The notes below the pieces were generated by a model that worked only from the letters and a program-made list of their open reading frames with translations, searched no databases and was not told the origin of the DNA. Of a DNA stretch of 64,000 nt, positions 1 to 64,000 are shown in pieces. This DNA comes from Candidatus Nomurabacteria bacterium. GTDB lineage: Bacteria; Patescibacteriota; Minisyncoccia; Phycocordibacterales; UBA9973. The translations under genes were made by a program, and so were the position numbers. Position 1 is the stretch's first letter; each line of letters begins with the position of its first letter. The DNA lies in assembly GCA_031425235.1 (NCBI GenBank), contig JANPIZ010000001.1, positions 27,731 through 91,730 on the forward strand, in the 5' to 3' direction.

Positions 1-3000
1 ATTGGCAGCAGGAGCTGAGCCAAAACTTGTTCCTCTTAGCAATACCCCTGCTCCAGCTGTACGAGAGAAACTAGCAAAGGTCATGGTAGTTGATCCCCCA
101 GCCCCTGGAGTGACTGTGACTACATTACGACCAGATGCAAGAGTGAGGGCGCCCGTTGTTTCAGAAGAAGCCCCCGCAGTATTACCAATGAAATTAAAGT
201 TCCCACCATTCATGGTCAGAGCCAGAGCATCACCGAGACGACTCGCGACAGCAGTAGAAGTGTTGTCGAGAGTAAGTGTGCCGCCCAAGTTGACAGTAAT
301 AGTTGTAGTAGTGGCTGAGCCCGAACCACTCAAAGTGAGCGTACCAGCATTGATTGTCGTTGTGCTACTAATAGTATTCACGCCGGTTAAAGTCACAGTA
401 TTGTTTGTATTTTTTACAACTGCAATTGCACCAGCTAAAATTCCACTAACTGTGCCACTTTCTAAAGTATAAGCAGTGCCTGTCAAAGCTGCTGAGTTAG
501 TAATAGTTCCGCCAACAAGTGTAACCGTACCAATAGTATCGGCATTTGCACCACTATTAAAAATACCTCCATTAACAACTAAGTTTGTACCAACAAGTGT
601 TGTAGTAGCTGCGTAAGCAAACGTACCAGTATCTACTCTTGTGGCTCCGGTATATAGATTCGCTCCTGTTACAGTTAAAGTTCCAGCACCTTGCTTCGTA
701 ATTCCGAGGGCAACCGCAGGGAAAACAGCACTGGTCGTGATGTTGCCTGCCCCACCAATATATAGTAAAAATGCACCACTCACAGCCCCTGTGATTGTCA
801 TTGTTCCAGAAGCATTTGTAATACGAGAATCAGTACCTTGAGCAATTGTGCCACCAAAAGTACCACTGCTACCGATAAGAGCCCCACCATCATTGATTCC
901 ACGTCCGTTTATAGTCAATGCCTCAGTTGTAGGCATTGTAAAACTATTAAAATCTAACACTGCACCAGTGTAAACAACCGCACCTCCGGCATTGGTACCA
1001 AATGGTGTGTTTGTTGCTCCACCAGTCGCACCAAGTTTATATGTTCCAAGGTTTACTGCAGTAGCTCCTGTATAAGTGCTTTGTCCAGAAAATGTCCAGG
1101 TACCAGTACCAATTTTAGTAACAGTGCCAGCGACAGTACCTACGATACTTGAGAGAGTTCCGACACCTGATCCCCCTAGAGTTAGACCGAATCCAGATCC
1201 TGTTATTGTCCCTGCAGCAGTCAAATTTATATCTCCGTAATCGGCCTTAATAGTAGAAGCTGCACCAAGTGTGATCAGTCCAGTAAATGTCACCGCAGAG
1301 CCAGAACTATTCATAAGTGCTCCAGAAGCAAAGTCCCCGAGTCCGTATCCAACTCCATTTATAGTAAGAGGTTCTGCTATACCCAAATTAATTCCATTTA
1401 AATCAAGCCGAGCACCAAGAGCAACAGTAGTTATACCTCCAGTTGTACCAAGTGGTGAGTTTGTACCACCAACTGAGGCTACACCAATCTTCACCGTACC
1501 CACACTGATAGTGGTTGCGCCTGTATACGACGAGCTACCATTAGACAGGGTTAGTACCCCGATTCCGTCTTTTGTTAGAGTGCCGCTAGTTGTCCCAATA
1601 ACTCCAGAAAAAGTACTGTCACTAAATCCTCCAATAGTTAAACCAATTGTTGCCCCCGAAATTGCACTACTTATAGTCAAAGCTCCATAGTCAGCATTTA
1701 TACGAGACGCTGCAGCAAGAGTGATCGCTCCACTATAACTTGCCGGAGTTCCTGAGGTATTCATGAGCGCTCCCATGTTACTGTTACCATTGGCAACAGT
1801 GGTACCCGGGCCAAATCCGAGCCCGGTCATAGATGTTATCCCTTCAGCGGTTCCTAAAGTAAAACCATTCAAGTCGAGTGCTGCGCCGGCGGCGATAGTA
1901 GTACCAGCAGCAGTCGTACCAAGCGGAGTGTTCGTTCCCCCACCAGCCGCGCCGAGTTTCAAAATACCACTCGTGATAGTAGTTACGCCAGTATAAGTAT
2001 TGTCTCGAGAGAGAGTAACAGTAGCATTGGCAGGTGCATTTGTTGCGACCACTGTAACAGCAGACGCACCATTGATAATTGCGCTGACAGTCCCCTCTCT
2101 TAAACTATATGAAGTTCCAGATAAAACTCCTGTTGATCCAGTAATAGTTCCGTTTTGTAAGATGACAGCACCAACTGTATCTGAGCTTCCATTTATATTT
2201 AACGTCCCACCATTTACCGTTATCCCACCACTCGAAAGTGCATTACTAATTCCATAAGTCAGAGTTGCGCCGTTTACGGAAGTAAGACCAGTATGAAGGC
2301 TGGCTGTGCTGAGGGTGACATTCCCTGTCCCACTTACTGTAAGTGATCCTGCTGCAGCTGTTCCAATGACCGCAGAGATAGTGGAGTTTGCTGTAGCGTG
2401 AATATTGAGTTCACTAGTAGTGATACCAAGAGTAGTACTAGCCCCCGCAATATCTGTAGCCGAATTTATTAAAATGTTTCCTGCGAGCGATCCTCCATTA
2501 GAAATGGTGATGGTAGCCGCACCATTTGTAATGCCGAAACCATTTAGTATTAGAGAGTTGACGCTCACCGTGCTTGCGGCAACATTTGCAGCGAGTTTTA
2601 CATTTGTATTAGTTGTGAGAGTTGTAGAATATTCTCCTGAAAATCCAGCGCCATTTAACAATCGCAGACCATTAGTATTACCAAGGTTGTAAGTCACCAT
2701 ATCAGTACCTGTACCACTAAGCGAATTGTCACCAAAAGCTCCTTTGAGTATACTTGCTGTTGTGGTCCCCGCTGCACCAGCTGCACCAGCTAAAGCTGGA
2801 GATACAGGAGCAGTTGTGAACATTAAAGTAGAAACGTTAGGACCAGGAGTGGAGCCTAAGCTCGTCCCTCGAAAGAGCACACTCGCGCCAGCAGTACGAG
2901 CAAAGCTTGCAAAAGTCATAGTAGTAGACCCCCCTGCGCCGGGAGTAACAGTGACAACGTTATGTCCCGTAGAAAGAGTGAGAGCTCCGGCTGTTTCCAT

Positions 3001-4857
3001 AGATAAACCAGTAGTATTACCAATGAAATTAAAGTTACCACCGTTCATAGTCAGAGCGGCTGAATCACTAATACGGTTATAAATTGCGATAGAAGAATCA
3101 TCGAGGGTGAGTGTTCCACCAGAATTGATAGAGATAGTAGAAAGAGGAATGGCTCCAGCACCGCTTAGTGTGAGAGTACCCCTATTAATAATAGTAGTTC
3201 CAGTGTAATTACTAAAGGATTGGATTGTTAACGTACCTGTATCATTTTTCGTTAGAGTGGCTGATGTACCATAGATAGGTGCTGATGAAGTAAAAGTAGT
3301 ATTCCCCGCACCACCTATTGTAAGCCCTACAGCTGCTGCAGAAAGACCTTTAGCGTCAATAGTCAAAGTCGTTCCAGTGTCTGACATGATCATAGGCACT
3401 GTACCGAGAGTAAGTAAACCTGTGAGAGTATTGTTACCTGTTCTATTTCTAATAGCTCCAGTATATAGGTGTCCAGTTCCAGAAAAAGTTATATATTCAG
3501 GTATAGAGAGTCCACTACCATTTATCTGAAGTGTAGCACCAGCAGTGACTGTGGTAATACCATCGATAAGACCGAGGGCAGTGCTGTTTTGAATTTCTAA
3601 AATACCCAAGCTCACAGTCGTAGCACCAGTGTATAAATTCGGCCTCGTAAGTACCACAGTCCCCGGCGTGCTTTTTGTTATTGCTCCACCGTCACCAGCA
3701 ATAATTGCACTAATAGTACCCGCATACACTGTCCAAGTAGCACTAGAAAGTATTCCAGAAGTACCGGTAATAGTTCCGCTTGCTAAGTCTAGTGTACCTA
3801 AAGTAACTGGTCCGACCATGTCTGAAAAGGTCGCAATGTCTAGTGTTCCGCCAGTAACTGTGACCGCACCTGAAAGAATGGCATTATCTACTCCATACAC
3901 AATAGTACCAGCGTTAATAGTCAATAAGCCTGTGTTTGTATTTGGAAAATTATAAGTGACAGTACCGGCACCATTTTTAGTAATTGTGCCGCTACCCGCG
4001 AGTGGGGCCGTAGAAAATACCATGTTTCCTGATCCATCAAAAATTAATGGTGCGTTTCCTGTCGTACCACCAGTAATAGTTAGCGTTCCAGAGTCAGAAG
4101 CTATTTCAGTACCACCAGCTGAACTTAAAGTAATAAGTCCACCAAAAGTATTTGTACCACTTATATTTCTTAGTGCACCGCCAGTACCCGAGACACCCCA
4201 ACCACGCAGAGCCAAAGCTTCGTAACTGATATTTATGTTTCCTTGTAGTTCTAAGGCAGCACCGCCGACAACTTCTGTCCCTGCAAGAATTGTTCCGAGC
4301 GCTGTCGCATGCCGGGCATTAACTACACCTACGTTTATTTTTAAAATTCCACCGAAAGTATTACCACCAGATAGCACTAATGTCCCTGTACCTTCTTTAT
4401 TCATACCACCAACTCCACTAATCCTACCGCTGATAGTCAAATTTTCGGCTGTGTTAGTAACAACAATATCTCGAGTAGCATCCACACGAATATCGAGTGC
4501 GATAGTATTGCCACCAGAAGCGACACTATCAGTAATACCCGCTAAGCCTGGCCCGAGAATAATTGCGTTACCAGACAGAGTATAACCACTACCTGTGAGA
4601 GTGATGGAGTTTATGATTGTATTTTCTGTTAAGTCGTTGGTGTTGGAAAGATTTGAGGCACCAGATGGAAAAACTAAATCGTCCCCAGTGACGGGTACAG
4701 TGCCTCCCCAGTTACTGGCTACGGACCATGAGCCACTCGTGGTCCCCGTCCAGGTTCTGGTTGCAGCTTCTGCCTTATTTGAATTTACAAAAAATATTAA
4801 TCCAAAGATAAAAAATATTGTGGAAAATTTTATTATTTTTTTAAAATTAATTTTCAT
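1..4857 (-). CDS. Giant secreted Gly/Thr-rich beta-helical surface protein, N-terminal part (at least 1618 aa). Its C-terminus and stop lie beyond the window start. It carries autotransporter-associated (PATR-like) beta-strand repeats.
   Basis: It is not in the ORF track because no stop codon falls inside the window. All 11 plus-strand ORFs listed in 2..4882 sit in frame 2, the typical antisense shadow of one long minus-strand gene. Hand translation from the ATG at 4857 gives MKINFKKIIKFSTIFFIFGLIFFVNSNKAEAATRTWTGTTSGSWSVASNWGGTVPVTGDDLVFPSG...NKEGTGTLVLSGGNTFGG...TKNGAGTVTYNF, i.e. a signal peptide followed by GTGTLxLSGxNTF repeats. A spot check of the minus frame at 2701-2760 gives TASILKGAFGDNSLSGTGTD with no stop. 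The start lies 8 nt downstream of the preceding gene's stop. Confidence 0.7.
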   Translation of the reverse strand, partial: MKINFKKIIKFSTIFFIFGLIFFVNSNKAEAATRTWTGTTSGSWSVASNWGGTVPVTGDDLVFPSGASNLSNTNDLTENTIINSITLTGSGYTLSGNAIILGPGLAGITDSVASGGNTIALDIRVDATRDIVVTNTAENLTISGRISGVGGMNKEGTGTLVLSGGNTFGGILKINVGVVNARHATALGTILAGTEVVGGAALELQGNINISYEALALRGWGVSGTGGALRNISGTNTFGGLITLSSAGGTEIASDSGTLTITGGTTGNAPLIFDGSGNMVFSTAPLAGSGTITKNGAGTVTYNFPNTNTGLLTINAGTIVYGVDNAILSGAVTVTGGTLDIATFSDMVGPVTLGTLDLASGTITGTSGILSSATWTVYAGTISAIIAGDGGAITKSTPGTVVLTRPNLYTGATTVSLGILEIQNSTALGLIDGITTVTAGATLQINGSGLSIPEYITFSGTGHLYTGAIRNRTGNNTLTGLLTLGTVPMIMSDTGTTLTIDAKGLSAAAVGLTIGGAGNTTFTSSAPIYGTSATLTKNDTGTLTIQSFSNYTGTTIINRGTLTLSGAGAIPLSTISINSGGTLTLDDSSIAIYNRISDSAALTMNGGNFNFIGNTTGLSMETAGALTLSTGHNVVTVTPGAGGSTTMTFASFARTAGASVLFRGTSLGSTPGPNVSTLMFTTAPVSPALAGAAGAAGTTTASILKGAFGDNSLSGTGTDMVTYNLGNTNGLRLLNGAGFSGEYSTTLTTNTNVKLAANVAASTVSVNSLILNGFGITNGAATITISNGGSLAGNILINSATDIAGASTTLGITTSELNIHATANSTISAVIGTAAAGSLTVSGTGNVTLSTASLHTGLTSVNGATLTYGISNALSSGGITVNGGTLNINGSSDTVGAVILQNGTITGSTGVLSGTSYSLREGTVSAIINGASAVTVVATNAPANATVTLSRDNTYTGVTTITSGILKLGAAGGGTNTPLGTTAAGTTIAAGAALDLNGFTLGTAEGITSMTGLGFGPGTTVANGNSNMGALMNTSGTPASYSGAITLAAASRINADYGALTISSAISGATIGLTIGGFSDSTFSGVIGTTSGTLTKDGIGVLTLSNGSSSYTGATTISVGTVKIGVASVGGTNSPLGTTGGITTVALGARLDLNGINLGIAEPLTINGVGYGLGDFASGALMNSSGSAVTFTGLITLGAASTIKADYGDINLTAAGTITGSGFGLTLGGSGVGTLSSIVGTVAGTVTKIGTGTWTFSGQSTYTGATAVNLGTYKLGATGGATNTPFGTNAGGAVVYTGAVLDFNSFTMPTTEALTINGRGINDGGALIGSSGTFGGTIAQGTDSRITNASGTMTITGAVSGAFLLYIGGAGNITTSAVFPAVALGITKQGAGTLTVTGANLYTGATRVDTGTFAYAATTTLVGTNLVVNGGIFNSGANADTIGTVTLVGGTITNSAALTGTAYTLESGTVSGILAGAIAVVKNTNNTVTLTGVNTISSTTTINAGTLTLSGSGSATTTTITVNLGGTLTLDNTSTAVASRLGDALALTMNGGNFNFIGNTAGASSETTGALTLASGRNVVTVTPGAGGSTTMTFASFSRTAGAGVLLRGTSFGSAPAAN

Positions 4858-4864
4858 GTATTTA

Positions 4865-5899
4865 CTATTGTGCGTCACTTGAAAACTTATCAACGCCATC
4901 ATAAATTATTTTTGAGATTTTTTGAATCTGTAACTTTTCAGAGTTAAGATCGCCGCCCTTGGTCATAATACAAACTATGTAGGGAATATTTGGATGGTAC
5001 ACAATACCACAATCATGCAACTCAATTTTTTTCTTTCGTCCCGTTTCAATTAATTCTCTTTCTCCAAATTTATGACTAACTACAATATTACTAGGTACTC
5101 CAGCCACTATGCCATCTTTGAAAACAGCTTGTGATAATATTGTCAAAGCCTCTTCAGAATTTTCCCTACTTAAATATGAAGCATTATATAAAACCAATAA
5201 AAAACGACCAATATCTCGAGTAGTCACAAAATCTTTCTCAGCTATTTCTCCATCAGTGGCTGGCAGTGAAATTTTCATATCAGTAAATATAGATTTCAAA
5301 GAGTCTTGGCGATATTTATATAGTAGCTGAAGTGCGTTATTGTCGGAATTAATAATCATTTCTTTCATCAGCTCTTTGACTGTATACGTCTGCCCGGGAA
5401 CAATAGTCCCATTGCCGAGATTTTTTACTCTATTAAAATTTTTACCTTGATAAGTAATTTTTTGATCAAGCAAATCTTTTTCAGTTTCTTGAAGTTTGTA
5501 ATAAGAAATCAGCATCGGTAACTTTAGTAAACTAGCTGGAATAAAAGTGTCTGCGGCATTTATACTAAACCAGCCCGAGTTATTTAAATTTAGAAAAAAT
5601 ACTCCTACTTTTATATCAGGCCTCTCAGCTACAACATCTTCGACTAAATTTTTTAATTTACGTTCTGCTGGAAACCATTTTAATGTTTCCTCTTCATTAC
5701 CATAACCAGAATTTAATAATGGTTTGATGAATTTATACTGACCGGTATCCAAACGACTATCGCTCGCAAATGGACCAACATTAAAAACACTACTGACTAC
5801 CGGAAAAATCCTAGTATACAATATACCTATTACTACGAGACCCCCCATAAAAAAACCAATAATTAGAAGAGCTATGTGTTTATATACGTTACTTTTCAC
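4865..5899 (-). CDS. Membrane-anchored serine hydrolase of the class A beta-lactamase / penicillin-binding fold
   Basis: 344 aa with an N-terminal TM helix. It has the S-x-x-K motif (ASLLK), the SDN motif (INSDNNALQLL) and a KTG-like HKFGE motif. It ends 8 nt before the start of the giant gene, so the two look like an operon. Confidence 0.6.
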   Translation of the reverse strand: MKSNVYKHIALLIIGFFMGGLVVIGILYTRIFPVVSSVFNVGPFASDSRLDTGQYKFIKPLLNSGYGNEEETLKWFPAERKLKNLVEDVVAERPDIKVGVFFLNLNNSGWFSINAADTFIPASLLKLPMLISYYKLQETEKDLLDQKITYQGKNFNRVKNLGNGTIVPGQTYTVKELMKEMIINSDNNALQLLYKYRQDSLKSIFTDMKISLPATDGEIAEKDFVTTRDIGRFLLVLYNASYLSRENSEEALTILSQAVFKDGIVAGVPSNIVVSHKFGERELIETGRKKKIELHDCGIVYHPNIPYIVCIMTKGGDLNSEKLQIQKISKIIYDGVDKFSSDAQ

Positions 5900-6050
5900 T
5901 TAAGTTTTATTTTTAAAATTTTCTTACTTAAATTATACATTAGTTACACATTGATTTCTATACTATTTTTGAATGTTTTGCTCAGGCCAATACGGCAAAT
6001 TAATTTGTTTAAATTATACGTGTTGGTATATACTGTATACATAAAAACAC

Positions 6051-6593
6051 ATGGAACAAGTACCTAGTAAAAAAATAAAATTTGATAACATACGTAAAAA
6101 ATGGGATGAAGACAACCAAAAATGGTATTTTTCTATTGTAGATATGGTAGGGTTAGTAACGAAAAGCAATGATGCTAGAAATTATTGGAAAGTTTTTAAA
6201 AATCGTTTAAAGACAAAACAAAATAAGTTGGTTACAAGTTGTAACCAACTTAAACTAGAAGCTTCTGATGGTAAATTTTACTTGACAGACGTTGCAGATA
6301 TTAGCACTATAACTGAACTACTAAAAATCATCTCTCCAGAAAATATATTTGGCTTTAGAGCCTGGGCACTTGGTTTGAATGAAGTAAAATTCGAAAAATC
6401 TCTCCCCCAACCTACTAAAAAAATAATGAATGATATTTCTTTCGAGCCGAAGAAAAAAAGTTATCCACAAGTGACTTACACTTTAGCAAATTTGATAAAG
6501 AAAAATCCTGAATCTTCAAACACAGAACTTTCAGAAAAAGAAGAGTCACGAGAGAAAAAATTTAAGAAAATTACAAAGATGCGAACTATCTAA
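6051..6593 (+). CDS. Bro-N / DinD-like (phage antirepressor N-terminal domain) protein
   Basis: 180 aa. The N-terminus FDNIRKKWDEDNQKWYFSIVDMVGLVTKSNDARNYW fits the Bro-N/KilA-N pattern F..IR......WF...DV..LG. The C-terminus is Lys/Glu-rich. Confidence 0.45.
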   Translation: MEQVPSKKIKFDNIRKKWDEDNQKWYFSIVDMVGLVTKSNDARNYWKVFKNRLKTKQNKLVTSCNQLKLEASDGKFYLTDVADISTITELLKIISPENIFGFRAWALGLNEVKFEKSLPQPTKKIMNDISFEPKKKSYPQVTYTLANLIKKNPESSNTELSEKEESREKKFKKITKMRTI

Positions 6594-6596
6594 AAT

Positions 6597-6630
6597 AAAA
6601 AATTCTCGTTTTAAACGAGAATTTTTTATT
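6597..6630. terminator. Bidirectional rho-independent terminator between convergent genes
   Basis: aaaaattctcgttt-taa-acgagaatttttt forms a perfect stem flanked by an A-run and a T-run. Confidence 0.7.
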
Positions 6631-9600
6631 GCGCTGGAGTTGTATCTGGTTCTGGACCTTCGCTTGGAGCTGTCTCCGGAGGTGCGGTAATTTCTGGTGG
6701 TGTATCTTCTGTTGTTGTGTCGGGTGGTGTTACATTTTCAGTTGGTGTTTCTTCGGGTGTAGAAGTTTCACCTCCACTACCTCCAGAACTTTCGTCAGGA
6801 GTTTGTGTGCTTCCTCCATCTTCATCTCCACTATTGTCGACATTGATAACTTCGAGTCCATCCCCAAGGCTCTCGAAAACTTGCACGTCTTTTACCCCAA
6901 GGGCAATCCATGAGAAGCGAATATTTTGTGGTGCTTTTTTGTTGAGTATGATCGTGAATCCAGTTTCATCTTTTTCTATCACAAGTGATGTTATATTTTG
7001 TGCAAGTAAATCATCGATTGAAGTTTCATCCATGTTGTCGGTAGTTTCAAAAGATATGGACGCAGTCACTACTGGAGTTGTCGCATACGGTTCTTCAAAT
7101 TCGACTCGTACAAATTTATCTCCTTCTTTTACGAGAGCAAACCCTGCGGTATCTTTGTTGAATATTGGCGGAAGATTAAATTCAACCTGAGAATCAAAAC
7201 TAATTTTTGCCGGTAAGTCCGGTGTGCCTTTTAGTATTGTAAGCCCCGCAAATGTCGCATCACCAGATACGTTTAATGTATCAGTGCTAACGACTTGAGC
7301 TGTTAAGCGAGGAGTGACGACTTCAAGTCCGGCCACGATACGATCAGTAAGTAATTCAGAAATACTGAATGCTCCTTCTGTATCTTCTTGGTCACTCAAT
7401 AATTTAGCGAGTATTGAAGCTGAGTCTTCTACTGAACCATTCAATGTAAGTCCGGTATAATTATTTAAACTCTCCCCATTAAAATATCCTTGTTCAACGT
7501 ACACCATCACAGTTGCTTTGTTTGAGCCAGAAGTCCAAGACTCTATCGCTTTACCGATAACAACTCCAGCTTTTGTAGCTTTTGTCGCTTTACCCGGTTC
7601 GCCAGACGTAGTAACGTAATCACCAGGGAAAATAGATGCTGAATTTGAGGCAACTTTTACAGGTACGCGTCCGTTTAGAGCAACTGGCATTGGATTGTCT
7701 ACATCTTTTATATTGTGCCCAGCAGAAGTAAAGTCTCCGTAGTTATCAGAAACAATACCGATTGTATTTGTTTGATATGCTTTTGAAGTTTTTTCTAATT
7801 TAGTTATCTGGCCTTTTACTTTATTCCAATCAATATTGCCATCAGTAACATCATATGTAGTCACCATTTCATTACCTGTCGCCACGATATCTCCAAATTC
7901 CACGCCATTTTCTACGGGGTACATTTCTGCATAGTCAGCAGCTGGAGCAGCGTTACAATCCCGTATTTCATATGCCGTACCAGCCGTAGGGCCAGTAGCA
8001 TTTGCTAGACTAGAACAAACAGCGTTTGTAGAGGCCGTTCCCGAAAGACCCATACTCACCACACCTGCGCTTGTAACTTTAAATTTCTGGACACTCGCAT
8101 TTTTGAAATCAAGGAAATCTCCCGTGAATGAAGTTGAGCCTCCACTTACTGCCATGTCTATCAAAATAGCGTCCCCAGTAAATGCAGATGTATCATGATA
8201 TACGCTTAGCATTGATGCTGCAGAAGTCATCGAACCGGTATAGAACCTCGCTACATCTCCTTGGGTTGTACCTGTATTTTCTGCATATAAACCAGCCGGA
8301 ACAGCAACACCTCCAGCCGTACCCGCTGTGATAGCTTGTACACCATATGTTCCAGCAATAGCACGAAGCCCAGTATTAGTACCTGCCGTATTACTTCCAG
8401 CGTTTGATGTGATATCAATACCACGAACAAGATTTGCGAGAGATGTGTTGTCAACTGTACGTATGGTTTCCCCTACCATTGTGTTCGAATTTGTTGTCGG
8501 CGCGTTATTGAAAACAAAACGATTACCGACTTGAACAAATCCAGCGGTTCCTCCGTTGTTAAAGGTATAATCACCATGGATACCAGCTATGGCAGTAGTA
8601 GATCCATTCGAAGCCATAGTGCTGACTATGTTTAATTTTGCAAGTGTTCCAGATGTGAGTGTAGTACCGCCTATCAATACTTGACCACCATCTACATTCA
8701 AACCAATGTTTGCAGTAGTTGCTCCTGAAGCATTTACATATAACCCAACGTTTGTTCCCGAAGTTGCGTTTGTATGAGTATTAGAAATTCGTGCTCCGTA
8801 TGTAGTAATAGCATTTGTAGCCGTTGCGCCGGTTGTCAAAATATTTAATGCTGTTTGAGAAGCTGCGGCCGCTGTACCTGAAACTTGGAGATCTACTAAT
8901 TTTCCTGTTGTTAGTGTTGAAGATGCAGCATATAATCCTGTTCCTGTAGTTAGCGAATTAGCGTTCAAAGCTAATGCAGATGTTGTGGTTGTCCCCGTAA
9001 TAACACCCGAAGTAATCTGAACTGAGCCTGTAGTGTTCGGAGTTAAGGTTATGTTATTACCAACTAAAGCCAAGTCTGCTGCAGTCGCAGTAATTGTTAG
9101 CCCGGCAGCAGCAGTAAGAGCAGTACCGAGACCAGTTATGTTATTCGAGTTCATTCCAAGAGCTAAGTTAGAGAAATTGTATTCATCAGCTCCTGCAATT
9201 TGAACATTCAAAGTTTTACCAGTAACTGTATTAATGTTCATGTCTCCAGTGTTATCACGGAAGATTGAGTTGACTGTTCCTGCTGGAGCACTCGCATCAT
9301 CTGAGGTGAAAGTTAAGGCATCATTAGTAGTGTCATCAACCTCTCCAGAGAATGAGCCGCCGCCACAGCCAGTACAAGTTCCGCTAATTACTACATCACC
9401 ATCAAACCGAGCTGTGCCTGCATCTACCCAGAGAGCATACGCGTTTGTTAAGGCTATATTTGCACCCCCGTCAGCAGGAGCCCCTGCGATATAAACATTC
9501 GCTGCATTGGTAATGGTAACGGCATTAGTGGAATCAAAAGTAGGAATACCAAATGAGTTGGCGACTCCATTAGTACGGGTGCCTGCCCCGTCGCTATCGG

Positions 9601-11389
9601 TATAAGTAGCAGCTGTTGCTTGCAATTGAATTCCGTTTAAACCCCAAGCTGCCTGAGACATGTTACCAGCTAGTTCAAGACGGGCGTCTGGAGAAGCTTG
9701 ACCAATACCTACACTACCACTAGCAAGGATTCTCATAACTTCATTAGTGCCACTTGCCTGCAAGTCTCCGCCTCCATTAAAGGAAAAGTGAGATGCAGAT
9801 GGTACATAGAACTGAGTTTGAAACGCATTTATTCCAATACCATAATTACTACCCGCACCGCCGTTATACAAACTGATTCTGTCCCCCACACTAGAACCGT
9901 TAAAAGAGAGTGGGGATCCTGGAGTTGCATTACCAATGCCGACATTACCGCCATTATCTAACACTAGCTGGTTTGAAACTCCATCTACATTCATCACTAA
10001 GTCACCATTAGAAGTCATTTGGAAATCTGTATAGACAGTTCCATCAGCTTGTGTTAAGCGCAGTTGCGGATTGGTCGCGTCCAATATGTCTAACTTGCGG
10101 TCTGGACCGGTGGTATTAATACCGACATTGGCTCCACCAGTAGATTGCAAAATTAGAGCAGTTCCATTTCCTGTTATTTCGTTTGAAAGAGATCCCCAAG
10201 GAGAGTATGCGCCCATACCAATATCTCCACCACGAACCCCGCCAGACGCTAACACATCCCCTAATACTTGTAACGCGACTAGTGGACCAGCAGTATTAAT
10301 ACCTACTCTATTATTAGTAGCATCTATAGATAGAACGTCAGTGTCGAAAGACAAACCGTTCACGCCACCACTTAACACAATGTTGGTGTCGTTTGAGAAT
10401 GTCCATGTCCCTGCATTAGAAGAAGTAAGGTTTCCGTTTGATGCTACCTGGAACAAGTCACCAGAACCCACTGTCAACAGCGCCGCAGGAGTTGCGTCGC
10501 CGATACCGACGTTACCACCATTGAAAATGGCAGCATAGTTAGCAGTCGTACCACCAGATGCTGTAACATACAAACCTACGTTAGTGGAAGTGGTGCCAGT
10601 ATGAGTGTTAGAAATTTGAGCACCATATGTTGTAATACCAGAAGTAGCGTTAATGCCTTGCAAAGAAATATTCAAACCAGTTTGAGAAGCGCCAGCCGCC
10701 GTACCGTTTGAAGAAAGATTTAGTAATGTTCCGGTAGAAAGTCCGTTTCCATTAACACTAGCCAGGATGCCACTCGTCGCACTGTTAGCCGTCAAATTTA
10801 ATAACCCAGTACCAGTATAAATTCCAGTATTAGTAAGTGCGATATCTGCACCGCTCGTGTTAGTTGTGCCGACAAAAACTTTTCCATTACCATACACACC
10901 ATTTGCTGTGATCGCGAATGCTGATGAAACAATTTGTGGGCGAGGAGAAAGGCTTTCAAAACTTTCTGCTCCATCCCCTGGTGCACACGTAGCTCCAACC
11001 TTTGTTGCAACTTGCACATCTACAAAAGCTTGGTCGTCAGTAAATGTGAGGTCAAGAGTATCGCCACCCGCTGCTACATCGCCGATACTTCCATCAAATA
11101 CTCCAAGACGCGTGACGATGGTCATCGTAGACGGAGAACCTGTTGGCCAAATTTTTGAGCCACCTGTCGTTGCATCATAAATAGAAAATTTATAACAATA
11201 ATCTGTACCCCCGGAAGTCCCGAGCAAGTTACCACTTGAATCCATAAGTCGTCCTTGGAAATTTATTATCTTTGGAACTCCAGCTGTTGCATGCAGTAAC
11301 GTGGGAGATAAAAAAGCAGAAATTATAAAAATTAAAATAAAAATAGAATAGAGAGAACGTATTTTTTTGAAAAAGGAAAAGGTTTTCAT
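6626..11389 (-). CDS. Giant secreted surface protein (1587 aa) with a signal peptide, long Gly/Thr/Asn/Ser-rich beta-strand repeats and a C-terminal Pro/Thr/Glu-rich tail
   Basis: Intact ORF in the track. The N-terminus [36 protein letters not shown] is a signal peptide. Low-complexity TGT/NGN/SGG repeats run throughout. The C-terminal 120 aa are acidic and Pro/Thr-rich ([44 protein letters not shown]). No LPXTG motif is present. Confidence 0.85.
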
Positions 11390-11787
11390 TAAAATTTTAA
11401 TTCTTTAAATTCTTCTGTCTCTCGTTCGGTAAAGTTAGCAAATTGGGTATGTTCTGCTTTTGCCTGAGCTTGGATTCTGCTATTAAAAGTTTGTTGATTG
11501 TAAAAATACATCCCGACTGAAAAAAGAAGTACGCAAGCAAATGCATATACATAGCTTTTATTCATCCTTTGACAGAAAAGCAGGAAATTTCTCATAATCA
11601 AATTTTTATTCCGAATTTTTTGTCTAAAAATGTAGCTTTTAATTTCTTCTTCAGTGGTAACCCAATTGCGCCCCATCTTGTCCCCTTTTATTTCTTTTTT
11701 TCGTATGAGTGAACTCAAATAATCCTGGTGGTAGCCAGAAATTTGTGCCGCTTGGTGTAATGAGATTACTTTTTTTAAGTTTGGCAT
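11389..11787 (-). CDS. Small HTH (excisionase/MerR-like) DNA-binding domain protein with a C-terminal transmembrane segment, translationally coupled to the giant surface-protein gene
   Basis: 132 aa. The N-terminus [47 protein letters not shown] is HTH-like. A TM helix follows ([18 protein letters not shown]). Its stop overlaps the start of the downstream gene as TAATG, a 1-nt overlap. Confidence 0.6.
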
Positions 11788-11975
11788 TTTTATAAAGAAA
11801 TATAAGGATATCTCGGATAGGCGATATATTCTTTTATGGGTATATTATAATATTATGCGAGCACAATAACCAGCAGTTATCCACAGTTTTGCAGGAAAAA
11901 GTTACCAATCTGAAAAATTTTGAAATTAGACCCATTTGATAGCTTTTTTATACTTACAAATGATATAATCAGCTC

Positions 11976-12965
11976 ATGGAAAAAATAGATTTTTTAGCGA
12001 TTGGGGATATTGTAATAGACGCTTTTATTAAATTGAAGGACGCAGAAGTATCAGGTGAGCCTGATACTGAAAATTATAAAATATGTGTACCTTTTGGAGA
12101 AAAAGTACCCTATGAGGAGGTGGATATTTTATATGCTGTGGGTAATGCCTCAAATGCCGCTATTTCAGCTGCTCGCCTGGGTCTTACCTCAGCACTTGTG
12201 ACAAATCTAGGAGAAGATAAAGATGGAGGGCAGTGCTTGGATACGCTCAAAAAAAATAACGTAGTGACTGATTTTGTAAAAATAAATCCTGGAATGAAAA
12301 CAAATTATCACTATGTACTATGGTACGGAGCGGAGCGTACTATTTTAATAAAACATGAAAAATATCCATATGAATTACCTGACGTAGGTGAACCAAAATG
12401 GATTTATTTTAGCTCTGTGAGCGACACGGCATTCCCCTTCCACAATATAGTTTCAGAATATTTAGAAAAACATCCCAATATAAACTTGGCTTTTCAGCCT
12501 GGTAAAAATGAAATAAAACTAGGCAAAGAAAAATTAGAAGGGCTTTATAAAAATTCAAAAGTTTTTGTATGTAATGTTGAAGAAGCAGAAAAAATACTTG
12601 GTGTCCAAAGTCTAGACATAGAAAAACTTTTACAAGGAATGCGTGAGCTTGGCCCTCAAATAGTACTCATTACAGACGGACCAAAAGGAGCCTATGCCTC
12701 AGATGGCAAAGATACATGGTTTATGAAGCCATATCCCGACCCAAAACCACCAGTATCAAGAACTGGTGCTGGAGATGCATTTGCTTCTACCTTTGTATCT
12801 GCAATAATTCTCGGCAAGGATCTACCTGAAGCAATGGCGTGGGCAGGAATAAATGCTATGGCTGTGGTCCAGCACGTGGGAGCAAATGTAGGACTACTTA
12901 CTAAAGAAAAACTCGAAGAATATTTAAAAACTGCTCCAGAAAATTACAAGCCTAAAAAAATATAG
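11976..12965 (+). CDS. PfkB-family carbohydrate/nucleoside kinase (ribokinase-like)
   Basis: 329 aa with the PfkB signature TGAGDAF and a Gly-rich N-terminal motif (AIGDIVID). Confidence 0.8.
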   Translation: MEKIDFLAIGDIVIDAFIKLKDAEVSGEPDTENYKICVPFGEKVPYEEVDILYAVGNASNAAISAARLGLTSALVTNLGEDKDGGQCLDTLKKNNVVTDFVKINPGMKTNYHYVLWYGAERTILIKHEKYPYELPDVGEPKWIYFSSVSDTAFPFHNIVSEYLEKHPNINLAFQPGKNEIKLGKEKLEGLYKNSKVFVCNVEEAEKILGVQSLDIEKLLQGMRELGPQIVLITDGPKGAYASDGKDTWFMKPYPDPKPPVSRTGAGDAFASTFVSAIILGKDLPEAMAWAGINAMAVVQHVGANVGLLTKEKLEEYLKTAPENYKPKKI

Positions 12966-12978
12966 TTCTTAAACTTCT

Positions 12979-12997
12979 ACATAGGAGTTTCCTATGT
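12979..12997. repeat. REP-like palindrome copy 1 (ACATAGGAGTTTCCTATGT)
   Basis: A 19-bp near-perfect palindrome with an 8-bp stem. It overlaps the stop codon of the RAYT gene. Confidence 0.8.
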
Positions 12998-13627
12998 ATT
13001 GTCAAAATTGAGCCATTCAAACAACTCTTTTTTGTGATCAATTGGATTTTTGAAATAAGTTGGAAACTCTTTTGGGTTTATGATTTTAAATTTTTTGTTA
13101 ATATATTCTTTTAAACTCGAATACCTATAATTAAAAATGTATTCTGATAAATTGTTAGTTTTTCTATTTTTTGTCTCTCTCCAATTTTTATCTATTAGTT
13201 TTGCTGGATTTAAATGTATGTATGAATAAAGATATTTTAAATACGTATCTTTACTTACATGACTTGATTTAAATACCCCTTCATATAATTTCCCTGTTCT
13301 TTCGTACTTTCTATTAAAGTACATAGAATATCCAGTTAGTAACTTGCGCATATATGTAGAAATACCATTTTCTATTTTTTCATGAGCCAATATGTGAAAA
13401 TGATTTGGCATTAAACAAAAAGCTCCTATATCAACAATTGTCTCTCCTCGCTCAAAAAACTCGTCAATATCTCTCAATATAATACTTTTTTTAGTATTAC
13501 AAATATCCATCAAAAACAAGAAGTGCTGGTAATCTTGTTCATCTAGAAATATTATTCTTTTCTCTGTGCCACGATTATATAAATGATAATATTCTCCTGG
13601 AACAAAAACTTGTTTTCTTAGAGCCAT
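12992..13627 (-). CDS. REP-associated tyrosine transposase (RAYT) / IS200-IS605-like Y1 HUH transposase
   Basis: 211 aa. It has the HUH motif (MPNHFHIL) and a catalytic Tyr region (YLKYLYSYIHLNP). The N-terminus GEYYHLYNRGTEKRIIFLDEQDYQHFLFLM fits the Transposase_17 pattern. Confidence 0.75.
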   Translation of the reverse strand: MALRKQVFVPGEYYHLYNRGTEKRIIFLDEQDYQHFLFLMDICNTKKSIILRDIDEFFERGETIVDIGAFCLMPNHFHILAHEKIENGISTYMRKLLTGYSMYFNRKYERTGKLYEGVFKSSHVSKDTYLKYLYSYIHLNPAKLIDKNWRETKNRKTNNLSEYIFNYRYSSLKEYINKKFKIINPKEFPTYFKNPIDHKKELFEWLNFDNT

Positions 13628-13641
13628 CTTTTAAGCATAAC

Positions 13642-13670
13642 ATTTCACATAGGAGTTTCCTATGTGAAAT
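13642..13670. repeat. REP-like palindrome copy 2 (extended: atttcACATAGGAGTTTCCTATGTgaaat)
   Basis: It has the same 19-bp core as copy 1, extended to a 13-bp stem. It lies about 25 nt upstream (minus orientation) of the RAYT start. Confidence 0.8.
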
Positions 13671-13675
13671 AAAAA

Positions 13676-14254
13676 TTAACCGAGTAATTCAAATTCTGTG
13701 TAGCCAAGTTTGCGCATCTCTATATAAACATTTTGAATTAATTTTATATGTCCAGTCATAAGTTTGAGCTCATTTTCTTCTTCTTCATTTAAATTATTCT
13801 TTGTTTCTAGTTCAAAAAACCTCGTACTATAATTTCGAAGATTCCATTCTTCCAATGAACCAAAATCATAGCCCAATTTTTCTATTACTTCATCAAAAGT
13901 ATTATGTAATTTTTTTGCCTTATCTGATTGCTTTTTCCTTTCTGGGTCATTTTGTATATCAACTACTGCACGAGGATCTAACAATTTTTCATCCCACTCT
14001 CGTCGTTTAAATCCTCCGGGAAAATGTCCAAGAAAACTATTTTGAAAACTTAGGAAATAAGCTGTGTCACTTGCCTTTGATAAGAATTCGATTTGACGCT
14101 TATACATATTTTCATAAAAAATGTCTCCTTTTTTTATTTCTAGTTCTTTTTTGGCATAGTTAAGGCTTGTTTCTCTTGAAGAGCGTAAATCATTTGTAAG
14201 TGAATCCGGACTGTAAACCTCACTTGCTTCGTTTATGGATCCTTCTATTGGCAT
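13676..14254 (-). CDS. Hypothetical protein (192 aa, cytoplasmic, charged) carried between REP copies 2 and 3
   Basis: Intact ORF in the track. I recognise no motif in it. REP palindromes flank it on both sides. Confidence 0.5.
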   Translation of the reverse strand: MPIEGSINEASEVYSPDSLTNDLRSSRETSLNYAKKELEIKKGDIFYENMYKRQIEFLSKASDTAYFLSFQNSFLGHFPGGFKRREWDEKLLDPRAVVDIQNDPERKKQSDKAKKLHNTFDEVIEKLGYDFGSLEEWNLRNYSTRFFELETKNNLNEEEENELKLMTGHIKLIQNVYIEMRKLGYTEFELLG

Positions 14255-14271
14255 ATAATTTAGTTTTAATT

Positions 14272-14304
14272 ATGGTTTACATAGGAAACTCCTATGTAAA
14301 CCAT
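14272..14304. repeat. REP-like palindrome copy 3, inverted core (atggtttACATAGGAAACTCCTATGTaaaccat)
   Basis: A 33-bp near-perfect palindrome whose core spacer GGAAACTCC is the reverse complement of GGAGTTTCC in copies 1 and 2. It contains the TAG stop and the last two codons of the transketolase C-terminal subunit gene. Confidence 0.8.
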
Positions 14305-15344
14305 GTTTTTCTTGCTGAAACTTTCTTCACTGCGCCTTTGATGCTTTCTTTTCCCATACCATAATGTTCTATGAGTTCATCAGGGGTACCACTTTGACCA
14401 AATATATCTTTGACTCCTATAAATTCTATTGAAGCTGGGAAGTTTTGCGCGAGAACTTCAGCGACTGCGCTCCCCATCCCCCCTGCTATTTGATGTTCTT
14501 CGACAGTAACTATTTTTTTAGTTTCTTTTGCGAGGGCGATGATCGCCTCGCTGTCGATTGGCTTAATACTCGCAAGATTTAATACCTTTGTTTTTATACC
14601 TTCCATTTCGAGTTCCTTCGCGGCAATAATCGCTCGATATAAAAGCCCACCTGTAGCAATAATACCAACTTCGGCAATTCCTACGTCTGGCATCCAATAT
14701 ATTTCTGCCTTACCCAAACTAAAAGGAGTTTCTTCTGTGGTTATAATTGGGGTTTTTTCTCGTGCCAAGCGTAGGTATGCTGGCTTCCCTGTTTTTGCTA
14801 AAGCAAGTGTCGCCTTTTTTGCCTCGATAGCATCACATGGGGATATAACATCCATGTTGGGAATTATGCGCATCAAAGCTATGTCTTCGAGTGCCTGGTG
14901 AGTGCCACCATCAGGACCGACAGAAATGCCCGCATGTGAACCCACTATCTTTACCGGCCTGTCGTTGTAGGCAATAGTCGTACGTATCTGCTCCCAGTTT
15001 CTACCAGGCGAAAACATCGCATAGGAAGAACAAAAAGGAATTTTCCCCATCGCCGCCATACCTGAAGCAACTGTCGCTAAGTTTTGTTCCGCGACTCCGA
15101 TTTCAATAAAACGCTCAGGAAATCTATCTTTGAAAAAATTCATCTGGGTAGACTCAGTAAGGTCAGCACACAAAGCAACAACATTTTTATCAGCTTCTCC
15201 AGCCAGCAGTAAGCCCTGCCCAAATCCCTTTCGTATTGGTGCTTGCTCAACATCGTCGTTGAAAAGTTTAGGATTTAATTTTAATTTTGGGTTTAACATT
15301 GATTTTATTAACTCACGCCGTATAGTCATTTTGACGCGGCGCAA
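14292..15344 (-). CDS. Transketolase, C-terminal subunit (pyrimidine-binding and C-terminal domains)
   Basis: 350 aa with the motifs FIEIGVAEQN, GPDGGTHQALEDIA and KPID. Confidence 0.85.
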   Translation of the reverse strand: MRRVKMTIRRELIKSMLNPKLKLNPKLFNDDVEQAPIRKGFGQGLLLAGEADKNVVALCADLTESTQMNFFKDRFPERFIEIGVAEQNLATVASGMAAMGKIPFCSSYAMFSPGRNWEQIRTTIAYNDRPVKIVGSHAGISVGPDGGTHQALEDIALMRIIPNMDVISPCDAIEAKKATLALAKTGKPAYLRLAREKTPIITTEETPFSLGKAEIYWMPDVGIAEVGIIATGGLLYRAIIAAKELEMEGIKTKVLNLASIKPIDSEAIIALAKETKKIVTVEEHQIAGGMGSAVAEVLAQNFPASIEFIGVKDIFGQSGTPDELIEHYGMGKESIKGAVKKVSARKTWFT

Positions 15345-15346
15345 AC

Positions 15347-16228
15347 TTACTCGTGTTCACTCTTAATCTTACCTCCGAGGGTTCGGAGTTCATGAAGTGC
15401 TCTTTTCCCTTGTTCTTTGTCAGGAATACCTACTCCTGGAGCGCCTCCATGCCATTTATAATTCCTCTCAAACTCATGCACTCCTTTGCCAGGTATCGTA
15501 TGCGCAATAATGACTATCGGCTTCCCATAAATCGCCTGCGCTTCTTGCACAGCTTCGTTTAAACCTGTAAAATCATGCCCCCCCACTTCTATTACATGCC
15601 AATTAAATGCACGCCACTTGTCTGCCAGCGAATTAAGAGGCATTATATCCTCCGTAAACCCATCTATCTGAATATTATTTCTATCAACAATTGCAATCAA
15701 ATTTCGTAATTTATTTTTACTCGCGAGCATAATTGCTTCCCAGTTATTTCCTTCATCGAGTTCGCCATCGCCAAGGAAACAATAAATAAATCTATCTTTA
15801 TCTTTCTGGTCAATTCTATCTGCAAGTGCCATGCCGACTGCTTGTGAAAGTCCGGAACCAAGAGGCCCTGAACTATTTTCAAGCCACGGCATGTATTCAC
15901 GATGTGGATGACCTTGGAGACGTGAGCCGAATTTTCTTAGAGTTTTTAATTCTTCCAGCGGAAAATAACCCGCATGAGCCATCGCGGCATACAACACTGG
16001 ACAAATGTGACCATTTGAAAGCACCAGTCTATCGCGTTCTTCCCACATTGGATTTTTAGGATCATGTTTTAGTACGTGAAAATAAAAAAGTGTGAAAATG
16101 TCAGCCATACCGAGTGGCCCCGCAGTATGTCCACTCCCCGCTGCAAGCAACATTTCAATAATACTCTTCCGAATATCATTTGCTTTCAGTTCCAACTCTT
16201 CTATTTTTTTATCAGATAAAAATGCCAT
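15347..16228 (-). CDS. Transketolase, N-terminal subunit (TPP-binding)
   Basis: 293 aa with the motifs GSGHTAGPLGMADI, GHPH and GDGELDEGNNWEA. It lies 2 nt upstream of the C-terminal subunit gene. Confidence 0.85.
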   Translation of the reverse strand: MAFLSDKKIEELELKANDIRKSIIEMLLAAGSGHTAGPLGMADIFTLFYFHVLKHDPKNPMWEERDRLVLSNGHICPVLYAAMAHAGYFPLEELKTLRKFGSRLQGHPHREYMPWLENSSGPLGSGLSQAVGMALADRIDQKDKDRFIYCFLGDGELDEGNNWEAIMLASKNKLRNLIAIVDRNNIQIDGFTEDIMPLNSLADKWRAFNWHVIEVGGHDFTGLNEAVQEAQAIYGKPIVIIAHTIPGKGVHEFERNYKWHGGAPGVGIPDKEQGKRALHELRTLGGKIKSEHE

Positions 16229-16270
16229 TCCTTATATTATACCATTGATACAGAAAGAATATAAGTAAGT

Positions 16271-16516
16271 TTATCCTAATTTATCTAGATTTGGTTTCTT
16301 GTTTATTATTCTTCCGTAAGGCGCATTAGACATATTCCCGTTTTGATCTACTTCATCAGTTGTTATTAATTTTTGATTAGTCTCGCGGTCAAATTCATCC
16401 TGAATCGCACATCCTGTACAACGTGCTCCGGTTTCCGGAAAGACAAGAACTTTTCTGCAATTTAGGCAAACCTCCTTTGTTTGTTTTTCATTACTTGGGA
16501 ATTTATTTTCTTCCAT
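16271..16516 (-). CDS. Small zinc-ribbon protein (two CxxC pairs)
   Basis: 81 aa with CLNC...CTGC. Confidence 0.45.
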   Translation of the reverse strand: MEENKFPSNEKQTKEVCLNCRKVLVFPETGARCTGCAIQDEFDRETNQKLITTDEVDQNGNMSNAPYGRIINKKPNLDKLG

Positions 16517-16527
16517 ATAACTTTATA

Positions 16528-17268
16528 TTATTGAATAATCTCAAATTTTTCTATCGTGCTTATTATATCATCTGTGTTAAAAATTGCAGAACCTATAACG
16601 AGCCGGTCTGCGCCTAGAGCGATAAGCTTCGGTGCTGTTTCCATATTTACTCCGCCATCAACTGAAACAATCAAGTCGGAAAATTTTTCTTTTAATTTTT
16701 TTATTTGATCCAAACATTTTTCGTCAAACTCTTCGCCTTGTGACCCTATACGTGCAATGCCCATAACTTGTATAAAATCTACAGAATTTACTAATGGGAA
16801 AATCTTCTCCACTTCTGTATCTTGATTGAGAGCTATACCTATCTCTATCACATCGCGTACATAACTATCTATTCCCTCTAAGAAATTTTTGAATTCTTCT
16901 ATCCGACCCACTGCCTCTAAGTGAAAAACTATTCTTCGTGGCCCAAGCTTAGTATATATATCAAAATTCTGCACTGCGTCATGTACCATGAGGTCGAGTT
17001 CGAACTCCACATCTTCCCAAAAGGGCATACCTTCTTGCTCATTTAAAATTGCTGCAAAATGGTGCTCCAAACTATTTTCCAAAAAAACTTCCTCATCATT
17101 TTTCCCCAAAAAGGGCCAGGTGGTACTTTTTACAAATATTCCATCGCATATATCAACTTGCACCACAGGTACAATTCCACGAACAAGTGAGATTTTATTT
17201 TTTAAGTCTTCGTAGTTTCTTGGCAATATTGCGGGTATTATTTCAATCATAGAATTAGTATTTTGCAA
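16528..17268 (-). CDS. rpe: Ribulose-phosphate 3-epimerase-like (TIM-barrel) protein
   Basis: 246 aa with IIPAIL, VQVDICDGIFV, HLEA and VDGGVN...GADRLVIGSAIF. It is longer than canonical Rpe. Confidence 0.65.
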   Translation of the reverse strand: MQNTNSMIEIIPAILPRNYEDLKNKISLVRGIVPVVQVDICDGIFVKSTTWPFLGKNDEEVFLENSLEHHFAAILNEQEGMPFWEDVEFELDLMVHDAVQNFDIYTKLGPRRIVFHLEAVGRIEEFKNFLEGIDSYVRDVIEIGIALNQDTEVEKIFPLVNSVDFIQVMGIARIGSQGEEFDEKCLDQIKKLKEKFSDLIVSVDGGVNMETAPKLIALGADRLVIGSAIFNTDDIISTIEKFEIIQ

Positions 17269-17743
17269 TACGTCGTTCGTGTCGTTTATCGCCAGAAAAT
17301 TCAGTTTTTAAGAAAAGCTCTGTGGCAAATTTCGCTTGATCCTCCAATACAAACCGTACGCCGATAGATAAAATATTTGCATCATTATGCATACGTGCAA
17401 GCTTGATTATTTCGAAAGGATCGCCACTTTGTTCTCCTTTCACATCAATTGAGCTTTGCGGTAACATTTCTCCGTAAAATACCGCGGCTCTTGCGCCAAG
17501 AATTCTATTTACAGACATAGCTTCACCTTGACCAGAACCACCTATGACAATACCAAAGCTTCCTTCTTCATTTGCCACACTTTTAGCAACCTCAGAACAA
17601 AAATCCGGATAATCATCATCAGCATCGTATGTGAAAGCACCTTTGTCTATAACTTCATAACCCAAACCAAGCTCAGGTAAATAAGCTTTTAGTTTTTCTT
17701 TTAATTCGTAACCTGCATGATCTGCTCCAATGTAAATTTTCAT
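17255..17743 (-). CDS. rpiB: Ribose-5-phosphate isomerase B
   Basis: 162 aa with MKIYIGADHAGYELK and GIVIGGSGQGEAMSVNR. Confidence 0.85.
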   Translation of the reverse strand: MKIYIGADHAGYELKEKLKAYLPELGLGYEVIDKGAFTYDADDDYPDFCSEVAKSVANEEGSFGIVIGGSGQGEAMSVNRILGARAAVFYGEMLPQSSIDVKGEQSGDPFEIIKLARMHNDANILSIGVRFVLEDQAKFATELFLKTEFSGDKRHERRIAKY

Positions 17744-17784
17744 ATTATTATTATTATATCACGCCTAAATACTAATTATAAACT

Positions 17785-20700
17785 TTACTTTTCCCAAATA
17801 ACGGACAAATCTTTTTGAAAAACATAATTCCCTCCTAGGGCATGAGGGTTTGTAAGGCTAACCTTTTTTGGAAGATTGTCTTTACCTCGAAGCACAGATG
17901 CAGTAAGTGTTTCTTGAAATTTCCCTGGTCGGTTTGTGCTGCGTCCATGAGTCGTATCTACCAAAACACCGTTAAATCCATTTTCTTCTGCAAAATTCGT
18001 AACTTGTTTTGTTATCCATTGATATAATTTTCCTGCTGACACTTTACTAACAATATCAGTCGATGGATTTGGACAATATAATAAATATTTTTTACGCTTT
18101 GATTCCTCCATTTTCAGCAGCATAACTGTGCCGATATTCTTCTTTCTGTCTTCATCAAAAAGTACGAATTCAAAATATTCTTTCTTTTCAAGCATCTTTA
18201 GGTCGGCTGCAATACAAACATCTGCAACCATTCTCGCATGCGCATTCTCACGATTTTTACTAAAATACCCATGAATAGAACGTTTTTTGAGTGACTTCTC
18301 TTGTTCACCAAATTCTTTTTTAAGTACTTCAGTTTCCATTACCTCTTCGTACTTTTCTAGTTCTTTGGAAATCTCTGTGTAGCATTCATTTTGTATTTTC
18401 TCTATTTTCTTATTACTGATATCACCGACGACAGAGTCATCAGACATTTTTTCCATTACTTGCTGAAGAAGCTCGGCAGGAACTGAAGCGAGATCAGTTG
18501 TTTCAAATTTTGCAGATATTTCTTGAGCCATTTCTCGCATGTGTGGAAGGTGTTGAAAACGATTTATCAATGATATCAATACTTTTTTTCGAACAACATC
18601 AATAGTGATTCTTTCTTTAGGAATTTTTTGCAAATCAGTTACAATTTTATTCCCCAATTCTTTGACGTCTGCCTCAGAAATTCCTGTGGACAAGTACTCA
18701 AAAAAAGATTTATCAGGACTTTTCACAACTTTTTGTAAAATCTCCCTGATGGTTTCTTTCAATCGATCACCAAATCTTTCGGCCAGCTCAGAAAGCATTA
18801 TATAATTCTTTTCTATATGGGAACTATCGTCAGTAATTCTATCTCTAGTGCCTTGTACAAATGCTTCGTATTCACCTGAGAGTTGATATGAAAACAAAAT
18901 GTCGGCTATTTCCTCATTTGACTTCTCTTCTAAATACATCAAAAGTTTTCCTTCAAGAGTTTTGGGTGAATCTTCTTTTTTTTCTATTTTTTCATCTAAG
19001 AATTTCTCTAAACTTTCAGGATTTGCTAAAGTACTTAGCTTTTGTAAGCGCCCCGAATATTTTTCTAAAATTTTTAAATCAAGTATTTGCCCTTCTTTCA
19101 CGCGATATTCTGAGACTCCATCTAGTTGAACCCCGTAACCGGTTTTATTGTATTTATAATTCTCAAGGTCAGCGGACCTATCTTCATATTGATCTAAATA
19201 TGCATACGTATCATAATTTCTTTTCGAGTAAACCATTTCACAAGTAATACGATATTCATCTCCTGTTGCGTCAATGGGTTGATTATGGGCAAGTTTTTCT
19301 GCGTTGGTTTTTATATTTTCTAGATATTGATCACGTTTGTCTGTGGAGTTTTTATCTAATACATCTTCATCTAAAAATGTATGCATATAAAGTAATTTTA
19401 AATTCTCTTCGTATGGTGCAACCTCATTCAAAAGTACTTTGACTTTTTCACTCACTATTTTGGCTTGTTTACTATCTTTTGTAACCGCTACCTCCCTTAA
19501 AACACCTTTTATATCACCACTTGAAAATTCTTGTTTAGTTAATGATTCGTTTAATTCTGATATCACACCTATAATACCACTCATTTCAGCTTGAGTAATA
19601 TTTAGTTTGATAATAGGAAACATGTCTTTAGGGGTACCATCGATAAGATTACATAAAGCATCTAAGTTCTCGATATACTTTTTAGCGGCTACTTCATCAT
19701 CTTTCAATAAGTCGAATAAGACGTGGCTGCCTAGTGTTGACTGTGTGAGTGATCTAAGAATCGATGAACGTAGTTCCTCACTTTTATCAACTACTAATAT
19801 GTTTTTAAGAGATTTAAAAACAACAAGCCATTGATCAAGCTCCTCATCAGTAAGTTCTTTGAATTTGCTAAAATATATTGGACTTTCCCGCCACATTGAT
19901 TTCAATCCATCGTTTCCAAAAAGTAAAGTTTGATTTAATTTTTGGATATAATCCTGATACTTTTTTTCTAATTCAAATCCCACCTTACTAAAATCGAAGC
20001 TATTAATTAATTTATATATTGTCTGATCTTTGGTATAGTCAGAATAATCAGCCTCCTTTTTCATTTCAGCTTGATATATTTCAGGAGAAAGATTTTTAAA
20101 CTCTATAAGTTTTACATTATTAGGTGAAATGATTTCAGTTAAATTGGTATATATTTTTTCATCAAATTGTTGGGGTTGAAAAGTGGAATCTTTATGACCT
20201 TTAAAAAGAGCGTTGAGTGTCCTCTTGTCTTTTTCTTTAATCAACCTCTCAACATAGGCTACTTTTGTCTCCGCCTTCATTTTAAACAATAATAAATGTT
20301 CTTGCTTAAATTGTACTGCTTGTTCTATAAGCCAATCATATTCATGTTTTATGATCCAATCTAAAAGATCTCTTCGGGAATCTAAAAATCCTAAATTACC
20401 TGATGTAATTAATTCACGCGCTATATCTAAGCTCTTTATAATACCAAGATCAAGCTCCTCTGAACCTGTAGGAATATATTCCGCCCTGAGATTCATTTTA
20501 AATGGCATTGAGTCTAGTTGAGCTAAGGCAGCCTTACAGTTCGGATCGTCTTTAGGAATTTCGAATTCACCGCTATGTGAACTTTTTGTGACCCAGTTAT
20601 TTTTTATAATTTCTTTGATGACTTCAGGTGTATCAAGATTCAGACTCTGCACTATATTCAATTGATCTTTTACTAGATTCGGATATTTAACGTTTTGTGA

Positions 20701-21519
20701 ATTTTTAACTACATCTCTGATATCAGCACCATCGAAAACCTGAAAAAAATTAAATGCATAGTAAGAATATGGGCTCTCCATTATGAGATCAAATATTTTT
20801 TTGGAATACTTTTCACCCTCTTCAATTGCATTACGTAAAATTGGCTTCAATGTATAATTATTAAATACCTCTTGAGTTAGATAAAATTCTAATAATGATT
20901 CTGGGACAAATTTAGGAATCTCCTCTCTTTCAAAAAAAGCATTGACACCTAAAGCTTGAGTTAGAGGTTCTCCGTAACCAGCAGAAACCAAAAGATCTAC
21001 CTCTTTTGTTGAAAGAGGGCTTTGGTCATTCCAATGACGAACTCGAGACAATAAAGCTCTTAGGCTTTTTTTGTTTATGTCTTCTGCGTAACCTCCACCC
21101 ACATAATTGTCGTGCTCAACCATAAGAGCAAGTTTCGTGCGTCGTAGGAGTCCCGCATCAAGACGCTTAAAGGAATTTTTCTTAAGAGAATCGTCGATGG
21201 TAGCATGGAGGCGATGGAGTAAAACTTCCTTTGCCTTTTCATAAAAAGTAAGTGGTGGAATCAGTATATGGCCTCGCAATTCAAAATGCTTTTTTGTATC
21301 AGCAAAAAGTGAGTCGATGAGTTCTTTTTTATTATCTTCTTCTTCCATCTGCAACTCCATATTCTGAGGAGCGAGAGCATCAGCTATCCGATCAATTTCA
21401 ATTAAAATATTGTCGATCTTTTTTTCAATTTCAATATCGTCAACTTGTTTTTCAGCTGGTTTTTTCTTTTCTATATTTTCCTTGGGTTTAGTTTTCGAAA
21501 GCCGTGATTCAAATCCCAT
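17785..21519 (-). CDS. Large uncharacterised cytoplasmic protein (1244 aa), Lys/Glu-rich
   Basis: Intact ORF in the track with no TM helix or signal peptide. I recognise no catalytic motif in it. It starts 3 nt after the gap stop and is followed by rpiB, so it looks embedded in the gap-PPP operon. Confidence 0.7.
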   Translation of the reverse strand: MGFESRLSKTKPKENIEKKKPAEKQVDDIEIEKKIDNILIEIDRIADALAPQNMELQMEEEDNKKELIDSLFADTKKHFELRGHILIPPLTFYEKAKEVLLHRLHATIDDSLKKNSFKRLDAGLLRRTKLALMVEHDNYVGGGYAEDINKKSLRALLSRVRHWNDQSPLSTKEVDLLVSAGYGEPLTQALGVNAFFEREEIPKFVPESLLEFYLTQEVFNNYTLKPILRNAIEEGEKYSKKIFDLIMESPYSYYAFNFFQVFDGADIRDVVKNSQNVKYPNLVKDQLNIVQSLNLDTPEVIKEIIKNNWVTKSSHSGEFEIPKDDPNCKAALAQLDSMPFKMNLRAEYIPTGSEELDLGIIKSLDIARELITSGNLGFLDSRRDLLDWIIKHEYDWLIEQAVQFKQEHLLLFKMKAETKVAYVERLIKEKDKRTLNALFKGHKDSTFQPQQFDEKIYTNLTEIISPNNVKLIEFKNLSPEIYQAEMKKEADYSDYTKDQTIYKLINSFDFSKVGFELEKKYQDYIQKLNQTLLFGNDGLKSMWRESPIYFSKFKELTDEELDQWLVVFKSLKNILVVDKSEELRSSILRSLTQSTLGSHVLFDLLKDDEVAAKKYIENLDALCNLIDGTPKDMFPIIKLNITQAEMSGIIGVISELNESLTKQEFSSGDIKGVLREVAVTKDSKQAKIVSEKVKVLLNEVAPYEENLKLLYMHTFLDEDVLDKNSTDKRDQYLENIKTNAEKLAHNQPIDATGDEYRITCEMVYSKRNYDTYAYLDQYEDRSADLENYKYNKTGYGVQLDGVSEYRVKEGQILDLKILEKYSGRLQKLSTLANPESLEKFLDEKIEKKEDSPKTLEGKLLMYLEEKSNEEIADILFSYQLSGEYEAFVQGTRDRITDDSSHIEKNYIMLSELAERFGDRLKETIREILQKVVKSPDKSFFEYLSTGISEADVKELGNKIVTDLQKIPKERITIDVVRKKVLISLINRFQHLPHMREMAQEISAKFETTDLASVPAELLQQVMEKMSDDSVVGDISNKKIEKIQNECYTEISKELEKYEEVMETEVLKKEFGEQEKSLKKRSIHGYFSKNRENAHARMVADVCIAADLKMLEKKEYFEFVLFDEDRKKNIGTVMLLKMEESKRKKYLLYCPNPSTDIVSKVSAGKLYQWITKQVTNFAEENGFNGVLVDTTHGRSTNRPGKFQETLTASVLRGKDNLPKKVSLTNPHALGGNYVFQKDLSVIWEK

Positions 21520-21522
21520 TTT

Positions 21523-22569
21523 TTATTTTATAGTATTACCTGTTTTTATAACATGGTCCACGAGTGTATATGTATACCCCATTTCATTGTCATACCAAGC
21601 CATGACTTTTACCAAGTTTCCTCCCACTACTCGAGTCATCTGTAAGTCTGCGATCGACGCATGTGATTCACCTAAAATATCCGAAGACACAAGATCATCT
21701 TCGGTTACAGCGAAGACCTTACTCCATTTTTCACTTGCTGCTGCTTTCTTTAAAATTTCATTCACTTCCTCAGCGGTAGTATCTTTTTTAGAAATAAATG
21801 TCACGTCTACTATAGACCCTGCTGGCACAGGTACTCGAATAGATATACCGTCAAAAAGTCCAGTTAAGTCTGGAAAAGCTTTAGTGACAGCAATGGCCGC
21901 ACCGGTAGAGCTCGGCACTATGTTTTGCGCAGCTGCCCGGCCTTCACGACGATCCTTTTTGCTTGGTCCATCGACGAGGGCTTGCGAAGCAGTATATCCG
22001 TGCACAGTATTTAAAATCGCTTTTTCAATACCAAGTGCTTCGTGAAGAATTCCGATAAGTGGTGAAGCAGCGTTAGTAGTACATGATGCATTTGAAGTAA
22101 TATCGCAGGTACCGAACTTATCTTCGTTCACTGCCATAAGAATAGTTTCCCCTTTCATCTCCACTTGTCCTGAGCTTGTCGAAGGGTCATCTCCTTTTGC
22201 TGGTGCTGAAATTACAACTTTTTTTGCTCCAGCTTTTATATGCGCATCTGCTTTTGCGTAAGAAGTAAATAGCCCAGTGGATTCTACTACGACATCTACA
22301 CCCATATCTTTCCACGGTAACATAGCCGGATCTTTTTCAGCCAAAACTTTTATTTTCTTCCCATCAATGATTATTTCTTGTCCTTCTGCCTTAATGTCGT
22401 GTTTCCATTCTCGGTAGACAGTATCGTGTTTGAGTAAATACGCCATATTAGCCACGTCACCAAGGTCGTTCACTGCTACTATCTCGATTTCAGGTCGCTC
22501 CCAGGCTATTTTCAAAAAAGCCCGACCGATCCGTCCAAATCCGTTGATTCCTACTTTAATTGTTTTCAT
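21523..22569 (-). CDS. gap: Glyceraldehyde-3-phosphate dehydrogenase, type I
   Basis: 348 aa with INGFGRIGR, the catalytic-Cys motif SNASCTTN and WYDNEMGY. Confidence 0.95.
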   Translation of the reverse strand: MKTIKVGINGFGRIGRAFLKIAWERPEIEIVAVNDLGDVANMAYLLKHDTVYREWKHDIKAEGQEIIIDGKKIKVLAEKDPAMLPWKDMGVDVVVESTGLFTSYAKADAHIKAGAKKVVISAPAKGDDPSTSSGQVEMKGETILMAVNEDKFGTCDITSNASCTTNAASPLIGILHEALGIEKAILNTVHGYTASQALVDGPSKKDRREGRAAAQNIVPSSTGAAIAVTKAFPDLTGLFDGISIRVPVPAGSIVDVTFISKKDTTAEEVNEILKKAAASEKWSKVFAVTEDDLVSSDILGESHASIADLQMTRVVGGNLVKVMAWYDNEMGYTYTLVDHVIKTGNTIK

Positions 22570-22685
22570 ATTTTCATTGTATCAAATCAAATTTCCCTTA
22601 TCAATTTTTTCAAAACGCGGCATAAAAATCTGTACCGAAAAAAGTTGATATTTTAGAGATTGCTTTAATATGCTAACATAGAGAA

Positions 22686-25600
22686 ATGGCAGCAGAAAAA
22701 CAGGCACAATTCGTGCATTTACATACACACTCGCATTATTCCCTTCTTGATGGGCTTTCAAAGCTCGAGGATTTGGTCGCTCTTGCCAAGAAATTCAAAA
22801 TGTCTGCTCTCGCTATCACTGACCATGGCAACATGTACGGAGCTATTGAATTTTATAAACTTGCCAAACAGGCTGGAATAAAGCCTATCATTGGAGTCGA
22901 AGCATACGTGGCAAACAGAGGCCGCCTCGACAAAGAGCCCGGTATCGATAACAAGCGGTATCATATGATACTGCTCGCTAAAAATTTAGAGGGGTATAAG
23001 AATTTAATAAAACTTGTTACGCTGTCGCACCTCGAAGGCTTTTATTATAAGCCCCGAATGGACAAAGAAATTTTGCGAAAATACCATAATGGAATAGTTG
23101 CTCTGTCAGGATGTATGGGTGGTGAACTTGCCAAAGCTCTGATGGATAAAGACCTTGAACGTGGTGAAAAAATAGTAGCCGAATACCAAGATATTTTTGG
23201 TAAAGAAAATTATTTTCTTGAAATACAGGACTATGGAAATATTACTGGAGGTACGAAACTCCGCGAGGGGTTGATCGCTCTCAATAAAAAAACTGGTATT
23301 CCGCTTGTAGCCACTATCGATTCTCATTATTCTCATAAAGACGATGCAAAAGCTCACGACACACTTTTATCTATCCAAACAAATTCCGACATCAAAGACG
23401 AGAACAAATTCTCTTTTGGTGATGGAGATTATTCTTTTAAAAACGAAAAAGAAGTAAAAGAAATGTTTAAAGATATCCCTGAAGCAGTGTCAAACACGGT
23501 AAAAGTGGCAAACATGTGTAACCTCGAGCTCGAGCTCGGTAAATGGGTGTTCCCTGATTTAGAAATTGAAAAAGGAAAAACATATAATGAAAAATTGCGT
23601 GAACTTACGTATGCAGGCCTCAAAAGTCTCAACGTCGAAGAAACAAAGGAAGTAAAAGAAAGAGTGGAATATGAACTTGATGTTATTTTTAAAAAAGGAT
23701 ATTCACCCTACTTCCTCGTTGTGGGAGATTTATTACGCTATGCAAAAGAAAATGGAATTTTAACTACAATTCGAGGCTCCGTAGCTGGATCGATGGTCAC
23801 ATATCTTATCGGTATTACCAATGTAAATCCACTCGAATATAAAATTCCATTCGAAAGATTCTTGAATCCATTTCGTCCTTCCGCCCCTGATATCGATATG
23901 GACTTTGCTGACAATAGGCGCGACGAAATGATCGAATATGTAAAGCAAAAATATGGCGAAAATAACGTCGCGCAAATAGGAACATTTGGCACCATGATGG
24001 CTCGTGGAGCAGTGCGTGATGTCGCACGTGCACTCGCTCACCCATATGCGATTGGTGACAGAATTTCAAAAATGATTCCAATGGGTTCTCAAGGCATGCC
24101 AATGACCATAAGCCATGCGATGAAAATAGTTCCTGAGTTAAAAGAAGCATACAATAAAGAAAAAGATACGAAAGAAATAATAGATATTGCTAAAAAACTA
24201 GAAGGTTGTGTGCGACATGTATCAGTGCATGCTGCTGGAGTCGTGATAGCACCACTACCTATTTCCGAATATTCTCCTACACAGTTTGATCCGAAGGGTG
24301 GAAAAATAATAACTCAATACGACATGTATAGTATTGAAGAAGCAGGACTTTTAAAATTCGATTTTCTTGGTATTCGAAACTTAGCTATCCTTGCTGATGC
24401 GGTAAGTTTAGTAAAACGATTTTATAATATTGATATTAATATTGAACGTATACCTCTCGACGATAAAAAAACATTTGAACTCCTCGCCAGTGGACAAACC
24501 GAAGGCTTATTTCAGTTAAACGGTAGTGGCATGACGAGGTACCTCAAAGAACTCAAACCTACTTCCATCCACGATATCAACGCGATGGTAGCCTTATACC
24601 GACCCGGACCTATGGAATCCATCCCTGAATACATCAAACGTAAACACAATCCAAGTCTGATAAAATATATGGATCCGAGAATGAAGAAATATCTGACCGA
24701 ATCATATGGTCTTATCGTCTACCAAGACGATCTGCTGCTCTCGTCTATCGAACTTGCAGGCTACAACTGGGAAGAAGCGGATAAATTCCGAAAAGCGGTA
24801 GGTAAAAAAATCCCTGCGGAAATGGCCGCTCAACGAGAAAAATTAACCAAAGGTATTATTGCAAATGGACAAACACCGGCATTCGCAGAAAAACTCTGGA
24901 AACTTTTTGAACCTTTCCAGGCCTATGGATTCGGTAAGGCACACGCCGCCTCATACGGTAAGGTTGCATACCAAACTGCATACATGAAAGCAAACTATCC
25001 GGTAGAATATATGACTGCTATTCTCACTGCGGAATCCGGCGATGTTGAGAAAATATCTGAAATTATCGACGAATGTAAACATATGAACATTTCTGTGCTT
25101 CCTCCACATATCAATGAAAGTCAGGGAGGATTTACTTGCTTACCGGAAGAACAAGATACAATAATAAGCTTGGAAAATAAAAGTAAAACTATTCGTTTTG
25201 GGTTTTACACAATAAAAAACTTAGGTACCGACATATCGGACGCTATAGTTCGAGAGCGGATGGAACATGGTAAATTTAAATCGATCAGTGATTTTCTGGA
25301 CCGAATCAAACATAAAAATTTAAATAAAAAATCAATGGAAGCCTTGATAAAGTCAGGTTGTATGGATGACTGGGGCGACAGAGGAGTGTTACTCGCAAAC
25401 CTTGAAGGCATGCTCGCCTATAATCACGAAAAAAATAAGCAAAATGAAAACCAGGTTTCACTTTTCGGAGAGTTAAAAGAAGACGTAACATCATTTAAAA
25501 TGAAAGAAGCCAGTGAAGCCACTCAAGCTGAAAAGCTTCTGTGGGAAAAAGAGCTGCTTGGTCTCTACATTTCCGGGCATCCACTTGATCGCCTACGTGA

Positions 25601-25901
25601 AAAATTAGAAAGTAGACAAGTAAACATTAAAAAAATAAAAGCGGAAGGTGAAAACGATATGAAAATTACTATTGCCGGTATTATCGAATCAGTGCGACAG
25701 GTAGTCACTAAAAAAAATGAACGAATGGCTTTCTTGAAAATTGCTGACCTCACTGACTCCATAGAAGCGGTAGCATTTCCTTCAATATTCAAAGAATCAA
25801 TAGATATACTCATACCAGAAAAATGTATAGCTCTGTCAGGAAAAGTTTCAAACCGAAATGGTGAAAAAAGTATTATAATAGAAGCGTTAAAAGAAATTTA
25901 A
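22686..25901 (+). CDS. dnaE: DNA polymerase III alpha subunit
   Basis: 1071 aa. An N-terminal PHP domain (HLHTHSHYSLLDG), the polymerase core and a C-terminal OB fold are present. Confidence 0.95.
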   Translation: MAAEKQAQFVHLHTHSHYSLLDGLSKLEDLVALAKKFKMSALAITDHGNMYGAIEFYKLAKQAGIKPIIGVEAYVANRGRLDKEPGIDNKRYHMILLAKNLEGYKNLIKLVTLSHLEGFYYKPRMDKEILRKYHNGIVALSGCMGGELAKALMDKDLERGEKIVAEYQDIFGKENYFLEIQDYGNITGGTKLREGLIALNKKTGIPLVATIDSHYSHKDDAKAHDTLLSIQTNSDIKDENKFSFGDGDYSFKNEKEVKEMFKDIPEAVSNTVKVANMCNLELELGKWVFPDLEIEKGKTYNEKLRELTYAGLKSLNVEETKEVKERVEYELDVIFKKGYSPYFLVVGDLLRYAKENGILTTIRGSVAGSMVTYLIGITNVNPLEYKIPFERFLNPFRPSAPDIDMDFADNRRDEMIEYVKQKYGENNVAQIGTFGTMMARGAVRDVARALAHPYAIGDRISKMIPMGSQGMPMTISHAMKIVPELKEAYNKEKDTKEIIDIAKKLEGCVRHVSVHAAGVVIAPLPISEYSPTQFDPKGGKIITQYDMYSIEEAGLLKFDFLGIRNLAILADAVSLVKRFYNIDINIERIPLDDKKTFELLASGQTEGLFQLNGSGMTRYLKELKPTSIHDINAMVALYRPGPMESIPEYIKRKHNPSLIKYMDPRMKKYLTESYGLIVYQDDLLLSSIELAGYNWEEADKFRKAVGKKIPAEMAAQREKLTKGIIANGQTPAFAEKLWKLFEPFQAYGFGKAHAASYGKVAYQTAYMKANYPVEYMTAILTAESGDVEKISEIIDECKHMNISVLPPHINESQGGFTCLPEEQDTIISLENKSKTIRFGFYTIKNLGTDISDAIVRERMEHGKFKSISDFLDRIKHKNLNKKSMEALIKSGCMDDWGDRGVLLANLEGMLAYNHEKNKQNENQVSLFGELKEDVTSFKMKEASEATQAEKLLWEKELLGLYISGHPLDRLREKLESRQVNIKKIKAEGENDMKITIAGIIESVRQVVTKKNERMAFLKIADLTDSIEAVAFPSIFKESIDILIPEKCIALSGKVSNRNGEKSIIIEALKEI

Positions 25902-25912
25902 GATCTTAAACT

Positions 25913-26143
25913 CTACATAACTTGTTCTGAGTCGGGTTCCAAAGGTGGTCTTGCTATATCTTCTGCCATTTGCACTGCCTCTACTGGTGATTCAATCCTA
26001 CCATTCAATAATTGTTCTAAAACTTTCCTCACCTCTGGAATATCATACTCTCGGTCGCTCTGCTTAAGTTGCATTATTATCCCTTCAATCTCGTTTACTG
26101 CATCTTTAAAGGGGTTATTAATATTTCCGTAATGATTTTCCAT
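25913..26143 (-). CDS. Small hypothetical protein (76 aa)
   Basis: ORF lying between dnaE and pth with no recognisable motif. Confidence 0.35.
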   Translation of the reverse strand: MENHYGNINNPFKDAVNEIEGIIMQLKQSDREYDIPEVRKVLEQLLNGRIESPVEAVQMAEDIARPPLEPDSEQVM

Positions 26144-26153
26144 AGGTTTTTAA

Positions 26154-26681
26154 TTAATTATACAAACTCATAGTTTTTCCGAGTCCTTCGGAGTAAAACA
26201 TTTCTACAGCTTCAACTATTTTCTTTGAAAGTTTTTTTATTTGCTCGAGTTCTGGTTTTTTGAATTCTCCGAGCAGGAATTTCATGACCGCTTGCTCCCC
26301 TTTTGGTTTTCGTGTCTTACCTCCTGGCGTGGTCGGCGCTATACCTATCCTGATCCGGGTAAATTCCCTTGATTTTACATGTTTTATTATTGACTCGAGT
26401 CCATTGTGTCCGCCGGAGCTTTTATCAAAGGATATTTTTATTTTCCCAAGTGGTAAATCAATATCGTCGTACACCACGATGAGCTGCTCCAAATCTTTTT
26501 TGGTTTTTATAAATGGCTTTACTGCTTTTCCAGAATTATTCATAAACGTATCTGGAGTTATATATTTGATTTTGAGGTCCTCAATTTTTTTTTCCAAAAT
26601 CTCGACGATTATTCGCCCCGCATTGTGCCGAGTATGTTCGTATTCTTTCCCTGGGTTTCCTAATCCGACAATTAATTTCAT
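26154..26681 (-). CDS. pth: Peptidyl-tRNA hydrolase
   Basis: 175 aa with GLGNPG and HNAGR. Confidence 0.9.
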   Translation of the reverse strand: MKLIVGLGNPGKEYEHTRHNAGRIIVEILEKKIEDLKIKYITPDTFMNNSGKAVKPFIKTKKDLEQLIVVYDDIDLPLGKIKISFDKSSGGHNGLESIIKHVKSREFTRIRIGIAPTTPGGKTRKPKGEQAVMKFLLGEFKKPELEQIKKLSKKIVEAVEMFYSEGLGKTMSLYN

Positions 26682-26786
26682 AGTTAAATACTAACACTTC
26701 AGAAGAACTAAAGGCAAATAGTGAAAATATTATTAAAAAACAAAATTTGATATGCTGTCAAGGATATTGTGTGATATATTATAGCC

Positions 26787-27359
26787 ATGGAAGAACAAAA
26801 AGATGAACAGAAAACTCTCGGACAGTCATTTTGGGAGTTAGTCCGATTTGCGGCCATAGCTCTCCTCATAGTCATACCAGTACGGATGTTTGCCATAGAG
26901 CCATTTGTGGTATCGGGTTCTTCTATGCATCCTACCTTTGAAAATGCAGACTATTTAATCGTGGATAAAATCTCATATTCGCTCGGAACTCCGAATCGCG
27001 ATGATGTAGTCATATTCAAATACCCAAATGATACAAAAAAGTATTTTATAAAAAGAATTATCGGCTTGCCAGGTGAGACGGTCGACATAAAAGGAAGTGA
27101 CATCTTTATTACAAATGCAGAACATAAAGAAGGTTTCAAGCTCGATCAACCGTTTATCAAGGACCCTGCAAGTAATCAAACTCATGTCGAACTAAAAAAT
27201 GATGAATATTTTGTCATGGGGGATAATAGGAATGCGAGTTCCGACTCGAGGTACTGGGGGCCAGTAAAAAGAAATTTGTTAGTCGGTAAACCTCTCGTGC
27301 GATTATTACCACTAAACAATGTAAATATATTACCAGGTAGTTATACGCAAGCAGAATAA
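26787..27359 (+). CDS. lepB: Signal peptidase I
   Basis: 190 aa with SGSSM and the GDNRNASSDSRYWG box. Confidence 0.9.
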   Translation: MEEQKDEQKTLGQSFWELVRFAAIALLIVIPVRMFAIEPFVVSGSSMHPTFENADYLIVDKISYSLGTPNRDDVVIFKYPNDTKKYFIKRIIGLPGETVDIKGSDIFITNAEHKEGFKLDQPFIKDPASNQTHVELKNDEYFVMGDNRNASSDSRYWGPVKRNLLVGKPLVRLLPLNNVNILPGSYTQAE

Positions 27360-27361
27360 AT

Positions 27362-28666
27362 ATGAAAAAAGCAACAAAGGATGGAAAAAATAAAGCGAAA
27401 GAGATAGCCTCACCAAAAGGTATGAGAGATCTCATGAGTGAAACCTACTACAATTTTCAAGGCTTCTTTGAAAAAGCCCAGGAGGTTGCCGTTTATTATG
27501 GCTTCAAGCCAATAGATACTCCCATGCTTGAGCATGAAGAAATATTCACCACGAGCATTGGTGAAGGTACTGATATCATTGATAAAGAAATGTATACACT
27601 TAAAACGAAAGGTGGCGACCATCTCGCGCTTCGTCCGGAACACACAGCCCCACTTATGCGTTCATATATAGAAAATGGTATGCAAAACATGCCACAACCA
27701 GTACTTTTTTATCAGTATGGCCCGATTTTTAGACATGACAAACCACAAAAGGGGCGTTACCGACAATTTTGGCAATTTGACCTAGATTCTTTAGGTAGTG
27801 ATAAAAGTATCATGGATGCACTTGTTATTAAAGCAGGTATGAGCATCCTCGAAGAAGCTGGAGCTACTAATATATCTATAGACATAAATTCTATTGGTGA
27901 CAAGGAGTGTAGAAATGGATATATAAAAGAGCTTGTAAGTTACTATAAAAAACACATTAGCAACTTACCTCCTGTCGACCGAGAACGACTCAAAATAAAC
28001 CCCCTCAGGATACTCGATTCTAAAGAAGAAAAAACCAAGGAAATAAACGTAGGTGCTCCAGATTCAATCTCATTTCTCTGTAGCTCTTGCAAAAAACACT
28101 TCAAAGAGGTGCTTGAGTATCTAGAAGAAATCGGTGTACCTTACAATGTTAATAAAAACTTAGTACGTGGACTTTCCTACTATACTCGTACTGTATTTGA
28201 AGTGTATAGTGAAAGTGAAGAGGAGGGTGGATTACCGGTGCAAGTCGCGTCAGGTGGACGATATGACTATCTCGCGAAGCAAATCGGAGGAAAGAAAGAC
28301 GTACCTGCAGTTGGTTTTTCTATGGGTGTAGACCGCATAGTCGAAGCAAAATGGTATAAAAAACTAAACCCGCGTATTATAAAAAAACCGAAAATTTATT
28401 TTATCCAACTTGGCTCCGAAGCAAAATTAAAAAGTTTAAATATTATAGAAATACTACGAAAAGCTCACATTCCTATCGCGCAATCACTTTCCAAGGATTC
28501 ACTAGGCTCCCAACTCGCCATAGCTGAGAAACTCGCTATACCTTATGCACTTATTTTCGGAGTCAAAGAAGCATTGGAGAATTCTGTTATAGTGCGAAAC
28601 ATGAGCAACCGCTCACAAGATACAGTAAAACTACCAAAACTACTTGAATACCTAAAAGAGTTGTAA
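27362..28666 (+). CDS. hisS: Histidyl-tRNA synthetase
   Basis: 434 aa, class II aaRS. It has the HisRS motifs LRPEHTAPLMR and GGRYD and a C-terminal anticodon-binding domain. Confidence 0.9.
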   Translation: MKKATKDGKNKAKEIASPKGMRDLMSETYYNFQGFFEKAQEVAVYYGFKPIDTPMLEHEEIFTTSIGEGTDIIDKEMYTLKTKGGDHLALRPEHTAPLMRSYIENGMQNMPQPVLFYQYGPIFRHDKPQKGRYRQFWQFDLDSLGSDKSIMDALVIKAGMSILEEAGATNISIDINSIGDKECRNGYIKELVSYYKKHISNLPPVDRERLKINPLRILDSKEEKTKEINVGAPDSISFLCSSCKKHFKEVLEYLEEIGVPYNVNKNLVRGLSYYTRTVFEVYSESEEEGGLPVQVASGGRYDYLAKQIGGKKDVPAVGFSMGVDRIVEAKWYKKLNPRIIKKPKIYFIQLGSEAKLKSLNIIEILRKAHIPIAQSLSKDSLGSQLAIAEKLAIPYALIFGVKEALENSVIVRNMSNRSQDTVKLPKLLEYLKEL

Positions 28667-28682
28667 GACAATAGATAATACT

Positions 28683-29258
28683 ATGAAGAAAATTTTTCAA
28701 GAACCCGAAGAAGTACTCCGTGCCGTAGCCAAGGAAGTTCAGCTAGAAGACATAAAAGGCAGTAAAATAAAAAAAATACTAAAAGAGATGTCAGCCTCTC
28801 TCGCTGACCAAGATGACGGAGTTGCTATAGCCGCTCCGCAAATAGGCTATTCACTCCGTATATTTGTGGTGTCAGGTAAAATATTTGATAAAGACTTCGG
28901 CAAAAAAAGAACGGAAAGATTGCTACAAGAAAATAAGTTGTCGGACAGTGGAATAAATAAAAAAATAAAAATCCCAACCCCCGTCTATCCAGATATAGTA
29001 TTTATTAATCCAAAAATTTCAAAACTCTCGAAAGAAAAAGAATGGCTCCCTGAAGGCTGCCTATCTGTGAGATGGCTGTATGGAAAAGTTCATCGATCTA
29101 AAAAAGCTACAGCTACAGCTTACGATGAAAATGGTAAAAAGTTCACCAGGGGCGCCTCTGGATTACTCGCTCAAATTTTCCAACACGAGACTGATCATCT
29201 AAACGGAATACTTTTTATCGATCAGGCAAAAGACATAAAAGAAGAATTGCCAAAATAA
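28683..29258 (+). CDS. def: Peptide deformylase
   Basis: 191 aa with GVAIAAPQIG, EGCLS and HETDHLNG. Confidence 0.9.
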   Translation: MKKIFQEPEEVLRAVAKEVQLEDIKGSKIKKILKEMSASLADQDDGVAIAAPQIGYSLRIFVVSGKIFDKDFGKKRTERLLQENKLSDSGINKKIKIPTPVYPDIVFINPKISKLSKEKEWLPEGCLSVRWLYGKVHRSKKATATAYDENGKKFTRGASGLLAQIFQHETDHLNGILFIDQAKDIKEELPK

Positions 29259-29264
29259 CACGCC

Positions 29265-30125
29265 ATGCAACAATATATACCTAAAGAAATAAATTTTGTA
29301 TTTTTTGGCACTTCGGAAGAAGCCACGTATGCTCTTAATGCCCTTCTCTTGAAAGGATTTATCCCATCATTAATTGTAACTGCTCCTGATAGACCGGCTG
29401 GAAGAAAACATGAATTAAAATCACCACTGGCAAAAATATGGGCAGTAGAACATTCTGTTCCCTTTTTACAACCAGAAAAAATTAATTCTGACATAATAGA
29501 AAAAATTGCAGAGCAAAAAGCTGATATTTTTATAGTTGTTGGCTATGGTAGAATACTGCCTCAAAAACTCATCGATATACCCAAATACAAAACTATCAAT
29601 GTACACACTTCCCTTTTGCCTCTCTACCGAGGACCTACACCAATAGAAGGACCCATACTCGCGGGTGATTCGGAAACAGGTATCACCATCATGGTTATAG
29701 ACAAAGAAGTCGATCATGGACCGATTATACTCCAAGAAAAATATACGCTCACCGGGCATGAAACCACTGCCGAGCTCACAAAAATATTATTCACCCGTGG
29801 TGGTGAAATGTTGGGAGAGATAATCAATGATTGGATAACGAGGAAAATAACACCACAAGAACAGGATCATTCCAAAGCAACATATACTCAAAAACTTAAA
29901 AAAGAAGATGGCTTGGTACATTTAGATGAAGCCCCGCTTATCTTGTATAACAAATTTAGAGCGTATTCTTCGTGGCCTCGAATTTTCTTTTTCAAGAATA
30001 ATAAGAGAGTAATAATAACTGATGTCGTACTCGAAGACGGAAAATTTATAATAAAAAAAGTATTACCCGAAGGTAGAAAAGAAATGACCTGGAGGGAGTT
30101 TGAGAAAATTAATACTTTCCAGTAA
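29265..30125 (+). CDS. fmt: Methionyl-tRNA formyltransferase
   Basis: 286 aa with NVHTSLLPLYRG. It sits directly after def. Confidence 0.9.
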   Translation: MQQYIPKEINFVFFGTSEEATYALNALLLKGFIPSLIVTAPDRPAGRKHELKSPLAKIWAVEHSVPFLQPEKINSDIIEKIAEQKADIFIVVGYGRILPQKLIDIPKYKTINVHTSLLPLYRGPTPIEGPILAGDSETGITIMVIDKEVDHGPIILQEKYTLTGHETTAELTKILFTRGGEMLGEIINDWITRKITPQEQDHSKATYTQKLKKEDGLVHLDEAPLILYNKFRAYSSWPRIFFFKNNKRVIITDVVLEDGKFIIKKVLPEGRKEMTWREFEKINTFQ

Positions 30126-30507
30126 AAGGGTTTCTTTTTGATAGCCCTTTCAACATTTTTTTGACACTGGAGGCTCCTCTTTTAAATAATGTTTGTTTCC
30201 TGTCTTTATTTTTACTTATTTCCCGAAAAAGATTATCCTTGACTACATCAATTGCAGCATAGAGATCTTCTTCATCGGCGCTCGAATAAAATTCTTTCCC
30301 ATCTATTGTAATCAAGCAATCAGCAATAAACACATCGCCGCCCTTGTGATGATGTGTACTTTTCCCAACTTCAAAATTCACGATTACTTCACCGCCTTTT
30401 TTTTCAATACCAGAAAGGATTTTCTCGAGATTAGTAAGCCTCTTTAACACATAGTTTTTAATAGGCTTTGTAAGCTCTATATTTTTAGCGTGTAAATTAA
30501 CTTGCAT
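30109..30507 (-). CDS. hpf: Ribosome hibernation promoting factor (RaiA/HPF family)
   Basis: MQVNLHAKNIELTKPIKNYVLKRL. I chose the internal Met (132 aa) rather than the track's longer ORF because a TATAAT box immediately precedes it. Confidence 0.8.
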   Translation of the reverse strand: MQVNLHAKNIELTKPIKNYVLKRLTNLEKILSGIEKKGGEVIVNFEVGKSTHHHKGGDVFIADCLITIDGKEFYSSADEEDLYAAIDVVKDNLFREISKNKDRKQTLFKRGASSVKKMLKGLSKRNPFTGKY

Positions 30508-30556
30508 ATATACATTATACCAAGAAATGAACCCTGTAAGCAAATTTATTTTATTT

Positions 30557-31159
30557 TTACATTTTACGAGAGAGCTTTTTTTTAATAGATGATTTAATTA
30601 TAAATATAACTAACACAATAAGCAGCAGGAACCCAATCGCAGTATATAAGCTGTCGAACACAGAAGTGAGGTATGTAAAACCGTAACCTGAAATAAAACC
30701 AAATGGCAGTATCACAAGTAGTGATAGGATGATTGCATATGACTCATAATACATAAACCTTCTGAAACTAATGTTTGTTTTATTTACATACATCGTCAGT
30801 ATAAGAGGAGTGCCTACTATGAACTTAATAAGAATAAGGGCAACTAAATGACTCCCATTACTCATCGCTGTCACGGCTTCAGTGATCGATGAAGTCGTAG
30901 TATTAGCATAACGGTGTAAGTATATGTTGCTCATAGTTTTTGTTTTGCCAATAAAAAACCACAAAATATTTGGAAGAAATGCTCCTAAAAAACTAACCAC
31001 AATAACAGGTACAACACCGAGAGCTCCCTGAGCAGCTAAAAACCCAAAGGTGAATAAGGCAAATTCTCCCCCGAGCGCGGCTCCTAAAAATATAATGACA
31101 TATTGAAAAGTCTGATGATTCAGTATAAATAAGCGCAGCCACTCGATGGATTCGATCAT
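30557..31159 (-). CDS. DedA/VTT-domain membrane protein
   Basis: 200 aa, multi-TM, with a SNARE-associated-like hydrophobic profile. Confidence 0.6.
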   Translation of the reverse strand: MIESIEWLRLFILNHQTFQYVIIFLGAALGGEFALFTFGFLAAQGALGVVPVIVVSFLGAFLPNILWFFIGKTKTMSNIYLHRYANTTTSSITEAVTAMSNGSHLVALILIKFIVGTPLILTMYVNKTNISFRRFMYYESYAIILSLLVILPFGFISGYGFTYLTSVFDSLYTAIGFLLLIVLVIFIIKSSIKKKLSRKM

Positions 31160-31197
31160 TCATACATTTTATCACTTAAACATGTTAGAATAAAGCG

Positions 31198-32442
31198 ATG
31201 AAAAATCAGGTAAAAATAGTAATTATAGGAAATGGCTTTGGTGGCATCTATACCCTGCAGAATCTACATCGACTCTTCCATAAAAATCCCCATATTGACA
31301 TCACGTTAATCGGTGAGAAAAACTACTTCCTCTTTACCCCACTTCTTCACGAAGTGGCAACAGGGGGCATCAATGCTGAAAATATAATCCAACCAATACG
31401 TACTATCTTGCGATGCTGTCTGAAAAATTTTTATCTTGGTAAAGCAGAGCACATAAACCCTATAGAAAAAACAGTTACAGTGCATGGTTACACACTCCCA
31501 TATGATTATTTGGTGCTCGCTCCAGGGGCAGAAACAAATTTTTATAATATTCCTGGCGCCGAAGTACATTCGTTCACCTTAAAATCAGTGGAAGATGCCC
31601 GCAAGATAAAGAACCACGTTATTAATCAAATGGAATGCGCTATTCACACTAAAAACGAATCTGAGCAAAAAAAGAAGCTCACCTTTACCGTAATCGGTGG
31701 TGGACCGACTGGTGTCGAACTTGCGACCGAACTCCAAGAACTCATTCAAGAAAACTTTTCTCATTTTTATAAAAAAAATATCATTCACAATACCTCTGTG
31801 GTTTTAATCCAAAGAGATAAAGATCTTGTACCTCAATTTAGTAAAAAAATGCGCTCCAAAAGTTTGGAGATTTTACAAAAAGAAGGAATCACGGTATTAC
31901 TAAACGCGGAAGTAAAGGAAGTAGGTAAAGAATATGTACGCCTCGCTGACCAGACCACTATAGAAACACAGACAGTCATTTGGGTAGCGGGTATCAAGCC
32001 AGTCATGTTGCAGTTCGACACTGAAATCGAACATTCAAAAATGGGCCAGTTATACGTAAATGAATACTTGCAATTAAAGGAACATCCTGAAATATTTGCC
32101 CTCGGCGACACCATTGCTTTTGAAGAAAATTTACAAAAATTCGCCCCAGCTCTCGCCCAAGCAGCTGAAAAAGAAGCCCACGTGGTTGCCGAAAATATCC
32201 AGGCACTTATCAAGCATAAATCCCTTAAACCCTTTACCTATCGCTCAAGTGGCACACTTATGTCACTCGGGCAGTGGAAAGCTATTGGAGAAGTTTTCAA
32301 TATAACATTTTCAGGAAATATCGCCTGGTGGATTTGGCGAACGATATATCTCTCAAAACTTATTTCACTACGAAAAAAGGTTGAAGTCGCTATCGATTGG
32401 ACCATCAACCTTTTTTCACCTCGAGACATTTCGCAGTTCTAA
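31198..32442 (+). CDS. FAD/NAD(P)-binding oxidoreductase, type II NADH dehydrogenase (NDH-2)-like
   Basis: 414 aa with two Rossmann motifs, IVIIGNGFGG and TVIGGGPTGVELA. Confidence 0.8.
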   Translation: MKNQVKIVIIGNGFGGIYTLQNLHRLFHKNPHIDITLIGEKNYFLFTPLLHEVATGGINAENIIQPIRTILRCCLKNFYLGKAEHINPIEKTVTVHGYTLPYDYLVLAPGAETNFYNIPGAEVHSFTLKSVEDARKIKNHVINQMECAIHTKNESEQKKKLTFTVIGGGPTGVELATELQELIQENFSHFYKKNIIHNTSVVLIQRDKDLVPQFSKKMRSKSLEILQKEGITVLLNAEVKEVGKEYVRLADQTTIETQTVIWVAGIKPVMLQFDTEIEHSKMGQLYVNEYLQLKEHPEIFALGDTIAFEENLQKFAPALAQAAEKEAHVVAENIQALIKHKSLKPFTYRSSGTLMSLGQWKAIGEVFNITFSGNIAWWIWRTIYLSKLISLRKKVEVAIDWTINLFSPRDISQF

Positions 32443-32465
32443 ATTCATAACATATTAACTTTTCT

Positions 32466-33146
32466 TTATTTTAATAGAAACCTTAAACTTGAAACTACCC
32501 GGATTTTTTTGAATTCAGGAGACCCTGGATCTTTGTCAGTAATGTCAAATACGCCTTGATTCCCTCTCGATATTCCCCCAATTTTTGAACCGGACTCGGT
32601 CGCAAACTGCTGGGCCGAGTCCTTTGCATTTTTTATCGCTTCGGCCAACATTTCCGGCTTCACGCTATTAATATCAGAAAATTGAAATTCAATTGAATTT
32701 TGATTTAACGTCACACCTTGTTTTACCAGTGTAAGTGTATCTGTGGAAGCAGATTTGACTAGGTCAACTTTTTTTGTGTATACCGAAAGCTGAGTAGTTG
32801 AATTGTATCTAAAGAGTGAACCGCTATATGTATCCTGGTAGATATTTACCGGTGCTATGTTTATTTCAGATACTTCAAACCCCTTAGCAGTGAGGAACGC
32901 TTGTACCGCTTTTGTATTTTTGTCTATCTGGGCATAGAGCGAGTCAACATCGTTCGATTTAACTTCAAATGTCATAGACCAAATAGCAACATCGGCTTTC
33001 ACTATCCTCTCGGACAAGCCTTTTACTTCCACGTAGGCACCTTGATCAGAAAAATTACCTGCCGCAATATAAAATGCAATTGAGAAAACAAGTATTCCGG
33101 CCGCGATAGCCACTTTTCCATAATATTTTAAATCTTCTTTTTGCAT
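32466..33146 (-). CDS. SIMPL (DUF541) domain secreted protein
   Basis: 226 aa with an N-terminal anchor and a GISRGNQGVF-like motif. Confidence 0.5.
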   Translation of the reverse strand: MQKEDLKYYGKVAIAAGILVFSIAFYIAAGNFSDQGAYVEVKGLSERIVKADVAIWSMTFEVKSNDVDSLYAQIDKNTKAVQAFLTAKGFEVSEINIAPVNIYQDTYSGSLFRYNSTTQLSVYTKKVDLVKSASTDTLTLVKQGVTLNQNSIEFQFSDINSVKPEMLAEAIKNAKDSAQQFATESGSKIGGISRGNQGVFDITDKDPGSPEFKKIRVVSSLRFLLK

Positions 33147-33152
33147 ATATTA

Positions 33153-33275
33153 TTATACTCGCTTTTTAGCAGGCTTTTTTGCAAGCATCGCCTTTTTTAC
33201 TGTTAAGCGCTTTTTGGTTTTGTGGGAACGCCTCGATTTTGGTCGCACACTTAGAGTTGTATTTCTTTTTGCCAT
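33153..33275 (-). CDS. Small highly basic protein (40 aa), possibly ribosomal bL34-like
   Basis: It is not in the track because it is shorter than 60 aa. Hand translation gives MAKRNTTLSVRPKSRRSHKTKKRLTVKKAMLAKKPAKKRV. An AGAGG Shine-Dalgarno-like sequence lies 10 nt upstream and a TACAAT box further upstream. The bL34 call is tentative because the HGFR motif is absent. Confidence 0.35.
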   Translation of the reverse strand: MAKRNTTLSVRPKSRRSHKTKKRLTVKKAMLAKKPAKKRV

Positions 33276-33463
33276 ATACTTGACCGCCTCTAGCGGTAAT
33301 TTTTATGTTATTTGTAATGTATGCCTATTGTAGCATGAAACTACAGTTTTGGATACCATTTTAATACCTCTATGAGTTTTTTCTTCTTTTCCGATTTTTC
33401 AGCTTGCTGTTGTGTTCAATCTTTATCTAAGATAAGACCTCCTTTTTCAAAATTCGTCATATT

Positions 33464-34021
33464 TTATCCCTGCTTTTTCAACCACGCCACCATTTTAGTA
33501 AAGGTTGCTTTTCCCGCTTCGCCGCTTGCAGTCAAGCCTTGAGCTTTTTGGAACGCCGCAACAGCTGTTTTGGTACTTGCTCCATAATCGTTATCAATTC
33601 TCTTTGAAGTTTTATTGTATAAGTTCAAGAACTTTTGTACGCTACCCACGGCAGGGCTCGCTGTTTTTAATTTTAACACCGTGCCTGCGTTCGCGAGTTT
33701 TTGTAATTCATTGATGAGAGTTTGATTTTTATATGTTGTCAGTGTGGTAGGTTTTTTAACTGGTGGAGTTGCAGTAGCAGGCTTTTCGGGTGTTTTGACA
33801 GGTTCTGTGGCAACGGGAGTCGTAGTGGGAGTTGCTACGAGCAGGGTGTTTAATTTTTCTACTTGTTGTTTAAGTTCTTCGTTCTCGGTTTCTAATGTTT
33901 TGATTTTTTGAATATTCACATGATCACTACCTGATTGCATAGTAATAAGGGCCCAATACCCTCCTAGCCCAACAACGCCAAGGGCGAATACTGAAATTAA
34001 AATAAATTTTAAGTTATCCAT
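33464..34021 (-). CDS. Membrane-anchored protein with a coiled coil, a Pro/Thr linker and a C-terminal peptidoglycan-binding (PG_binding_1-like) domain
   Basis: 185 aa. The C-terminus reads GSVQKFLNLYN...DNDYGASTKTAVAAFQKAQGLTASGEAGKATFTKM. Confidence 0.55.
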   Translation of the reverse strand: MDNLKFILISVFALGVVGLGGYWALITMQSGSDHVNIQKIKTLETENEELKQQVEKLNTLLVATPTTTPVATEPVKTPEKPATATPPVKKPTTLTTYKNQTLINELQKLANAGTVLKLKTASPAVGSVQKFLNLYNKTSKRIDNDYGASTKTAVAAFQKAQGLTASGEAGKATFTKMVAWLKKQG

Positions 34022-34101
34022 ATATCTATCTATTATAGAAAAATTTTCAACTATTGTCTACAAGTAAACCTAAACGTAAGAAATAGTTTATATTTATTTG
34101 A

Positions 34102-34590
34102 TTATTTTAGGTAAGTATCGAAGTATATAGCATGACAAGTATAGCCACTTGGATTTTTTACTAAATAATCTTGGTGATATTCTTCCGCTGGATAGAATTT
34201 GGTCAGTGGCTCGAGAGTAGTTACAACAGGATTCGGCCACCTCTTTGAATCATTTACTATGATTATAAATTCTTCAGCTTCTTTTTTTTCTTCTTCGTCA
34301 GCGTAAAAAATAGCTGACCGATATGAAGTACCTTTGTCATTTCCTTGTTGATTAAGTGTTGTAGGGTTATGTATTTGAAAGAAAAAGTCGAGCAATTTTT
34401 TATATGAAGTTTGTTCAGAATTATATTCTATCTCTACTGCTTCCGCATGCCCATCATGATTATGATACGTAGGATTTTCCACACTACCACCTGTATATCC
34501 AACAGTTGTATTGATTACTCCCTCTTGTTTTCTTATAAGGTCTTCGAGCCCCCAAAAACATCCTCCGGCAAGTACTATTTTTTTTATCAT
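34102..34590 (-). CDS. msrA: Peptide methionine sulfoxide reductase A
   Basis: 162 aa with the GGCFWG motif. Confidence 0.9.
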
Positions 34591-34750
34591 ATTTTTATTT
34601 TACAGTATATTACTTTTTATTTAAACCTAGTTGATACAAACTTTTCCTGATTATTCTTAAGTGGCTGCATAATGCATAAAATGCAAAAGTGAAAGCCGCA
34701 TCAAAATTTTTATATCGTGATGCGGCAAGTCATAATAAAATTATTACGAC

Positions 34751-35206
34751 TTATTTCTTAAATTCTGAAGAACAAAGCTGTTCTTCCACTAAAAGTACTT
34801 TATTGTCTATTCCACAATACACAAGGAAAAAGCACTTACCTACCAATACCTCATTTTTCACAAAAAAGATAGTTTTTTGATCCCACTTTAAAGTAAAAAT
34901 CTTTTCGCTTGGATTCTTTCGATTTAGCGAAAAATACTTTATTTCAAAGACGGGACCTGATAGCAAGAATGAAATTTGAACATTGTCATATTTCATCCAC
35001 TCCCACCAGTCTAACTTTTTATGTAAATTTCTGTGAATAACCAAGGGGTCTTTATTTACAACTGTCGATATTGGTTTTTGTTTTGTTTTTTTAGGTACGA
35101 CTTTGATAGTCCTATTTTTCTTTAGCGTGAGAGGCTTTTGAGCTTCAGCGACTAATGTTAAAGAAAAGAAAACAAAAAATAATATAAGTAGCTTGGCGAC
35201 ACGCAT
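34751..35206 (-). CDS. Secreted hypothetical protein
   Basis: The signal peptide is MRVAKLLILFFVFFSLTLVAEA, taking the internal start. It has no recognisable domain. Confidence 0.4.
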   Translation of the reverse strand: MRVAKLLILFFVFFSLTLVAEAQKPLTLKKNRTIKVVPKKTKQKPISTVVNKDPLVIHRNLHKKLDWWEWMKYDNVQISFLLSGPVFEIKYFSLNRKNPSEKIFTLKWDQKTIFFVKNEVLVGKCFFLVYCGIDNKVLLVEEQLCSSEFKK

Positions 35207-35311
35207 CGCCAAGTTTTTAGCCTTGGACATATTGTATGCCACCTCCATTTACGACTATATACCTATTAGCTAAAAAGTAAATACTTCCTATTATTTTGGT
35301 ATAATAACCCT

Positions 35312-35569
35312 ATGTCTAGTAAGGAAATAAAAAATAGCACGGTGCACAAAATACCGCCAGACTTACAAAAAGCCCTTATATCTACAAAAACTGCTTTTTC
35401 GATATGGGAAGACATAACACCACTCGCACGTAATGAGTGGATATGTTGGGTTACCTCTCCTAAAAAGGAGGAAACAAGAATTATTCGTATAGAGAAAGCT
35501 ATTTCAAAACTTACGGGTGGAATGCGTCGCCCTTGTTGCTGGGCTGGGTGCACTCACCGTACAAAATAA
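35312..35569 (+). CDS. YdeI/OmpD-associated family protein
   Basis: 85 aa. IPPDLQKAL...AFSIWEDITPLARNEWICWVTSPKKEETRIIRIEKAISKL fits the YdeI pattern. Confidence 0.5.
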   Translation: MSSKEIKNSTVHKIPPDLQKALISTKTAFSIWEDITPLARNEWICWVTSPKKEETRIIRIEKAISKLTGGMRRPCCWAGCTHRTK

Positions 35570-35617
35570 TTATAACCCAAAAGTAATTATTCCCTTTCCC
35601 GTTCGTCTATAATATAT

Positions 35618-36247
35618 ATGAAAATACAGACACAGCTGAAACAAGGCAAAGCTCTTATTTCTACGGATCGCATTGAGATATATGTTTTAGCCCTTGTAAA
35701 TCTTTTCTTAATTCTTGCAATAAGCATTGGAGGGAATGGCTTTTTTCACAGTGCTTTTGTTTCTATCGGACTTATAACTAATATTACTGCATTCAGCATT
35801 ATTTTTTTTACCAACACCCCATCGTTCAAAAAAATTTCAAAAAAAGAAATACCTATACTTACAATACTAGCTATGGAAATAATTTTATTGTTGGGAATAC
35901 CGCTTTTACCCTTAATAAAGGGTCCTCTCTTTTTACAATTTCTCATTGTTGCGAGCATGCAACTTTCAGTTTCATTTTTCTTTTGGAAAATATATGAACG
36001 TGAAGTAAGTGAACTTAGTAGATTTTTTATATTTAATATTTCTCTACTCTACGAATATGTCTCCCCTCGACTTGTATATACACACTTCATACCTCACATT
36101 TCTCGATTAAAACTTTTCATCATTCTTAAATTGGAAAAATTCCAGCAACTATTGGTATATATGACGAATGGTATCTGGACACGCATTAGTCATATACTGC
36201 CTGAGTGGTTATTTTTAAAGAAGCAACAAACAAGAAGTGTCAGGTAA
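35618..36247 (+). CDS. Hypothetical integral membrane protein
   Basis: 209 aa with several hydrophobic helices. Confidence 0.45.
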   Translation: MKIQTQLKQGKALISTDRIEIYVLALVNLFLILAISIGGNGFFHSAFVSIGLITNITAFSIIFFTNTPSFKKISKKEIPILTILAMEIILLLGIPLLPLIKGPLFLQFLIVASMQLSVSFFFWKIYEREVSELSRFFIFNISLLYEYVSPRLVYTHFIPHISRLKLFIILKLEKFQQLLVYMTNGIWTRISHILPEWLFLKKQQTRSVR

Positions 36248-36430
36248 GTTCCCATACTAAGACTAAGAACATCCCTACTCTGCTTCAATTTTTTTATTCA
36301 CTACATCACGATGCGCTTTAGACTTATACGTTATCCAAGAAAACACCACTGTTTTCATCGCTATAATATTATACCATAAAACTTCTATATAAGGAAAAGA
36401 AACGTCTTGTTTAGAATTTTGAAAAAGTAA

Positions 36431-37252
36431 TTATCGCCCTAACATCCTTACAGCTCGGACGAATAAAGTCTGCCACCACGGAGCAGAATAACGCAATCTC
36501 GGTTTTTCATCTTCGACTGCTTTAACGATTTTTTTAACAATAGAATCAGTACTTTGAAGCTCAAATGATTTAAATAGCCTATCTTCCCTGTTTTTTATCT
36601 TATTAATTATTTTAAAAAAATGAGATGTATTGTCTAACCATTCATACTTGGTAGCGACAACCCGTTGGTTAAATCCAGTGTGGTATGTGCCTGGTTCTAT
36701 TACCGAAATAAAAACTTTATTACTGATCTCTTTGATTTCTTGTCGCATTACATCAGCGGCGGCGGATAAAGCGAATTTCGTCATGTTGTATGTTCCCCAG
36801 TACGGCATAACCATTCTCCCCGCCAGAGAACTAATAAAAATAACCCTACCAGAGCCTCTTGCTATCATTGCTTTTAAAACAGTTTGAGTCAATTCTAAAG
36901 TACTAAAAACGTTTACCTCAAAATTATTCCTAACACGCTGTATGGGAATTTCTGACAAAGGACCCGATTCTCCAATTCCAGCATTATTTATAAGGATATC
37001 TATTTGTACATTTTCTAATTTCTGCACATCTTCTTTGGAAGTGATGTCTAATTTAAAAACTTCAAAAGACACATTGTGCTTTTTGGCATACTCTTTGAGG
37101 TCTTCGACAGATTCGTCAAGGTGAACCGTAGCGATAACTTTGTGTCCCCTCTTAGCCAAAGCAACAGCAGCATCACGGCCGATGCCACCTCTTGAGCCTG
37201 TTATCAAGATTGTTTTAGTATATATGGAATTTAATTTTATTCCTTTCGCCAT
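36431..37252 (-). CDS. Short-chain dehydrogenase/reductase (SDR)
   Basis: 273 aa with TGSRGGIG, NNAG and YNMTK (the YxxxK motif). Confidence 0.85.
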   Translation of the reverse strand: MAKGIKLNSIYTKTILITGSRGGIGRDAAVALAKRGHKVIATVHLDESVEDLKEYAKKHNVSFEVFKLDITSKEDVQKLENVQIDILINNAGIGESGPLSEIPIQRVRNNFEVNVFSTLELTQTVLKAMIARGSGRVIFISSLAGRMVMPYWGTYNMTKFALSAAADVMRQEIKEISNKVFISVIEPGTYHTGFNQRVVATKYEWLDNTSHFFKIINKIKNREDRLFKSFELQSTDSIVKKIVKAVEDEKPRLRYSAPWWQTLFVRAVRMLGR

Positions 37253-37485
37253 TTTATCTGAAATTCAAGCTCTTCGTTATTTTTATCCTTTTCATGTTCT
37301 ATGTTTATGAGTGCATTTTTAGGAACATCTATTTTAGCCCCTGCGACTTGAATGGAAAACTTCTTTCCTTTTTCTAAAGAATCTGCCAAACGACGTAGTT
37401 TTTTAATAAACTCGCTTTTTGTATAGACTTTCTCAATATCTCTTGTCTTTATTTTTCTCATAGGTATATTATAGCATAATTTCAC
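37237..37485 (-). CDS. amphi-Trp domain protein
   Basis: 82 aa. LRRLADSLEKGKKFSIQVAGAKIDVPKNALINIEHEKDKNNEELEFQIKW is present. It overlaps the SDR gene by 16 nt. Confidence 0.5.
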   Translation of the reverse strand: MKLCYNIPMRKIKTRDIEKVYTKSEFIKKLRRLADSLEKGKKFSIQVAGAKIDVPKNALINIEHEKDKNNEELEFQIKWRKE

Positions 37486-37517
37486 ACTCTTAAATTAGAT
37501 AAAAAATTCATTAGTAT

Positions 37518-38063
37518 TTATTGACAAGATCCTTCCGTCCAAGAATCCGCGGATTCAAGAGCTTTTTTTATTTTTTCGTTTCCTGGATATTTATTTAATA
37601 AGTTCAATTTATCATTTTCAATCGTATAACATTGGTCTGCCTCAATACCCTGTTCAACTTGAACCTGTCTTTCTGGACCACCATAACCAGATTCTTCGCT
37701 CCAATGATTACATATCATAATTCTGTTGACTATCGGCTCAAGATCGCTTGGTAGGCCTTGAGTTATATTTTTTGAAAATTCCCCGTCTGTGCAAGAAGAT
37801 TTTTTAATAACAATACTTGAGTCAATAAGAGTGTTGAACTGACCCCCTGTTGGTCTTTCATTGCTCTTTGAATCTTCCCCAGTTGGGATATCGCCATTTT
37901 GAAATGTATCCTTGAGGCCTGTCTGTTGAACCTCGATAGGTTTATCTCCTTTTTCAAAATAACTTTTTAATATATTGCGATTAACAACTGCAAATGTTCC
38001 ACCGCCGACTAAAACTACAATTAATATAATAATTAAGGGAGCAAATCCTTTTTGATTTTTCAT
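37518..38063 (-). CDS. Secreted/anchored hypothetical protein with 4 Cys
   Basis: 181 aa. The N-terminus MKNQKGFAPLIIILIVVLVGG is hydrophobic. It is pilin-like but lacks the Glu at position +5. Confidence 0.45.
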   Translation of the reverse strand: MKNQKGFAPLIIILIVVLVGGGTFAVVNRNILKSYFEKGDKPIEVQQTGLKDTFQNGDIPTGEDSKSNERPTGGQFNTLIDSSIVIKKSSCTDGEFSKNITQGLPSDLEPIVNRIMICNHWSEESGYGGPERQVQVEQGIEADQCYTIENDKLNLLNKYPGNEKIKKALESADSWTEGSCQ

Positions 38064-38065
38064 AT

Positions 38066-38185
38066 ATAAATTTTATCACAAAAGAGAAGACCCAGCTACT
38101 CCAAGCTTGAGGTAGACAAGCCATCAAGGCGTTTTCACTTTCTTTACTATTATTTTCAATTTTTATCACCAGTGCATGCACTTTT
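38066..38185 (-). pseudogene. marR remnant (internally deleted copy of the MarR gene at 42271..42753)
   Basis: 38101-38185 matches 42341-42425 at about 85% nucleotide identity. The residual translation MHALVIKIENNSKESENALMA compares with MarR GHAFVIQIEKIISKESEKWLDG. The MarR start-codon region is also retained near 38195-38215. Confidence 0.5.
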
Positions 38186-38273
38186 TTGTATTTTAAACAT
38201 GTTTAAGATGTTTATAGGTATCCTTATATAAACTTTTCCACAGGTAGTTTATAGTACTTTTTTTTCGGGTGTG

Positions 38274-38298
38274 ATATACTTAAGTGAGTTAAGTATAT
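38274..38298. promoter_or_regulatory. Predicted MarR operator copy A (ATATACTTAA-gtgag-TTAAGTATAT) upstream of the DUF4331 gene
   Basis: 10-bp inverted-repeat arms. They are near-identical to the perfect palindrome at 42808..42830. Confidence 0.5.
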
Positions 38299-38380
38299 GG
38301 TCGATGTGTAATATTATAAAATATGTGTAAAATATTATTTTCAAATAATATTTAATTATTAACTAATAAAAAATAAAAAC

Positions 38381-39997
38381 ATGATAAATAAAAAAATAAT
38401 TTTTGGATTTATTGCAGTGGCGCTCGTGATCTCAACTACTTTCCAAGTATTTGCTTCAAGCCACCGAGAAGCACCACTTATTAGTGGTGATCCAAAAGTT
38501 GATGCTACAGATCTATATGCATTCGTAAGTCCCGACAACAAAGAGATGGTGACACTTATCGCAAATTATATCCCATTTGAAGAACCTGCAGGAGGTCCAA
38601 ACTTTGATTCTTTTGATGATAAAGCTCTGTACGAAATAAAAATAGATAATGATGGTGATGCAAAACCAGACATTGTATACCAATTTAGATTCAAAACAAC
38701 AGTTGGTAATAAAGATACATTCCTGTATAATACCGGAGCTATAAATTCTCTTTCTGATACAAATTGGAACGTTAAACAAACATATACGTTAACAAAAGTT
38801 GAAGACGGAGAAAGTGTAATTTTGGGAACTGATTTAAAAATGGCTCCTGTAAACATAGGACCTAAATCAACCCCTAATTACGCCGCACTTCAAGCACAAT
38901 CTATCAACTCTATACCGGGCGGCGGAAAAGTATTTGCAGGACAAAGTGATGATCCATTCTTCGTAGACCTTGGAAGTCTTTTTGATCTTCTTACTATACG
39001 AAAACTTCCTGGAAATAATGGAGGTGGAGTAAACACTACTCAAGGATCAAATGTTCATTCATTGGCACTTCAAATTCCAACGAAAGAACTTACGAGCAAT
39101 AAAATTATGCCGACAGATCCAAAAGATCCAAAAGCAGTGATTGGGGTTTGGACTACTGCATCTAGGCAAGCAACAAGAGTCCTTGGATCATCTGGCACTC
39201 AAAATGATTCAGGAGATTGGATCCAAGTTTCAAGACTTGGCTCTCCACTCGTGAATGAAGTTGTAGCTCCTTTAGGTGCTAAAGATTTATTTAATTCTTC
39301 AAAGCCAGAAAATGACGCTCAGTTCGCAAATGCAGTAACTGATCCTGAGGTTGGAAAACTTCTAAAAGCTTTATATGGAATAAAAGTTCCTCCTCAAGGC
39401 GTGTTTGGTTCACCATCACAGAGAGATGATCTTATAGCTATATTCCTAACTGGAATTCCAGATCTTACAAAGTCAGAAATAGGAACTCCGGCAGAAGAAC
39501 TTAGATTGAATGTAGCTATCCCTCCAACAATAAACCCAAACAAAATGGGAGTATTAGGAGGTGACATGCAGGGATATCCAAACGGGCGAAGACTTGGTGA
39601 CGATGTAATAGATATTTCTTTGCAAGCAATTGCAGGAGCAGCATATCCCCTTTTTCACCCAGATTTTGTTGTTGACCCAACTGGAGCAAAACTCGGTGAT
39701 GGAGTAGACACCAATGATGTTGCATTTAGAGGATCGTTCCCCTATTTAGCAATCCCAAATCAAGGATATGAAAGTGTGCCGCATGCAAAAAATGGTGTGG
39801 CGCAATGCGGAATCGGTAGGACTCTCACACGAGGCACTAAAGGCGAAGATGTACGATGTCTCCAAAGATATTTAATCCTTAAAGGCTTTCTAGGAGCAAA
39901 TGGAGCTGATGGTAATTTTGGACTTATGACACAGAAAGCTGTAATACAATGGCAAACAAGTTCTAATATGTCACAAACTGGATCAGTGACGAACTAA
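38381..39997 (+). CDS. DUF4331-family secreted protein with a C-terminal peptidoglycan-binding domain
   Basis: 538 aa. After the signal peptide comes the hallmark SSHREAPLIS. The C-terminus RGTKGEDVRCLQRYLILKGFLGANGADGNFGLMTQKAVIQWQ is PG_binding_1-like. Confidence 0.7.
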   Translation: MINKKIIFGFIAVALVISTTFQVFASSHREAPLISGDPKVDATDLYAFVSPDNKEMVTLIANYIPFEEPAGGPNFDSFDDKALYEIKIDNDGDAKPDIVYQFRFKTTVGNKDTFLYNTGAINSLSDTNWNVKQTYTLTKVEDGESVILGTDLKMAPVNIGPKSTPNYAALQAQSINSIPGGGKVFAGQSDDPFFVDLGSLFDLLTIRKLPGNNGGGVNTTQGSNVHSLALQIPTKELTSNKIMPTDPKDPKAVIGVWTTASRQATRVLGSSGTQNDSGDWIQVSRLGSPLVNEVVAPLGAKDLFNSSKPENDAQFANAVTDPEVGKLLKALYGIKVPPQGVFGSPSQRDDLIAIFLTGIPDLTKSEIGTPAEELRLNVAIPPTINPNKMGVLGGDMQGYPNGRRLGDDVIDISLQAIAGAAYPLFHPDFVVDPTGAKLGDGVDTNDVAFRGSFPYLAIPNQGYESVPHAKNGVAQCGIGRTLTRGTKGEDVRCLQRYLILKGFLGANGADGNFGLMTQKAVIQWQTSSNMSQTGSVTN

Positions 39998-40115
39998 TAG
40001 ATATATGTTGCTAAAAAATAAATCAGCAAGTAAGCATTAAGATTTATTTTAAGTGCTATCATGAAAACATAAAATGAGCATGATAGCACGATCAAATAAA
40101 CCTTTATAAATAATT

Positions 40116-41414
40116 ATGCAATCATTTTTCAAAAAAAAATATTTGATATCACTTATATTGTCTATCACGCTCGGCGCCGTCATAGTGGTTGCTAATATAT
40201 GGTTTGCCCATAATAGATCGTCTGCTCCCGAAAATGGGAATCTAGACCAAACTACACTCGATGGTCAAATAAATGCTTTAACTCTAGCAATCGAATGGAG
40301 TCCGGAGAATGTTAAAAATTATATCGATCTAGGTAGCTTGTATCTGCAGAAAGTGCGTGAAACTGCCGACACATCTTATTATCAAAAAATAGATACGCTC
40401 ATGGATAAAGCCTATAAGATTGATCCTTTCCATCCAGATATCCCAGCTATTCAAGGAAATATGAATCTCGGCAAACATAACTTTATTCAAGCAAAAACTG
40501 ACGCAGAAAAAGCTATTCTCTTAAACCCTGCTAATCATTTATATTACGGACTACTTGGTGATGCTGAAATAGAACTAGGACATTATCAAGAAGCCGTAGA
40601 GGCATTCCAAAAGATGGTGGATATCAGGCCATCATATTCTTCTTATATACGTATCGCCTATGTTAGGGAATTATATGGTGATATTAAAGGTGCTGAGGAA
40701 TTTTTAAATCTCGCAATAAACTCTGGCAGCAGTTTTAAGGAAAATATAGCTTTTGCTTATGTTGAACTAGGGAAAATCCATATGCGAGATAATTTAACCG
40801 AGGGAGCCTCAGATTTTAACATAGCACTTACTATATTGCCTGGTTACGCTCCTGCCCTAAGCGGTTTAGGTAAAATATATTTTTTTAAAGGGGATTTTTT
40901 AGAAGCAGAAAAATATTTTAAACAAGCATACAATGCAATTCCTAGTGCAGAACATGCTACCAATTTGGCTGACTTCTATTTCAAACAAGGAGAGCAAAAT
41001 ATGTCTACTCAATATCTTACACTCGCACAGGTAGCATATGACAGTTCGAGATCAAGTGAAGTAAATGCTGACCTTGAAGAATCGCTCTTTTTGAGTGATC
41101 ATGATATTTCTCTTGACCGAGCTGTCGCTATGGCTCAAAATACATATGCTGAAAGAAAAGGAATCTATGTAGCCGATACTCTATCATGGGCTCTATATAA
41201 GAGTGGAAAAACAGAAGAAGCTTTACGTTATTCCAAAGAAGCTTTACAATTAGGTGAGACAGATCCTCTCATACTTTTCCATCAAGGAATGATTGCATTT
41301 AAAAGTGGTAACATGAAAACAGCTAAAAAATACCTCACTAAATCTCGTGATATTAATCCAAATATTTCAATTATTAACGCATCCATACTAAAACAAACTC
41401 TTTTGAGCTTGTAA
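40116..41414 (+). CDS. Tetratricopeptide-repeat protein with an N-terminal TM anchor
   Basis: 432 aa with repeated A/Y/L TPR-like helices. Confidence 0.6.
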   Translation: MQSFFKKKYLISLILSITLGAVIVVANIWFAHNRSSAPENGNLDQTTLDGQINALTLAIEWSPENVKNYIDLGSLYLQKVRETADTSYYQKIDTLMDKAYKIDPFHPDIPAIQGNMNLGKHNFIQAKTDAEKAILLNPANHLYYGLLGDAEIELGHYQEAVEAFQKMVDIRPSYSSYIRIAYVRELYGDIKGAEEFLNLAINSGSSFKENIAFAYVELGKIHMRDNLTEGASDFNIALTILPGYAPALSGLGKIYFFKGDFLEAEKYFKQAYNAIPSAEHATNLADFYFKQGEQNMSTQYLTLAQVAYDSSRSSEVNADLEESLFLSDHDISLDRAVAMAQNTYAERKGIYVADTLSWALYKSGKTEEALRYSKEALQLGETDPLILFHQGMIAFKSGNMKTAKKYLTKSRDINPNISIINASILKQTLLSL

Positions 41415-41437
41415 GCATTTCTTAAAAAGATCGTAAT

Positions 41438-42232
41438 ATGAAAAAAATTATTATTGCGTTATTCTTATTATTATCTTTCTTGCCCCCCGTATTGGCAGAT
41501 GCCCACGAACTTATTCCGAAGGCACTACAAGAATATATAGCGGCAAACCCAAATGCTACCCCTCAAGAAATAAAAGCATTTGCAGACAATCAGTCTCCAG
41601 AATTTGCGGAAAAATTCAAAGATGGTGCAGAGATTCTACAGATAGTAAGACAGCCAGATACTTCTTTTTTTGATAACTTTAAAGATTTTTTTAAAATCGG
41701 CGTTAGTCATATTTTAGCTGGCTTAGATCATATTTTATTTGTTCTTACTTTATTGTTTGTGTTTAAGAATTGGAAAGAAATCCTAAACCTTACTGGAACA
41801 TTTACGATTGCACACAGTATTACTCTTGTCTTAGCTGGCTCCGGTATTCTTACCTTAAGTCCTTCTCTTGTGGAGCCGCTCATTGCCCTCTCTATAGCAT
41901 ATATGGCTATTACAAGTGTATTTTTAAAGGGAACTCGATATATTGGCGAGCAAAGTGGCAAAATAGCCTCAGTTTTCTTTTTTGGGCTCTTCCATGGACT
42001 CGGTTTTGCTGGACTTATTCAAGAGATCAGCATCCCCACAAACTATGTAATATCTTCACTTGTTGCTTTTAATTTTGGTATAGAAATCGGACAACTTGTT
42101 ATTGTTGGACTTGTTTTCCCTGTTGCTTACTACTGCAGAGATAAAACCTGGTACCCTCGAAGTATAAAAATATTAGCTTTTTTTATAACGACAATTGCTC
42201 TCTTTTGGTTTATAGAAAGGATAATAGGATAA
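41438..42232 (+). CDS. HupE/UreJ-family (Ni/Co transporter-like) membrane protein
   Basis: 264 aa with the motifs HILAGLDHILFVL and FTIAHSITL. Confidence 0.7.
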   Translation: MKKIIIALFLLLSFLPPVLADAHELIPKALQEYIAANPNATPQEIKAFADNQSPEFAEKFKDGAEILQIVRQPDTSFFDNFKDFFKIGVSHILAGLDHILFVLTLLFVFKNWKEILNLTGTFTIAHSITLVLAGSGILTLSPSLVEPLIALSIAYMAITSVFLKGTRYIGEQSGKIASVFFFGLFHGLGFAGLIQEISIPTNYVISSLVAFNFGIEIGQLVIVGLVFPVAYYCRDKTWYPRSIKILAFFITTIALFWFIERIIG

Positions 42233-42270
42233 AAAGTTGTATTCAGTCGTTCCGATAATTACAAACAAGA

Positions 42271-42753
42271 CTAATGAAGACTGTTCGCGCTAAATCTAGA
42301 TTTTTCAGTAAGTTTTTTTAAGACTTTTACAAATGTACCCACTTGAGAGATAGACAAACCATCAAGCCATTTTTCACTTTCTTTACTAATTATTTTTTCA
42401 ATTTGTATCACAAACGCATGACCTTGTTTCGTTAAAGTAATTTTCTTCATTCTTTTGTCGGTGGGGTTTTTGCTATATACTACAAATCTTTTCTTAACGA
42501 ATTTTGAAGCAAGAATTGTCACAAATGGGGCCTCAACCCCGAGAATATCTGCAAATTTTTTTAGAGAAACTGATTCTTTTTGATCGTGAAGCATCCCCAA
42601 AAATACCCATTCAACAGCAGATATCCTAAATGGCTTGAGTAGTAAGCTCGTTTTTATATTCACTGTTTTGTAGGCTTTGTTCTGCAATAGGCCAAGTGCG
42701 TAGGTCTTTGCATATCCTTCTCTTTGTATATTTTTGAACATGTTTGTAGGCAT
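42271..42753 (-). CDS. MarR-family transcriptional regulator
   Basis: 160 aa with a winged-HTH profile. It is divergent from msrB, and a perfect palindrome lies in the shared intergenic region. Confidence 0.7.
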   Translation of the reverse strand: MPTNMFKNIQREGYAKTYALGLLQNKAYKTVNIKTSLLLKPFRISAVEWVFLGMLHDQKESVSLKKFADILGVEAPFVTILASKFVKKRFVVYSKNPTDKRMKKITLTKQGHAFVIQIEKIISKESEKWLDGLSISQVGTFVKVLKKLTEKSRFSANSLH

Positions 42754-42790
42754 CCCTTAAGTATACTTTTCCACAGGTAGCTTGCAATAC

Positions 42791-42830
42791 CTATGTTTTT
42801 AGTGTACTATACTTAAGTAACTTAAGTATA
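42791..42830 (+). promoter_or_regulatory. msrB promoter (TTGCAA-17-TACTAT) with an overlapping perfect 23-bp palindromic operator TATACTTAAG-TAA-CTTAAGTATA (42808..42830)
   Basis: All elements read directly from the sequence. The operator overlaps the -10 box and the +1 region, the classic arrangement for MarR repression. Confidence 0.55.
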
Positions 42831-42859
42831 TGATCAATACATACTATTGTCAAATTAAA

Positions 42860-43456
42860 AAAATGAAAACCAAAAAAATAATTTTTATTTCAATTGTAAT
42901 AGTTGCACTAGGTTTATTAATATACGCTGTCTCAAGAACAAGATCTAACACAACTGACTCAACTATTTCTCGAAACGAAACCAAACAATGGATCCTACCA
43001 ACAGAAAGCTCTCCATACATAAAACCATCAGAGGATGCGCTCCGCAAAATACTTCCACCTCTTGCATATAACATTACCCAGCAAAATGCTACAGAAATCC
43101 CCTACTCAAACGAGTATGTTAAAAAATATGAAGCAGGAATATATGTCGACATCGTATCGGGTGAACCACTCTTTTCTTCAAGCGACAAATACGATTCTGG
43201 CACAGGCTGGCCTTCATTTGTGAAACCTATAACACCTGACGCGATTACCTCTAAAATCGATAAAGAATTGGGAATTGAAAGAATAGAAGTCAGGTCAAAG
43301 TACGCTGATTCTCATCTTGGACATATCTTTGACGATGGCCCCGCGGATCGAGGAGGAAAAAGATACTGCATTAATGGTTTTGCTCTTCGCTTTGTTGCCA
43401 AAGACCAAATGGTCGCGAGCGGATACGGAGAATACCTAAAATATGTATCGAAATAA
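42860..43456 (+). CDS. msrB: Peptide methionine sulfoxide reductase B (SelR domain), membrane-anchored
   Basis: GIYVDIVSGEPLFSSSDKYDSGTGWPSFVKPI...HLGHIFDDGP...RYCINGFALRF. I prefer the internal start MKTKKIIF; the track ORF begins at 42830. Confidence 0.85.
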   Translation, partial: KMKTKKIIFISIVIVALGLLIYAVSRTRSNTTDSTISRNETKQWILPTESSPYIKPSEDALRKILPPLAYNITQQNATEIPYSNEYVKKYEAGIYVDIVSGEPLFSSSDKYDSGTGWPSFVKPITPDAITSKIDKELGIERIEVRSKYADSHLGHIFDDGPADRGGKRYCINGFALRFVAKDQMVASGYGEYLKYVSK

Positions 43457-43793
43457 AACGCTTTTAAACAAGATTTTACATCAATTTCTACGTATATAAA
43501 ATATCGACTTACCCTAAACGGAATAAAAAATTCTACAGAGTTAGTACTTGACTATGCATATACGGTAGAGGGATCTAGTAATACTGAACAAAAAATTTAT
43601 AAACTTACAGATAAGGGTATAGAGAGAATCCAATATCCTTTGATTGAGAAAAAAAAGCTTATTCCCGACCGCACCTCTGTGGGTAAAAAAATTCCGTATA
43701 CCTCTTTCTCTTGCACTGGTTTTTCTAGAAAAATCCCGCAATAATTTTGCTCCAAACGTGGGAGGATGTTCGGAGGGCTATTCTAAAGGAAAG

Positions 43794-44303
43794 TTAAGAA
43801 TTTTCCTTAGTTGAATCACATAAAAATACAGGAATAGGTTTATACTTATATCCTTCTTTTAGTAAAAGAGAAAGAGCAATCATCCTATGAAGTCCATCAA
43901 CGTGTTTTAGGGTTCCATTTATTACTACTAAAACTACACTAAGATTGAACTCTTTTTGTCTAATTTCTTCTTTAAGATAATTAATTAATTCTTTACAATC
44001 TCTCGCATAATCAGTATCAAATTTATTTAGAAGCATAAAAGCATCTTTTACTGGTGTATCAATAGGGAAAAATAGATTCTCTTTAACTAATGAATGAGGA
44101 TGACTTGGTAATAGAATGTCTAGAAAAAATTCTTCTGGCAAAAACCCTTGATACCAGCAATCTCCATATACTTCAGCTAAATGAATGACATAATCTATAG
44201 CGAACTGATTTGTCTTTTCTGCCCAATTTGTTCCAAATTTTTGAGCAAGTAAACTATTTGTAACTTCTTCCACTGAAGCTTTCTTTTCATCTATTAAATT
44301 CAT
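43794..44303 (-). CDS. Hypothetical protein with a possible ParB/Srx-like DGxHR motif
   Basis: 169 aa. VVLVVINGTLKHVDGLHRMIALSLLL resembles the ParB/sulfiredoxin-fold motif. The match is weak. Confidence 0.4.
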   Translation of the reverse strand: MNLIDEKKASVEEVTNSLLAQKFGTNWAEKTNQFAIDYVIHLAEVYGDCWYQGFLPEEFFLDILLPSHPHSLVKENLFFPIDTPVKDAFMLLNKFDTDYARDCKELINYLKEEIRQKEFNLSVVLVVINGTLKHVDGLHRMIALSLLLKEGYKYKPIPVFLCDSTKENS

Positions 44304-44338
44304 TTACAAAATTATATCACAGGTTCAAACTTCCTAAG

Positions 44339-44725
44339 TTAGATAAGAAAAACTTTATTATGAAATAAGGTTACTTTGCTGGCTCCGAACCTGGGACAAT
44401 GTTTGTCTGCTAAAACTGACATGCCGTAAAACCACAATATATCAATTGTAAAATTAAAAAGACTAAATTCAAAATCAGGAATAAGAATAAACAAGGAACT
44501 TTTTGAATGTAAGTAACTAAGAGGAAAACCTATACCTAAATTATTGCCATGAATAAAAATCTGTATGGCTTGAAAAACAAGAAATAAGCCTATAGTTATC
44601 AGTAACTTTTTAGGAGTGGGTAGAAGTTGTTTAAACGTAAATGTTTTATTAAGAAATTTATTAATCAAAGGGATCGTAATCGCACAAACGTACATCTCCT
44701 TGCCAACATCCTCCAAAATATTCAA
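44339..44725 (-). CDS. Hypothetical small membrane protein
   Basis: 128-aa ORF from the track. Its true start is uncertain because a 52-aa signal-peptide ORF overlaps its 5' end. Confidence 0.35.
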   Translation of the reverse strand: MNILEDVGKEMYVCAITIPLINKFLNKTFTFKQLLPTPKKLLITIGLFLVFQAIQIFIHGNNLGIGFPLSYLHSKSSLFILIPDFEFSLFNFTIDILWFYGMSVLADKHCPRFGASKVTLFHNKVFLI

Positions 44726-44993
44726 ATGAATTTATTTTTGTAGTGCCAAAAATATTCGTATCTGACCAAACACGCAAAAAACCAACACTGATCAATAGAG
44801 CAATAAACACTAAAGAAATAAGGTTCTTCATATTTTTATTATACTAAATCTTGGTGATTTTTGCTGGCTCCGAGGGTAGGATATCTCGGCTTACAGCCGC
44901 CGTATACCTTTTCGATGAATTTACAATTCATAACGAAAAGCTTTTCGCTCCCTACACAGAAGTGAAGCAGTTCACTTCTTTCCCGGAGCTCAC

Positions 44994-45019
44994 AAAATCA
45001 AAAGCCGCCTTTCGGCGAC
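44994..45019 (-). terminator. Rho-independent terminator downstream of tRNA-Asn
   Basis: On the minus strand: GUCGCC-GAAA-GGCGGC followed by UUUUGAUUUU. Confidence 0.6.
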
Positions 45020-45035
45020 TTAAGATTTTTACGAG

Positions 45036-45107
45036 CTCCGGGGGTAGGGATCGAACCTACGACCAATCGCTTAACAGGCGACCGCTCTACCACTGAGCTA
45101 CCCCGGA
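45036..45107 (-). tRNA. tRNA-Asn (anticodon GTT)
   Basis: Hand-folded cloverleaf. The acceptor stem is TCCGGGG/CCCCGGA, the D-arm GCTC-AGTGGTA-GAGC, the anticodon loop CTGTTAA and the T-arm GTAGG-TTCGATC-CCTAC. No CCA is encoded. Confidence 0.8.
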
Positions 45108-45185
45108 ATGTATTTTTATATTACCAGAAATTAGGAAAAATACAATGAGTTTGTCTTTGTTCTGTAATTGATTTAAAATGATTAG

Positions 45186-45701
45186 GTGAGCAAAAAACTA
45201 ATTATTTTAATATCAGTATTTGCTGTTTTAGCACTTGTGACCGCAGAAGTTTTTTATTTTAGGTTTCATACTTATTTTCAAAATACCCGAATAGAAGAGT
45301 CATTACCTGTAGCCACACAGAAAACCCTTGAGGTTGAGAGCGCAGAAAGCAGTGAAAGTATTATGGAACCTAAGTCTATCGTAAAAGGAAACTTCGTTGC
45401 AGTAGATTTTGTTCACAAAGGCTCTGGAACTGCACAAATAATTGAACAGGACGGAAAAAGATACCTAAGCTTAGAAAGCTTTGAGGTTACTAATGGACCC
45501 GATTTGTACATTTACTTAAGTGATTCAAAAAATCCTGGAAACTCAATAGAGAGTTTAGATAATTATGTAAGTCTGGGTATGTTAAAAGGAAATCAAGGAA
45601 ATCAGGTATATGAAATACCAGAATCTTATAAAGGAAATAATACAGCCATAATTTGGTGTAAAAAATTCGGCGTTCTATTTAGTTACGCAGTAATGCAATA
45701 A
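45186..45701 (+). CDS. DM13-domain secreted protein
   Basis: 171 aa. GNFVAVDFVHKGSGTAQIIEQDGKRYLSLESFEVTNGPDLYIYL is present. Confidence 0.6.
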   Translation: MSKKLIILISVFAVLALVTAEVFYFRFHTYFQNTRIEESLPVATQKTLEVESAESSESIMEPKSIVKGNFVAVDFVHKGSGTAQIIEQDGKRYLSLESFEVTNGPDLYIYLSDSKNPGNSIESLDNYVSLGMLKGNQGNQVYEIPESYKGNNTAIIWCKKFGVLFSYAVMQ

Positions 45702-45707
45702 AACAAA

Positions 45708-46295
45708 TTAGTCTCCGGCAAGGTAAAACACCCATTTGCCATCCTCCATAATGCCGAGGCGATAATATGCATACGCTCCGAACTGTCGATACCCTTCTAT
45801 CTCTTCTTCAGTTAAAAGAATTCGCATTTGGGCAATGTCTTTTTCGGTCCAGTCCTCGCTCGCCTTTGTAAATACTTCTGGCCATGTATACATGTCATAT
45901 TGTTTCGCATATGGCATTTCTAGAAGTTTTATACTAATATCAAATGATTTTTCATTATCATTTGAATCTTCCATTTTCAAATATTCAGCCAAGCCTTCCT
46001 CCGATCCTCCATAACTATACTGAAAATTTTCACTCGCCTCATCAGCAAGTAAATCATAATCACGAGCCAGTGCGGCCTGATAAATTGCTTGGCGTTTCTT
46101 TTCGACAGCTTCTGGCAAGCCTGGCTGTGGTGCAAGAGTTTTTGCTACTTCAATTTCCTTCTCTTCTTGTTTTGGCTGATTTTCGTCAACTATTACTGTA
46201 TTGTCGGCTGCCCTTTGATCTTGATAAAAAAAAGCTAATGCGCCGAAGGCGGCGACAATTAGTACTATTATTAATCCTAAAAGTTTTTTATTCAT
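45708..46295 (-). CDS. Membrane-anchored acidic hypothetical protein
   Basis: 195 aa with an N-terminal signal anchor. Confidence 0.45.
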   Translation of the reverse strand: MNKKLLGLIIVLIVAAFGALAFFYQDQRAADNTVIVDENQPKQEEKEIEVAKTLAPQPGLPEAVEKKRQAIYQAALARDYDLLADEASENFQYSYGGSEEGLAEYLKMEDSNDNEKSFDISIKLLEMPYAKQYDMYTWPEVFTKASEDWTEKDIAQMRILLTEEEIEGYRQFGAYAYYRLGIMEDGKWVFYLAGD

Positions 46296-46464
46296 ACTTA
46301 GTATTATGACGTATGAGGAGTAGATTTACTACATAACCCTACAGAAATCTCGGTCATTACATATGTTTTACTGTGGCTACAAATAATTTCTCGCCGCCGC
46401 TCGAAATTTTCGCAGCCCGCCCCTCGTGGTTTTGCGTACTCGCAAAACATCACTGCGTTCTCCA

Positions 46465-46493
46465 CAAAACGCAAAAATTCCCAGCAGTGGGAA
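46465..46493 (-). terminator. Terminator downstream of tRNA-Ala
   Basis: On the minus strand: TTCCCA-CTGC-TGGGAA followed by TTTTTGCGTTTTG. Confidence 0.55.
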
Positions 46494-46508
46494 TTATTTG
46501 TGTTTTGT

Positions 46509-46581
46509 GGACCCTACAGGACTCGAACCTGCCACCTCCTCATTGCAAATGAGGCGCTCTAGCCAGATGAGCTAAGGGCCC
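46509..46581 (-). tRNA. tRNA-Ala (anticodon TGC)
   Basis: Hand-folded. The acceptor stem is GGGCCCT/AGGGTCC with one G-U pair. The D-arm is GCTC-ATCTGGCTA-GAGC, the anticodon stem-loop CCTCA-TTTGCAA-TGAGG and the T-arm GCAGG-TTCGAGT-CCTGT. Confidence 0.8.
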
Positions 46582-46624
46582 AGACTAAAATAGTGTATCG
46601 TATTCTGGTAAAAATGCAACTGTA

Positions 46625-47473
46625 TTAATAGTATATCTCTATATTTTTCTTGTGTTGTTCGTAAGTCTTCGAGCAATGAATTTTACTATTTTTGTCGTGT
46701 AGGTAAAATATACACTCGGTCTTTTGTGGATTATACGCAGCAGCGATAGCTGCAAGTCCTGGGTTTGCTATTGGGCCTGGTGGGAAACCATTATGTTTAT
46801 ATGTGTTGTACGAGGAATCTATTTTTTTGTCATCCGAATACACCTTACCCCACCAACCTTCTTCTTCAGTCCCCTTTGCATATTGAAGCGTGGCATCCAT
46901 TTGGAGTTTCATTCCGCTAAAAATACGATTCCAGATAATGCCCGAAATAAGATTCATATCATCTTTGCCGTTTGACTCACGTTGAATAATAGAAGCAATG
47001 GTTATTATCGCGTCTTTGTTGAGTATTTTTTTTGATTTATTTTCTTTGGGATCTAAAATTTTACTTGTTTGTTTTTCAAACTCTTCAAACATCGTGGCAC
47101 TCACTTCGGACGGACCTTCGTCCTTATTAATAAGATAGGTCTTTGGGAAGTAACGCCCTTCGAGATTTGGGCTGTTCATAGCTAGATGCGCATTTATAAA
47201 ATCAATCTTTTGGTTGTCATCCCAGCCGAGCTTGTCACCCACAACTTCAGCTATTTGTTCCTTACGCAACCCTGGCACTACACGAACAATACGCATCGAA
47301 GGATTTGCTAAGTCGACATAAAAAGAAAGTTTAGCCAACAAACTCGGGTTAAATCCAAAATGGAAAATAACATAAAACAAACCCATGGCTGCGAGGGTAA
47401 ATGTGATGGATAGAACTTTAAATTTTTTATTGAAATTAGATTTTTTCTTTCGAGGATTTTTGACAGTTTTCAT
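46625..47473 (-). CDS. mltG: Endolytic murein transglycosylase MltG (YceG-like)
   Basis: It has an N-terminal TM helix. IWNRIFSGMKLQMDATLQYA and SYNTYKHNGFPPGPIANPGLAAIAAA are present. I prefer the start at M28 of the track ORF because a hairpin plus T-run lies inside the extended 5' end. Confidence 0.75.
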   Translation of the reverse strand: MKTVKNPRKKKSNFNKKFKVLSITFTLAAMGLFYVIFHFGFNPSLLAKLSFYVDLANPSMRIVRVVPGLRKEQIAEVVGDKLGWDDNQKIDFINAHLAMNSPNLEGRYFPKTYLINKDEGPSEVSATMFEEFEKQTSKILDPKENKSKKILNKDAIITIASIIQRESNGKDDMNLISGIIWNRIFSGMKLQMDATLQYAKGTEEEGWWGKVYSDDKKIDSSYNTYKHNGFPPGPIANPGLAAIAAAYNPQKTECIFYLHDKNSKIHCSKTYEQHKKNIEIYY

Positions 47474-47500
47474 GTGCTCAATAATTGTATCATACAATAT

Positions 47501-47537
47501 GAAAACATAGACAGAAAAAACAAAAGCCCGCTCGAAA
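47501..47537 (-). terminator. Strong hairpin plus U-run in minus orientation (AAAAGCCCGC-TCGAAA-GCGGGCTTTT then TTTTGTTTTTT). It is either the terminator of a small RNA or a leader attenuator of mltG.
   Basis: Perfect 10-bp stem. A sigma70-like box TTGCAT-17-TATGAT, read on the minus strand, sits at plus-strand coordinates 47605..47633. Confidence 0.5.
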
Positions 47538-47649
47538 GCGGGCTTTTGCGGCACATATATTGTTTACGATAAATGCAAGAATCACTTCTCACACTCACCT
47601 ATGTATCATAGCATACTTCACAAAAAAATGCAAGCATGCTATTGTGTGA

Positions 47650-48003
47650 GAGCAGGTGTTGGATAGCTACTCTAACGTTACGTCAGAGAGGAAAGTCCGA
47701 ACACAGTTCATTCGCCTTTGGCGGACGAAAAACAGGTAGCGGGTAACTCCCGTGCATAGCGATATATAGGTGCGAGCAGAGACGCTTCGAAGCGAAAGCT
47801 AAGAAGTATCCCAAGAGCAATCAAGGGATAAATCCTTATAGTAATATAAGGGGTGAAACGGCTAAACCCTTACCTCTGTGCAAGATCGTGCTCTGGCCTT
47901 TGGGTTAGAGAGAATCGCTTGAGTCCGACGGCAACGTCGGACCTAGATAAATTGCTATCACCCCGCTCGCGGGGAACAAAATTCGGCTTATAGATACCTG
48001 CAA
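47650..48003 (+). ncRNA. rnpB: RNase P RNA (bacterial type A, reduced)
   Basis: Conserved GAGGAAAGTCCGAACAC (the P4 region), AGGTAGCGGGTAACTCCCGTG, AAGGGGTGAAACGG and ACAAAATTCGGCTTATAG are present. The P1 helix pairs GCAGGTGTT with AGATACCTGC. Confidence 0.8.
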
Positions 48004-48010
48004 CAAAATG

Positions 48011-48045
48011 AAAACTCCGCTCTAAAGGCGGAGTTTTCATTTTAA
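48011..48045. terminator. Bidirectional terminator after rnpB and after the DUF192 gene
   Basis: AAAACTCCGC-TCTAAAG-GCGGAGTTTT is a perfect 10-bp stem followed by CATTTTA. Confidence 0.7.
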
Positions 48046-48052
48046 GGGCTAT

Positions 48053-48616
48053 CTAATTATTAATAGGTATACCTTCTTTATTTTCAAAACCCACTCTATC
48101 CCCTATTTTTAAATTATTCTTTTCTGCAAAGCCTGAAGGAACTTCTAAAACATATTTAGCATTTTCTATGCTATCTGAACTAGGCCCATACGTCTCTGGA
48201 TAAGACCCCGGTCGAGCATCTTTTTTTATATAGATGACCATATTAAAATTCTCATCTATCCATATAATATCTATAGGGAATTTCATATCCTTCATCCAAA
48301 AATTGTGTTCCCCGGGCTTATCAAAAACAAACAACATGCCTTCGTTTTCTTTTAAACTAATTCTTCCGGACAACCCTTGTGCCTGATCTTCTTTGGTTAA
48401 AGCTAATTCAACTTTTATTTTTTTTTCTCCCAACATTACATATTTTATTTCTTTCGCTTCTTTTGATATTTCTTCGTTTCTTTCTTCTATCAAAGCTTCT
48501 GTTGTTCTTTCATCTTTTGACTTAAAATCCATGGAATATCCAATCAAAAAAAATCCCATTATGAGACTCACAATAATAGTGACAAACCATGCTATAAAAA
48601 CTTTTCTAATTTTCAT
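48053..48616 (-). CDS. DUF192-domain protein
   Basis: 187 aa. GLSGRISLKENEGMLFVF...FWMKDMKFPIDIIWID...YVLEVPSG is present. Confidence 0.7.
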   Translation of the reverse strand: MKIRKVFIAWFVTIIVSLIMGFFLIGYSMDFKSKDERTTEALIEERNEEISKEAKEIKYVMLGEKKIKVELALTKEDQAQGLSGRISLKENEGMLFVFDKPGEHNFWMKDMKFPIDIIWIDENFNMVIYIKKDARPGSYPETYGPSSDSIENAKYVLEVPSGFAEKNNLKIGDRVGFENKEGIPINN

Positions 48617-48619
48617 AAA

Positions 48620-50038
48620 TTATTTATTACCTCCATTAGTCCAACCAAAAAGTTTTCCTATTGCCTCTGCACTTTCCCGTTTGCGAGCAATGGTAATTGC
48701 TCCGTCTTGAACAATTATTTTCATAGGCGCCGAAAGTAGGCAGTGATGTGATGCCAAGCCGTCTTGATATGCGCCTGTGTCAAAAATTGCTACGAGTTGA
48801 TTATCTTTGTCAGCATGAAGCTTAGGCATTAAGATATAGTTCCCTCCGGCTGTGTATTTGTCATCAGAGTCACAGGTACTTCCTGCAAACCAGGTGGTTT
48901 TGAGCGGGCTATGCATATTGTTTGCCGGAATCACATGATATTTTTGGTGGATAGCCCATGTATCTTTTAAATCATTCATAAAACTACCGTCCACAATATA
49001 CCAAGATTTAGCGTTAGCTTTTGGAATAGCTTTTTCTGACATCACAGAATATAAGGTAATCTGAGCAGGGGCTACTACATACTGCCCCCATTCTACGATG
49101 ATGTTTGGGTGCTTGATGCCGGATTTATCAGAAAGATTTTTCAAAATTTTTACTATTTGGCTCGATACGCCCTTCGCGGTATAAAACTTTTTCTTTTCAT
49201 ATGGAATACCAAAACCTCCCCCTATGTCTAATGTGTCTAAGTTTGGATGTTTCTGTTGTAATTCCCTATAGATAGAAAAAGCGTGTTTGATGCCGTCAAA
49301 AATACTTTTCTGGGTTTTGATCTGTGAACCCATATGATAGTGCATGATTTTTAAATTTTTCATTTTACTTAGATCCAGCACATCTTTCTCCGACAATCCG
49401 AATCGATCAAACTTTTTATCCCAATGTGAATCAGCTTTAACATTAAGATCAACACGTACGCCGATGTCGCCTTTGTATTTTGATAACCGCTCTACTTCAT
49501 CCATTGATTCAATAATAGGTACAATATTCATTCCCTTGCCACGAAGTTCTTCGATAAGGTCGAGATATTGGTCTGTCTTCGGCCCATTGCAAAGCACGCG
49601 GATTTTGCTGTTGAATTTTTCACCTTCCCAAAGTTTTTTAACGATCCAAAGTTCATTAGCGGAAGTGGACTCTAGGTTTGCTCCTTCGGAAATAAGTGGA
49701 AGTATAAACTCCTTATTTTGATTTACCTTCATCGGATAGTGATAGAAGAATTTACCTTTGTATCCGTATATTTTTATGTATGCCTGAAAATATCCGATCA
49801 AATCCTTGAGTCGGTCTTCGATAATAAATGGAAACACGATCTGAAGTGGTGTACCGTATTTTTTAGCAATATCTCGCAAGTTGTATACATGATGCCCTTC
49901 CGTAGCAATAAGCTCTGCATCCTTGTTTACGTCGAAAAACTGAGTGTTGAATTCATCAACCCCAAGTTTCCAAAATTTCCTCCAGTTCTTCCCTGGTTTT
50001 TTTACCTTCTTTATTTTTTTTATCTTTTTTGGTTCCAT
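48620..50038 (-). CDS. PLP-dependent Orn/DAP/Arg decarboxylase family 2 protein (arginine decarboxylase-like)
   Basis: 472 aa. YGTPLQIVFPFIIEDRL...YPMKVNQNKEFI is present, and GGGFG and a C-terminal beta-sandwich follow. Confidence 0.65.
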   Translation of the reverse strand: MEPKKIKKIKKVKKPGKNWRKFWKLGVDEFNTQFFDVNKDAELIATEGHHVYNLRDIAKKYGTPLQIVFPFIIEDRLKDLIGYFQAYIKIYGYKGKFFYHYPMKVNQNKEFILPLISEGANLESTSANELWIVKKLWEGEKFNSKIRVLCNGPKTDQYLDLIEELRGKGMNIVPIIESMDEVERLSKYKGDIGVRVDLNVKADSHWDKKFDRFGLSEKDVLDLSKMKNLKIMHYHMGSQIKTQKSIFDGIKHAFSIYRELQQKHPNLDTLDIGGGFGIPYEKKKFYTAKGVSSQIVKILKNLSDKSGIKHPNIIVEWGQYVVAPAQITLYSVMSEKAIPKANAKSWYIVDGSFMNDLKDTWAIHQKYHVIPANNMHSPLKTTWFAGSTCDSDDKYTAGGNYILMPKLHADKDNQLVAIFDTGAYQDGLASHHCLLSAPMKIIVQDGAITIARKRESAEAIGKLFGWTNGGNK

Positions 50039-50185
50039 ATTTTCTATTATTATTTCTGCCTTTTAAATGTAAAATAGTATATCAACCTCACAAAATAACA
50101 CAATGGTTTTTAGGGTAAAACCCCAACTTCTAGCACCTTATATATTCTCTCCATTATACACCTAAAATGTGCATTTGTCAATCAG

Positions 50186-51118
50186 TACGTATAGGTCCAA
50201 TAGCTTGGCACCACTTGGTGGAATATCATCAAGTATATGCCATACACAACAAACAAGAATATGCCTAAGATTAGAAGAGAAGCAGCTCGACTAGTTAAAC
50301 GTGGTTGGAGTGCAAGAAAAGTGGGTCGATATCTAGGTTTTCATCATACAGCAGTAATGGAGTGGGTTAGAAGAAGTAGAATCATTGGAGATCATCCCAT
50401 ACCCACAAAATCTTCCAAACCGAAGTCACATCCGAAACAATTGAAAGAGAAAGTAGTAAACAAGATCGTAAAGAAAAGACTGGAGCACAACAGATATGCA
50501 GAAGCAGTGCATCGAGAACTTTTAAATGATGGAATCAAAGTTTCCTTGTCATCAGTAAAGAGAACTTTAGAAAGAAAGTATCTGATCAAGAAACGAAGTC
50601 CATGGAAACGATACCATCCACCAGTAGATCGCCCATATCCCCTGAAATCAGGTGATTTAGTAGAGATTGATGCCATTCATCGCATGACAGGTAAAAAGAC
50701 AAGATTGTACGTGCTTGTACTAATTGATGTCTACTCACGTTGGATATATGCCAGAGCTTACGAACGCTTGAATGCAGCTACTGCAGTTCAGTTCGTAGCT
50801 CTAGCACAAAAACATGCACCATTTAAATTCGATATGCTACAGAGTGATCATGGACCTGAATTTGGAAAATGGTTTGTGTCTAGAATTCAAAAGAAACATA
50901 GGTATACCAGAATTGGTAAACCGAACGACAATGCACACATTGAAAGAGTGAACAGAACAATTCAGGAAGAATGTTTAGATCATTTACCTAATGATGTGAA
51001 GAAGATTAATTGCGAATTGAAAAAGTATTTGCAATACTACAATTACAAACGAGTCCACGGAGGAATTAATTACTTAATTCCTATGCAGGTGGTGTGAAGC
51101 TATTGGTTAGGATACGGT
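50186..51118 (+). mobile_element. IS481-like insertion sequence (about 930 bp) with imperfect terminal inverted repeats
   Basis: The left end GTATAGGTCCAATAGCTTGGCACCAC (50189..) matches the reverse complement of the right end GTGTGAAGCTATTGGTTAGGATAC (..51115). The transposase stop lies inside the right inverted repeat. Confidence 0.65.
50237..51097 (+). CDS. DDE transposase (integrase core, rve fold), IS481/IS3-like single ORF with an N-terminal HTH
   Basis: 286 aa with D(EIDAIH)...D(SDHGPEF)...E(HIERVNRT) and the ending YNYKRVHGGI. Confidence 0.8.
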   Translation: MPYTTNKNMPKIRREAARLVKRGWSARKVGRYLGFHHTAVMEWVRRSRIIGDHPIPTKSSKPKSHPKQLKEKVVNKIVKKRLEHNRYAEAVHRELLNDGIKVSLSSVKRTLERKYLIKKRSPWKRYHPPVDRPYPLKSGDLVEIDAIHRMTGKKTRLYVLVLIDVYSRWIYARAYERLNAATAVQFVALAQKHAPFKFDMLQSDHGPEFGKWFVSRIQKKHRYTRIGKPNDNAHIERVNRTIQEECLDHLPNDVKKINCELKKYLQYYNYKRVHGGINYLIPMQVV

Positions 51119-51148
51119 GGAGGTTTTTTAATCTAGATTCTATTTAAT

Positions 51149-51622
51149 TTATCGAGTTAAACAAAATTCTGCACTTCCAGGAATAGCATCCTCGTCGTGA
51201 AGGGGAGCACAAACCGTATAACGACTATCTTCATATTCAATAGTGTATTTAGTGTCAGTTGCACTACCTCCTTCCGGGTCAAAAGGTATAGTTGCTGGAA
51301 TGTAATCAGGTGTTAGACAATCTAAATCAACCATACCTGAACCAGTACCAATAGTTAAGGGAGTAGTACCAGGAACAGTTCCTACACCAGAACAGTTAGA
51401 AGCTGACATTGGAACACCTTTGTTGTCTACTGCGTGTTGTCCAATAGCGTTCAAAATTGTGTTTACGTTTGACTCACGTTGAGTATTACGAGCTTGCGCA
51501 AATTGCTTAGCTGGATTGATCGCGATAATTACGATTGTTGCCAAGATAGCAATGATACCAATCACAACCAAGATTTCAATAAGAGTGAAACCTTTATTAT
51601 TTACGTTTTTTAAATTTTTCAT
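51149..51622 (-). CDS. pilA: Type IV major pilin
   Basis: 157 aa. NKGFTLIEILVVIGIIAILA is the class III signal, with cleavage between G and F and Glu at +5. Confidence 0.85.
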   Translation of the reverse strand: MKNLKNVNNKGFTLIEILVVIGIIAILATIVIIAINPAKQFAQARNTQRESNVNTILNAIGQHAVDNKGVPMSASNCSGVGTVPGTTPLTIGTGSGMVDLDCLTPDYIPATIPFDPEGGSATDTKYTIEYEDSRYTVCAPLHDEDAIPGSAEFCLTR

Positions 51623-51753
51623 ATTTTTACTTATTAATAATGTATCCGCTTTCGCGAAAAATGCTTATAATTTCGACATATTTATTATTATATAATATAT
51701 TTTTTACTCTACTACGTAAAACCAAAATTGTAAGGACTGGCTGTTAATTTGGC

Positions 51754-52149
51754 TTAAATTTCATCCCAAGAATTAACAGCGAGCGTGGTAGTATTTATTG
51801 TTATTTGTAATTTTGTAATATAATTTTTAAAATCAGCTTTAGTTAGGATGGTTTTAGTTGTACTGCCGGTAATAGAAATTATTGTACAACTATCAGCCCC
51901 GATAGTTACAACTTCGTTCGTTGGGCTGTAGGATGGATTGTTGGCTAATTTTAATATTGCGGTATCCGCGCAGCCTTCGGCTAAACTCAAACTACGTTCT
52001 TTTAGTTCTGAATCTAAAATGTTGAACCGACTATAAAATCCAGTTAAGCTTACATTCGTTACTATAAGTAAAAGAATTACAGAAATAATAATTGCGGATA
52101 TTAGAGCAACGAATCCAGTATTTTTTTTTATTTTTTCACTTTGATTCAT
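51754..52149 (-). CDS. Minor pilin / pseudopilin-like protein
   Basis: KKNTGFVALISAIIISVILL is a pilin-like N-terminus without the +5 Glu. The start is taken at the internal MNQSE. Confidence 0.5.
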   Translation of the reverse strand: MNQSEKIKKNTGFVALISAIIISVILLLIVTNVSLTGFYSRFNILDSELKERSLSLAEGCADTAILKLANNPSYSPTNEVVTIGADSCTIISITGSTTKTILTKADFKNYITKLQITINTTTLAVNSWDEI

Positions 52150-52150
52150 C

Positions 52151-52630
52151 TTATTTACGAATATATTTAGTGACATTAAAATCAAGGCCGTCTATCGTAG
52201 CTATCGCTGTAACCCCCGAGGGAGTGCCGGCTATGTTGATAAATTTAAGACAGCTCACCACAACATTCGAAGTAGTAATAGGGTAGAAGACACCTCCATT
52301 CTTCCCAATCTCAATATATCTAACCCCACTTATAACATTCAATCTTAGCACTACAGGAGTTATAGAAGTGTCACTTTTTACGATCGATAAACTTTGATTA
52401 CAGCCTGAGCCAGTAATAATAGGAGCACTCCCTAAGTTTATACTCGTAAGCGCCCAGTTGAATTTTTTCATAACAAAATTTCCTTCTTCTTGAGTAGTAT
52501 TTTTTGTACTTAATTTACCGGAGCCATCAATAAGTTGAAAACATGCGACAAAAGCAGTTCCGAGCAACAGAGAAAAAAGACCTATATAAATGATAACTTC
52601 TATGAGTGTGAAGCCTGTATTTTTTTTCAT
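52151..52630 (-). CDS. Prepilin-type N-terminal cleavage/methylation domain protein (minor pilin)
   Basis: MKKNTGFTLIEVIIYIGLFSLLLG. Confidence 0.8.
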   Translation of the reverse strand: MKKNTGFTLIEVIIYIGLFSLLLGTAFVACFQLIDGSGKLSTKNTTQEEGNFVMKKFNWALTSINLGSAPIITGSGCNQSLSIVKSDTSITPVVLRLNVISGVRYIEIGKNGGVFYPITTSNVVVSCLKFINIAGTPSGVTAIATIDGLDFNVTKYIRK

Positions 52631-54165
52631 TAGCTTGAAGTGATCACTGATATATATCCCTTATTATTTGAACTTTCAGAACCAATGTACATATAATTAC
52701 CCTCACAATCACTACTGGTGCCCTGAAGCCCGCCGCCGCTTCCCGGAGGAAGCGTAAGAGGGCTTGCGTATTCAGTAATATTACTTGGATTAGCAATATT
52801 CCATATCTGAAATTGTCCATTTGAAGTAATTAAAAATGCTAAATAATTTCTAATCGTAATACCATTTATACTGCTTGCTGAATTCATGCCTCCTATCTCA
52901 GGGAGGGCAGTGTTTGAATTCGAATTATTTAAAATATGAAAGTCATTCCCTGTGTTCGGTACAGTTTTTCCAAGATAAAGCTTGTCGCCAACTAAATACA
53001 TACTTTTACCATTACCAGCTCCACTTGATGCATTAAAACTACCTGCCGCTGTCGGGTTTGATAAATTTGAAATATTGTAAATTTTTAATTCTTGACTATT
53101 TGGAGATGCAATATACACATAATTATTCCTTACAAAAATATTATTTATTCCATTACCTATCTCAATACTTGATAACACAATAGGGTTCGTAGGTGTGCCG
53201 CTACCATTTCCTCCTACATCTATAATAAAAAACTCTTTACCGCTCGTCGCATTAGCTAGACCAAGATATACTATCCCATTTTTATAAAAAACACTTGTTC
53301 CATTTGCTAATTTGTTACCAGTTGTAAAGCTGTTAATTTTAAAGTTTTTTGCAATAAATGGATTTGCGGAGTTACTCATATTAATGACTTGTAATTGTGC
53401 ACAATTATGACTTTCAGTACACGCTTGTGGTGAACTATCATAGGCATTTGCAACATATGCATATTGTTGACCATCTACTGCAACAGCAACGAGGCCTTCA
53501 CTAATGGTTCCTGGGCTATTGTCTAATTTCCCAAGCACATCACTCGGGGTTAAAACAGGGTCTGCGATATTTACAATAAAAAAAGTTTCGTCATTATTTC
53601 CATTATTATTGTTCACCGTCACATACATTTTTTTATTAAATACCTGAATCGATCTAATAGGGAAGCCACTTGAATTATCATTTAATAAATCATTACCAAA
53701 TTCATATTCAGTTTTTTGTGGATGGGTCCAATCACCAGTAAGTACAGAGCTACACGTATCGCCACCATTCACTGCGTCTTTATTTGTCAGAAGGGTAGAG
53801 AACACAGTAGACAAAGTTCTGCCTGCTGTTTGCCAGCTCACTGTCGAAGTAACTTTTTTAGTAAAGAGATCAGTTTGGATAACGTCGAGTGCTTTTGTAT
53901 ACGTAAGCCCTGCGCTTGTTTCTGTTGTAGTCGACGAATTTACTAACCCAAAATCAAACCTCGAATCAGCGCGCGCTTTTTCTAGTATTGCCTGACCTTT
54001 TGAAATTGCTTCGTTATTTGTCTGTGTATCAATAGCTAAAGATTGATTACTGAATACAACGAGGATTACAGCACCCATCGACAAAATGAGCACCGCAAAA
54101 GCTATGAGTATTTCTAAGGTTGCAAAGCCTCGTATGTGTTTTTTACCAATTAATTGTACCTTCAT
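52630..54165 (-). CDS. Large pilin-like protein with an N-terminal prepilin motif and a beta-propeller-like C-terminal domain (PilY1-like tip adhesin candidate)
   Basis: 511 aa. RGFATLEILIAFAVLIL is at the N-terminus. Repeated YVYIA/LYLG/IWNI strands rich in N, G and S follow. Confidence 0.6.
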   Translation of the reverse strand: MKVQLIGKKHIRGFATLEILIAFAVLILSMGAVILVVFSNQSLAIDTQTNNEAISKGQAILEKARADSRFDFGLVNSSTTTETSAGLTYTKALDVIQTDLFTKKVTSTVSWQTAGRTLSTVFSTLLTNKDAVNGGDTCSSVLTGDWTHPQKTEYEFGNDLLNDNSSGFPIRSIQVFNKKMYVTVNNNNGNNDETFFIVNIADPVLTPSDVLGKLDNSPGTISEGLVAVAVDGQQYAYVANAYDSSPQACTESHNCAQLQVINMSNSANPFIAKNFKINSFTTGNKLANGTSVFYKNGIVYLGLANATSGKEFFIIDVGGNGSGTPTNPIVLSSIEIGNGINNIFVRNNYVYIASPNSQELKIYNISNLSNPTAAGSFNASSGAGNGKSMYLVGDKLYLGKTVPNTGNDFHILNNSNSNTALPEIGGMNSASSINGITIRNYLAFLITSNGQFQIWNIANPSNITEYASPLTLPPGSGGGLQGTSSDCEGNYMYIGSESSNNKGYISVITSS

Positions 54166-54562
54166 TGTTTATCATTATATCGTCTGATTTTATACCGTCG
54201 GTAATGTGTATAGTGGCCCCTGTTGTCGTTCCTGAAAGCCTATTGAAAACAATGGCAGGAAACAGGGTGCCTCCGTTAGAAGAGATGTCGGTATTAGCAG
54301 GAATGGAGTCACCAGTGGTGCACGTGTTTCCTTTGAAAATCACGTAGTTTGGAGCTATGTAACACACGCCGTGATTAGTGTCATATATATTACTCATAGC
54401 CCGACTACGAGCTTTTTGCAATATGGATACTATTTTTGCTTCTTCTGTTTGAAATGTATCCCGCCTGAAAGCACTCAAATCCGTCACGACTCCAAAACCT
54501 ATGACCACTGCCACAACGCCGATCACAACTATTATTTCAATTAAGCTAAAACCTTTATTCAT
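54143..54562 (-). CDS. Pseudopilin (GspH/FimT-like)
   Basis: 139 aa with MNKGFSLIEIIVVIGVVAVV. Confidence 0.8.
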   Translation of the reverse strand: MNKGFSLIEIIVVIGVVAVVIGFGVVTDLSAFRRDTFQTEEAKIVSILQKARSRAMSNIYDTNHGVCYIAPNYVIFKGNTCTTGDSIPANTDISSNGGTLFPAIVFNRLSGTTTGATIHITDGIKSDDIMINNEGTINW

Positions 54563-54566
54563 AATT

Positions 54567-55688
54567 TTACTTTGGTGTTAGGTTTTGAGTAATACCATAG
54601 ATAGGAGTAATAATAGCGATAGCGATAAATCCGACGAGAATACCCATTATAATCATCAATATTGGTTCAACCATGCTCGAAAGGTTCTTCGTAAAATCAT
54701 CGATCTCCGCTTCATACATTTCAGAAAGATACATAAGCGAGTTGGATAAATTTCCGCTATGTTCACCGACCGACACTATCTGCGATACAATATCTGGGAA
54801 AAATTCGCGATTCTTGCTCAAGTGAGTAGATATTTTTGCACCGCGATTTACTACAGCGGCCAAGGCATGGTATTCCTTTTGATATACAAGGTTAGGCGTT
54901 GTACGTACACATATCGGTAACGCTTCACCCATAGTTACACCACTTTTGAGAAGTAATCCGAGTGTGCGAGTAAAGTTTGCGATATTATAGTCAATAGTAA
55001 TTTTCCCAATGATTGGTATTTTTAAAATAAAACGATCAAAATAAAATGCACATGTTTTACTTTTCTTTAAAGTAATTAAAAAAGCAACTAGTAAAACTAC
55101 TAAGCCTGCAAACGCGACAAGTCCCCAATTGGTAACAAATCCACTCATAGCGATAACAATTCGAGTAGAAAGTGGAAGATCATAATTCAAACTTGAGAAT
55201 ACGGGTAATATTTTTGGAAAAAGGAATACCATCAAGAATGCCACGATGCCCACAGTAGCGATGCTGACAATGATAGGGTACACCGAAGCACTGATTATTT
55301 TTTTACGAAGAGCTTGTTTTTTCTTTAACTCGTCAGCGATATATTCTAGATTTTCGGAAAGAATACCTGTTTGTTCCCCAAAACCGATTATATTGATAGT
55401 AAATTCACCAAATGTATTTTTAAATTTACTTAAACTTGTTGATAGGTTTTGACCGTTCGAAACATTCGTAATGACAGTATCTAAAATACGAATATATGTT
55501 TTCTTGCGTGTTTGCTCGCGAATCATTACGAGCGATTCACGCATCGGTATACCTGCTTTAATAAGAAAGGAAAGTCTTTTGACGAAAAAAGTTTGGTCTT
55601 TAACTGACAGACGCATCCGAGTGGACGAGATGGTTTGCAGCGATTCCATCAATGACTTTTTATTTTTTTCTTTTGTGTGTTCGGCCAT
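54567..55688 (-). CDS. pilC: Type IV pilus assembly platform protein PilC (GspF family)
   Basis: 373 aa with two T2SS-F repeats and three TM segments. Confidence 0.85.
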   Translation of the reverse strand: MAEHTKEKNKKSLMESLQTISSTRMRLSVKDQTFFVKRLSFLIKAGIPMRESLVMIREQTRKKTYIRILDTVITNVSNGQNLSTSLSKFKNTFGEFTINIIGFGEQTGILSENLEYIADELKKKQALRKKIISASVYPIIVSIATVGIVAFLMVFLFPKILPVFSSLNYDLPLSTRIVIAMSGFVTNWGLVAFAGLVVLLVAFLITLKKSKTCAFYFDRFILKIPIIGKITIDYNIANFTRTLGLLLKSGVTMGEALPICVRTTPNLVYQKEYHALAAVVNRGAKISTHLSKNREFFPDIVSQIVSVGEHSGNLSNSLMYLSEMYEAEIDDFTKNLSSMVEPILMIIMGILVGFIAIAIITPIYGITQNLTPK

Positions 55689-55693
55689 GGGTA

Positions 55694-56953
55694 TTATTCA
55701 TGGATAACTCGTAGTACCTCTTCGACAGTGGTAAGTCCCTCTTTTACTTTATTAAATCCATCTTCGAACATTGTAGTCATTCCATTTTTAATAGCTATTT
55801 TTTTGATTTCTGCTGCAGATGCCCGACGGAGTATCGCGTCTTTGATTTCTGTATCAGCTACTAAGACTTCATTTATACACACACGCCCTCGATACCCACT
55901 GTTATTGCATTTTTCGCAACCATTACCTTTATATACAAATTCATTATTCACAAGCAAATTCGCGTATGGAGTTTTCGCAAGAGCTTCTTTCATGGCATGA
56001 GTAATGACTATTTTCTCTTTACAGTCAGCACAAATTTTTCGCACAAGTCGCTGTCCGATAGCTATAGACACAGTCGAAGCCACAAGATATTCTTCAATCC
56101 CCATGTCGAGCAAGCGAGGCAAGGTAGTGGCCGCATCGTTGGTATGAAGTGTAGAAAGGAGTAGGTGACCAGTAAGTGCAGTATTCACGGCGATGCTTGC
56201 TGTCTCAGCGTCGCGGATTTCACCAACCATGATAATATTTGGATCTTGTCTCAAAATACTACGTAAGCCATTTGCAAATGTAAGACCATGCCGGGCATTT
56301 ACTTGTATTTGCTCAATGTCATCTACCGCGTATTCAATCGGGTCTTCAATGGTCAGAATAGAAACCTCGGGCGAATTTAACATTTTAATAAGAGTGTACA
56401 TAGTTGTGGTTTTACCACTACCTGTTGGGCCAGTTGAGAGGATCATTCCATTTGTTTTTCGCATGGCATCTTCTATTTTCTTTCTGTCAGTTTCACTAAA
56501 GCCAAGGTCGCCGAGTGTCGACTTTTCGTTTTTATCCGAAAGCAAACGAAGCACCGCATTTTCACCATGGTAGGTCGGCACTATTGATACACGAAAATCG
56601 ATAAATTTAGACTGGGAAGGATTTTGTTGTAATGCCTCTTCGGAAAATGCATATCTAAAGCGGCCATCCTGAGTAGCCTGATGTTCATCGGTGCGAAGTT
56701 TGGATAATATTTTTATTCGAGCGATAACTTCGTTATTTATTTCTTTAGGAAATGTGTACGCATCAGTAAGCACTCCATCAATACGAAAACGAACTCGGAC
56801 ACCTTTTACAAGTGGATCAATGTGAATATCAGAAGCACGACTTTGAAATGCTTTTTCAATTAAATTATCAAAGAGGGCGATAATAGATATCTCAGCACCA
56901 CGAGCGAGTTCTTCTTCAACTTTGTCTATTTTTTTGTTCGGAGGTGTGTCCAC
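55694..56953 (-). CDS. pilB: Type IV pilus / T2SS ATPase of the GspE-PilB family
   Basis: 419 aa. The Walker A motif is STGPTGSGKTTT, with Asp and His boxes and a C-terminal tetracysteine (CADCKE...CEKC). Confidence 0.85.
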   Translation of the reverse strand: MDTPPNKKIDKVEEELARGAEISIIALFDNLIEKAFQSRASDIHIDPLVKGVRVRFRIDGVLTDAYTFPKEINNEVIARIKILSKLRTDEHQATQDGRFRYAFSEEALQQNPSQSKFIDFRVSIVPTYHGENAVLRLLSDKNEKSTLGDLGFSETDRKKIEDAMRKTNGMILSTGPTGSGKTTTMYTLIKMLNSPEVSILTIEDPIEYAVDDIEQIQVNARHGLTFANGLRSILRQDPNIIMVGEIRDAETASIAVNTALTGHLLLSTLHTNDAATTLPRLLDMGIEEYLVASTVSIAIGQRLVRKICADCKEKIVITHAMKEALAKTPYANLLVNNEFVYKGNGCEKCNNSGYRGRVCINEVLVADTEIKDAILRRASAAEIKKIAIKNGMTTMFEDGFNKVKEGLTTVEEVLRVIHE

Positions 56954-57031
56954 GAGAGTATAGATATTTTTAATGTCTCAGAAATTACTTACAAAAACTA
57001 TACTACAAAAAATTCTTTTTGACAACATGAA

Positions 57032-57060
57032 TTGACAAAAAGGTCAAATTAACGTAAAGT
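57032..57060 (+). promoter_or_regulatory. Candidate promoter TTGACA-17-TAAAGT with an embedded TTGAC-aaaaag-GTCAA inverted repeat
   Basis: Read directly from the sequence. It lies about 60 nt upstream of the start at 57120. A hairpin (ATACGGCT-AAG-AGCCGTAT then TTTTT) follows in the leader. Confidence 0.35.
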
Positions 57061-57119
57061 CTTTTACGGATACGGCTAAGAGCCGTATTTTTCAATTAAG
57101 AAATTTGGGAGATAGAAAA

Positions 57120-58025
57120 ATGAAAAATAGTAAATTAATGAGCGCAATGGCGTTCATTTTCGTTCTTTTAACAATGACAGCTTTGTCGGCAACAACGGCA
57201 GCGGCACAGACCACAGTTGTCGTAACTGGCAACACTTCAACGGCGGAAAACGTTCCGGGTTGGTATTTTAGCCGAGACACGGCGAATGCCACTCCATACA
57301 CGTTCACAAATCGGTTCAACAGCATCGGCAACGGGAGTCTTTTTACCGGCGTTATCAGTACGGCGGCGGCAAAGAAATTCATCGGCGAGCATTTCATCAA
57401 CGTAGCGATATCGACGGTTAACAGTATTTCCGGCGATTTCAAGATCGCAGGGAACGGAACAGCAGCCTCTGCTAACCAGTTCTATTTAAACGTATATGCA
57501 AACTTCGGCGAATCGGACGACCTCAAATTCTACGACTGTAGATACGACGTTATTGCAACGACAGGAAGTACGTCCGGATTCTCCACGCTCACGTTTGATC
57601 CGACGCTACCTTATTCGGTCACTACAAGAGGCGGGGCTTCTGCATCGCCATACCCGTGTCCTTCCATACCGGCAGATATGAACTCGCTTAGTGCTGGTTC
57701 GAACATTCGAGCTTACAGCCTAAACACGGGCGATACGAGTTTGAATGACGCCGGTTTAGCTGGCTACTGGGATAATGTGGTGACGGATCTCGACTCCGGC
57801 GTGACGATTTACGATTTCGAAATGTCGGCATCCAAATGCAAAAACGGGGGATGGTCAACAATGACTGGGTCCGACGGCAACCCGTATATTAACCAGGGTG
57901 ACTGCGTTTCCGACACAGTTCGGGATCGCTCATTCTCAGTTTTGTTTATACAAACTATTCGTTTGGCGAACAATAACCGCCAAGCTAATTTAAACAACAA
58001 AATAAATCGAGAACTAATTTATTAG
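57120..58025 (+). CDS. Secreted protein of a paralogous family sharing a C-terminal CKNGGW...NQGxCVS motif; anomalously GC-rich gene
   Basis: A GGGAGA ribosome-binding site lies 8 nt upstream. The signal peptide is MKNSKLMSAMAFIFVLLTMTALSA. A 60-nt sample is 53% GC against about 38-40% in neighbouring genes, and the gene uses many CGG/GCG/ACG codons. The C-terminus reads CKNGGWSTMTGSDGNPYINQGDCVS. Confidence 0.7.
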   Translation: MKNSKLMSAMAFIFVLLTMTALSATTAAAQTTVVVTGNTSTAENVPGWYFSRDTANATPYTFTNRFNSIGNGSLFTGVISTAAAKKFIGEHFINVAISTVNSISGDFKIAGNGTAASANQFYLNVYANFGESDDLKFYDCRYDVIATTGSTSGFSTLTFDPTLPYSVTTRGGASASPYPCPSIPADMNSLSAGSNIRAYSLNTGDTSLNDAGLAGYWDNVVTDLDSGVTIYDFEMSASKCKNGGWSTMTGSDGNPYINQGDCVSDTVRDRSFSVLFIQTIRLANNNRQANLNNKINRELIY

Positions 58026-58039
58026 AACTCACATTCCAT

Positions 58040-58078
58040 GCGGAATTTTCGAAAAGAAAATTCCGCATCGCTTTTTTT
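58040..58078 (+). terminator. Rho-independent terminator
   Basis: GCGGAATTTTC-GAAAA-GAAAATTCCGC followed by ATCGCTTTTTTT. Confidence 0.7.
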
Positions 58079-58197
58079 ACTCGAATTTTCATACATTAAA
58101 AATGTAACTAACATAGTGAAAGAAAACTCACTTATGTTCGTCTTATATTAATAGATGAACTTTAAAGTTTTTTTATTAATTTAATTATAAAAAATAT

Positions 58198-58452
58198 ATG
58201 GAAATAATACTTTGGATTGTGTTTGGTGCGCTCGTAGGGTGGGTAGCTTCTCTCATCATGAAAACTGATGCGGAGCAAGGTGCTTTTCTTAACATAATAG
58301 TCGGGGTAGTCGGCGCTGTAATCGGTGGCTGGATTATGAGCAGTTTAGGTGGAGGTGCGGTAACTGGTTTTAATATAACTAGTTTTGTCGTAGCCCTTGT
58401 TGGTGCCATCATCCTAATATTTCTTGTTAAGGTACTACGTCGCACTACATAA
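58198..58452 (+). CDS. GlsB/YeaQ/YmgE-family (transglycosylase-associated) small membrane protein
   Basis: 84 aa. ILWIVFGALVGWVASLIM...IVGVVGAVIGGWI is present. Confidence 0.8.
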   Translation: MEIILWIVFGALVGWVASLIMKTDAEQGAFLNIIVGVVGAVIGGWIMSSLGGGAVTGFNITSFVVALVGAIILIFLVKVLRRTT

Positions 58453-58475
58453 AAATTTATTAGGGATTAGAACAT

Positions 58476-58510
58476 CAAAAAAACTTCGCAGTACTGCGAA
58501 GTTTTTTTGT
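58476..58510. terminator. Bidirectional terminator
   Basis: AAAAAAACTTCGCAGTACTGCGAAGTTTTTTTG. Confidence 0.7.
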
Positions 58511-58664
58511 TTGACAAAATTTTTCATCAATTTCCTAAAAATATTCATGCAATATTCCGTGGCCTCATGCGTCTACTATATTACAGGTCCATTTGAGTCG
58601 ATCATTGGATTTGTAACAAAATTATTATTAATAAAAACATTATTACATTAACCTAAACAAAATT

Positions 58665-59852
58665 ATGAAAAAAATATTCTCAATAGGAAGCAGTGTCACC
58701 GCTATTGCATTACTTCTCGTATTATCATTTGGTATGATAGCGGAAGCCGCAACTCCAACAGTAAACGTAACTGGTAACTATGTTGTAAATATGGAATATC
58801 TAGGCAGTAACTATGCTCATGATATGTCATTGACCCAAGATGGTTCTGGAAATGTAACTGGTAACGGAGGTTCTCCCTCTGGAGCAAATACATATGCCTG
58901 GAGTGTTACTTCGGGTACAGTTTCAGGAAATGCAATTGACTTCTTAGCAAATTATACAGCTACCCCAGATGCAGTAACTCCACAAACAGTTCTTCACGTT
59001 ATGGGGACTGTCGCAGCTAACGGTACAATAAGTGGAACATGGTCAGATAACTATCAAGGAGGTTCACGATCAGGTGCTTTCACTTCAACCAGTGGGACAG
59101 CAGCCCTTCTCGGATCCCTTAATGCTGAAGATTTCGGGGTTGTAAATTACGACACTGGACTAGGAATGCTAAAGGGTTACACGGCAGGATTTGGTGTTGC
59201 TAACAACACACTTGCTGGCGCCACAAATGTTCAAGTAAAATTATACGGAGCAGGGGATCAACTATTGCAAACTAATACAGCAATCCTTCCAAAGTTTAAT
59301 GCTGATATAACTGGCTCTCAGTTCTCATCACCATTTGATGTATCTGGAAACTTCGCATACGCAACTGATGGATACTGGACAAATGTCCGTGCAGCCCAAT
59401 ACGGTCAAAGTATCCCTGCTACAAAAGTAGTAGCGACGGTGACTCTCGCAAACGGTAAAATTGTAACTGCAACCAATGCAAACTTGAGTGGCGATCCAAC
59501 AACTATTTACCCAGCAGCAACTCACATGATAGTTGCTTCAGCAGGTGCTAATGGTTCAATTTCTCCATCAGGTTCAGTCCTCGTAAATAATGCTACAAGC
59601 AAAACATTTACTATCACTGCTAATAGCGGTTACCAAGTAAACGATGTTCTCGTTGACGGATCTTCGGTAGGTGCGGTTAACACATATACATTTAATAATG
59701 TGACAGCAAACCACACTATTGCAGCTTCATTCAAAGCAGAAACTACAAACCAACCAACAAATAAAGATGCATGTAAAAATGGTGGCTGGAAGACCTTCAC
59801 AAACCCAACATTTAAAAACCAGGGTCAATGTGTAAGTTCTACAAATCGATAA
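58665..59852 (+). CDS. Secreted protein and paralog of 57120..58025, with an InlB B-repeat-like domain and the C-terminal CKNGGW...NQGQCVS motif
   Basis: 395 aa with a signal peptide. The N-terminus ATPTVNVTGNY resembles QTTVVVTGNT in the paralog. The C-terminus reads DACKNGGWKTFTNPTFKNQGQCVSSTNR. Confidence 0.7.
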   Translation: MKKIFSIGSSVTAIALLLVLSFGMIAEAATPTVNVTGNYVVNMEYLGSNYAHDMSLTQDGSGNVTGNGGSPSGANTYAWSVTSGTVSGNAIDFLANYTATPDAVTPQTVLHVMGTVAANGTISGTWSDNYQGGSRSGAFTSTSGTAALLGSLNAEDFGVVNYDTGLGMLKGYTAGFGVANNTLAGATNVQVKLYGAGDQLLQTNTAILPKFNADITGSQFSSPFDVSGNFAYATDGYWTNVRAAQYGQSIPATKVVATVTLANGKIVTATNANLSGDPTTIYPAATHMIVASAGANGSISPSGSVLVNNATSKTFTITANSGYQVNDVLVDGSSVGAVNTYTFNNVTANHTIAASFKAETTNQPTNKDACKNGGWKTFTNPTFKNQGQCVSSTNR

Positions 59853-59885
59853 TAACAAAGTAGATCAATAGAATAAGCGAAAGTA

Positions 59886-59916
59886 AAAGAACCACCCATA
59901 CGGGTGGTTCTTTTAC
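59886..59916 (+). terminator. Rho-independent terminator
   Basis: GAACCACCC-ATAC-GGGTGGTTC followed by TTTT. Confidence 0.7.
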
Positions 59917-60056
59917 TTATATTATTTTTAAATTTAAGTATTTTTAGTTTTATAGAGGAGATATACTCATTTTCTGTAATATAAACACCTCTTTAGCGTC
60001 ATAGTAACTAGAGATCAACTGATGACTAGAATGTCTACATGATATCCATTCCTAGT

Positions 60057-60085
60057 TTGACAAAGTTCTGTAAATCTGTTAGATT
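60057..60085 (+). promoter_or_regulatory. Candidate sigma70-like promoter TTGACA-17-TAGATT
   Basis: A perfect -35 box. It lies about 80 nt upstream of the ATG at 60166. Confidence 0.35.
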
Positions 60086-60165
60086 GCGATTATATAGAAA
60101 AAAGTTGCAAGGTGTAAATTTATTATCAAAAGTCGTTATTTATAAGTTTAATTTTAAAAATAAGT

Positions 60166-62538
60166 ATGAAAAAAATATTGTCGTTTCTAATTATGTTTTC
60201 GATGGTTTTCTCAATGGTCGGATCTTTACCTCTTGCTGCAAGCGCACAACAAGCAGAAAATAATGCAGTTGCCGTAGAAGATATAATAAATATCTGTCAC
60301 AAAACTGGATCGAATTGGAAATTCAAAACTGTTAACGAATCATCATCCCTCAGTGCTCATCTAGGACACGGAGATTTTGCATACGAGGGTTCCTTAGAAG
60401 CAGAATTTGATAAAGATGCTTGGTGTGAATCAAATATTCCTGAGACAACACCAACAGATGTTTGCCCTAATGTAGATGGTGTGCAGACACAAAATCCATG
60501 TGCAGACACTACCTGTGAAGAAGAAGGCGGAACATGGGATTCTGAAACACAAGAATGTGATAATCCAACATCTCAAATTGAAAATTCATGTCCAGCACCA
60601 GATTCACTGACTGACGAAACAGTAGAAGTAATCAATGCAGGTTCAGAGGAAACCTTACAAAGTATTTTGAACGATGAGGGGTATGGAGTAAATGTAAATA
60701 CAAACCAGAAGCAATACCAACTTTGGAATATCCCTGCAAACTCAGAAATAAATTTTGATGCAAAATTTATCGAAGGTATATCCGGTAGCCAGATGACATT
60801 TGGTTACTACACAGATAGTAGTATGGCAAATTTCGTTCCTGTGTTTAAAACTGGAGCAAGCGCTCCTGAGGCAGTCCCCGTTGTTTCTTCAGGAAGTCCA
60901 GCTATTTCAGTAAATGTGGGTGCAGCTACCAGTGTAGGTTTCGCTATAAAAGTATATCATTCAACTGGACCACTCCTCGGTATCATTGCTACTGAAAACG
61001 CACTTTATAGTCCTGCAGAAAATGGCCCAACAGACAAAGCAATAGTATACAGCCCAGCATCAGATCAATACGTAATAGCATTTGAAGACTGGGAATTTGG
61101 GGGCTTTGATTACAATGACGTCGTAGTTGAAATAACTCTAGAATGCGAAGAAGTTCAGGGAGAGACTACATCTTCTAATATAACTTATGTAGACCCAGTT
61201 AGTATGAACGGATGGACATATTTTCCAGAAAATAATAATGGTGGACAAACTGGTCAAATGGTTGTAGGTCCAACTGGGCAACCAGCAGGAACAGGAAGTG
61301 CAGAATTTAAGCTTACTGCAAATGATCAAGGTCAAGTTTTGGGTATGACCAATATAAGAGGCACTCGTTTTAGTCAAATTAATTCTCTTACATACAGTAC
61401 ATACACTCCGACAGCAGGAGTGGCACTACCTGCACTTCAGTTTGAATTTGATAATAATCGCAGTGATGCGGATAATTCTTACAAAGGACGTTTAGTGTAT
61501 GAGCCATATTACACTCACACAGTATCTACTAACACCTGGCAAACATGGAATCCTATGGATAATAGTGAGTCAGGTGGCAATGGTAACTGGTGGTTTAGTG
61601 ATGGAACTATAGCCACAGCTTCAGGCTGCTCTATTACAACACCATGTACATGGGCAGAAATTACAGCATTATATCCAAATGCCGGTATCCGCGATGATGG
61701 TACTCCTCTTTCAGGTTTAACTCTATTTAAAGCAGGAAGTGGATCTACATTTACTGCGAATGTAGATAAATTTATTACTGTTATCAAAACTGGCAATAAC
61801 ACTCACACAGAAACTTACGATTTTGAACCAAGTACTACTGACACCCCAACTCCATCTGCTTGTTCTGATGGAATAGACAACAGCGATGCAGAAGACTCAT
61901 TAGCAGATGCTCTTGATCCAGGTTGTCACTCTGATGGAAACGTAAACAACACTAATTCATACGTATCATCTGACAATGATGAATCAAATTCATCTACTCA
62001 ATGTTCAGACGGACTAGATAACGATACCGATGGAAATATAGACTCACAAGATGTTGGTTGCCAGTCTGGAGAGGGTAATTCATGGAATCCAGATGATGAT
62101 AATGAAATCAATGAAGGTAATAACAATAGCAGTGGAAGCAGTAGTAGTGGTAGTAGTCGTCGAACAGGAAGTTCAGTAGCAGGTCAAGTACTCGGTGCTG
62201 AAACTTCATGTGGTATCTACCTCGACAAATACCTCAAGATGGGATTGAAGAATGATGTTGAAGCTGTAAAGAAAGTTCAAAAATTCTTGAACGATTTCTT
62301 CAAAGCAGGACTTGTAGTAGATGGAGTTTTCGGACCCCTTACTGATAAGCATGTTCGTGCATTCCAACTTTCTCATAAAACTAAAATCTTAGATCCGTGG
62401 GGATTAAAGGGTCCTACAGGTATCGTATATCTCACAACACAAACTGAGATAAACAATATCATATGTCCACCTCTTGACCTACCAATACCACCTCTTACAC
62501 CTTTTGAAACGAATCCAGCGGTTCCTCCAAAAGCGTAA
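60166..62538 (+). CDS. Large secreted protein with a DUF4114-like domain, Cys/Asp-rich CxDGxDNDxDG repeats and a C-terminal peptidoglycan-binding domain
   Basis: 790 aa with a signal peptide. ...VIAFEDWEFGGFDYNDVVVEI is DUF4114-like. CSDGIDNSDAEDSLADALDPGC and CSDGLDNDTDGNIDSQDVGC are present. The C-terminus ...KVQKFLNDFFKAGLVVDGVFGPLTDKHVRAFQ is PG_binding_1-like. Confidence 0.7.
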   Translation: MKKILSFLIMFSMVFSMVGSLPLAASAQQAENNAVAVEDIINICHKTGSNWKFKTVNESSSLSAHLGHGDFAYEGSLEAEFDKDAWCESNIPETTPTDVCPNVDGVQTQNPCADTTCEEEGGTWDSETQECDNPTSQIENSCPAPDSLTDETVEVINAGSEETLQSILNDEGYGVNVNTNQKQYQLWNIPANSEINFDAKFIEGISGSQMTFGYYTDSSMANFVPVFKTGASAPEAVPVVSSGSPAISVNVGAATSVGFAIKVYHSTGPLLGIIATENALYSPAENGPTDKAIVYSPASDQYVIAFEDWEFGGFDYNDVVVEITLECEEVQGETTSSNITYVDPVSMNGWTYFPENNNGGQTGQMVVGPTGQPAGTGSAEFKLTANDQGQVLGMTNIRGTRFSQINSLTYSTYTPTAGVALPALQFEFDNNRSDADNSYKGRLVYEPYYTHTVSTNTWQTWNPMDNSESGGNGNWWFSDGTIATASGCSITTPCTWAEITALYPNAGIRDDGTPLSGLTLFKAGSGSTFTANVDKFITVIKTGNNTHTETYDFEPSTTDTPTPSACSDGIDNSDAEDSLADALDPGCHSDGNVNNTNSYVSSDNDESNSSTQCSDGLDNDTDGNIDSQDVGCQSGEGNSWNPDDDNEINEGNNNSSGSSSSGSSRRTGSSVAGQVLGAETSCGIYLDKYLKMGLKNDVEAVKKVQKFLNDFFKAGLVVDGVFGPLTDKHVRAFQLSHKTKILDPWGLKGPTGIVYLTTQTEINNIICPPLDLPIPPLTPFETNPAVPPKA

Positions 62539-62565
62539 CTTAAGCTTTGATAGGGAATAGGGAAA

Positions 62566-62598
62566 CAGCCCCGACGTACGTCGGGGCTGTTTTTGTTT
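62566..62598 (+). terminator. Rho-independent terminator (perfect 23-bp palindrome followed by TTTTTGTTT)
   Basis: CAGCCCCGACGTACGTCGGGGCTG. Confidence 0.75.
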
Positions 62599-62695
62599 AA
62601 TTTTCTAGCATGATATAATTTGTCAGATAGATAATAAATTGATAAAAGGGTACGTACAATTGACATTTAGCCTTAAATATTATATAATATACAAA

Positions 62696-63814
62696 ATGCA
62701 AAAACTCGCCACATGGTTTAAAAAATATTTTATCCCGCACGAGCACAATGAGTTTAAACCTCATTTATTAAGGCACGAATCAGCGCTGATGCTACTCCTA
62801 TTAGTCCTCCTCGTGGAGCTTGTTTTCCTCGCCCAAGTATTTATCGTGTTTGATAAAACCAATTTCCTCGCCTCTGTATTACCAGGTGTATTGACCACGC
62901 TTACAAACAAAGAACGCGCTCAAAATAATGTCGAGCCTTTAGTACAAAATGACCTCCTTACTAAAGCAGCACAACTCAAAGCCAACGACATGGCTCAAAA
63001 TGAATATTTTGCTCACACAAGCCCTGAAGGTAAAACACCCTGGCACTGGCTGAATCAAGTCGGCTACAAATACAGCCTGGCAGGAGAAAACCTAGCAATA
63101 AACTTCTTTGAATCACGTGAGGTTGCGGAAGCATGGATGAATTCACCCACACATCGTGCCAATATCGTGAAGCAACATTATAAAGAAATAGGTATTGCCG
63201 TTGCAAGTGGAAGATACCAAGGTTCCGATACTGTGTTTGTAGCACAATTTTTTGGAACACCAACAGTGGTAGCGCCTCTCCCTGAAACCCCAGCTCAGAC
63301 GGAAGTACAGACACCAACACCTATCACTACCACAAAACCAAAACCCACACCTCCTGTTACTCCAAAACCAACTGTAGTTCCCACGAAAAAATCAATAACC
63401 GCCGATGGCGGGACCCCGCAGAAAGCAGTGGTACCAGAACCGACCCCGGCTCCGACAACAACGATCGCAGTTGTACCCACCACAACGCAAGTCCTAGGTG
63501 AAGAGACAAACGCAACCACAGAAAGCATTTTCACTCAGATTATTTCTGACCTAAAATCATTTACGGATAGAGTGCTAACTTCTCCAGACAAATTTGTTGC
63601 TTACACATATGGGGCGATTGCATTCGTAGTTATTCTTGCGCTCATGCTCGCTATGTTTATCAAGTCCGAAATGGGTCATCGACCAAATGTTGTCAGGGGG
63701 CTTTCGATAGTAAGCGTCATAGTAATACTTATAATTGTAAATATGAGAATATTCCACGTAGAAACAAAAGTGCCTTCGGAAAGTCTCGAAGCGAGCGTGA
63801 TTGCGTCACAATAG
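62696..63814 (+). CDS. CAP/SCP (PR-1-like, YkwD-type) domain protein with an N-terminal TM helix, a Pro/Thr-rich linker and a C-terminal TM helix
   Basis: LTNKERAQNNVEPLVQNDLLTKAAQLKANDMAQNEYFAHTSPEGKTPWHWL...GENLAINF...AWMNSPTHRANI is present. The internal start MQKLATWF is preceded by a TATAAT box. Confidence 0.7.
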   Translation: MQKLATWFKKYFIPHEHNEFKPHLLRHESALMLLLLVLLVELVFLAQVFIVFDKTNFLASVLPGVLTTLTNKERAQNNVEPLVQNDLLTKAAQLKANDMAQNEYFAHTSPEGKTPWHWLNQVGYKYSLAGENLAINFFESREVAEAWMNSPTHRANIVKQHYKEIGIAVASGRYQGSDTVFVAQFFGTPTVVAPLPETPAQTEVQTPTPITTTKPKPTPPVTPKPTVVPTKKSITADGGTPQKAVVPEPTPAPTTTIAVVPTTTQVLGEETNATTESIFTQIISDLKSFTDRVLTSPDKFVAYTYGAIAFVVILALMLAMFIKSEMGHRPNVVRGLSIVSVIVILIIVNMRIFHVETKVPSESLEASVIASQ

Positions 63815-63836
63815 GTAGTTGTTGTACAATGTAGGT

Positions 63837-64000
63837 ATGCGCAAGGAACGTATATTATTATTGTTGGGTATTTGGGTAGCTGTGTTGCCATACCTTGGAT
63901 TTCCGTATTCATGGAAAAATATATTTTTCACTGCGGCCGGACTCGGCTTGATATATGTGAGTTTTACTTTGCATAAAGAATCTAAAACAAAAGAAAAAAA
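63837..64000 (+). CDS. Small membrane protein, 3' end beyond the window (partial)
   Basis: Hand translation gives MRKERILLLLGIWVAVLPYLGFPYSWKNIFFTAAGLGLIYVSFTLHKESKTKEK... with no stop before the window end. Confidence 0.3.
   Translation, partial: MRKERILLLLGIWVAVLPYLGFPYSWKNIFFTAAGLGLIYVSFTLHKESKTKEK

Follow-up and report, generated by a model that had tools for sequence, protein, structure and literature searches.

We consider it likely that the window, by which we mean the whole 64-kb stretch of DNA analyzed here, contains the "home" locus of a system of the REP/RAYT type in a CPR bacterium resembling Nomurabacteria, wherein a fixed and vertically inherited Y1 gene is bracketed by the hairpins that its product would recognize. 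The observations that carry this reading are the class of the enzyme, the association of hairpins with its gene, the dispersal of the hairpins in related genomes, the structural covariation of their stems, the synteny of the locus, and the differences in hairpin copies between close relatives. A first-pass annotation of this DNA had described the locus as a REP/RAYT cassette. What stands of that description is the RAYT-type Y1/HUH enzyme together with a hairpin family tied to its gene, whereas the hairpins lack the GT[AG]G foot, are few in number, and are not dispersed within the 64 kb, and the enzyme falls short of the RAYT equivalog model.

The window contains exactly three copies of the 19-mer ACATAGGAGTTTCCTATGT, at 12979-12997 and 13647-13665 on the plus strand and at 14279-14297 on the minus strand (where the loop reads AAC on the plus strand), so that two copies are direct and one is inverted, as had been reported. 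The same three copies are the only ones found when up to three mismatches are allowed. By chance, 0.04 copies would be expected, and none of 100 shuffled sequences contained as many as three. Each 19-mer consists of an 8-bp stem formed by ACATAGGA and TCCTATGT that is closed by a 3-nt loop. When folded as single-stranded DNA, copy 1 forms 9 pairs (-6.6 kcal/mol), copy 2 forms 13 pairs spanning 13643-13669 (-11.5 kcal/mol), and copy 3 forms 15 pairs spanning 14272-14304 (-14.0 kcal/mol), with folding z-scores for the three ranging from -3.2 to -8.1. The first-pass annotation was therefore right that two of the stems are extended, but these reach 13 and 15 bp rather than 13 bp each. Scans for Rfam families and tRNAs returned no match at the locus.

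The three copies, which bracket the two open reading frames of 211 and 192 codons at the positions originally described, lie close to or overlap the surrounding genes. Copy 1 (12978..12998, plus strand; T-ACATAGGAGTTTCCTATGT-A with a 9-bp stem and the loop GTT) resides downstream of the Y1 gene, between this gene and the convergent gene for a pfkB-type kinase. Copy 2 (13643..13669, plus strand), wherein TTTC/GAAA lengthens the stem beyond the core, separates the 192-aa gene from the Y1 gene and, of the two upstream copies, is the one nearer to Y1. It is oriented like the proximal member of the doublets upstream of Y1 in the related loci L004, L013, L023, L029, and L048. Copy 3 (14272..14304, minus strand), whose stem is lengthened by ATGGTTT/AAACCAT, is inverted relative to the other two and overlaps the 3' end of tktC, the gene for the C-terminal part of transketolase. 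The last codons and stop of tktC (T W F T *) are hairpin sequence, and the stop codon is a TAG within copy 3. Among tktC orthologues that have no hairpin, the L028 protein ends in ...ARKNSII*, and the L064 DNA ends in ...GGAAAATGTAA, read as ...RKM*. Likewise, the Y1 gene ends at a TAG stop codon within copy 1 (ACA-TAG-G), such that its last codon and stop both derive from the hairpin as read on the minus strand, and this overlap is also present in most close orthologues. Neither of these stop codon overlaps had been noted previously.

The protein of 211 aa encoded at 12992..13627 on the minus strand has the hallmarks of a Y1/HUH single-tyrosine nuclease. Its HUH motif is H76-F77-H78 within the string PNHFHIL, its catalytic tyrosine is embedded in Y136-I-H-L-N140-P141 (YIHLNP), and its tail carries Y167-x-Y169-S170-S171. 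Both H76-F-H78 and Y136-IHL-N140-P141 are invariant among 26 orthologues. Of the profile checks that had been suggested for this protein, the one with the Pfam model PF01797 (Y1_Tnp) gave 30.3 bits, above the cut-off of 23. The sole NCBIfam match was the RAYT equivalog NF047646 (REP_Tyr_transpos), at 36.3 bits and below its cut-off of 80, and none of the NCBIfam IS200 models was matched. Searches of the PDB with the single sequence and with a 26-sequence profile yielded no meaningful match and no solved relative. In hhalign comparisons with E. coli RayT, a shallow profile of the family aligned at the HUH strand alone, and a broader profile of 98 loci aligned in register from HUH through Y-NP at 14 bits only; identity over the catalytic core is approximately 22%. 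Class 2 TnpAY1 proteins carry Y-x3-NP and IS200 proteins carry Y-x3-Q (Quentin et al. 2018, PMC6006769), and the NHFH, YIHLNP, and YSS motifs fit class 2 and not IS200. The sequence therefore supports the assignment of the 211-aa protein as a RAYT-like class 2 enzyme of the Y-x3-NP type. Scoring covered more than 7,900 homologues, and every named one among the best 120 is from Patescibacteria, which runs counter to the initial expectation that a RAYT would be out of place in a CPR genome.

A promoter-like extended -10 box, TGTTATGCT, is present at 13634..13642 on the minus strand, between copy 2 and the Y1 start and 6 nt before the ATG. A generic promoter scan made no call at this box. In most of 20 orthologue loci, however, TG(T/C)TATACT/TATAAT is retained 6 to 8 nt before the ATG and directly after the upstream hairpin. 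The Y1 mRNA is thus predicted to be nearly leaderless, with the hairpin occupying the place where a -35 box and spacer would otherwise be expected.

To follow the palindrome beyond the window, we searched GTDB genomes (596 Gb) with the exact 19-mer as a seed, a procedure that favors perfect copies. The 19-mer was found in 50 stretches, 47 of them from Patescibacteria and including several contigs per genome, where approximately four matches would be expected by chance (an estimate that assumes equal base frequencies). The matches in Firmicutes (L025, L043, and L047) were set aside as chance events, since about that number is expected and no Y1 gene is nearby. All 12 close Y1 orthologues that were found (75-84% identical) have the 19-mer on both sides of the gene, either as singlets or as abutting inverted doublets, and another 38 loci, 35 of them from Patescibacteria, carry the 19-mer with no close Y1 orthologue nearby. 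Because the palindrome flanks every close orthologue found and also occurs apart from a close Y1 gene in the same genomes, these sequence data support a repeat family tied to the Y1 gene rather than merely a local terminator. Within the 64-kb window there are no dispersed copies away from the Y1 locus, a uniqueness that had been thought to speak against a REP family, and the dispersal of the family is seen only in related genomes.

The arrangement in the window (proximal antisense, distal sense, and downstream antisense) is the same as that of L004 except for the spacing of the upstream doublet. Abutting or short-spacer doublets are found in relatives such as L008, L035, L041, L012, L037, and L045, in a few copies only. 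The number of hairpins in related genomes is small, at roughly 2 to 10 per genome and far fewer than in classical REP or REPIN families, and L024, a related contig of 598 kb, carries exact copies nowhere except next to its Y1 gene. One relative (L012, L044, and L046) has a complex repeat region that could be an analogue of a "REP-bounded insertion" and that is too tangled to interpret.

The association extends well past the close orthologues. Both flanks could be read at 76 diverse Y1 loci (39-84% identity), and 64 of these loci have a perfect hairpin with an AGG-N5-CCT apex beside the gene, 46 on both sides and 18 on one side. The density of such hairpins is 3.5 per kb in Y1 flanks versus 0.048 per kb elsewhere, a 73-fold enrichment. 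The 44 lower-stem variants in this set include compensatory stem changes. At pairs 7, 8, and 9, on which no selection was imposed, Watson-Crick pairing is present in 88%, 70%, and 58%, with all four pair types, and it drops to 29-39% at pairs 10 to 12. At L051, where the Y1 protein is 47% identical, the flanking hairpin is a different one, TGTGCTAGG-TCTTG-CCTAGCACA. Outside the 19-mer, only a T at position -1 (78%) and an A at position +20 (77%) are conserved among 92 oriented copies, with no GT[AG]G foot (GTAG or GTGG). Of 88 hairpin copies, 39 are intergenic and 25 overlap gene ends, in sequence of which 88% is covered by open reading frames, a bias toward extragenic sites.

A reading to which we give little credence is that the hairpins serve in host regulation, as terminators, operators, or stem-loops that stabilize RNA, and are maintained by selection and not moved by Y1, the association with the gene reflecting autoregulation only. 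Many copies do reside at gene 3' ends and provide stop codons, the upstream copy touches the Y1 -10 box in most orthologues, and a simple scan rates copy 2 on the minus strand and copy 3 on the plus strand as terminator-like. The 19-mer is also identical across species whose pfkB genes are just 52-61% identical. However, copy 1 is not followed by a U-tract, and neither is copy 3 when read on the transcribed strand. In relatives the element is also carried in frame inside genes for a tRNA synthetase, MnmA, and an aminotransferase, where a terminator would be harmful. Furthermore, a pair of genomes whose DNA is 93% identical differ in the copies present: at L026/L050 the difference is one hairpin unit, and at L029/L017 a doublet in one corresponds to a singlet in the other. 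Abutting inverted doublets characterize REP elements rather than terminators, and the hairpin sequence shifts together with the Y1 lineage. The missing U-tracts, in-frame genic copies, presence/absence differences, and doublets have led us to reject the terminator interpretation for the most part.

The chromosomal setting of the Y1 gene is retained among relatives. In the window, this setting comprises a split transketolase (14292..16228, minus strand, with the C-terminal gene at 14292-15344 and the N-terminal gene at 15347-16228, both matched by NCBIfam models) and the pfkB-type kinase gene (11976-12965, plus strand). The order tkt-Y1-pfkB is common to the window, L018, L028, and L064, and tkt adjoins Y1 also in L009 and in L103, where the Y1 gene beside tktC is only 44% identical. 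Across the syntenic loci, Y1 identity (76-81%) tracks that of tktC (75-88%). Because its place is kept across species, the Y1 gene looks to be vertically inherited. The window has a single Y1 gene, and in no assembly do the hairpin-bearing loci include a second one. In L001, the syntenic site has no Y1 gene and still has one hairpin.

This setting bears on the proposal, which we regard as improbable, that copy 1, the Y1 gene, and copy 2 form an autonomous IS200-like insertion sequence of approximately 690 bp that moves by single-strand peel-and-paste with the direct hairpins as its ends. The unit does resemble IS200, which is approximately 700 bp in length, in having a Y1 gene between two hairpins that, in the window, are on the same strand, as are the ends of IS200/IS605 elements. 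Moreover, about half of the flanking pairs in the wider family are direct, and the absence of Y1 from the L001 site could be taken as an empty target. In contrast to the IS200 family, with its TnpA of approximately 150 aa, Y-x3-Q motif, near-identical multiple copies, and horizontal spread, the protein here is 211 aa long with Y-x3-NP, and its gene has constant chromosomal neighbors across species whose Y1 proteins are 76-80% identical. Only one Y1 gene is seen in a genome's set of hairpin-bearing loci, whereas solo hairpins are in the majority, and the flanking copies are inverted in many orthologues. Precise excision of the IS200 type, as known from IS608, leaves no hairpin behind, whereas the "empty" L001 site has one.

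The gene for the 192-aa protein (13676..14254, minus strand) occupies the slot between tktC and Y1. Its function is unassigned, and no match was found in Pfam, NCBIfam, or structure searches. A word-indexed search recovered only the protein itself, an exhaustive search added two weak relatives, and a profile search reached 22 proteins. These define a rare all-helical family with the aligned motifs NNFxGHxPGGxxR, DxxIxxLG, and YxxMRxxGY, and the AlphaFold model has a pLDDT of 88.9 and a pTM of 0.82. The open reading frame is a real gene. In relatives the slot is variable, holding nothing before the upstream hairpin in L018, a pilin-like open reading frame in L064, and a small hydrophobic one in L028, and the latter two genes have no distal hairpin.

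The first-pass annotation had viewed this gene as the passenger of a REP doublet. We find it improbable that it is the cargo of a REPIN-like composite, with copies 2 and 3 as inverted ends, that was moved in by Y1, or that it is a Y1 partner. The gene is bracketed exactly by inverted copies, which are oriented as in the upstream doublets that normally abut, and the inverted repeat of these copies extends to 36 nt at 81% identity, although this extension is weak, AT-rich, and of weak significance. In addition, a family member of 143 aa (P0126) is encoded directly upstream of, and on the same strand as, a 47%-identical Y1 gene with its own hairpins in L051/L052. Only 2 of the 11 family contexts examined, the window included, adjoin a Y1 gene, and for the 10 others chance adjacency would be approximately 0.025 if there is one Y1 gene per approximately 800 genes (an estimate). 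However, no hairpin is present on the far side of the family gene in L051, and no second REP-gene-REP unit with the 192-aa gene was found anywhere that was searched. Nor do any of the approximately 97 other Y1 loci, L051/L052 excepted, have a family member. Eight other family members have no flanking hairpins, and a ninth, P0122, has no neighboring Y1. REPINs are recognized as two inverted REPs less than 130 bp apart that occur in many copies, and copies 2 and 3 are 613 nt apart in a unit that is unique. Most likely, the 192-aa gene is a lineage-specific resident of the variable slot, and a further hairpin copy landed beside it at the tktC stop codon. The gene is probably not cargo mobilized by the hairpins.

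Returning to the Y1 gene and its own hairpins, a mechanism can be borrowed from E. coli RayT and IS608 TnpA. By this analogy, the Y1 enzyme would bind a hairpin once it has formed on single-stranded DNA, such as the template of the lagging strand, and would cut beside the hairpin with Tyr136, helped by a metal site at H76/H78. The strand would then be rejoined such that hairpin units are copied, lost, or moved. Such events would account for the singlets, the abutting inverted doublets, and the solo copies at gene ends, between genes, and in frame. The upstream hairpin, abutting the -10 box, may double as an operator, and the downstream hairpin gives the Y1 gene its stop codon along with a 3' stem-loop. 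That the enzyme binds and cuts the hairpin, whether copies have been gained or lost, and any part of the system in regulation are inferences.

The closest well-studied counterpart is E. coli RayT (TnpA_REP, YafM) with its REP/BIME elements, which falls in subclass 2.2 as defined by Quentin et al. 2018 and in Group 2 as defined by Bertels et al. Both systems have a Y1/HUH enzyme with Y-x3-NP, and in both the gene keeps its chromosomal site and has its own palindromes on either side (a "REPtron"). The E. coli palindromes also occur elsewhere as singlets and inverted pairs, mostly outside genes, as do those of the genomes related to the window. The CPR protein differs from E. coli RayT in its length (211 versus 165 aa), its conserved tail, and the low core identity given above. 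Unlike E. coli REPs, the CPR hairpin pairs perfectly over 8-9 bp, closes with a 3-nt loop, and has neither a GTAG foot nor a bulge, and it is present in few copies per genome rather than hundreds, in a host whose genome is ultra-small. Class 2 Y1 genes were reported to favor larger genomes (PMC6006769). In canonical REPs the GT[AG]G foot guides cleavage, and the CPR hairpin is without it.

By its motifs only, the Y1 protein appears most similar to subclass 2.1 (Group 1 RAYTs of Bertels, many of them "TIRYT"), with which it shares NH[YF]H, Y[IV]HLNP, the SS tail motif, and low copy number. Subclass 2.1, however, has a median protein length of 238 aa and a distal domain resembling an HTH, no REP-like hairpins were found next to its genes, and this group was reported as not REP-associated (PMC6006769), whereas the CPR family is consistently flanked by hairpins. 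Subclass 2.6 (Bacteroidetes) and class 3 also have flanking hairpins that lack GT[AG]G, with copies elsewhere in the genome ("atypical secondary structures"). The CPR family is set apart from these by phylum and by motif details (NH[LIV]H and YIH[QN]NP in 2.6, Y-x3-EQ in class 3), and their structures are described as weak, whereas the CPR stems are perfect with an invariant AGG/CCT apex. The in-frame copies in genes of relatives have a parallel in the Rickettsia palindromic elements (RPEs), which Ogata and colleagues reportedly found in 2000 in frame in housekeeping protein genes of a reduced genome. RPEs are about 100-150 bp long and, to our knowledge, have no associated Y1 enzyme, whereas the units here are 19-48 nt and are tied to a Y1 gene.

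Work on REP/RAYT systems has concentrated almost entirely on Proteobacteria with large genomes, and REPINs are said to be present in about 10% of eubacteria, with hundreds of copies (bioRxiv 10.1101/2021.07.10.451892). The hairpin-bracketed Y1 arrangement recurs across Patescibacteria, and literature searches that paired RAYT, REP, or IS200 with Patescibacteria, CPR, or Parcubacteria gave no relevant result, so that it seems not to have been described there. CPR genomes are expected to be below 1 Mb, and selfish repeats should be purged from them. That a RAYT-related enzyme-hairpin pair is nonetheless conserved, syntenic, and widespread in these bacteria argues for a benefit to the host or for a very low-cost mode of survival. 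A stronger version of the first option, which we hold to be possible though rather unlikely, is that the Y1 enzyme and the AGG-N5-CCT hairpins are a domesticated, vertically inherited system that serves the host. Such a system would have its own recognition rule, wherein the hairpin is read at its apex with no guide tetranucleotide, and the 192-aa family would be an occasional partner or a substrate-linked gene. Candidate host roles would be the provision of stop codons, 3' stem-loops, and promoter operators by the hairpins and their in-frame writing into essential genes.

For the enzyme family, the compact and sequence-defined substrate, with its 8-9 bp stem, invariant AGG/CCT apex, and 3-nt loop, may reveal how a Y1 enzyme could find its cut site without a guide tetranucleotide. 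For the organisms, the in-frame copies in tRNA synthetases and other core genes of relatives would be a second case, after that of Rickettsia, in which palindromic repeats shape the proteins of a reduced genome.

The palindrome core reported by the first-pass annotation is indeed present in three copies, with ACATAGGAGTTTCCTATGT located at 12979-12997 (+), 13647-13665 (+) and 14279-14297 (-) (copies 1, 2 and 3, respectively). Further copies are absent from the remainder of the 64-kb window even when three mismatches are allowed, and the count, for which chance predicts 0.04, was matched by 0 of 100 shuffles. Each element comprises an 8-bp stem and a GTT loop, and as single-stranded DNA copies 1, 2 and 3 are predicted to form 9, 13 and 15 bp (-6.6, -11.5 and -14.0 kcal/mol; z-scores -3.2 to -8.1). 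The surrounding minus-strand genes encode the N-terminal (tktN, 15347-16228) and C-terminal (tktC, 14292-15344) parts of a split transketolase, a 192-aa protein (13676-14254) and the 211-aa protein Y1 (12992-13627), and are met by a convergent pfkB-type sugar kinase gene (11976-12965, +), the sole plus-strand gene nearby. The stop codons of tktC and the Y1 gene are both TAG within a hairpin (ACA-TAG-G), and hairpin sequence forms the final four tktC codons (T W F T). Among tktC orthologues that lack a hairpin, that of locus L028 has the C-terminus ...ARKNSII*, and the DNA of that in L064 ends ...GGAAAATGTAA, read as ...RKM*. The stretch from 12800 to 14200 is low in G+C, wherein the Y1 and 192-aa genes are at 25-31%, compared with 41-46% for the tkt genes and 33-41% for pfkB.

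The assignment of the 211-aa protein to the Y1 transposases, first made from the sequence alone, is borne out by the Pfam Y1_Tnp model (30.3 bits versus a cut-off of 23). Its sole NCBIfam match is the model for REP-associated tyrosine transposases (RAYTs), at 36.3 bits and thus under the cut-off of 80. Invariant among 26 orthologues are H76-F-H78 (the HUH motif), Y136-IHL-N140-P141 and Y167/Y169-S170-S171. Class 2 (RAYT-like) proteins are defined by Y-x3-NP and IS200 by Y-x3-Q, and subclass 2.1 (Bertels Group 1), reported to be without REP-like flanks, is recognized by NH[YF]H together with Y[IV]HLNP and SS (Quentin et al. 2018; PMC6006769). E. coli RayT (L144) aligns weakly but in register from the HUH motif to Y-NP, with a BLASTP identity of 22%, and scores 14 bits against a profile of 98 Y1 family members; PDB sequence searches found no solved relative. 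The family is very large: of 8,000 candidates scored, 7,960 reach E <= 0.001. Apart from one identical sequence, the best 120 of these 8,000 share 71-83% identity with the query, and their source names, where given, are Patescibacteria, Nomurabacteria, Paceibacterota, Minisyncoccia or just "bacterium".

A genome search seeded with the exact 19-mer located it in 50 stretches of GTDB species-representative genomes. Forty-seven are from Patescibacteria (CPR bacteria), often on several contigs per assembly, and three are from Firmicutes; about four chance matches are expected in 596 Gb if equal base frequencies are assumed. A Y1 of 75-84% identity is encoded in 12 of the 50 loci, and each of these 12 genes is bracketed by the hairpin, present singly or as an abutting inverted doublet. 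The stretches examined at the other 38 loci (35 from Patescibacteria) carry the 19-mer without a close Y1 orthologue. One of these, L002, has only a second, Y1-like coding stretch (1714-2124; 31% identical), a hint that a single genome can harbor several lineages of Y1. The conserved unit is T-19mer-A alone, with otherwise unrelated flanks. The 88 copies with at most one mismatch comprise 39 in intergenic DNA, 18 overlapping a gene 3′ end, 7 overlapping a 5′ end and 24 within ORFs, a distribution strongly biased toward extragenic sites because ORFs of at least 90 aa occupy 88% of those sequences.

Some copies in related genomes are read in frame within housekeeping genes, like Rickettsia palindromic elements, as singlets or doublets at L010:2731-2749, L020:371-389, L045:4758-4805, L041:4074-4111, L008:3840-3877, L035:266-303, L022:1217-1235 and L033:4613-4631. 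The host genes encode leucyl- and arginyl-tRNA synthetases, MnmA, an ERAP1-like peptidase and a class-V aminotransferase (same site in two genomes), and the resulting peptide is (N/Y/D)IG(N/V)SYV or, from a doublet, IGVSYVHRKLLC. One relative carries the hairpin within a larger repeat of ~90 nt (…GTGCAACATCCGATGTTGCACAAATGTTGCACAAAAAT followed by the hairpin) that occurs at least three times in a tangled repeat region (L012:7300-7720, L044:1185-1315 and L046:1-585). Another G+C-rich hairpin (CTTGGTG…CACCAAG), which is absent from the window, lies a few bases from the 19-mer at three loci in two assemblies (L002:5308-5328 and 5488-5508; L005:3300-3320; L037:40-60).

The association of gene and hairpin extends well beyond close orthologues. 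A scan of metagenome contigs yielded 80 more Y1 loci (39-80% identity), and an unbiased search found a perfect hairpin common to both flanks at 43 of them, nearly all of the form stem-AGG-N5-CCT-stem in direct or inverted pairs. A pattern-based count of this AGG/CCT apex agrees with the unbiased search: among the 76 loci with both flanks readable, such a hairpin flanks Y1 on both sides in 46 and on one side only in 18. Its density is 3.5 per kb in Y1 flanks versus 0.048 per kb elsewhere. The lower stems comprise 44 different sequences, and across 147 distinct hairpins Watson-Crick pairing occurs in 88%, 70% and 58% of cases at the unselected pairs 7-9 from the apex, with all four pair types represented, before pairing falls to 29-39% from the tenth pair outward. 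The first and last loop bases can pair in 71% of the 147, giving an effective 3-nt loop. At L051, the flanking hairpin of a 47%-identical Y1 is TGTGCTAGG-TCTTG-CCTAGCACA. Thus, apex and structure are conserved, the latter with covariation, whereas stem sequence varies with enzyme lineage, as would be expected if the hairpin is recognized by the enzyme and the two co-evolve.

The order tktN-tktC-(hairpin)-Y1-(hairpin)-pfkB is common to the window, L018, L028 and L064; in L009, Y1 is immediately upstream of tktN, and the 44%-identical Y1 of L103 adjoins tktC. Identities to the window for Y1, tktC and tktN, respectively, are 81%, 88% and 84% in L009, 79%, 85% and 82% in L028, and 76%, 75% and 77% in L018; in L064, Y1 and tktC are both 80% identical, and the locus includes only a 57-aa tktN fragment. 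Y1 identity therefore follows host-gene identity, consistent with vertical inheritance at a fixed position. This relationship does not match a hopping insertion sequence, and we consider it improbable that Y1 belongs to an autonomous IS200-like element.

L001 retains the pfkB-hairpin-tktC frame with a single hairpin (1112-1130) and no Y1 at the junction, which may reflect loss of Y1 by recombination between flanking hairpins. Its assembly holds at least seven hairpin copies on three contigs (four loci), and Y1 has either been lost from this genome or is located elsewhere in it. A pair of assemblies with 93% identity in their orthologous DNA show two differences: next to the 19-mer, L026 (6714-6736) carries a unit of a second type, ATACGGAGG-CGTTG-CCTCCGTAT, that L050 (~3127-3135) lacks, and the hairpin upstream of Y1 is a doublet in L029 (1494-1531) versus a singlet in L017 (2554-2572). 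Hairpin content therefore changes over a short timescale, although the indel boundaries in these comparisons are not perfectly clean and each difference could be a gain or a loss. The two hairpin types that coexist and cluster in L026 are rather similar to the Y and Z REP types of E. coli BIMEs.

In most close orthologues, the stop codon of the Y1 gene lies within the downstream hairpin. In most of ~20 orthologues, TG(T/C)TATACT or TATAAT comes directly after the upstream hairpin, and the ATG is 6-8 nt further on. The corresponding sequence in the window, TGTTATGCT at 13642-13634 (-), looks like an extended -10 promoter that would produce a nearly leaderless mRNA, although a generic promoter scan made no call at this site. 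Conserved TGnTATACT-type boxes were noted upstream of Y1 in L004, L005, L017, L024, L029, L048 and L064-L070. The hairpin would then occupy the place of the -35 box and spacer and could be an operator. That the hairpins are static regulatory elements is nevertheless unlikely in our estimation; their content differs between closely related assemblies.

We also weighed the proposal that the 192-aa gene is cargo carried by a REP doublet. A word-indexed search of 5.8 billion proteins returned only the protein itself, two weak relatives (E about 1e-4) emerged when 1.84 billion representatives were searched exhaustively, and a profile from these three sequences recovered 22 proteins. Among 11 family contexts examined, including the window, one other adjoins a Y1: the 143-aa P0126 (L051:6001-6432, also in L052) lies directly upstream of the 47%-identical Y1 (6526-7185, same strand) with its own, different hairpin. 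A reverse-transcriptase (RVT_1) gene is ~3 kb from this pair. Other Y1 or hairpin loci have no family member, and no hairpin flanks were found for eight other members (a ninth, P0122, was outside the scan). The slot that separates tktC from the upstream hairpin is empty in L018; in L064 it holds a type-IV-pilin-like ORF (FTLIELLVV...; ~1190-1470) and in L028 a small, hydrophobic ORF (3754-3984). None of the three has a distal hairpin beyond it. In the doublets upstream of Y1 in L004, L013, L023, L029 and L048, the Y1-proximal half is antisense to the gene and the distal half sense; copies 2 and 3 have identical orientations, yet are separated by 613 nt that include the 192-aa gene. That gene may have inserted into a doublet and parted its halves. 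The simplest reading, however, is that it sits in a variable slot next to Y1, the hairpin at the tktC stop codon being an independent copy, and a REP-bounded cargo unit has little probability.

The best-supported explanation, and in our judgment probably the correct one, is that this fixed locus houses a RAYT-type enzyme together with the REP-like hairpins cognate to it. Such an enzyme would bind and cut these hairpins on single-stranded DNA, and its action would give rise to singlets, doublets and scattered copies. The data directly establish the class of the enzyme, the link between gene and hairpin, hairpin dispersal among relatives, covariation, synteny and turnover, whereas binding, cleavage, the direction in which copies change and any regulatory role are inferred. 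The initial REP/RAYT interpretation finds support in the enzyme motifs, the REPtron arrangement (a RAYT gene bracketed by its own palindromes) and synteny, wherein the CPR system resembles known ones. It does not extend to the GT[AG]G foot of canonical REPs, which the CPR hairpin lacks, or to the NCBIfam equivalog model, under whose cut-off Y1 falls. Hairpin copy numbers are also very low compared with REP/RAYT systems, and Y1 is flanked by hairpins even though its nearest subclass by motifs, 2.1, is reported to be REP-free. The reference survey covered complete genomes, did not name CPR phyla among its taxa and found that class 2 genes favor large genomes (PMC6006769). In the literature searched, we found no paper linking REP/RAYT to CPR bacteria. 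The protein family itself is already known, and some members are publicly annotated as "transposase" or "RayT"; the novelty lies in the hairpin rule, the conservation of the locus and how this system behaves in reduced genomes.

Follow-up and report, generated by a model that had tools for sequence, protein, structure and literature searches.

In the GNAT acetyltransferases, a Q/R-x-x-G-x-G/A loop after strand β4 binds the pyrophosphate of acetyl-CoA, and the β4-α3 and β5-α4 loops, together with helix α1, form cofactor and substrate sites. The lysine acetyltransferase Pat/PatZ and the tRNA(Met) cytidine acetyltransferase TmcA combine a large N-terminal region with a C-terminal GNAT domain and act on macromolecular substrates. 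The toxins TacT, AtaT and KacT are single-domain proteins of ~160 residues, encoded beside an antitoxin gene, and provide a precedent for GNATs that act on aminoacyl-tRNA. Isocitrate lyase 2 (ICL2) of M. tuberculosis is a large protein that ends in a regulatory, acetyl-CoA-binding GNAT-like domain with a non-canonical role. FemX/FemAB, Aat and the C-domain of MprF share a GNAT-type fold that lacks the CoA pyrophosphate loop; the Fem proteins have duplicated GNAT domains and a coiled coil.

We analysed a 64-kb stretch of DNA (the window) that carries a gene for a 1244-residue protein, the last ~170 residues of which are predicted, with moderate confidence, to adopt a GNAT-like fold. As in GNATs, conserved residues of this C domain lie on the β4-α3 and β5-α4 loops, and GNATs rank first in a structural search with its model, the closest solved folds being NatD/Naa40 (4ua3, 7kd7), meta-AAC0020 (5f46), AAC(3)-Ia (1bo4/6bvc) and HAT1 (1bob). 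Unlike GNATs, the domain matches no GNAT family profile in Pfam, has PNPS...VS in place of Q/R-x-x-G-x-G/A, and forms the tail of a much longer protein in which another module, M2, always precedes it. The overall layout is that of Pat/PatZ and TmcA, but neither the NDP-forming acyl-CoA synthetase-like domain of the former nor the helicase/P-loop domain of the latter was detected with Pfam and NCBIfam. The TacT/AtaT/KacT toxins are among the fold matches; unlike them, the C domain is fused to more than 1000 residues and has no recurrent antitoxin-like neighbour. ICL2 is also a fold match, but the 1244-residue protein has no isocitrate-lyase domain, and the invariant polar residues of the family suggest catalysis rather than sensing alone. 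Some family members have mreBC and tgt/hisS neighbours, as might suit a relative of FemX/FemAB, Aat or MprF; the lone fold match to that group (6snr, E 1.3) is a weak one, the sequences show no similarity, and the duplicated domains and coiled coil of Fem proteins are not seen.

The gene and its modules

The coding sequence and its modules, all on the minus strand, are as follows.

17785 to 21519, minus strand: complete coding sequence, 1244 codons plus stop, ATG start; member of an unannotated Patescibacteria-wide family
21388 to 21519, minus strand: residues 1-44, charged low-complexity leader, K+E ~30%, opening with M-x-x-x-F-E
20080 to 21387, minus strand: module N, residues 45-480, helical-looking, with invariant Q406-E407-H408
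19420 to 20079, minus strand: module M1, residues 481-700, a linker found in the closest relatives only and the fastest-evolving part
18400 to 19419, minus strand: module M2, residues 701-1040, conserved core that always precedes C
17788 to 18399, minus strand: module C, residues 1041-1244, the most conserved domain, predicted GNAT-like α/β fold from about residue 1080

The reading frame is open across 3.7 kb, as the first-pass annotation, which gave no strand, had reported, and its description of a large, Lys/Glu-rich soluble protein holds: Lys makes up 11.0% and Glu 10.2% of the residues, the net charge is -30, and sequence analysis found no signal peptide or transmembrane segment. Because the 19-residue Kyte-Doolittle mean peaks at 1.12, we assign no transmembrane helix. 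The protein has no internal repeats, and the window holds no paralogue or second copy. At 33.8% GC, with a GC3 of 0.26 (window genes, 0.30 ± 0.05) and a GC1>GC2~GC3 pattern resembling that of other window genes, the composition is native.

Full-length homologues occur in many genomes, and the M-x-x-x-F-E start is kept across the family. Synonymous sites are saturated between the window and its syntenic orthologue in a related Saccharibacteria MAG (L002), so dN/dS was taken from a closer pair of family members (L026/L028). The first half gives 0.2-0.3, and the single later segment with estimable dS gives 0.05; in the last third dS is saturated. Given the homologues, the conserved start, a GC3 within range and these ratios, the frame is a real, intact gene and not a chance ORF, and the ratios from this one pair indicate purifying selection on the family. 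The earlier annotation had raised the possibilities of a pseudogene and of a known large housekeeping protein; the frame is uninterrupted, and the protein has no match in the curated family libraries used.

Searches of Pfam, NCBIfam, PADLOC and PHROGs gave no family match to the protein, and PDB sequences gave none either. Relatives searched against curated libraries returned nothing usable, and four long family members have no Pfam domain of any kind. A full-text literature search found no description of the family. The initial statement that the protein has no recognisable motif thus stands for curated libraries but not for its last ~170 residues, given their predicted fold.

Judged from the family alignments, the core of the family is the C-terminal ~540 residues: of 154 representative sequences, 106-118 end in M2 and C together. 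The N-terminal ~700 residues are exchanged between members and evolve much faster. Module N is present in only ~50 of the 154, and in P0008-P0010, P0078, P0129, P0140 and P0146 an unrelated C-terminus follows it; M2-C is found behind several other N-termini, and M1 occurs in three sequences. An hhalign comparison of the C domain with the different C-terminus seen in the P0008 group reached a probability of 1.6%, which does not support their homology. Between the window and L002, identity is 34% in N, 30% in M1, 46% in M2 and 76% in C, and neighbouring genes are 65-83% identical except for rpiB (44%). The C domain is therefore conserved on a par with neighbouring enzymes. M2 carries the motifs VYPxRNYNTY, GY..LSGV.GY, EGK, AYQL and YGD..KET and is mostly helical in an AF2 model of residues 693-1244. 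Its profile gave only chance-level matches to PDB sequences, no Pfam family recurred in more than 4 of 25 members scanned individually at E<=10, and Foldseek with the 552-residue model found no credible match for it.

The predicted fold of the C domain

The first-pass annotation had proposed structure prediction with structural search, a profile-profile search and a synteny survey. The first of these points to a GNAT-like tail, with marginal scores. The AF2 model of residues 1034-1244, built from an alignment of only five sequences, has a pTM of 0.64 and a core pLDDT of 70-90, a level of pLDDT reached only from about fragment residue 80; around the highly conserved ENAHARMVADVC motif it falls below 50. 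Two of five models converged (mean pLDDT 64 and 63, versus 42-46 for the others). Elements follow the order β-α-α-β-β-β-α-β-α-β...β (fragment numbering: E48-54, H57-67, (H76-78), E82-89, E94-105, E111-116, H129-146, E151-154, H166-175 ... E205-210), matching with moderate confidence the GNAT core topology β1-α1-α2-β2-β3-β4-α3-β5-α4-β6(-β7). The independent 552-residue model has the same element order in this domain.

In Foldseek searches of the PDB, GNAT-fold proteins made up almost all of the top 50 matches to the C-domain model, including NatD (4ua3, E 8.7e-4), meta-AAC0020, HAT1 and the GNAT domain of ICL2, and also TacT3, AtaT, KKT23 and GNA1. Foldseek probabilities were 0.94-1.00, TM-scores reached 0.62 when target-normalised and ~0.4 when query-normalised, and E-values were marginal (about 1e-3 to 1e-2). 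The longer and poorer 552-residue model also had GNATs as its best matches.

Profile methods gave a different picture. The whole protein has no GNAT profile match in Pfam, and per-member Pfam scans of the C domain at E<=10 found no recurrent GNAT and no family in more than 4 of 25 members. Searched against PDB sequences, the C-domain profile found no GNAT and only chance-level matches, as did a profile of the C-terminal half. The profile-profile comparison likewise gave no support: hhalign of the C domain against a four-sequence RimI-type alignment returned a probability of 0.2%, a weak test with a narrow template.

Residues invariant in the family alignment are C1102, Y1115, G1130, P1150-N1151-P1152, N1180, G1192 and N1196-R1197, which in the AF2 model map to the β4-α3 loop, the β5-α4 loop and α1. 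Motif A of GNATs is absent; at the β4-α3 loop the family instead has P-N-P-S-x4-S-x-V-S with an invariant PNP.

Distribution and gene context

An exhaustive profile search returned 345 cluster representatives at E<=1e-3, with 139 at the stricter cut-off of E<=1e-30, so that the family comprises at least 345 clusters at 50% identity. All 345 representatives are Patescibacteria/CPR-type sequences, and by this measure the family is one of multidomain proteins, predicted to be cytoplasmic, restricted to that group; members with the GNAT-like tail span 1000-3000 residues. An earlier suggestion that the protein is lineage-specific therefore applies to the Patescibacteria as a whole and not to this genome. 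Most of the nine genome loci come from Saccharibacteria, Moran-, Magasanik- and Nomurabacteria MAGs; two carry the label Gammaproteobacteria, and another is given just as 'uncultured bacterium'. TGA codons stand in frame at conserved Gly columns in three low-GC loci, the pattern expected if UGA is read as sense under code 25. No relatives were found among the viral contigs, phages and plasmids of IMG/VR, INPHARED and PLSDB, which together with a GC3 in the window range leads us to reject a mobile-element or phage-cargo origin.

The same-strand neighbours in the window are central carbon enzymes by Pfam, as first reported, and two sigma-70-like sites, both consensus matches only, lie beside them.

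22686 to 25901, divergent: dnaE
22576 to 22604, minus strand: best sigma-70-like site upstream of gap, TTGATA-17-TACAAT with TG
21523 to 22569, minus strand: gap, upstream neighbour (Pfam Gp_dh_N/C)
17753 to 17782, minus strand: sigma-70-like site in the spacer before rpiB, TTTATA-18-TATAAT with TG
17255 to 17743, minus strand: rpiB, downstream neighbour
16528 to 17268: rpe
15347 to 16228: split transketolase, N part
14292 to 15344: split transketolase, pyrimidine-binding/C part

The gap stop (TAA, 21525-21523) and the ATG at 21519 are separated by 3 nt, as the annotation had it; at the other end, the last stop nucleotide is 17785 and rpiB begins with its ATG at 17743, leaving a spacer of 41 rather than the stated 40 nt. 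The site upstream of gap is a candidate promoter for a transcript of gap and the large gene, and the one in the spacer suggests that rpiB-rpe-tkt may have a promoter of their own. Sigma-70-like sites in this region are no more numerous than in shuffled sequence.

This setting had been implied to be meaningful, a view that a synteny survey of ~30 independent, non-redundant loci does not bear out. The gap-X-rpiB-rpe-tkt arrangement occurs in two of them, the window and L002, and no neighbour is conserved across the set. In three loci the gene lies between mreC and tgt, in L011 between an ABC ATPase and its permease, and in others it adjoins uvrB, recG, nrdD, pheS, a tRNA methyltransferase or folP. 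Four loci have tgt directly downstream, in a fifth it lies two genes away, and several loci have hisS nearby; L027 has pheS upstream, and L023 a TRAM/U5-methyltransferase gene downstream. Members of the tgt/mreC subclade are ~55% identical to the window protein in the C domain. No small downstream ORF recurs, the genes there being rpiB, tgt, the ABC permease, a hydrolase and others. On this survey, the position between gap and rpiB looks like a lineage-local accident, not a functional clue.

Proposed activity and its alternatives

We propose that the gene encodes a CPR-restricted multidomain protein built around M2 and a divergent GNAT-fold acyltransferase-like domain, inserted locally into a constitutively expressed string of housekeeping genes, and give this reading about an even chance of being right. 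The conserved functional unit would be helical M2 followed by the ~170-residue α/β domain. This domain could hold an acyl donor in the β4/β5 cleft, where the family has its invariant loops (PNP after β4, G-x-x-T-N-R-x-G-x-F after β5), and pass its acyl group on to an acceptor, either a macromolecule or a metabolite, gripped by M2 and the α1-α2 region, which bears the A-R-M...C1102 motif. The exchangeable N-terminal ~700 residues may serve as a lineage-specific targeting or interaction arm. The reality of the gene, its family, the modular build, the gradient of evolutionary rate and the lack of a conserved neighbourhood are demonstrated; catalysis, donor, acceptor and the role of this arm are what we infer.

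Alternatively, M2-C could be the GNAT-like warhead of an effector with exchangeable N-terminal targeting or trafficking modules, delivered from epibiont to host cell or used in inter-bacterial conflict. The shuffling of modules on both sides, an N half that evolves far faster than neighbouring genes, the TacT and AtaT matches and a distribution that may be patchy (the 345 are clusters, not per-genome counts) would fit, as would a VirD4/TrwB-like coupling protein encoded 1.3 kb downstream in L007 and an integrase near the L009 gene. Yet the protein has no secretion signal or transmembrane segment and no N-terminal trafficking domain known to Pfam, and no immunity-like small ORF recurs downstream. 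The gene is co-directional within housekeeping strings rather than islands, native in composition, single-copy in the window and absent from the phage, viral and plasmid collections, and in the L026/L028 pair even the N half has a dN/dS far below 1. We consider an effector unlikely.

The missing CoA pyrophosphate motif is also what one would see in an aminoacyl-tRNA-dependent transferase (Fem/Aat/MprF), and a GNAT-fold enzyme of this kind, or a tRNA/aminoacyl-tRNA acyltransferase (TmcA/TacT), would accord with the recurring tRNA-related neighbours (tgt, hisS, pheS, TRAM/U5-methyltransferase). The mreB-mreC genes upstream in three loci would fit a Fem-like peptidoglycan role, and FemX is among the weak matches of the 552-residue model. 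However, the tgt/mreC context belongs to one subclade, and neither the window nor L002 nor most distant loci show it, adjacency in small dense genomes is weak evidence, and CoA-dependent GNATs, not Fem or Aat, dominate the fold matches. A tRNA link of this sort seems improbable to us.

The same lack of motif A is compatible with a C domain that is a ligand sensor or structural module in a large scaffold, as in ICL2, whose GNAT-like domain is among the best fold matches (ranks 8, 11, 13 and others); the protein is mostly predicted helical, K/E-rich and scaffold-like. Against this, polar C1102, N1151, N1196-R1197, E1091 and R1096 are invariant at GNAT cofactor and substrate positions, a conservation more typical of an active site, and the domain equals the neighbouring enzymes in its degree of conservation. 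We regard a non-catalytic domain as equally doubtful.

The shared strand and short spacers, the recurrence of the arrangement in L002 and, in L033, a transketolase N-subunit gene on the opposite strand at a distance of three genes suggested that the protein might partner GAPDH, RpiB, Rpe or Tkt, for instance as their scaffold or regulator. The survey largely refutes this very improbable partnership, since its context is confined to two close relatives; there is also the candidate promoter before rpiB, and other members sit within unrelated gene pairs such as that of L011. A decaying or spurious ORF, to which low GC, the low-complexity leader and the lack of annotated domains could point, is refuted by the intact frame, full-length homologues, the dN/dS of a family pair and codon-position GC, and has virtually no probability.

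If M2-C is an acyltransferase unit, as we favour, a bolder and rather speculative extension, unlikely as it stands, is that it represents an undescribed, Patescibacteria-only class with a remade donor site, in which the PNP and TNR loops and the invariant cysteine replace the CoA P-loop-like motif. Such a site could take a non-canonical donor (aminoacyl-tRNA or acyl-ACP), and the N-terminal arms could direct it to lineage-specific macromolecular targets, possibly the producer's translation or cell-envelope machinery or the epibiont's host cell.

Patescibacteria are a large share of bacterial diversity, with small genomes rich in proteins of unknown function, and here one gene occupies 3.7 kb of a very small genome. 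Our analysis removes a misleading glycolysis/pentose-phosphate lead and provides, for an ORF that was anonymous, an enzyme hypothesis that can be tested, with an M2 and C core, a predicted GNAT-type fold with an odd cofactor loop and a set of invariant residues as handles for study. Purifying selection appears to act on the family, which is conserved in lineages ranging from Saccharibacteria to UGA-recoding (code-25-type) ones, so its role in these organisms is probably an important one. Were M2-C indeed a new acyltransferase class, it would count among the core tools of CPR symbiosis.

The large gene and its surroundings

The window's large gene is a single unbroken ORF in a string of co-directional genes, which Pfam identifies as gap, rpiB, rpe and a split transketolase, with dnaE upstream and divergent. 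Three nucleotides separate the gap stop codon (TAA, 21525-21523) from its ATG at 21519, and 41 nt lie between its own stop and the rpiB ATG at 17743. A scan of the window, which yields consensus matches only, placed promoter-like sites upstream of gap and before rpiB and detected no terminator-like site between gap and the large gene.

17785..21519, minus strand: large gene, 1244 aa, ATG start
22604-22576, minus strand: best promoter-like site of the gene string, upstream of gap (consensus match only)
17782-17753, minus strand: second promoter-like site, in the spacer before rpiB (consensus match only)

The product contains 11.0% Lys and 10.2% Glu and carries a net charge of -30; as its top 19-residue hydrophobicity window scores merely 1.12, a membrane helix is not expected. 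It has no match in Pfam, NCBIfam, PADLOC, PHROGs or PDB sequences, and we found neither internal repeats nor a paralogue within the 64-kb window. ORF call, spacers, composition and library searches bear out the first-pass annotation, which described a large, Lys/Glu-rich protein lacking membrane helices and recognisable motifs in a gap-rpiB-rpe-tkt string.

The transketolase is encoded by two ORFs (293 aa and 350 aa; 14292-16228, minus strand), a split also present in L002, a Saccharibacteria MAG locus. The rpiB and rpe genes overlap by 14 nt (17255-17268 region, minus strand). An 81-aa ORF without a Pfam match (16271-16516, minus strand) occupies the interval that separates rpe from the gene for the transketolase N subunit; this distance is just 72 nt in L002, so the ORF is not conserved there. 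A 19-nt hairpin core, ACATAGGAAACTCCTATGT, occurs in three exact copies (chance expectation 0):

12979-12997, minus strand: exact copy
13647-13665, minus strand: exact copy
14279-14297, plus strand: exact copy, overlapping the end of the transketolase C-subunit gene

These copies flank two ORFs, one for an IS200-like Y1 transposase (12992-13627) and one of 192 aa (13676-14254) with no Pfam match; the arrangement resembles an element of the REP/RAYT or IS200/IS605 type. Another very large ORF (1587 aa; 6626-11389, minus strand) is clearly richer in GC (43%) than the window on average (38%). Its sole match is a sub-threshold H-type lectin hit near the C-terminus, and its product may be a surface protein.

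Family distribution and gene neighbourhoods

A word-index search with the window protein recovered only one relative, which in turn recovered nine more. When 1.84 billion cluster representatives were searched exhaustively with a profile, 345 proteins matched at E<=1e-3, and the count at E<=1e-30 was 139; the listed proteins span about 1000-3100 aa, short and apparently partial sequences aside. Scanning a single genome for each species yielded nine loci, six of them in Saccharibacteria, Moranbacteria, Magasanikbacteria or Nomurabacteria MAGs. The other three comprise one tagged just 'uncultured bacterium' and two contigs tagged Gammaproteobacteria, which are possibly mis-binned. In one of these two (L007, CAYLPC010000004.1) a VirD4/TrwB-like coupling protein lies downstream of the family gene, and in the other (L009, CAYYLI010000008.1) a phage-type integrase adjoins it; each could be a mis-binned epibiont contig or a case of transfer. 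Metagenomes contributed 26 further loci. In three loci of very low GC (22-26%), the family gene forms an intact reading frame only when TGA is read as sense.

L018, ~5250-7730: family gene with in-frame TGA
L021, ~3020-5665: family gene with in-frame TGA
L034, ~4767-8633: family gene with in-frame TGA

These TGA codons coincide with conserved glycine columns, as expected in Gracilibacteria/Absconditabacteria, and so point to these code-25 lineages. For the same reason, W stands at these columns in several database representatives.

Third-position GC of the large gene (0.26) falls inside the spread of window genes (0.30 +/- 0.05). Two family members at moderate divergence (L026/L028) give a dN/dS of 0.2-0.3 over the first half of the gene and 0.05 over the segment after it; in the last third, synonymous sites are saturated. 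We found no relative among IMG/VR viral contigs, GenBank phages or PLSDB plasmids. Together, the homologues, native GC3, dN/dS and absence from these sets exclude a pseudogene, an artefact or a recent transfer. In the same pair, pS rises from 0.36-0.48 in the first half to 0.65-0.77 in the second, a sharp contrast that may reflect intragenic recombination.

Outside the window, the order dnaE / gap - large gene - rpiB - rpe - tktN - tktC occurs only in L002, where the flanking genes share 65-83% identity with their counterparts in the window, rpiB excepted (44%). No neighbour is universal across about 30 non-redundant loci. The order hisS-mreB-mreC-family gene-tgt is found in two (L005, L010), and a third (L006) adds a 582-aa ORF and has its family gene called as two adjoining ORFs; L017 has the family gene then tgt at a contig end, and L001 a rearranged hisS/mreB/mreC/tgt set. 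In L011 (4469-9908) the gene sits between an ABC ATPase and a MacB/FtsX permease, with spacers of 4 nt and 30 nt, and looks as if it had been inserted into a pre-existing pair. Other neighbours are recG, nrdD, pheS, a TRAM/U5 tRNA methyltransferase, QueD/PTPS with folP, a C39-like peptidase and an alpha/beta hydrolase. The family gene is typically co-directional between housekeeping genes whose identity varies by lineage, so the glycolysis/pentose-phosphate setting is local to the window's lineage. The survey does not support the significance first attached to that operon, nor a role in sugar metabolism, since among these loci the gap-rpiB setting is confined to the window and L002; the position that drew attention to the gene is incidental.

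Modules and the predicted C-terminal fold

The window protein was cut into four segments, and searching 154 collected sequences iteratively with each of them revealed a modular architecture.

Residues 45-480: module N, in about 50 of the 154 sequences
Residues 481-700: module M1, in the three closest sequences only
Residues 701-1040: module M2, in 106 of 154
Residues 1041-1244: module C, in 118 of 154

M2 and C occur together and are C-terminal without exception. Module N is also fused to another, longer C-terminus (database proteins P0008-P0010 and four others), which hhalign does not relate to module C. The window and L002 proteins are 44% identical overall (N 34%, M1 30%, M2 46%, C 76%), and C is the family's most conserved module. 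Across 25 diverse members, its invariant residues are C1102, Y1115, G1130, P1150-N1151-P1152, N1180, G1192 and N1196-R1197; R1080, F1086, K1088, E1091 and A1095-R1096-M1097 are nearly so.

An AlphaFold2 model of residues 693-1244, built from a five-sequence alignment, was poor (mean pLDDT 57), with a tail nonetheless ordered beta-beta-beta-alpha-beta-alpha-beta. Residues 1034-1244 gave a pTM of 0.64 and pLDDT of 70-90 from about fragment residue 80 on; two of five models converged, with low confidence around alpha1. The predicted order (strand, helix, short helix, three antiparallel strands, long helix, strand, helix, terminal strands) is that of Gcn5-related N-acyltransferases (GNATs). Nearly all of this model's top 50 Foldseek chains in the PDB are GNAT-fold proteins, including NatD, aminoglycoside acetyltransferases, HAT1, the ICL2 GNAT-like domain, TacT/AtaT toxins, KKT23, GNA1 and HPA2 (best E-value 8.7e-4; target-normalised TM up to 0.62). 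The longer, poorer model again ranked GNATs top, non-significantly. No sequence method linked module C to GNATs.

GNATs hold the acyl donor in a cleft at beta4/beta5. The model places the invariant PNP after beta4 and G-x-x-T-N-R-x-G-x-F after beta5; by general GNAT architecture, both would flank this cleft, and the A-R-M...C motif would lie on and just past alpha1, near the usual acceptor site. Unlike typical GNATs, the family lacks the pyrophosphate loop Q/R-x-x-G-x-G/A. A GNAT-like fold for module C is probable, and catalytic acyl transfer has an even chance or slightly less. Alternatively, C could be a non-catalytic, ligand-sensing GNAT-like domain.

A proposed multidomain protein of the candidate phyla radiation

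The most economical reading is a multidomain protein restricted to the candidate phyla radiation (Patescibacteria). M2 and the GNAT-like C module would form its conserved business end, carrying out an acyl-transfer-type reaction, and the fast-diverging, exchangeable N-terminal 700 residues would provide lineage-specific targeting. Modular shuffling and the fast-evolving N-terminus could also suit an effector aimed at a host or competitor; against this, the protein has no secretion signal, and its gene has no accompanying immunity gene and does not lie in an island. For a GNAT-fold enzyme linked to tRNA, the support is limited to a weak, clade-limited adjacency to tgt, hisS and pheS.

The family has no entry in any of the libraries searched, and full-text literature searches returned no paper describing it. 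Large unannotated proteins are frequent in Patescibacteria genomes, and the mechanism we propose for the multidomain protein draws on a model of moderate confidence. By its predicted fold, the family would seem to represent a highly divergent kind of GNAT whose cofactor loop has changed.

Follow-up and report, generated by a model that had tools for sequence, protein, structure and literature searches.

A duplicated marR-operator module with one marR pseudogene, and a candidate MarR regulon in Patescibacteria

Dimers of MarR-type regulators usually bind palindromes of 20-23 bp with arms of 9-11 nt. In the autoregulated MarR-marO system of Escherichia coli, and likewise in SlyA and OhrR-ohrA, the palindrome lies between the regulator gene and a divergent target and overlaps the regulator's own -10 element. 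A membrane-anchored extracytoplasmic system for the reduction of methionine sulfoxide is represented by CcdA-thioredoxin-MsrAB of Streptococcus pneumoniae. Where a transcription factor gene has been duplicated, the loss of the redundant gene with retention of its cis-element is a general evolutionary pattern. The Patescibacteria (CPR) are uncultured and possess very few regulators, and their transcription control is scarcely known. In the Mycobacterium tuberculosis complex, secreted fasciclin proteins and a DipZ-type membrane thiol-disulfide protein are placed under one dedicated regulator in the SigK/RskA regulon mpb83-dipZ-mpb70 (PMC10540498). The SigK targets listed there do not include DUF4331-TPR-HupE genes.

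A window of 64,000 nucleotides from a Candidatus Nomurabacteria bacterium (GCA_031425235.1, JANPIZ010000001.1:27731-91730) was analysed; positions are counted from its first letter. The following genes were considered:

37518-38063, minus strand: 181-aa membrane or secreted protein of no known family, its 5' region abutting the marR remnant
38070-38230, minus strand: marR pseudogene remnant, copy A (BLASTN, alignment, three-way alignment with contig L064)
38381-39997, plus strand: DUF4331 protein with signal peptide and C-terminal PG_binding_1 domain (Pfam, alignment)
40116-41414, plus strand: membrane-anchored TPR protein, operon gene 2 (Pfam, conserved order)
41438-42232, plus strand: HupE/UreJ_2 membrane protein, operon gene 3 (Pfam, conserved order)
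42271-42753, minus strand: intact marR, copy B; 160 aa, no Cys, member of a Patescibacteria-rich MarR/SlyA-like clade
42863-43456, plus strand: msrB with N-terminal membrane anchor, lacking the CxxC zinc motifs (Pfam, TIGR00357)

Pfam recognised DUF4331 plus PG_binding_1 (517 bits), TPR, HupE_UreJ_2 (155 bits) and SelR/MsrB (149.7 bits), in agreement with the gene calls of an earlier note on this DNA; its MarR call was weak at 24 bits. The gene order DUF4331-TPR-HupE was shared with L001, L003, L004, L005, L006, L035 and L047. The motif SHREAP, right behind the predicted signal peptide, was invariant in an alignment of 33 DUF4331 sequences. Against the PDB the DUF4331 protein gave no sequence match except for its PG-binding domain; the AlphaFold model was of modest quality (pLDDT 63.6), and Foldseek matches were limited to the C-terminal PG_binding domain. 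DUF4331 was not mentioned in the literature searched. The deposited start of msrB (42830) falls in the palindrome described below, and the ATG at 42863 matches the orthologues better; MsrB scored 182.8 bits against TIGR00357, above the cut-off of 113. The 181-aa protein showed no homology at E 1e-6 to a 176-aa protein beside the operator of L024/L035.

The MarR protein was compared with characterised regulators of its family. Its 160 aa lie inside the family's range of about 140-170 aa, and homology extends across the winged helix-turn-helix of the DNA-binding core. A phmmer search of the PDB returned SlyA (3q5f, E 5e-9 over residues 38-149), MarR, SarZ and 19 more structures. Scores in Pfam fell just below the curated cut-offs (MarR, 24.1 bits against 24.6; MarR_2, 24.7 against 27). 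It is no equivalog of a named regulator, the NCBIfam SlyA model matching at E 1.6e-12 with 47.6 bits against an equivalog cut-off of 120. In contrast to OhrR and MgrA, which respond to oxidation, and to the metal-responsive AdcR, it belongs to a group without conserved Cys or His: in an alignment of 149 family members, 93 had no Cys, no column held Cys at 30% or more as expected for thiol sensors of the OhrR, MgrA or SarZ type, and no His or Cys column reached 30% as expected for ligands of the AdcR/ZitR type. The latter comparison covered His and Cys columns; Glu was conserved at E48, E74 and E119. Oxidation sensing as in OhrR/MgrA and metal sensing as in AdcR are therefore not indicated. A scan of genome contigs with MarR peptides gave no match, and a word-indexed MarR search retrieved only the window MarR itself. 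The clade has roughly 190 representatives. The closest marR relative was found on the 501-bp contig L064 (80% DNA identity).

The intact copy agrees in layout with MarR-marO, SlyA and OhrR-ohrA, since a perfect 23-bp palindrome is situated between marR and the divergent msrB and overlaps the promoter match of marR, a format suggestive of autoregulation. A likeness to the SigK regulon is seen in L048, where a fasciclin gene is paired with a DipZ-like gene beside operator and marR; however, SigK/RskA consists of an ECF sigma and an anti-sigma factor, whereas the regulator here is a putative MarR repressor, and the window holds no fasciclin or DipZ gene. As in S. pneumoniae, the MsrB of the window is membrane-anchored, and in L170 msrB is encoded behind a thioredoxin and a DipZ/CcdA-like gene; unlike MsrAB, the window msrB is a single gene with an operator to itself, and its product has no MsrA domain. 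The pattern of regulator loss recurs in that two factor-plus-site modules exist, one factor gene is dead and both sites are kept, but the dead copy adjoins the target that is most regularly tied to this regulator elsewhere. The module is consistent with known MarR systems and departs from them in no respect; it is a switch of an ordinary type, belonging to a regulon that the literature searched does not describe.

The two copies of the marR module

The earlier note had stated that the region upstream of the DUF4331 gene repeats the 3' end of marR and the marR-msrB intergenic region at about 85% identity. BLASTN of 38040-38345 (copy A) against 42250-42870 (copy B) yielded two collinear blocks, namely 38109-38187 against 42347-42429 (68/83, 82%, E 2e-16) and 38192-38322 against 42723-42855 (99/133, 74%, E 2e-22). 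A gap-tolerant global alignment gave 229/274 identical positions (84%), which makes the previous figure slightly generous but fair. The local alignment score of both copies was 61, compared with 12.2 +/- 1.9 (maximum 20) for 373 random segments of the window and 13.7 +/- 1.8 (maximum 22) for Markov shuffles of copy A. As the score lies far above both controls, the similarity is not due to AT-rich composition, an objection that the note itself had raised; the palindrome is conserved as well.

About 293 bp of copy B (42430-42722) are missing from copy A, and a CTT(T)GT-like short repeat is present at both edges of this deletion. Besides the deletion, copy A carries private indels and insertions of 24 and 27 nt. 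Copy A is a marR pseudogene, in which homology to a functional gene is combined with disabling lesions. The start codon is changed from ATG to ATA, a 9-nt micro-duplication, a frameshift and in-frame stops are present, codons 11-108, which encode the dimer helix and the winged helix-turn-helix, have been lost by deletion, and the 5' region of the neighbouring gene stands in place of the last ~17 codons. Codons ~1-10 and ~109-144 are kept, split over two frames; these ~40 codons come close to the ~30 counted previously. The alignments support a duplication unit composed of marR and its 5' intergenic region, with the internal loss of ~293 bp occurring afterwards.

A mobile element or MITE was rejected, as only two copies exist and these are made of marR and its promoter and lack terminal repeats. 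Both copies also share 16 identical nucleotides, ACTTTTCCACAGGTAG, at 38232 and 42765. These were not accepted as an element either; they were not conserved in other genomes, and at ~78% identity over ~200 nt chance alone should produce about one run of this length (own arithmetic). Around the start codons, 38374-38404 of copy A matched 42856-42886 of copy B in 27/31 positions, the runner-up among 2,067 ATG-anchored sites reaching 21. This match might mean that the duplicated block reaches beyond the start codons and into the part encoding the signal peptide. An exchange of the 5' coding ends was not supported, however, since DUF4331 orthologues natively start with M-x-x-KKI[IV][FY] and the MsrB of L049 has KKITLISI.

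Operators and promoter-like sites

The 23-bp palindrome TATACTTAAGTnnnTTAAGTATA was found in two places only of the 64-kb window with up to three mismatches allowed; none was expected (100 shuffles). The sites and the promoter-like sequences around them are:

38272-38280, plus strand: TGATATACT, candidate extended -10-like element directed at the DUF4331 gene, as read from the sequence
38275-38297, no strand assigned: operator A, TATACTTAAGTGAGTTAAGTATA = TATACTTAA-GTGAG-TTAAGTATA, preceding the start codon of DUF4331 by 83 nt
38292-38320, minus strand: putative relic, in copy A, of the promoter of marR; TTTATA-17-TATACT (9/12), a consensus match only
42757-42765, plus strand: extra half-site TTAAGTATA, adjoining the marR start codon
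42808-42830, no strand assigned: operator B, TATACTTAAGTAACTTAAGTATA = TATACTTAAGT-A-ACTTAAGTATA, a perfect 11+1+11 palindrome
42825-42853, minus strand: promoter-like site for marR, TTGACA-17-TATACT (11/12), its -10 hexamer being the right arm of operator B

As described previously, operator B is perfect and operator A has an imperfect centre; the 9-10-nt arms of operator A are intact. Operator B precedes both of its genes, the msrB ATG (42863) being 32 nt away and the marR ATG 54 nt. The site TTGACA-17-TATACT on the marR strand was the best promoter-like match of the region. At copy A, the -10 hexamer of the presumed relic promoter falls within the operator, and no other promoter-like site was detected in front of the leftward gene 37518-38063, which may be transcribed from this relic. 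The hexamer of TGATATACT forms the left end of operator A, and the complete TGATATACT is also present at the operator upstream of DUF4331 in L006. On the minus strand, the half-site 42757-42765 contains a second -10-like TATACT (TTGCAA-16-TATACT, 9/12), which is degenerate in copy A. For the promoters directed rightward, a consensus scan detected no -35 element that was convincing, CPR promoters being poorly known. The promoter positions at both operators are best taken as predictions.

Operator A could be a decaying relic without function, with the DUF4331 operon expressed constitutively or controlled otherwise. Its centre reads GTGAG instead of GTAAC, the leftward promoter shows a drifted -35 (TTTATA), and the adjacent half-site and second -10 of copy B have degenerated. 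However, both 9-nt arms are identical in copies A and B (18/18 positions) with flanks of 72-82% identity, an outcome with a chance of ~1% at ~78% identity (own arithmetic). The five central positions also vary between other genomes, with asymmetric centres in L012, L047 and L053, and the centre of operator A is inside this range. DUF4331 operons in other genomes retain the site as well. We regard a functionless operator A as unlikely.

The palindrome in other genomes

Only the loci to which protein similarity alone had led (103.5 kb in total) are free of search bias, whereas in operators obtained by pattern scans the outer positions are invariant by search design. Among the protein-similarity loci, 7 sites matched at least 17/22 positions of the consensus TATACTTAA-N5-TTAAGTATA, where a background of 7 per 995,741 bp predicts 0.7. 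The seven sites were all intergenic and directly 5' of a gene: five preceded DUF4331, marR or fasciclin genes, one preceded a pectate-lyase/PG_binding neighbour (L004), and the remaining one was the weak DUF4331 site of L004 (17/22).

When 185,579 species genomes were scanned with the exact pattern, 56 loci were obtained. In each of the nine titled as a Patescibacteria lineage, and also in L049 and L018, the site had at least one of the following within ~130 nt: marR (as a homologue), the DUF4331 operon, or fasciclin/msrB. The other 45 loci had none of these genes. A scan of metagenomes gave 101 loci, none with genes of the regulon. In the metagenomic locus L067 the exact palindrome preceded a toxin-antitoxin pair of the Phd/PIN type, which is unrelated to these genes; the palindrome sequence alone is therefore not diagnostic. 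Elsewhere it was located 17-102 nt upstream of DUF4331-TPR-HupE/UreJ operons, marR, fasciclin, DipZ-like, glutaredoxin and msrB genes, and it adjoined marR homologues in L005, L006, L012, L022, L031, L048, L053 and L166. In L048 the order was operator-marR-fasciclin-DipZ-like, the last gene product comprising DsbD_TM, Redoxin and Thioredoxin_10 domains. The palindrome is a conserved operator of the Cys-free MarR clade in Patescibacteria, presumably bound by MarR. The consensus and its target set were not described in the literature searched.

Five DUF4331-TPR-HupE loci from other Patescibacteria, obtained through protein similarity and not through the pattern, all had a related palindrome 5' of the operon or of a preceding marR. 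The match was 19-21/22 in L001, L005 and L006 and 17/22 in L004, and in L003 the core TTAAGTnACTTAA only was present; a marR homologue was directly upstream in three of the five (L003, L005, L006). None of the three msrB loci found by protein similarity had the site directly upstream. The order operator-fasciclin-msrB was seen in L049 only, where a 25-nt operator equal to that of copy B lies 50 nt upstream of fasciclin-msrB and MsrB is 68.5% identical to that of the window. By this comparison msrB is a less regular partner of the site than the DUF4331 operon.

The earlier note had explained the two copies by segmental duplication followed by deletion, and had suggested that this event placed the DUF4331 gene, and possibly the TPR and HupE/UreJ genes, under the MarR of msrB. 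Duplication and deletion are borne out by BLASTN and alignment; the second part is not supported. DUF4331 loci elsewhere carry the site or a weaker form of it, three of five with an upstream marR. The association of the DUF4331 operon with MarR is therefore older than the duplication, which was then not the first event to bring the operon under MarR. Capture of an operon formerly outside the regulon, by copying of the marR-operator module of msrB, would fit the degenerate state of A beside the intact B, and also the extent of homology over the whole intergenic region, as if one region had been overwritten by a copy of the other. The recurrence of palindrome and marR at the DUF4331 operons (the matches in L004 and L003 being weak and core-only) and the general lack of the site at msrB homologues render this improbable. 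On L064, moreover, the sequence behind marR is homologous to window 35482-35559, which belongs to the left-hand neighbourhood of copy A and not of copy B; this is a weak hint that the module stood at A before it stood at B.

It is similarly improbable that both modules are old and that their similarity outside the operator was kept by occasional gene conversion rather than a single duplication. In the 3' segment of marR, A and B are closer to each other than to L064, and both targets have regulon precedents in other genomes; but conversion would tend to erase the many private lesions of A, and a divergence of 18-28% speaks against recent homogenisation. Gene conversion would alter the history of the modules and leave the mechanism as it is.

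That the palindrome is not the site of MarR, but of another factor or a DNA or RNA structure merely travelling with these genes, is very unlikely: the link is read from sequence, the same 23-mer occurs at the toxin-antitoxin pair of L067 and at an MFS efflux gene in Fictibacillus, and L001, L049 and L035 carry the operator with no marR on the available fragment, yet marR is the sole recurrent regulator beside the site (10/17 distinct operator loci, with the window and the core-only L003 included), the site coincides in part with the best promoter match of marR and has the usual format of a MarR-dimer site, and its AT-only 10-bp stem without a T-run behind it is no terminator.

Proposed regulation and its meaning

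The explanation that we consider probable is that of a duplicated module of which copy A has decayed, the MarR of copy B repressing through both operators two sets of cell-envelope genes, within a Patescibacteria-wide regulon. Copy B is the intact module, with marR on the minus strand, divergent from msrB and separated from it by the operator at 42808-42830. In copy A, marR is dead, and the operator with its adjacent -10-like hexamers persists upstream of the DUF4331-TPR-HupE/UreJ operon. As marR was duplicated together with its operator region, both operators are plausible targets of the single intact MarR, which most likely represses the DUF4331 operon through operator A and msrB together with itself through operator B.

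A MarR dimer encoded by copy B would bind both palindromes, each of which carries an inward-facing -10-like hexamer TATACT at both ends. Bound MarR would block RNA polymerase at the rightward promoter of the DUF4331 operon or of msrB, and also at the leftward promoter, that of marR at B and possibly that of the 181-aa gene at A. Release would require a signal that, since the clade has no conserved Cys, is presumably other than thiol oxidation. After the duplication a single trans-acting repressor would have served both sites; with one repressor being enough, one marR copy was free to decay.

The putative targets are secreted or membrane proteins, namely DUF4331-TPR-HupE, fasciclin, a DipZ-like thiol-disulfide transporter, glutaredoxin, cupredoxin and MsrB, and this set points to a role of the regulon in envelope redox or metal stress. 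A more far-reaching reading, which we offer tentatively, combines a new Patescibacteria-wide envelope metal/redox regulon with a function of DUF4331-TPR-HupE/UreJ in the handling of Cu or Ni and the leftward reuse of the dead marR. The idea of Cu or Ni handling is based on the predicted mature N-termini, which show Ser-Ser-His in DUF4331 (ATCUN-like) and His in HupE. If this reading were true, a metal system would be co-regulated with MsrB, the DipZ-like protein, glutaredoxin, cupredoxin and fasciclin, and the dead marR would act as promoter and leader for the leftward genes encoding the 181-aa, Amphi-Trp and short-chain dehydrogenase proteins, by which the regulon would be enlarged.

The operator pair with the dead marR provides a clear small case of a redundant regulator duplicate whose sites were retained. 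With a cis-element, a likely repressor and recurrent targets readable from sequence, a testable regulon becomes available for Patescibacteria. This regulon would also open a first approach to the function of DUF4331, which is secreted and ~70% identical across distant lineages.

The marR-operator module and its decayed copy

A MarR repressor-operator module is present twice in the window, and one of the two marR copies is dead. In the intact module (copy B) marR is divergent from msrB; the decayed one (copy A) lies upstream of a DUF4331 gene. The following genes were assigned with Pfam:

38381-39997, DUF4331 protein with C-terminal PG_binding_1
40116-41414, TPR protein
41438-42232, HupE_UreJ_2
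42271-42753, minus strand, marR (weak Pfam MarR match)
42830/42863-43456, SelR/MsrB

Rfam matched the window only at two minus-strand tRNA genes (45036-45107 and 46508-46581).

Comparison of the two regions by BLASTN gave two collinear blocks: 38109-38187 of A matched 42347-42429 of B (82%, E 2e-16), and 38192-38322 matched 42723-42855 (74%, E 2e-22). The counterpart of 42430-42722 is missing from A. Local alignment of A and B scored 61, far above random window segments (12.2±1.9, maximum 20) and Markov shuffles of A (13.7±1.8, maximum 22), so AT-richness does not explain the match. With up to three mismatches allowed, the palindrome TATACTTAAGTnnnTTAAGTATA was found in the 64 kb only at 38275-38297 (operator A) and 42808-42830 (operator B); 0 sites were expected. 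The coordinates, palindrome sequences and approximate identity reported in the earlier note were correct, and the similarity extends beyond low-complexity AT-rich sequence.

On the minus strand of A, one frame encodes KKVHALVIKIENNSKESEN, resembling MarR residues 109-127, and a second frame encodes LDGLSTSSLE*, resembling residues 130-139. Where the intact MarR has MPTNMFKNIQR, the 5' end of A reads IPINILNMFKIQK, with ATA in place of the start ATG and a 9-nt duplication. Codons 11-108, comprising the N-terminal dimer helix and the entire winged helix-turn-helix, are absent. A short CTT(T)GT-like repeat is located in B at the edges of the segment deleted from A, which would be compatible with slippage as deletion route. 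The similarity dies out at about 38070, just short of where the leftward gene starts (38063), so A also lacks approximately 17 codons from the 3' end of marR. Two insertions private to A (24 nt and 27 nt) between palindrome and DUF4331 start codon extend this distance to 83 nt, versus 32 nt in B. The AT-rich private insertions (38306-38373) include a near-tandem repeat, TGTGTAATATTATAAAATA / TGTGTAAAATATTATTTT.

Around their start codons, the DUF4331 gene and msrB (38374-38404 and 42856-42886) agree at 27 of 31 positions, with identical KKIIF codons; 24 of 31 was reached nowhere else in the window. Since the native N-termini of DUF4331 and MsrB orthologues are alike as well, this likeness may come from duplication or from convergence. 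MsrB as deposited (P0273, 208 aa) begins at the ATG at 42830, within operator B. The annotation probably includes 11 extra codons (42830-42862); the ATG at 42863 (MKTKKIIF...) suits the orthologue in L049, a locus titled 'bacterium', better.

Promoters and the MarR protein

The best promoter-like match within 37900-43000 was TTGACA-17-TATACT on the marR strand (42853..42825, 11/12), with the right arm of operator B as its -10 hexamer. Copy A retains TTTATA-17-TATACT. Being palindromic, the site also gives each copy a rightward-pointing TATACT hexamer. A TG stands before this hexamer at A (TGATATACT), as it does at the operator upstream of DUF4331 in locus L006; a good -35 for the rightward promoters was not found at A or B. 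Following the classical model, a MarR dimer on the palindrome would cover the -10/start-site region of both divergent promoters and repress the target gene and marR itself, and an inducer would free MarR from the palindrome. Apart from the leftward promoter relic at A, nothing promoter-like was found upstream of the 181-aa gene (37518-38063), so this gene may now be transcribed through the pseudogene.

A word-indexed search across 5.8 billion proteins found no close relative of the intact MarR. When cluster representatives were scanned in full with HMMER, 734 relatives passed E≤1e-3 and 192 of them E≤1e-10; most are 140-170 aa long, and the best is 46% identical. The protein is homologous to the solved SlyA, MarR and SarZ structures (SlyA: E 5e-9 over residues 38-149) and scored under every NCBIfam equivalog cut-off. 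An alignment of 149 members revealed an N-terminal TY-x-GLLQ-x-KAYR-x-L motif, conserved D99 and R101, and no conserved Cys or His column; the window MarR has zero Cys. Therefore, neither thiol-oxidation sensing, as in OhrR with its conserved Cys, nor metal sensing of the AdcR type by Cys or His is indicated.

Operator sites in other genomes

An exact-pattern scan of species-representative genomes yielded 56 loci. Regulon genes (marR homologue, DUF4331-TPR-HupE operon, fasciclin or msrB) were beside the site in all nine loci titled as Patescibacteria lineages, in L049, and in L018, a 2.7-kb contig labelled Nostoc, and in none of the remaining 45.

Gene arrangement at pattern-scan loci (op, operator)
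L012: marR (minus strand), op, fasciclin-glutaredoxin
L048: op-marR-fasciclin-DipZ-like
L049: op-fasciclin-msrB
L018: op-fasciclin-fasciclin
L024, L035, L047: op-DUF4331-TPR-HupE
L031: op-unknown-cupredoxin-marR
L022: marR-op-unknown
L053: marR (minus strand), op

In L018 (226-1279, Nostoc sp. bin) a perfect operator precedes two fasciclin genes 67-72% identical to Patescibacteria ones; the contig is probably mis-binned. The same 23-nt pattern was located approximately 30 nt upstream of a 506-aa MFS (DHA2-like) efflux gene at L010 2570-2592 and in eight other Fictibacillus loci, presumably as operator of an unrelated regulator. On a groundwater contig (L067), a gene pair for a Phd/YefM-like antitoxin and a PIN-domain protein is closely preceded by an exact TATACTTAAGTTACTTAAGTATA (1235-1257); the palindrome alone is thus not diagnostic of the MarR regulon. 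Among 18 sites, the operator lay 17-102 nt upstream of a start codon, and the arms TATACTTAA/TTAAGTATA were nearly invariant, for pattern-search sites by construction. The five central positions varied, which places the GTGAG centre of copy A within the natural range.

DUF4331 homologues were abundant and unusually conserved (approximately 70% identity in Paceibacteria, Gracilibacteria and others). Five DUF4331 loci were chosen by protein similarity, and the palindrome was not used in finding them. All five showed the gene order DUF4331-TPR-HupE and a related palindrome. In three (L003, L005, L006), a 157-aa marR homologue (35-37% identical to the window MarR, E about 1e-23) was directly upstream on the same strand.

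Operators at loci found by DUF4331 similarity
L001: TATACTTAAGTAGCTTAAGTATG, 85 nt upstream of DUF4331; marR absent nearby
L003: core TTAAGTTACTTAA only, between marR and DUF4331
L004: 17/22 version, 64 nt upstream of DUF4331
L005: single site, upstream of marR-DUF4331
L006: two sites, before fasciclin-marR and between marR and DUF4331

Sites matching at least 17/22 consensus positions numbered seven in the protein-similarity loci (103.5 kb) versus 0.7 expected from the background of unrelated loci (7 per 995,741 bp). All seven were directly upstream of a gene: five before DUF4331, marR or fasciclin; a sixth, the weak site of L004, before DUF4331; and the seventh before another L004 gene. The latter site (4334-4356, 17/22) is located approximately 60 nt upstream of a gene for a pectate-lyase-like protein with PG_binding_1, right after DUF4331-TPR-HupE; this gene may be a further regulon member.

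Direction of the duplication and possible function of the regulon

The earlier note proposed that duplication placed the DUF4331 gene, and possibly the TPR and HupE/UreJ genes, under the MarR of msrB. Three msrB loci were fetched by protein similarity. L166 has a perfect operator before marR-fasciclin, approximately 4 kb ahead of msrB, which itself has no site immediately in front; in L168 (msrB after rpsJ) and L170 (thioredoxin-DipZ-msrB) the site was absent. Among the loci compared, msrB followed the operator only in L049, via fasciclin; the L049 MsrB is 68.5% identical to that of the window, and its 25-nt operator equals that of copy B. The operator therefore goes regularly with DUF4331 and only occasionally with msrB, and mainly for this reason the causal proposal of the earlier note is not supported.

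The closest marR relative (80% DNA identity to 42301-42566) was found on a 501-bp contig (L064, JAKFZD011801784.1, 1-501). This marR lacks its own 5' end; the sequence before it is unrelated and contains stop codons. The 3' flank of this marR resembles window 35482-35559, the 3' end of gene 35312-35569, 2.5 kb left of copy A, pointing to another, or an older, order of genes around marR. Assuming a later insertion of the four genes at 35.6-38.06 kb, copy A would be syntenic with L064; coming from one short contig, this indication is weak. In the shared marR 3' segment, A and B are more alike than either is to L064, so duplication, or later conversion, followed the L064 split.

Judged from its N-terminus, every product of the regulon is either secreted or anchored in the membrane. 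Oxidative repair in the envelope is suggested by MsrB, glutaredoxin and DipZ, and a link to metals by HupE/UreJ and cupredoxin. The pairing of fasciclin with DipZ, seen in L048, is also known from the mycobacterial SigK regulon (PMC10540498). In DUF4331, SHREAP is invariant directly after the predicted signal peptide (residues 26-32); cleavage after the Ala before a nearly invariant Ser would possibly give an ATCUN-like mature N-terminus, Ser-Ser-His. In the operon HupE_UreJ_2, A-x-A is followed by HEL(I/L)P (window 41438-42232, residues 20-25; L035 5635-6441; L047 3153-3956), and as a lead, the mature protein may start with His, after ADA in the window. The DUF4331 structure model was of modest confidence; structural relatives were found for the PG-binding domain only, and no solved or predicted one for the core.

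Neither DUF4331 nor a MarR-palindrome regulon was mentioned in the literature searched. By its sequence context, the module is part of a conserved, undescribed Patescibacteria regulon, and the value of the finding comes mostly from this regulon and its link to DUF4331, less from the duplication itself.
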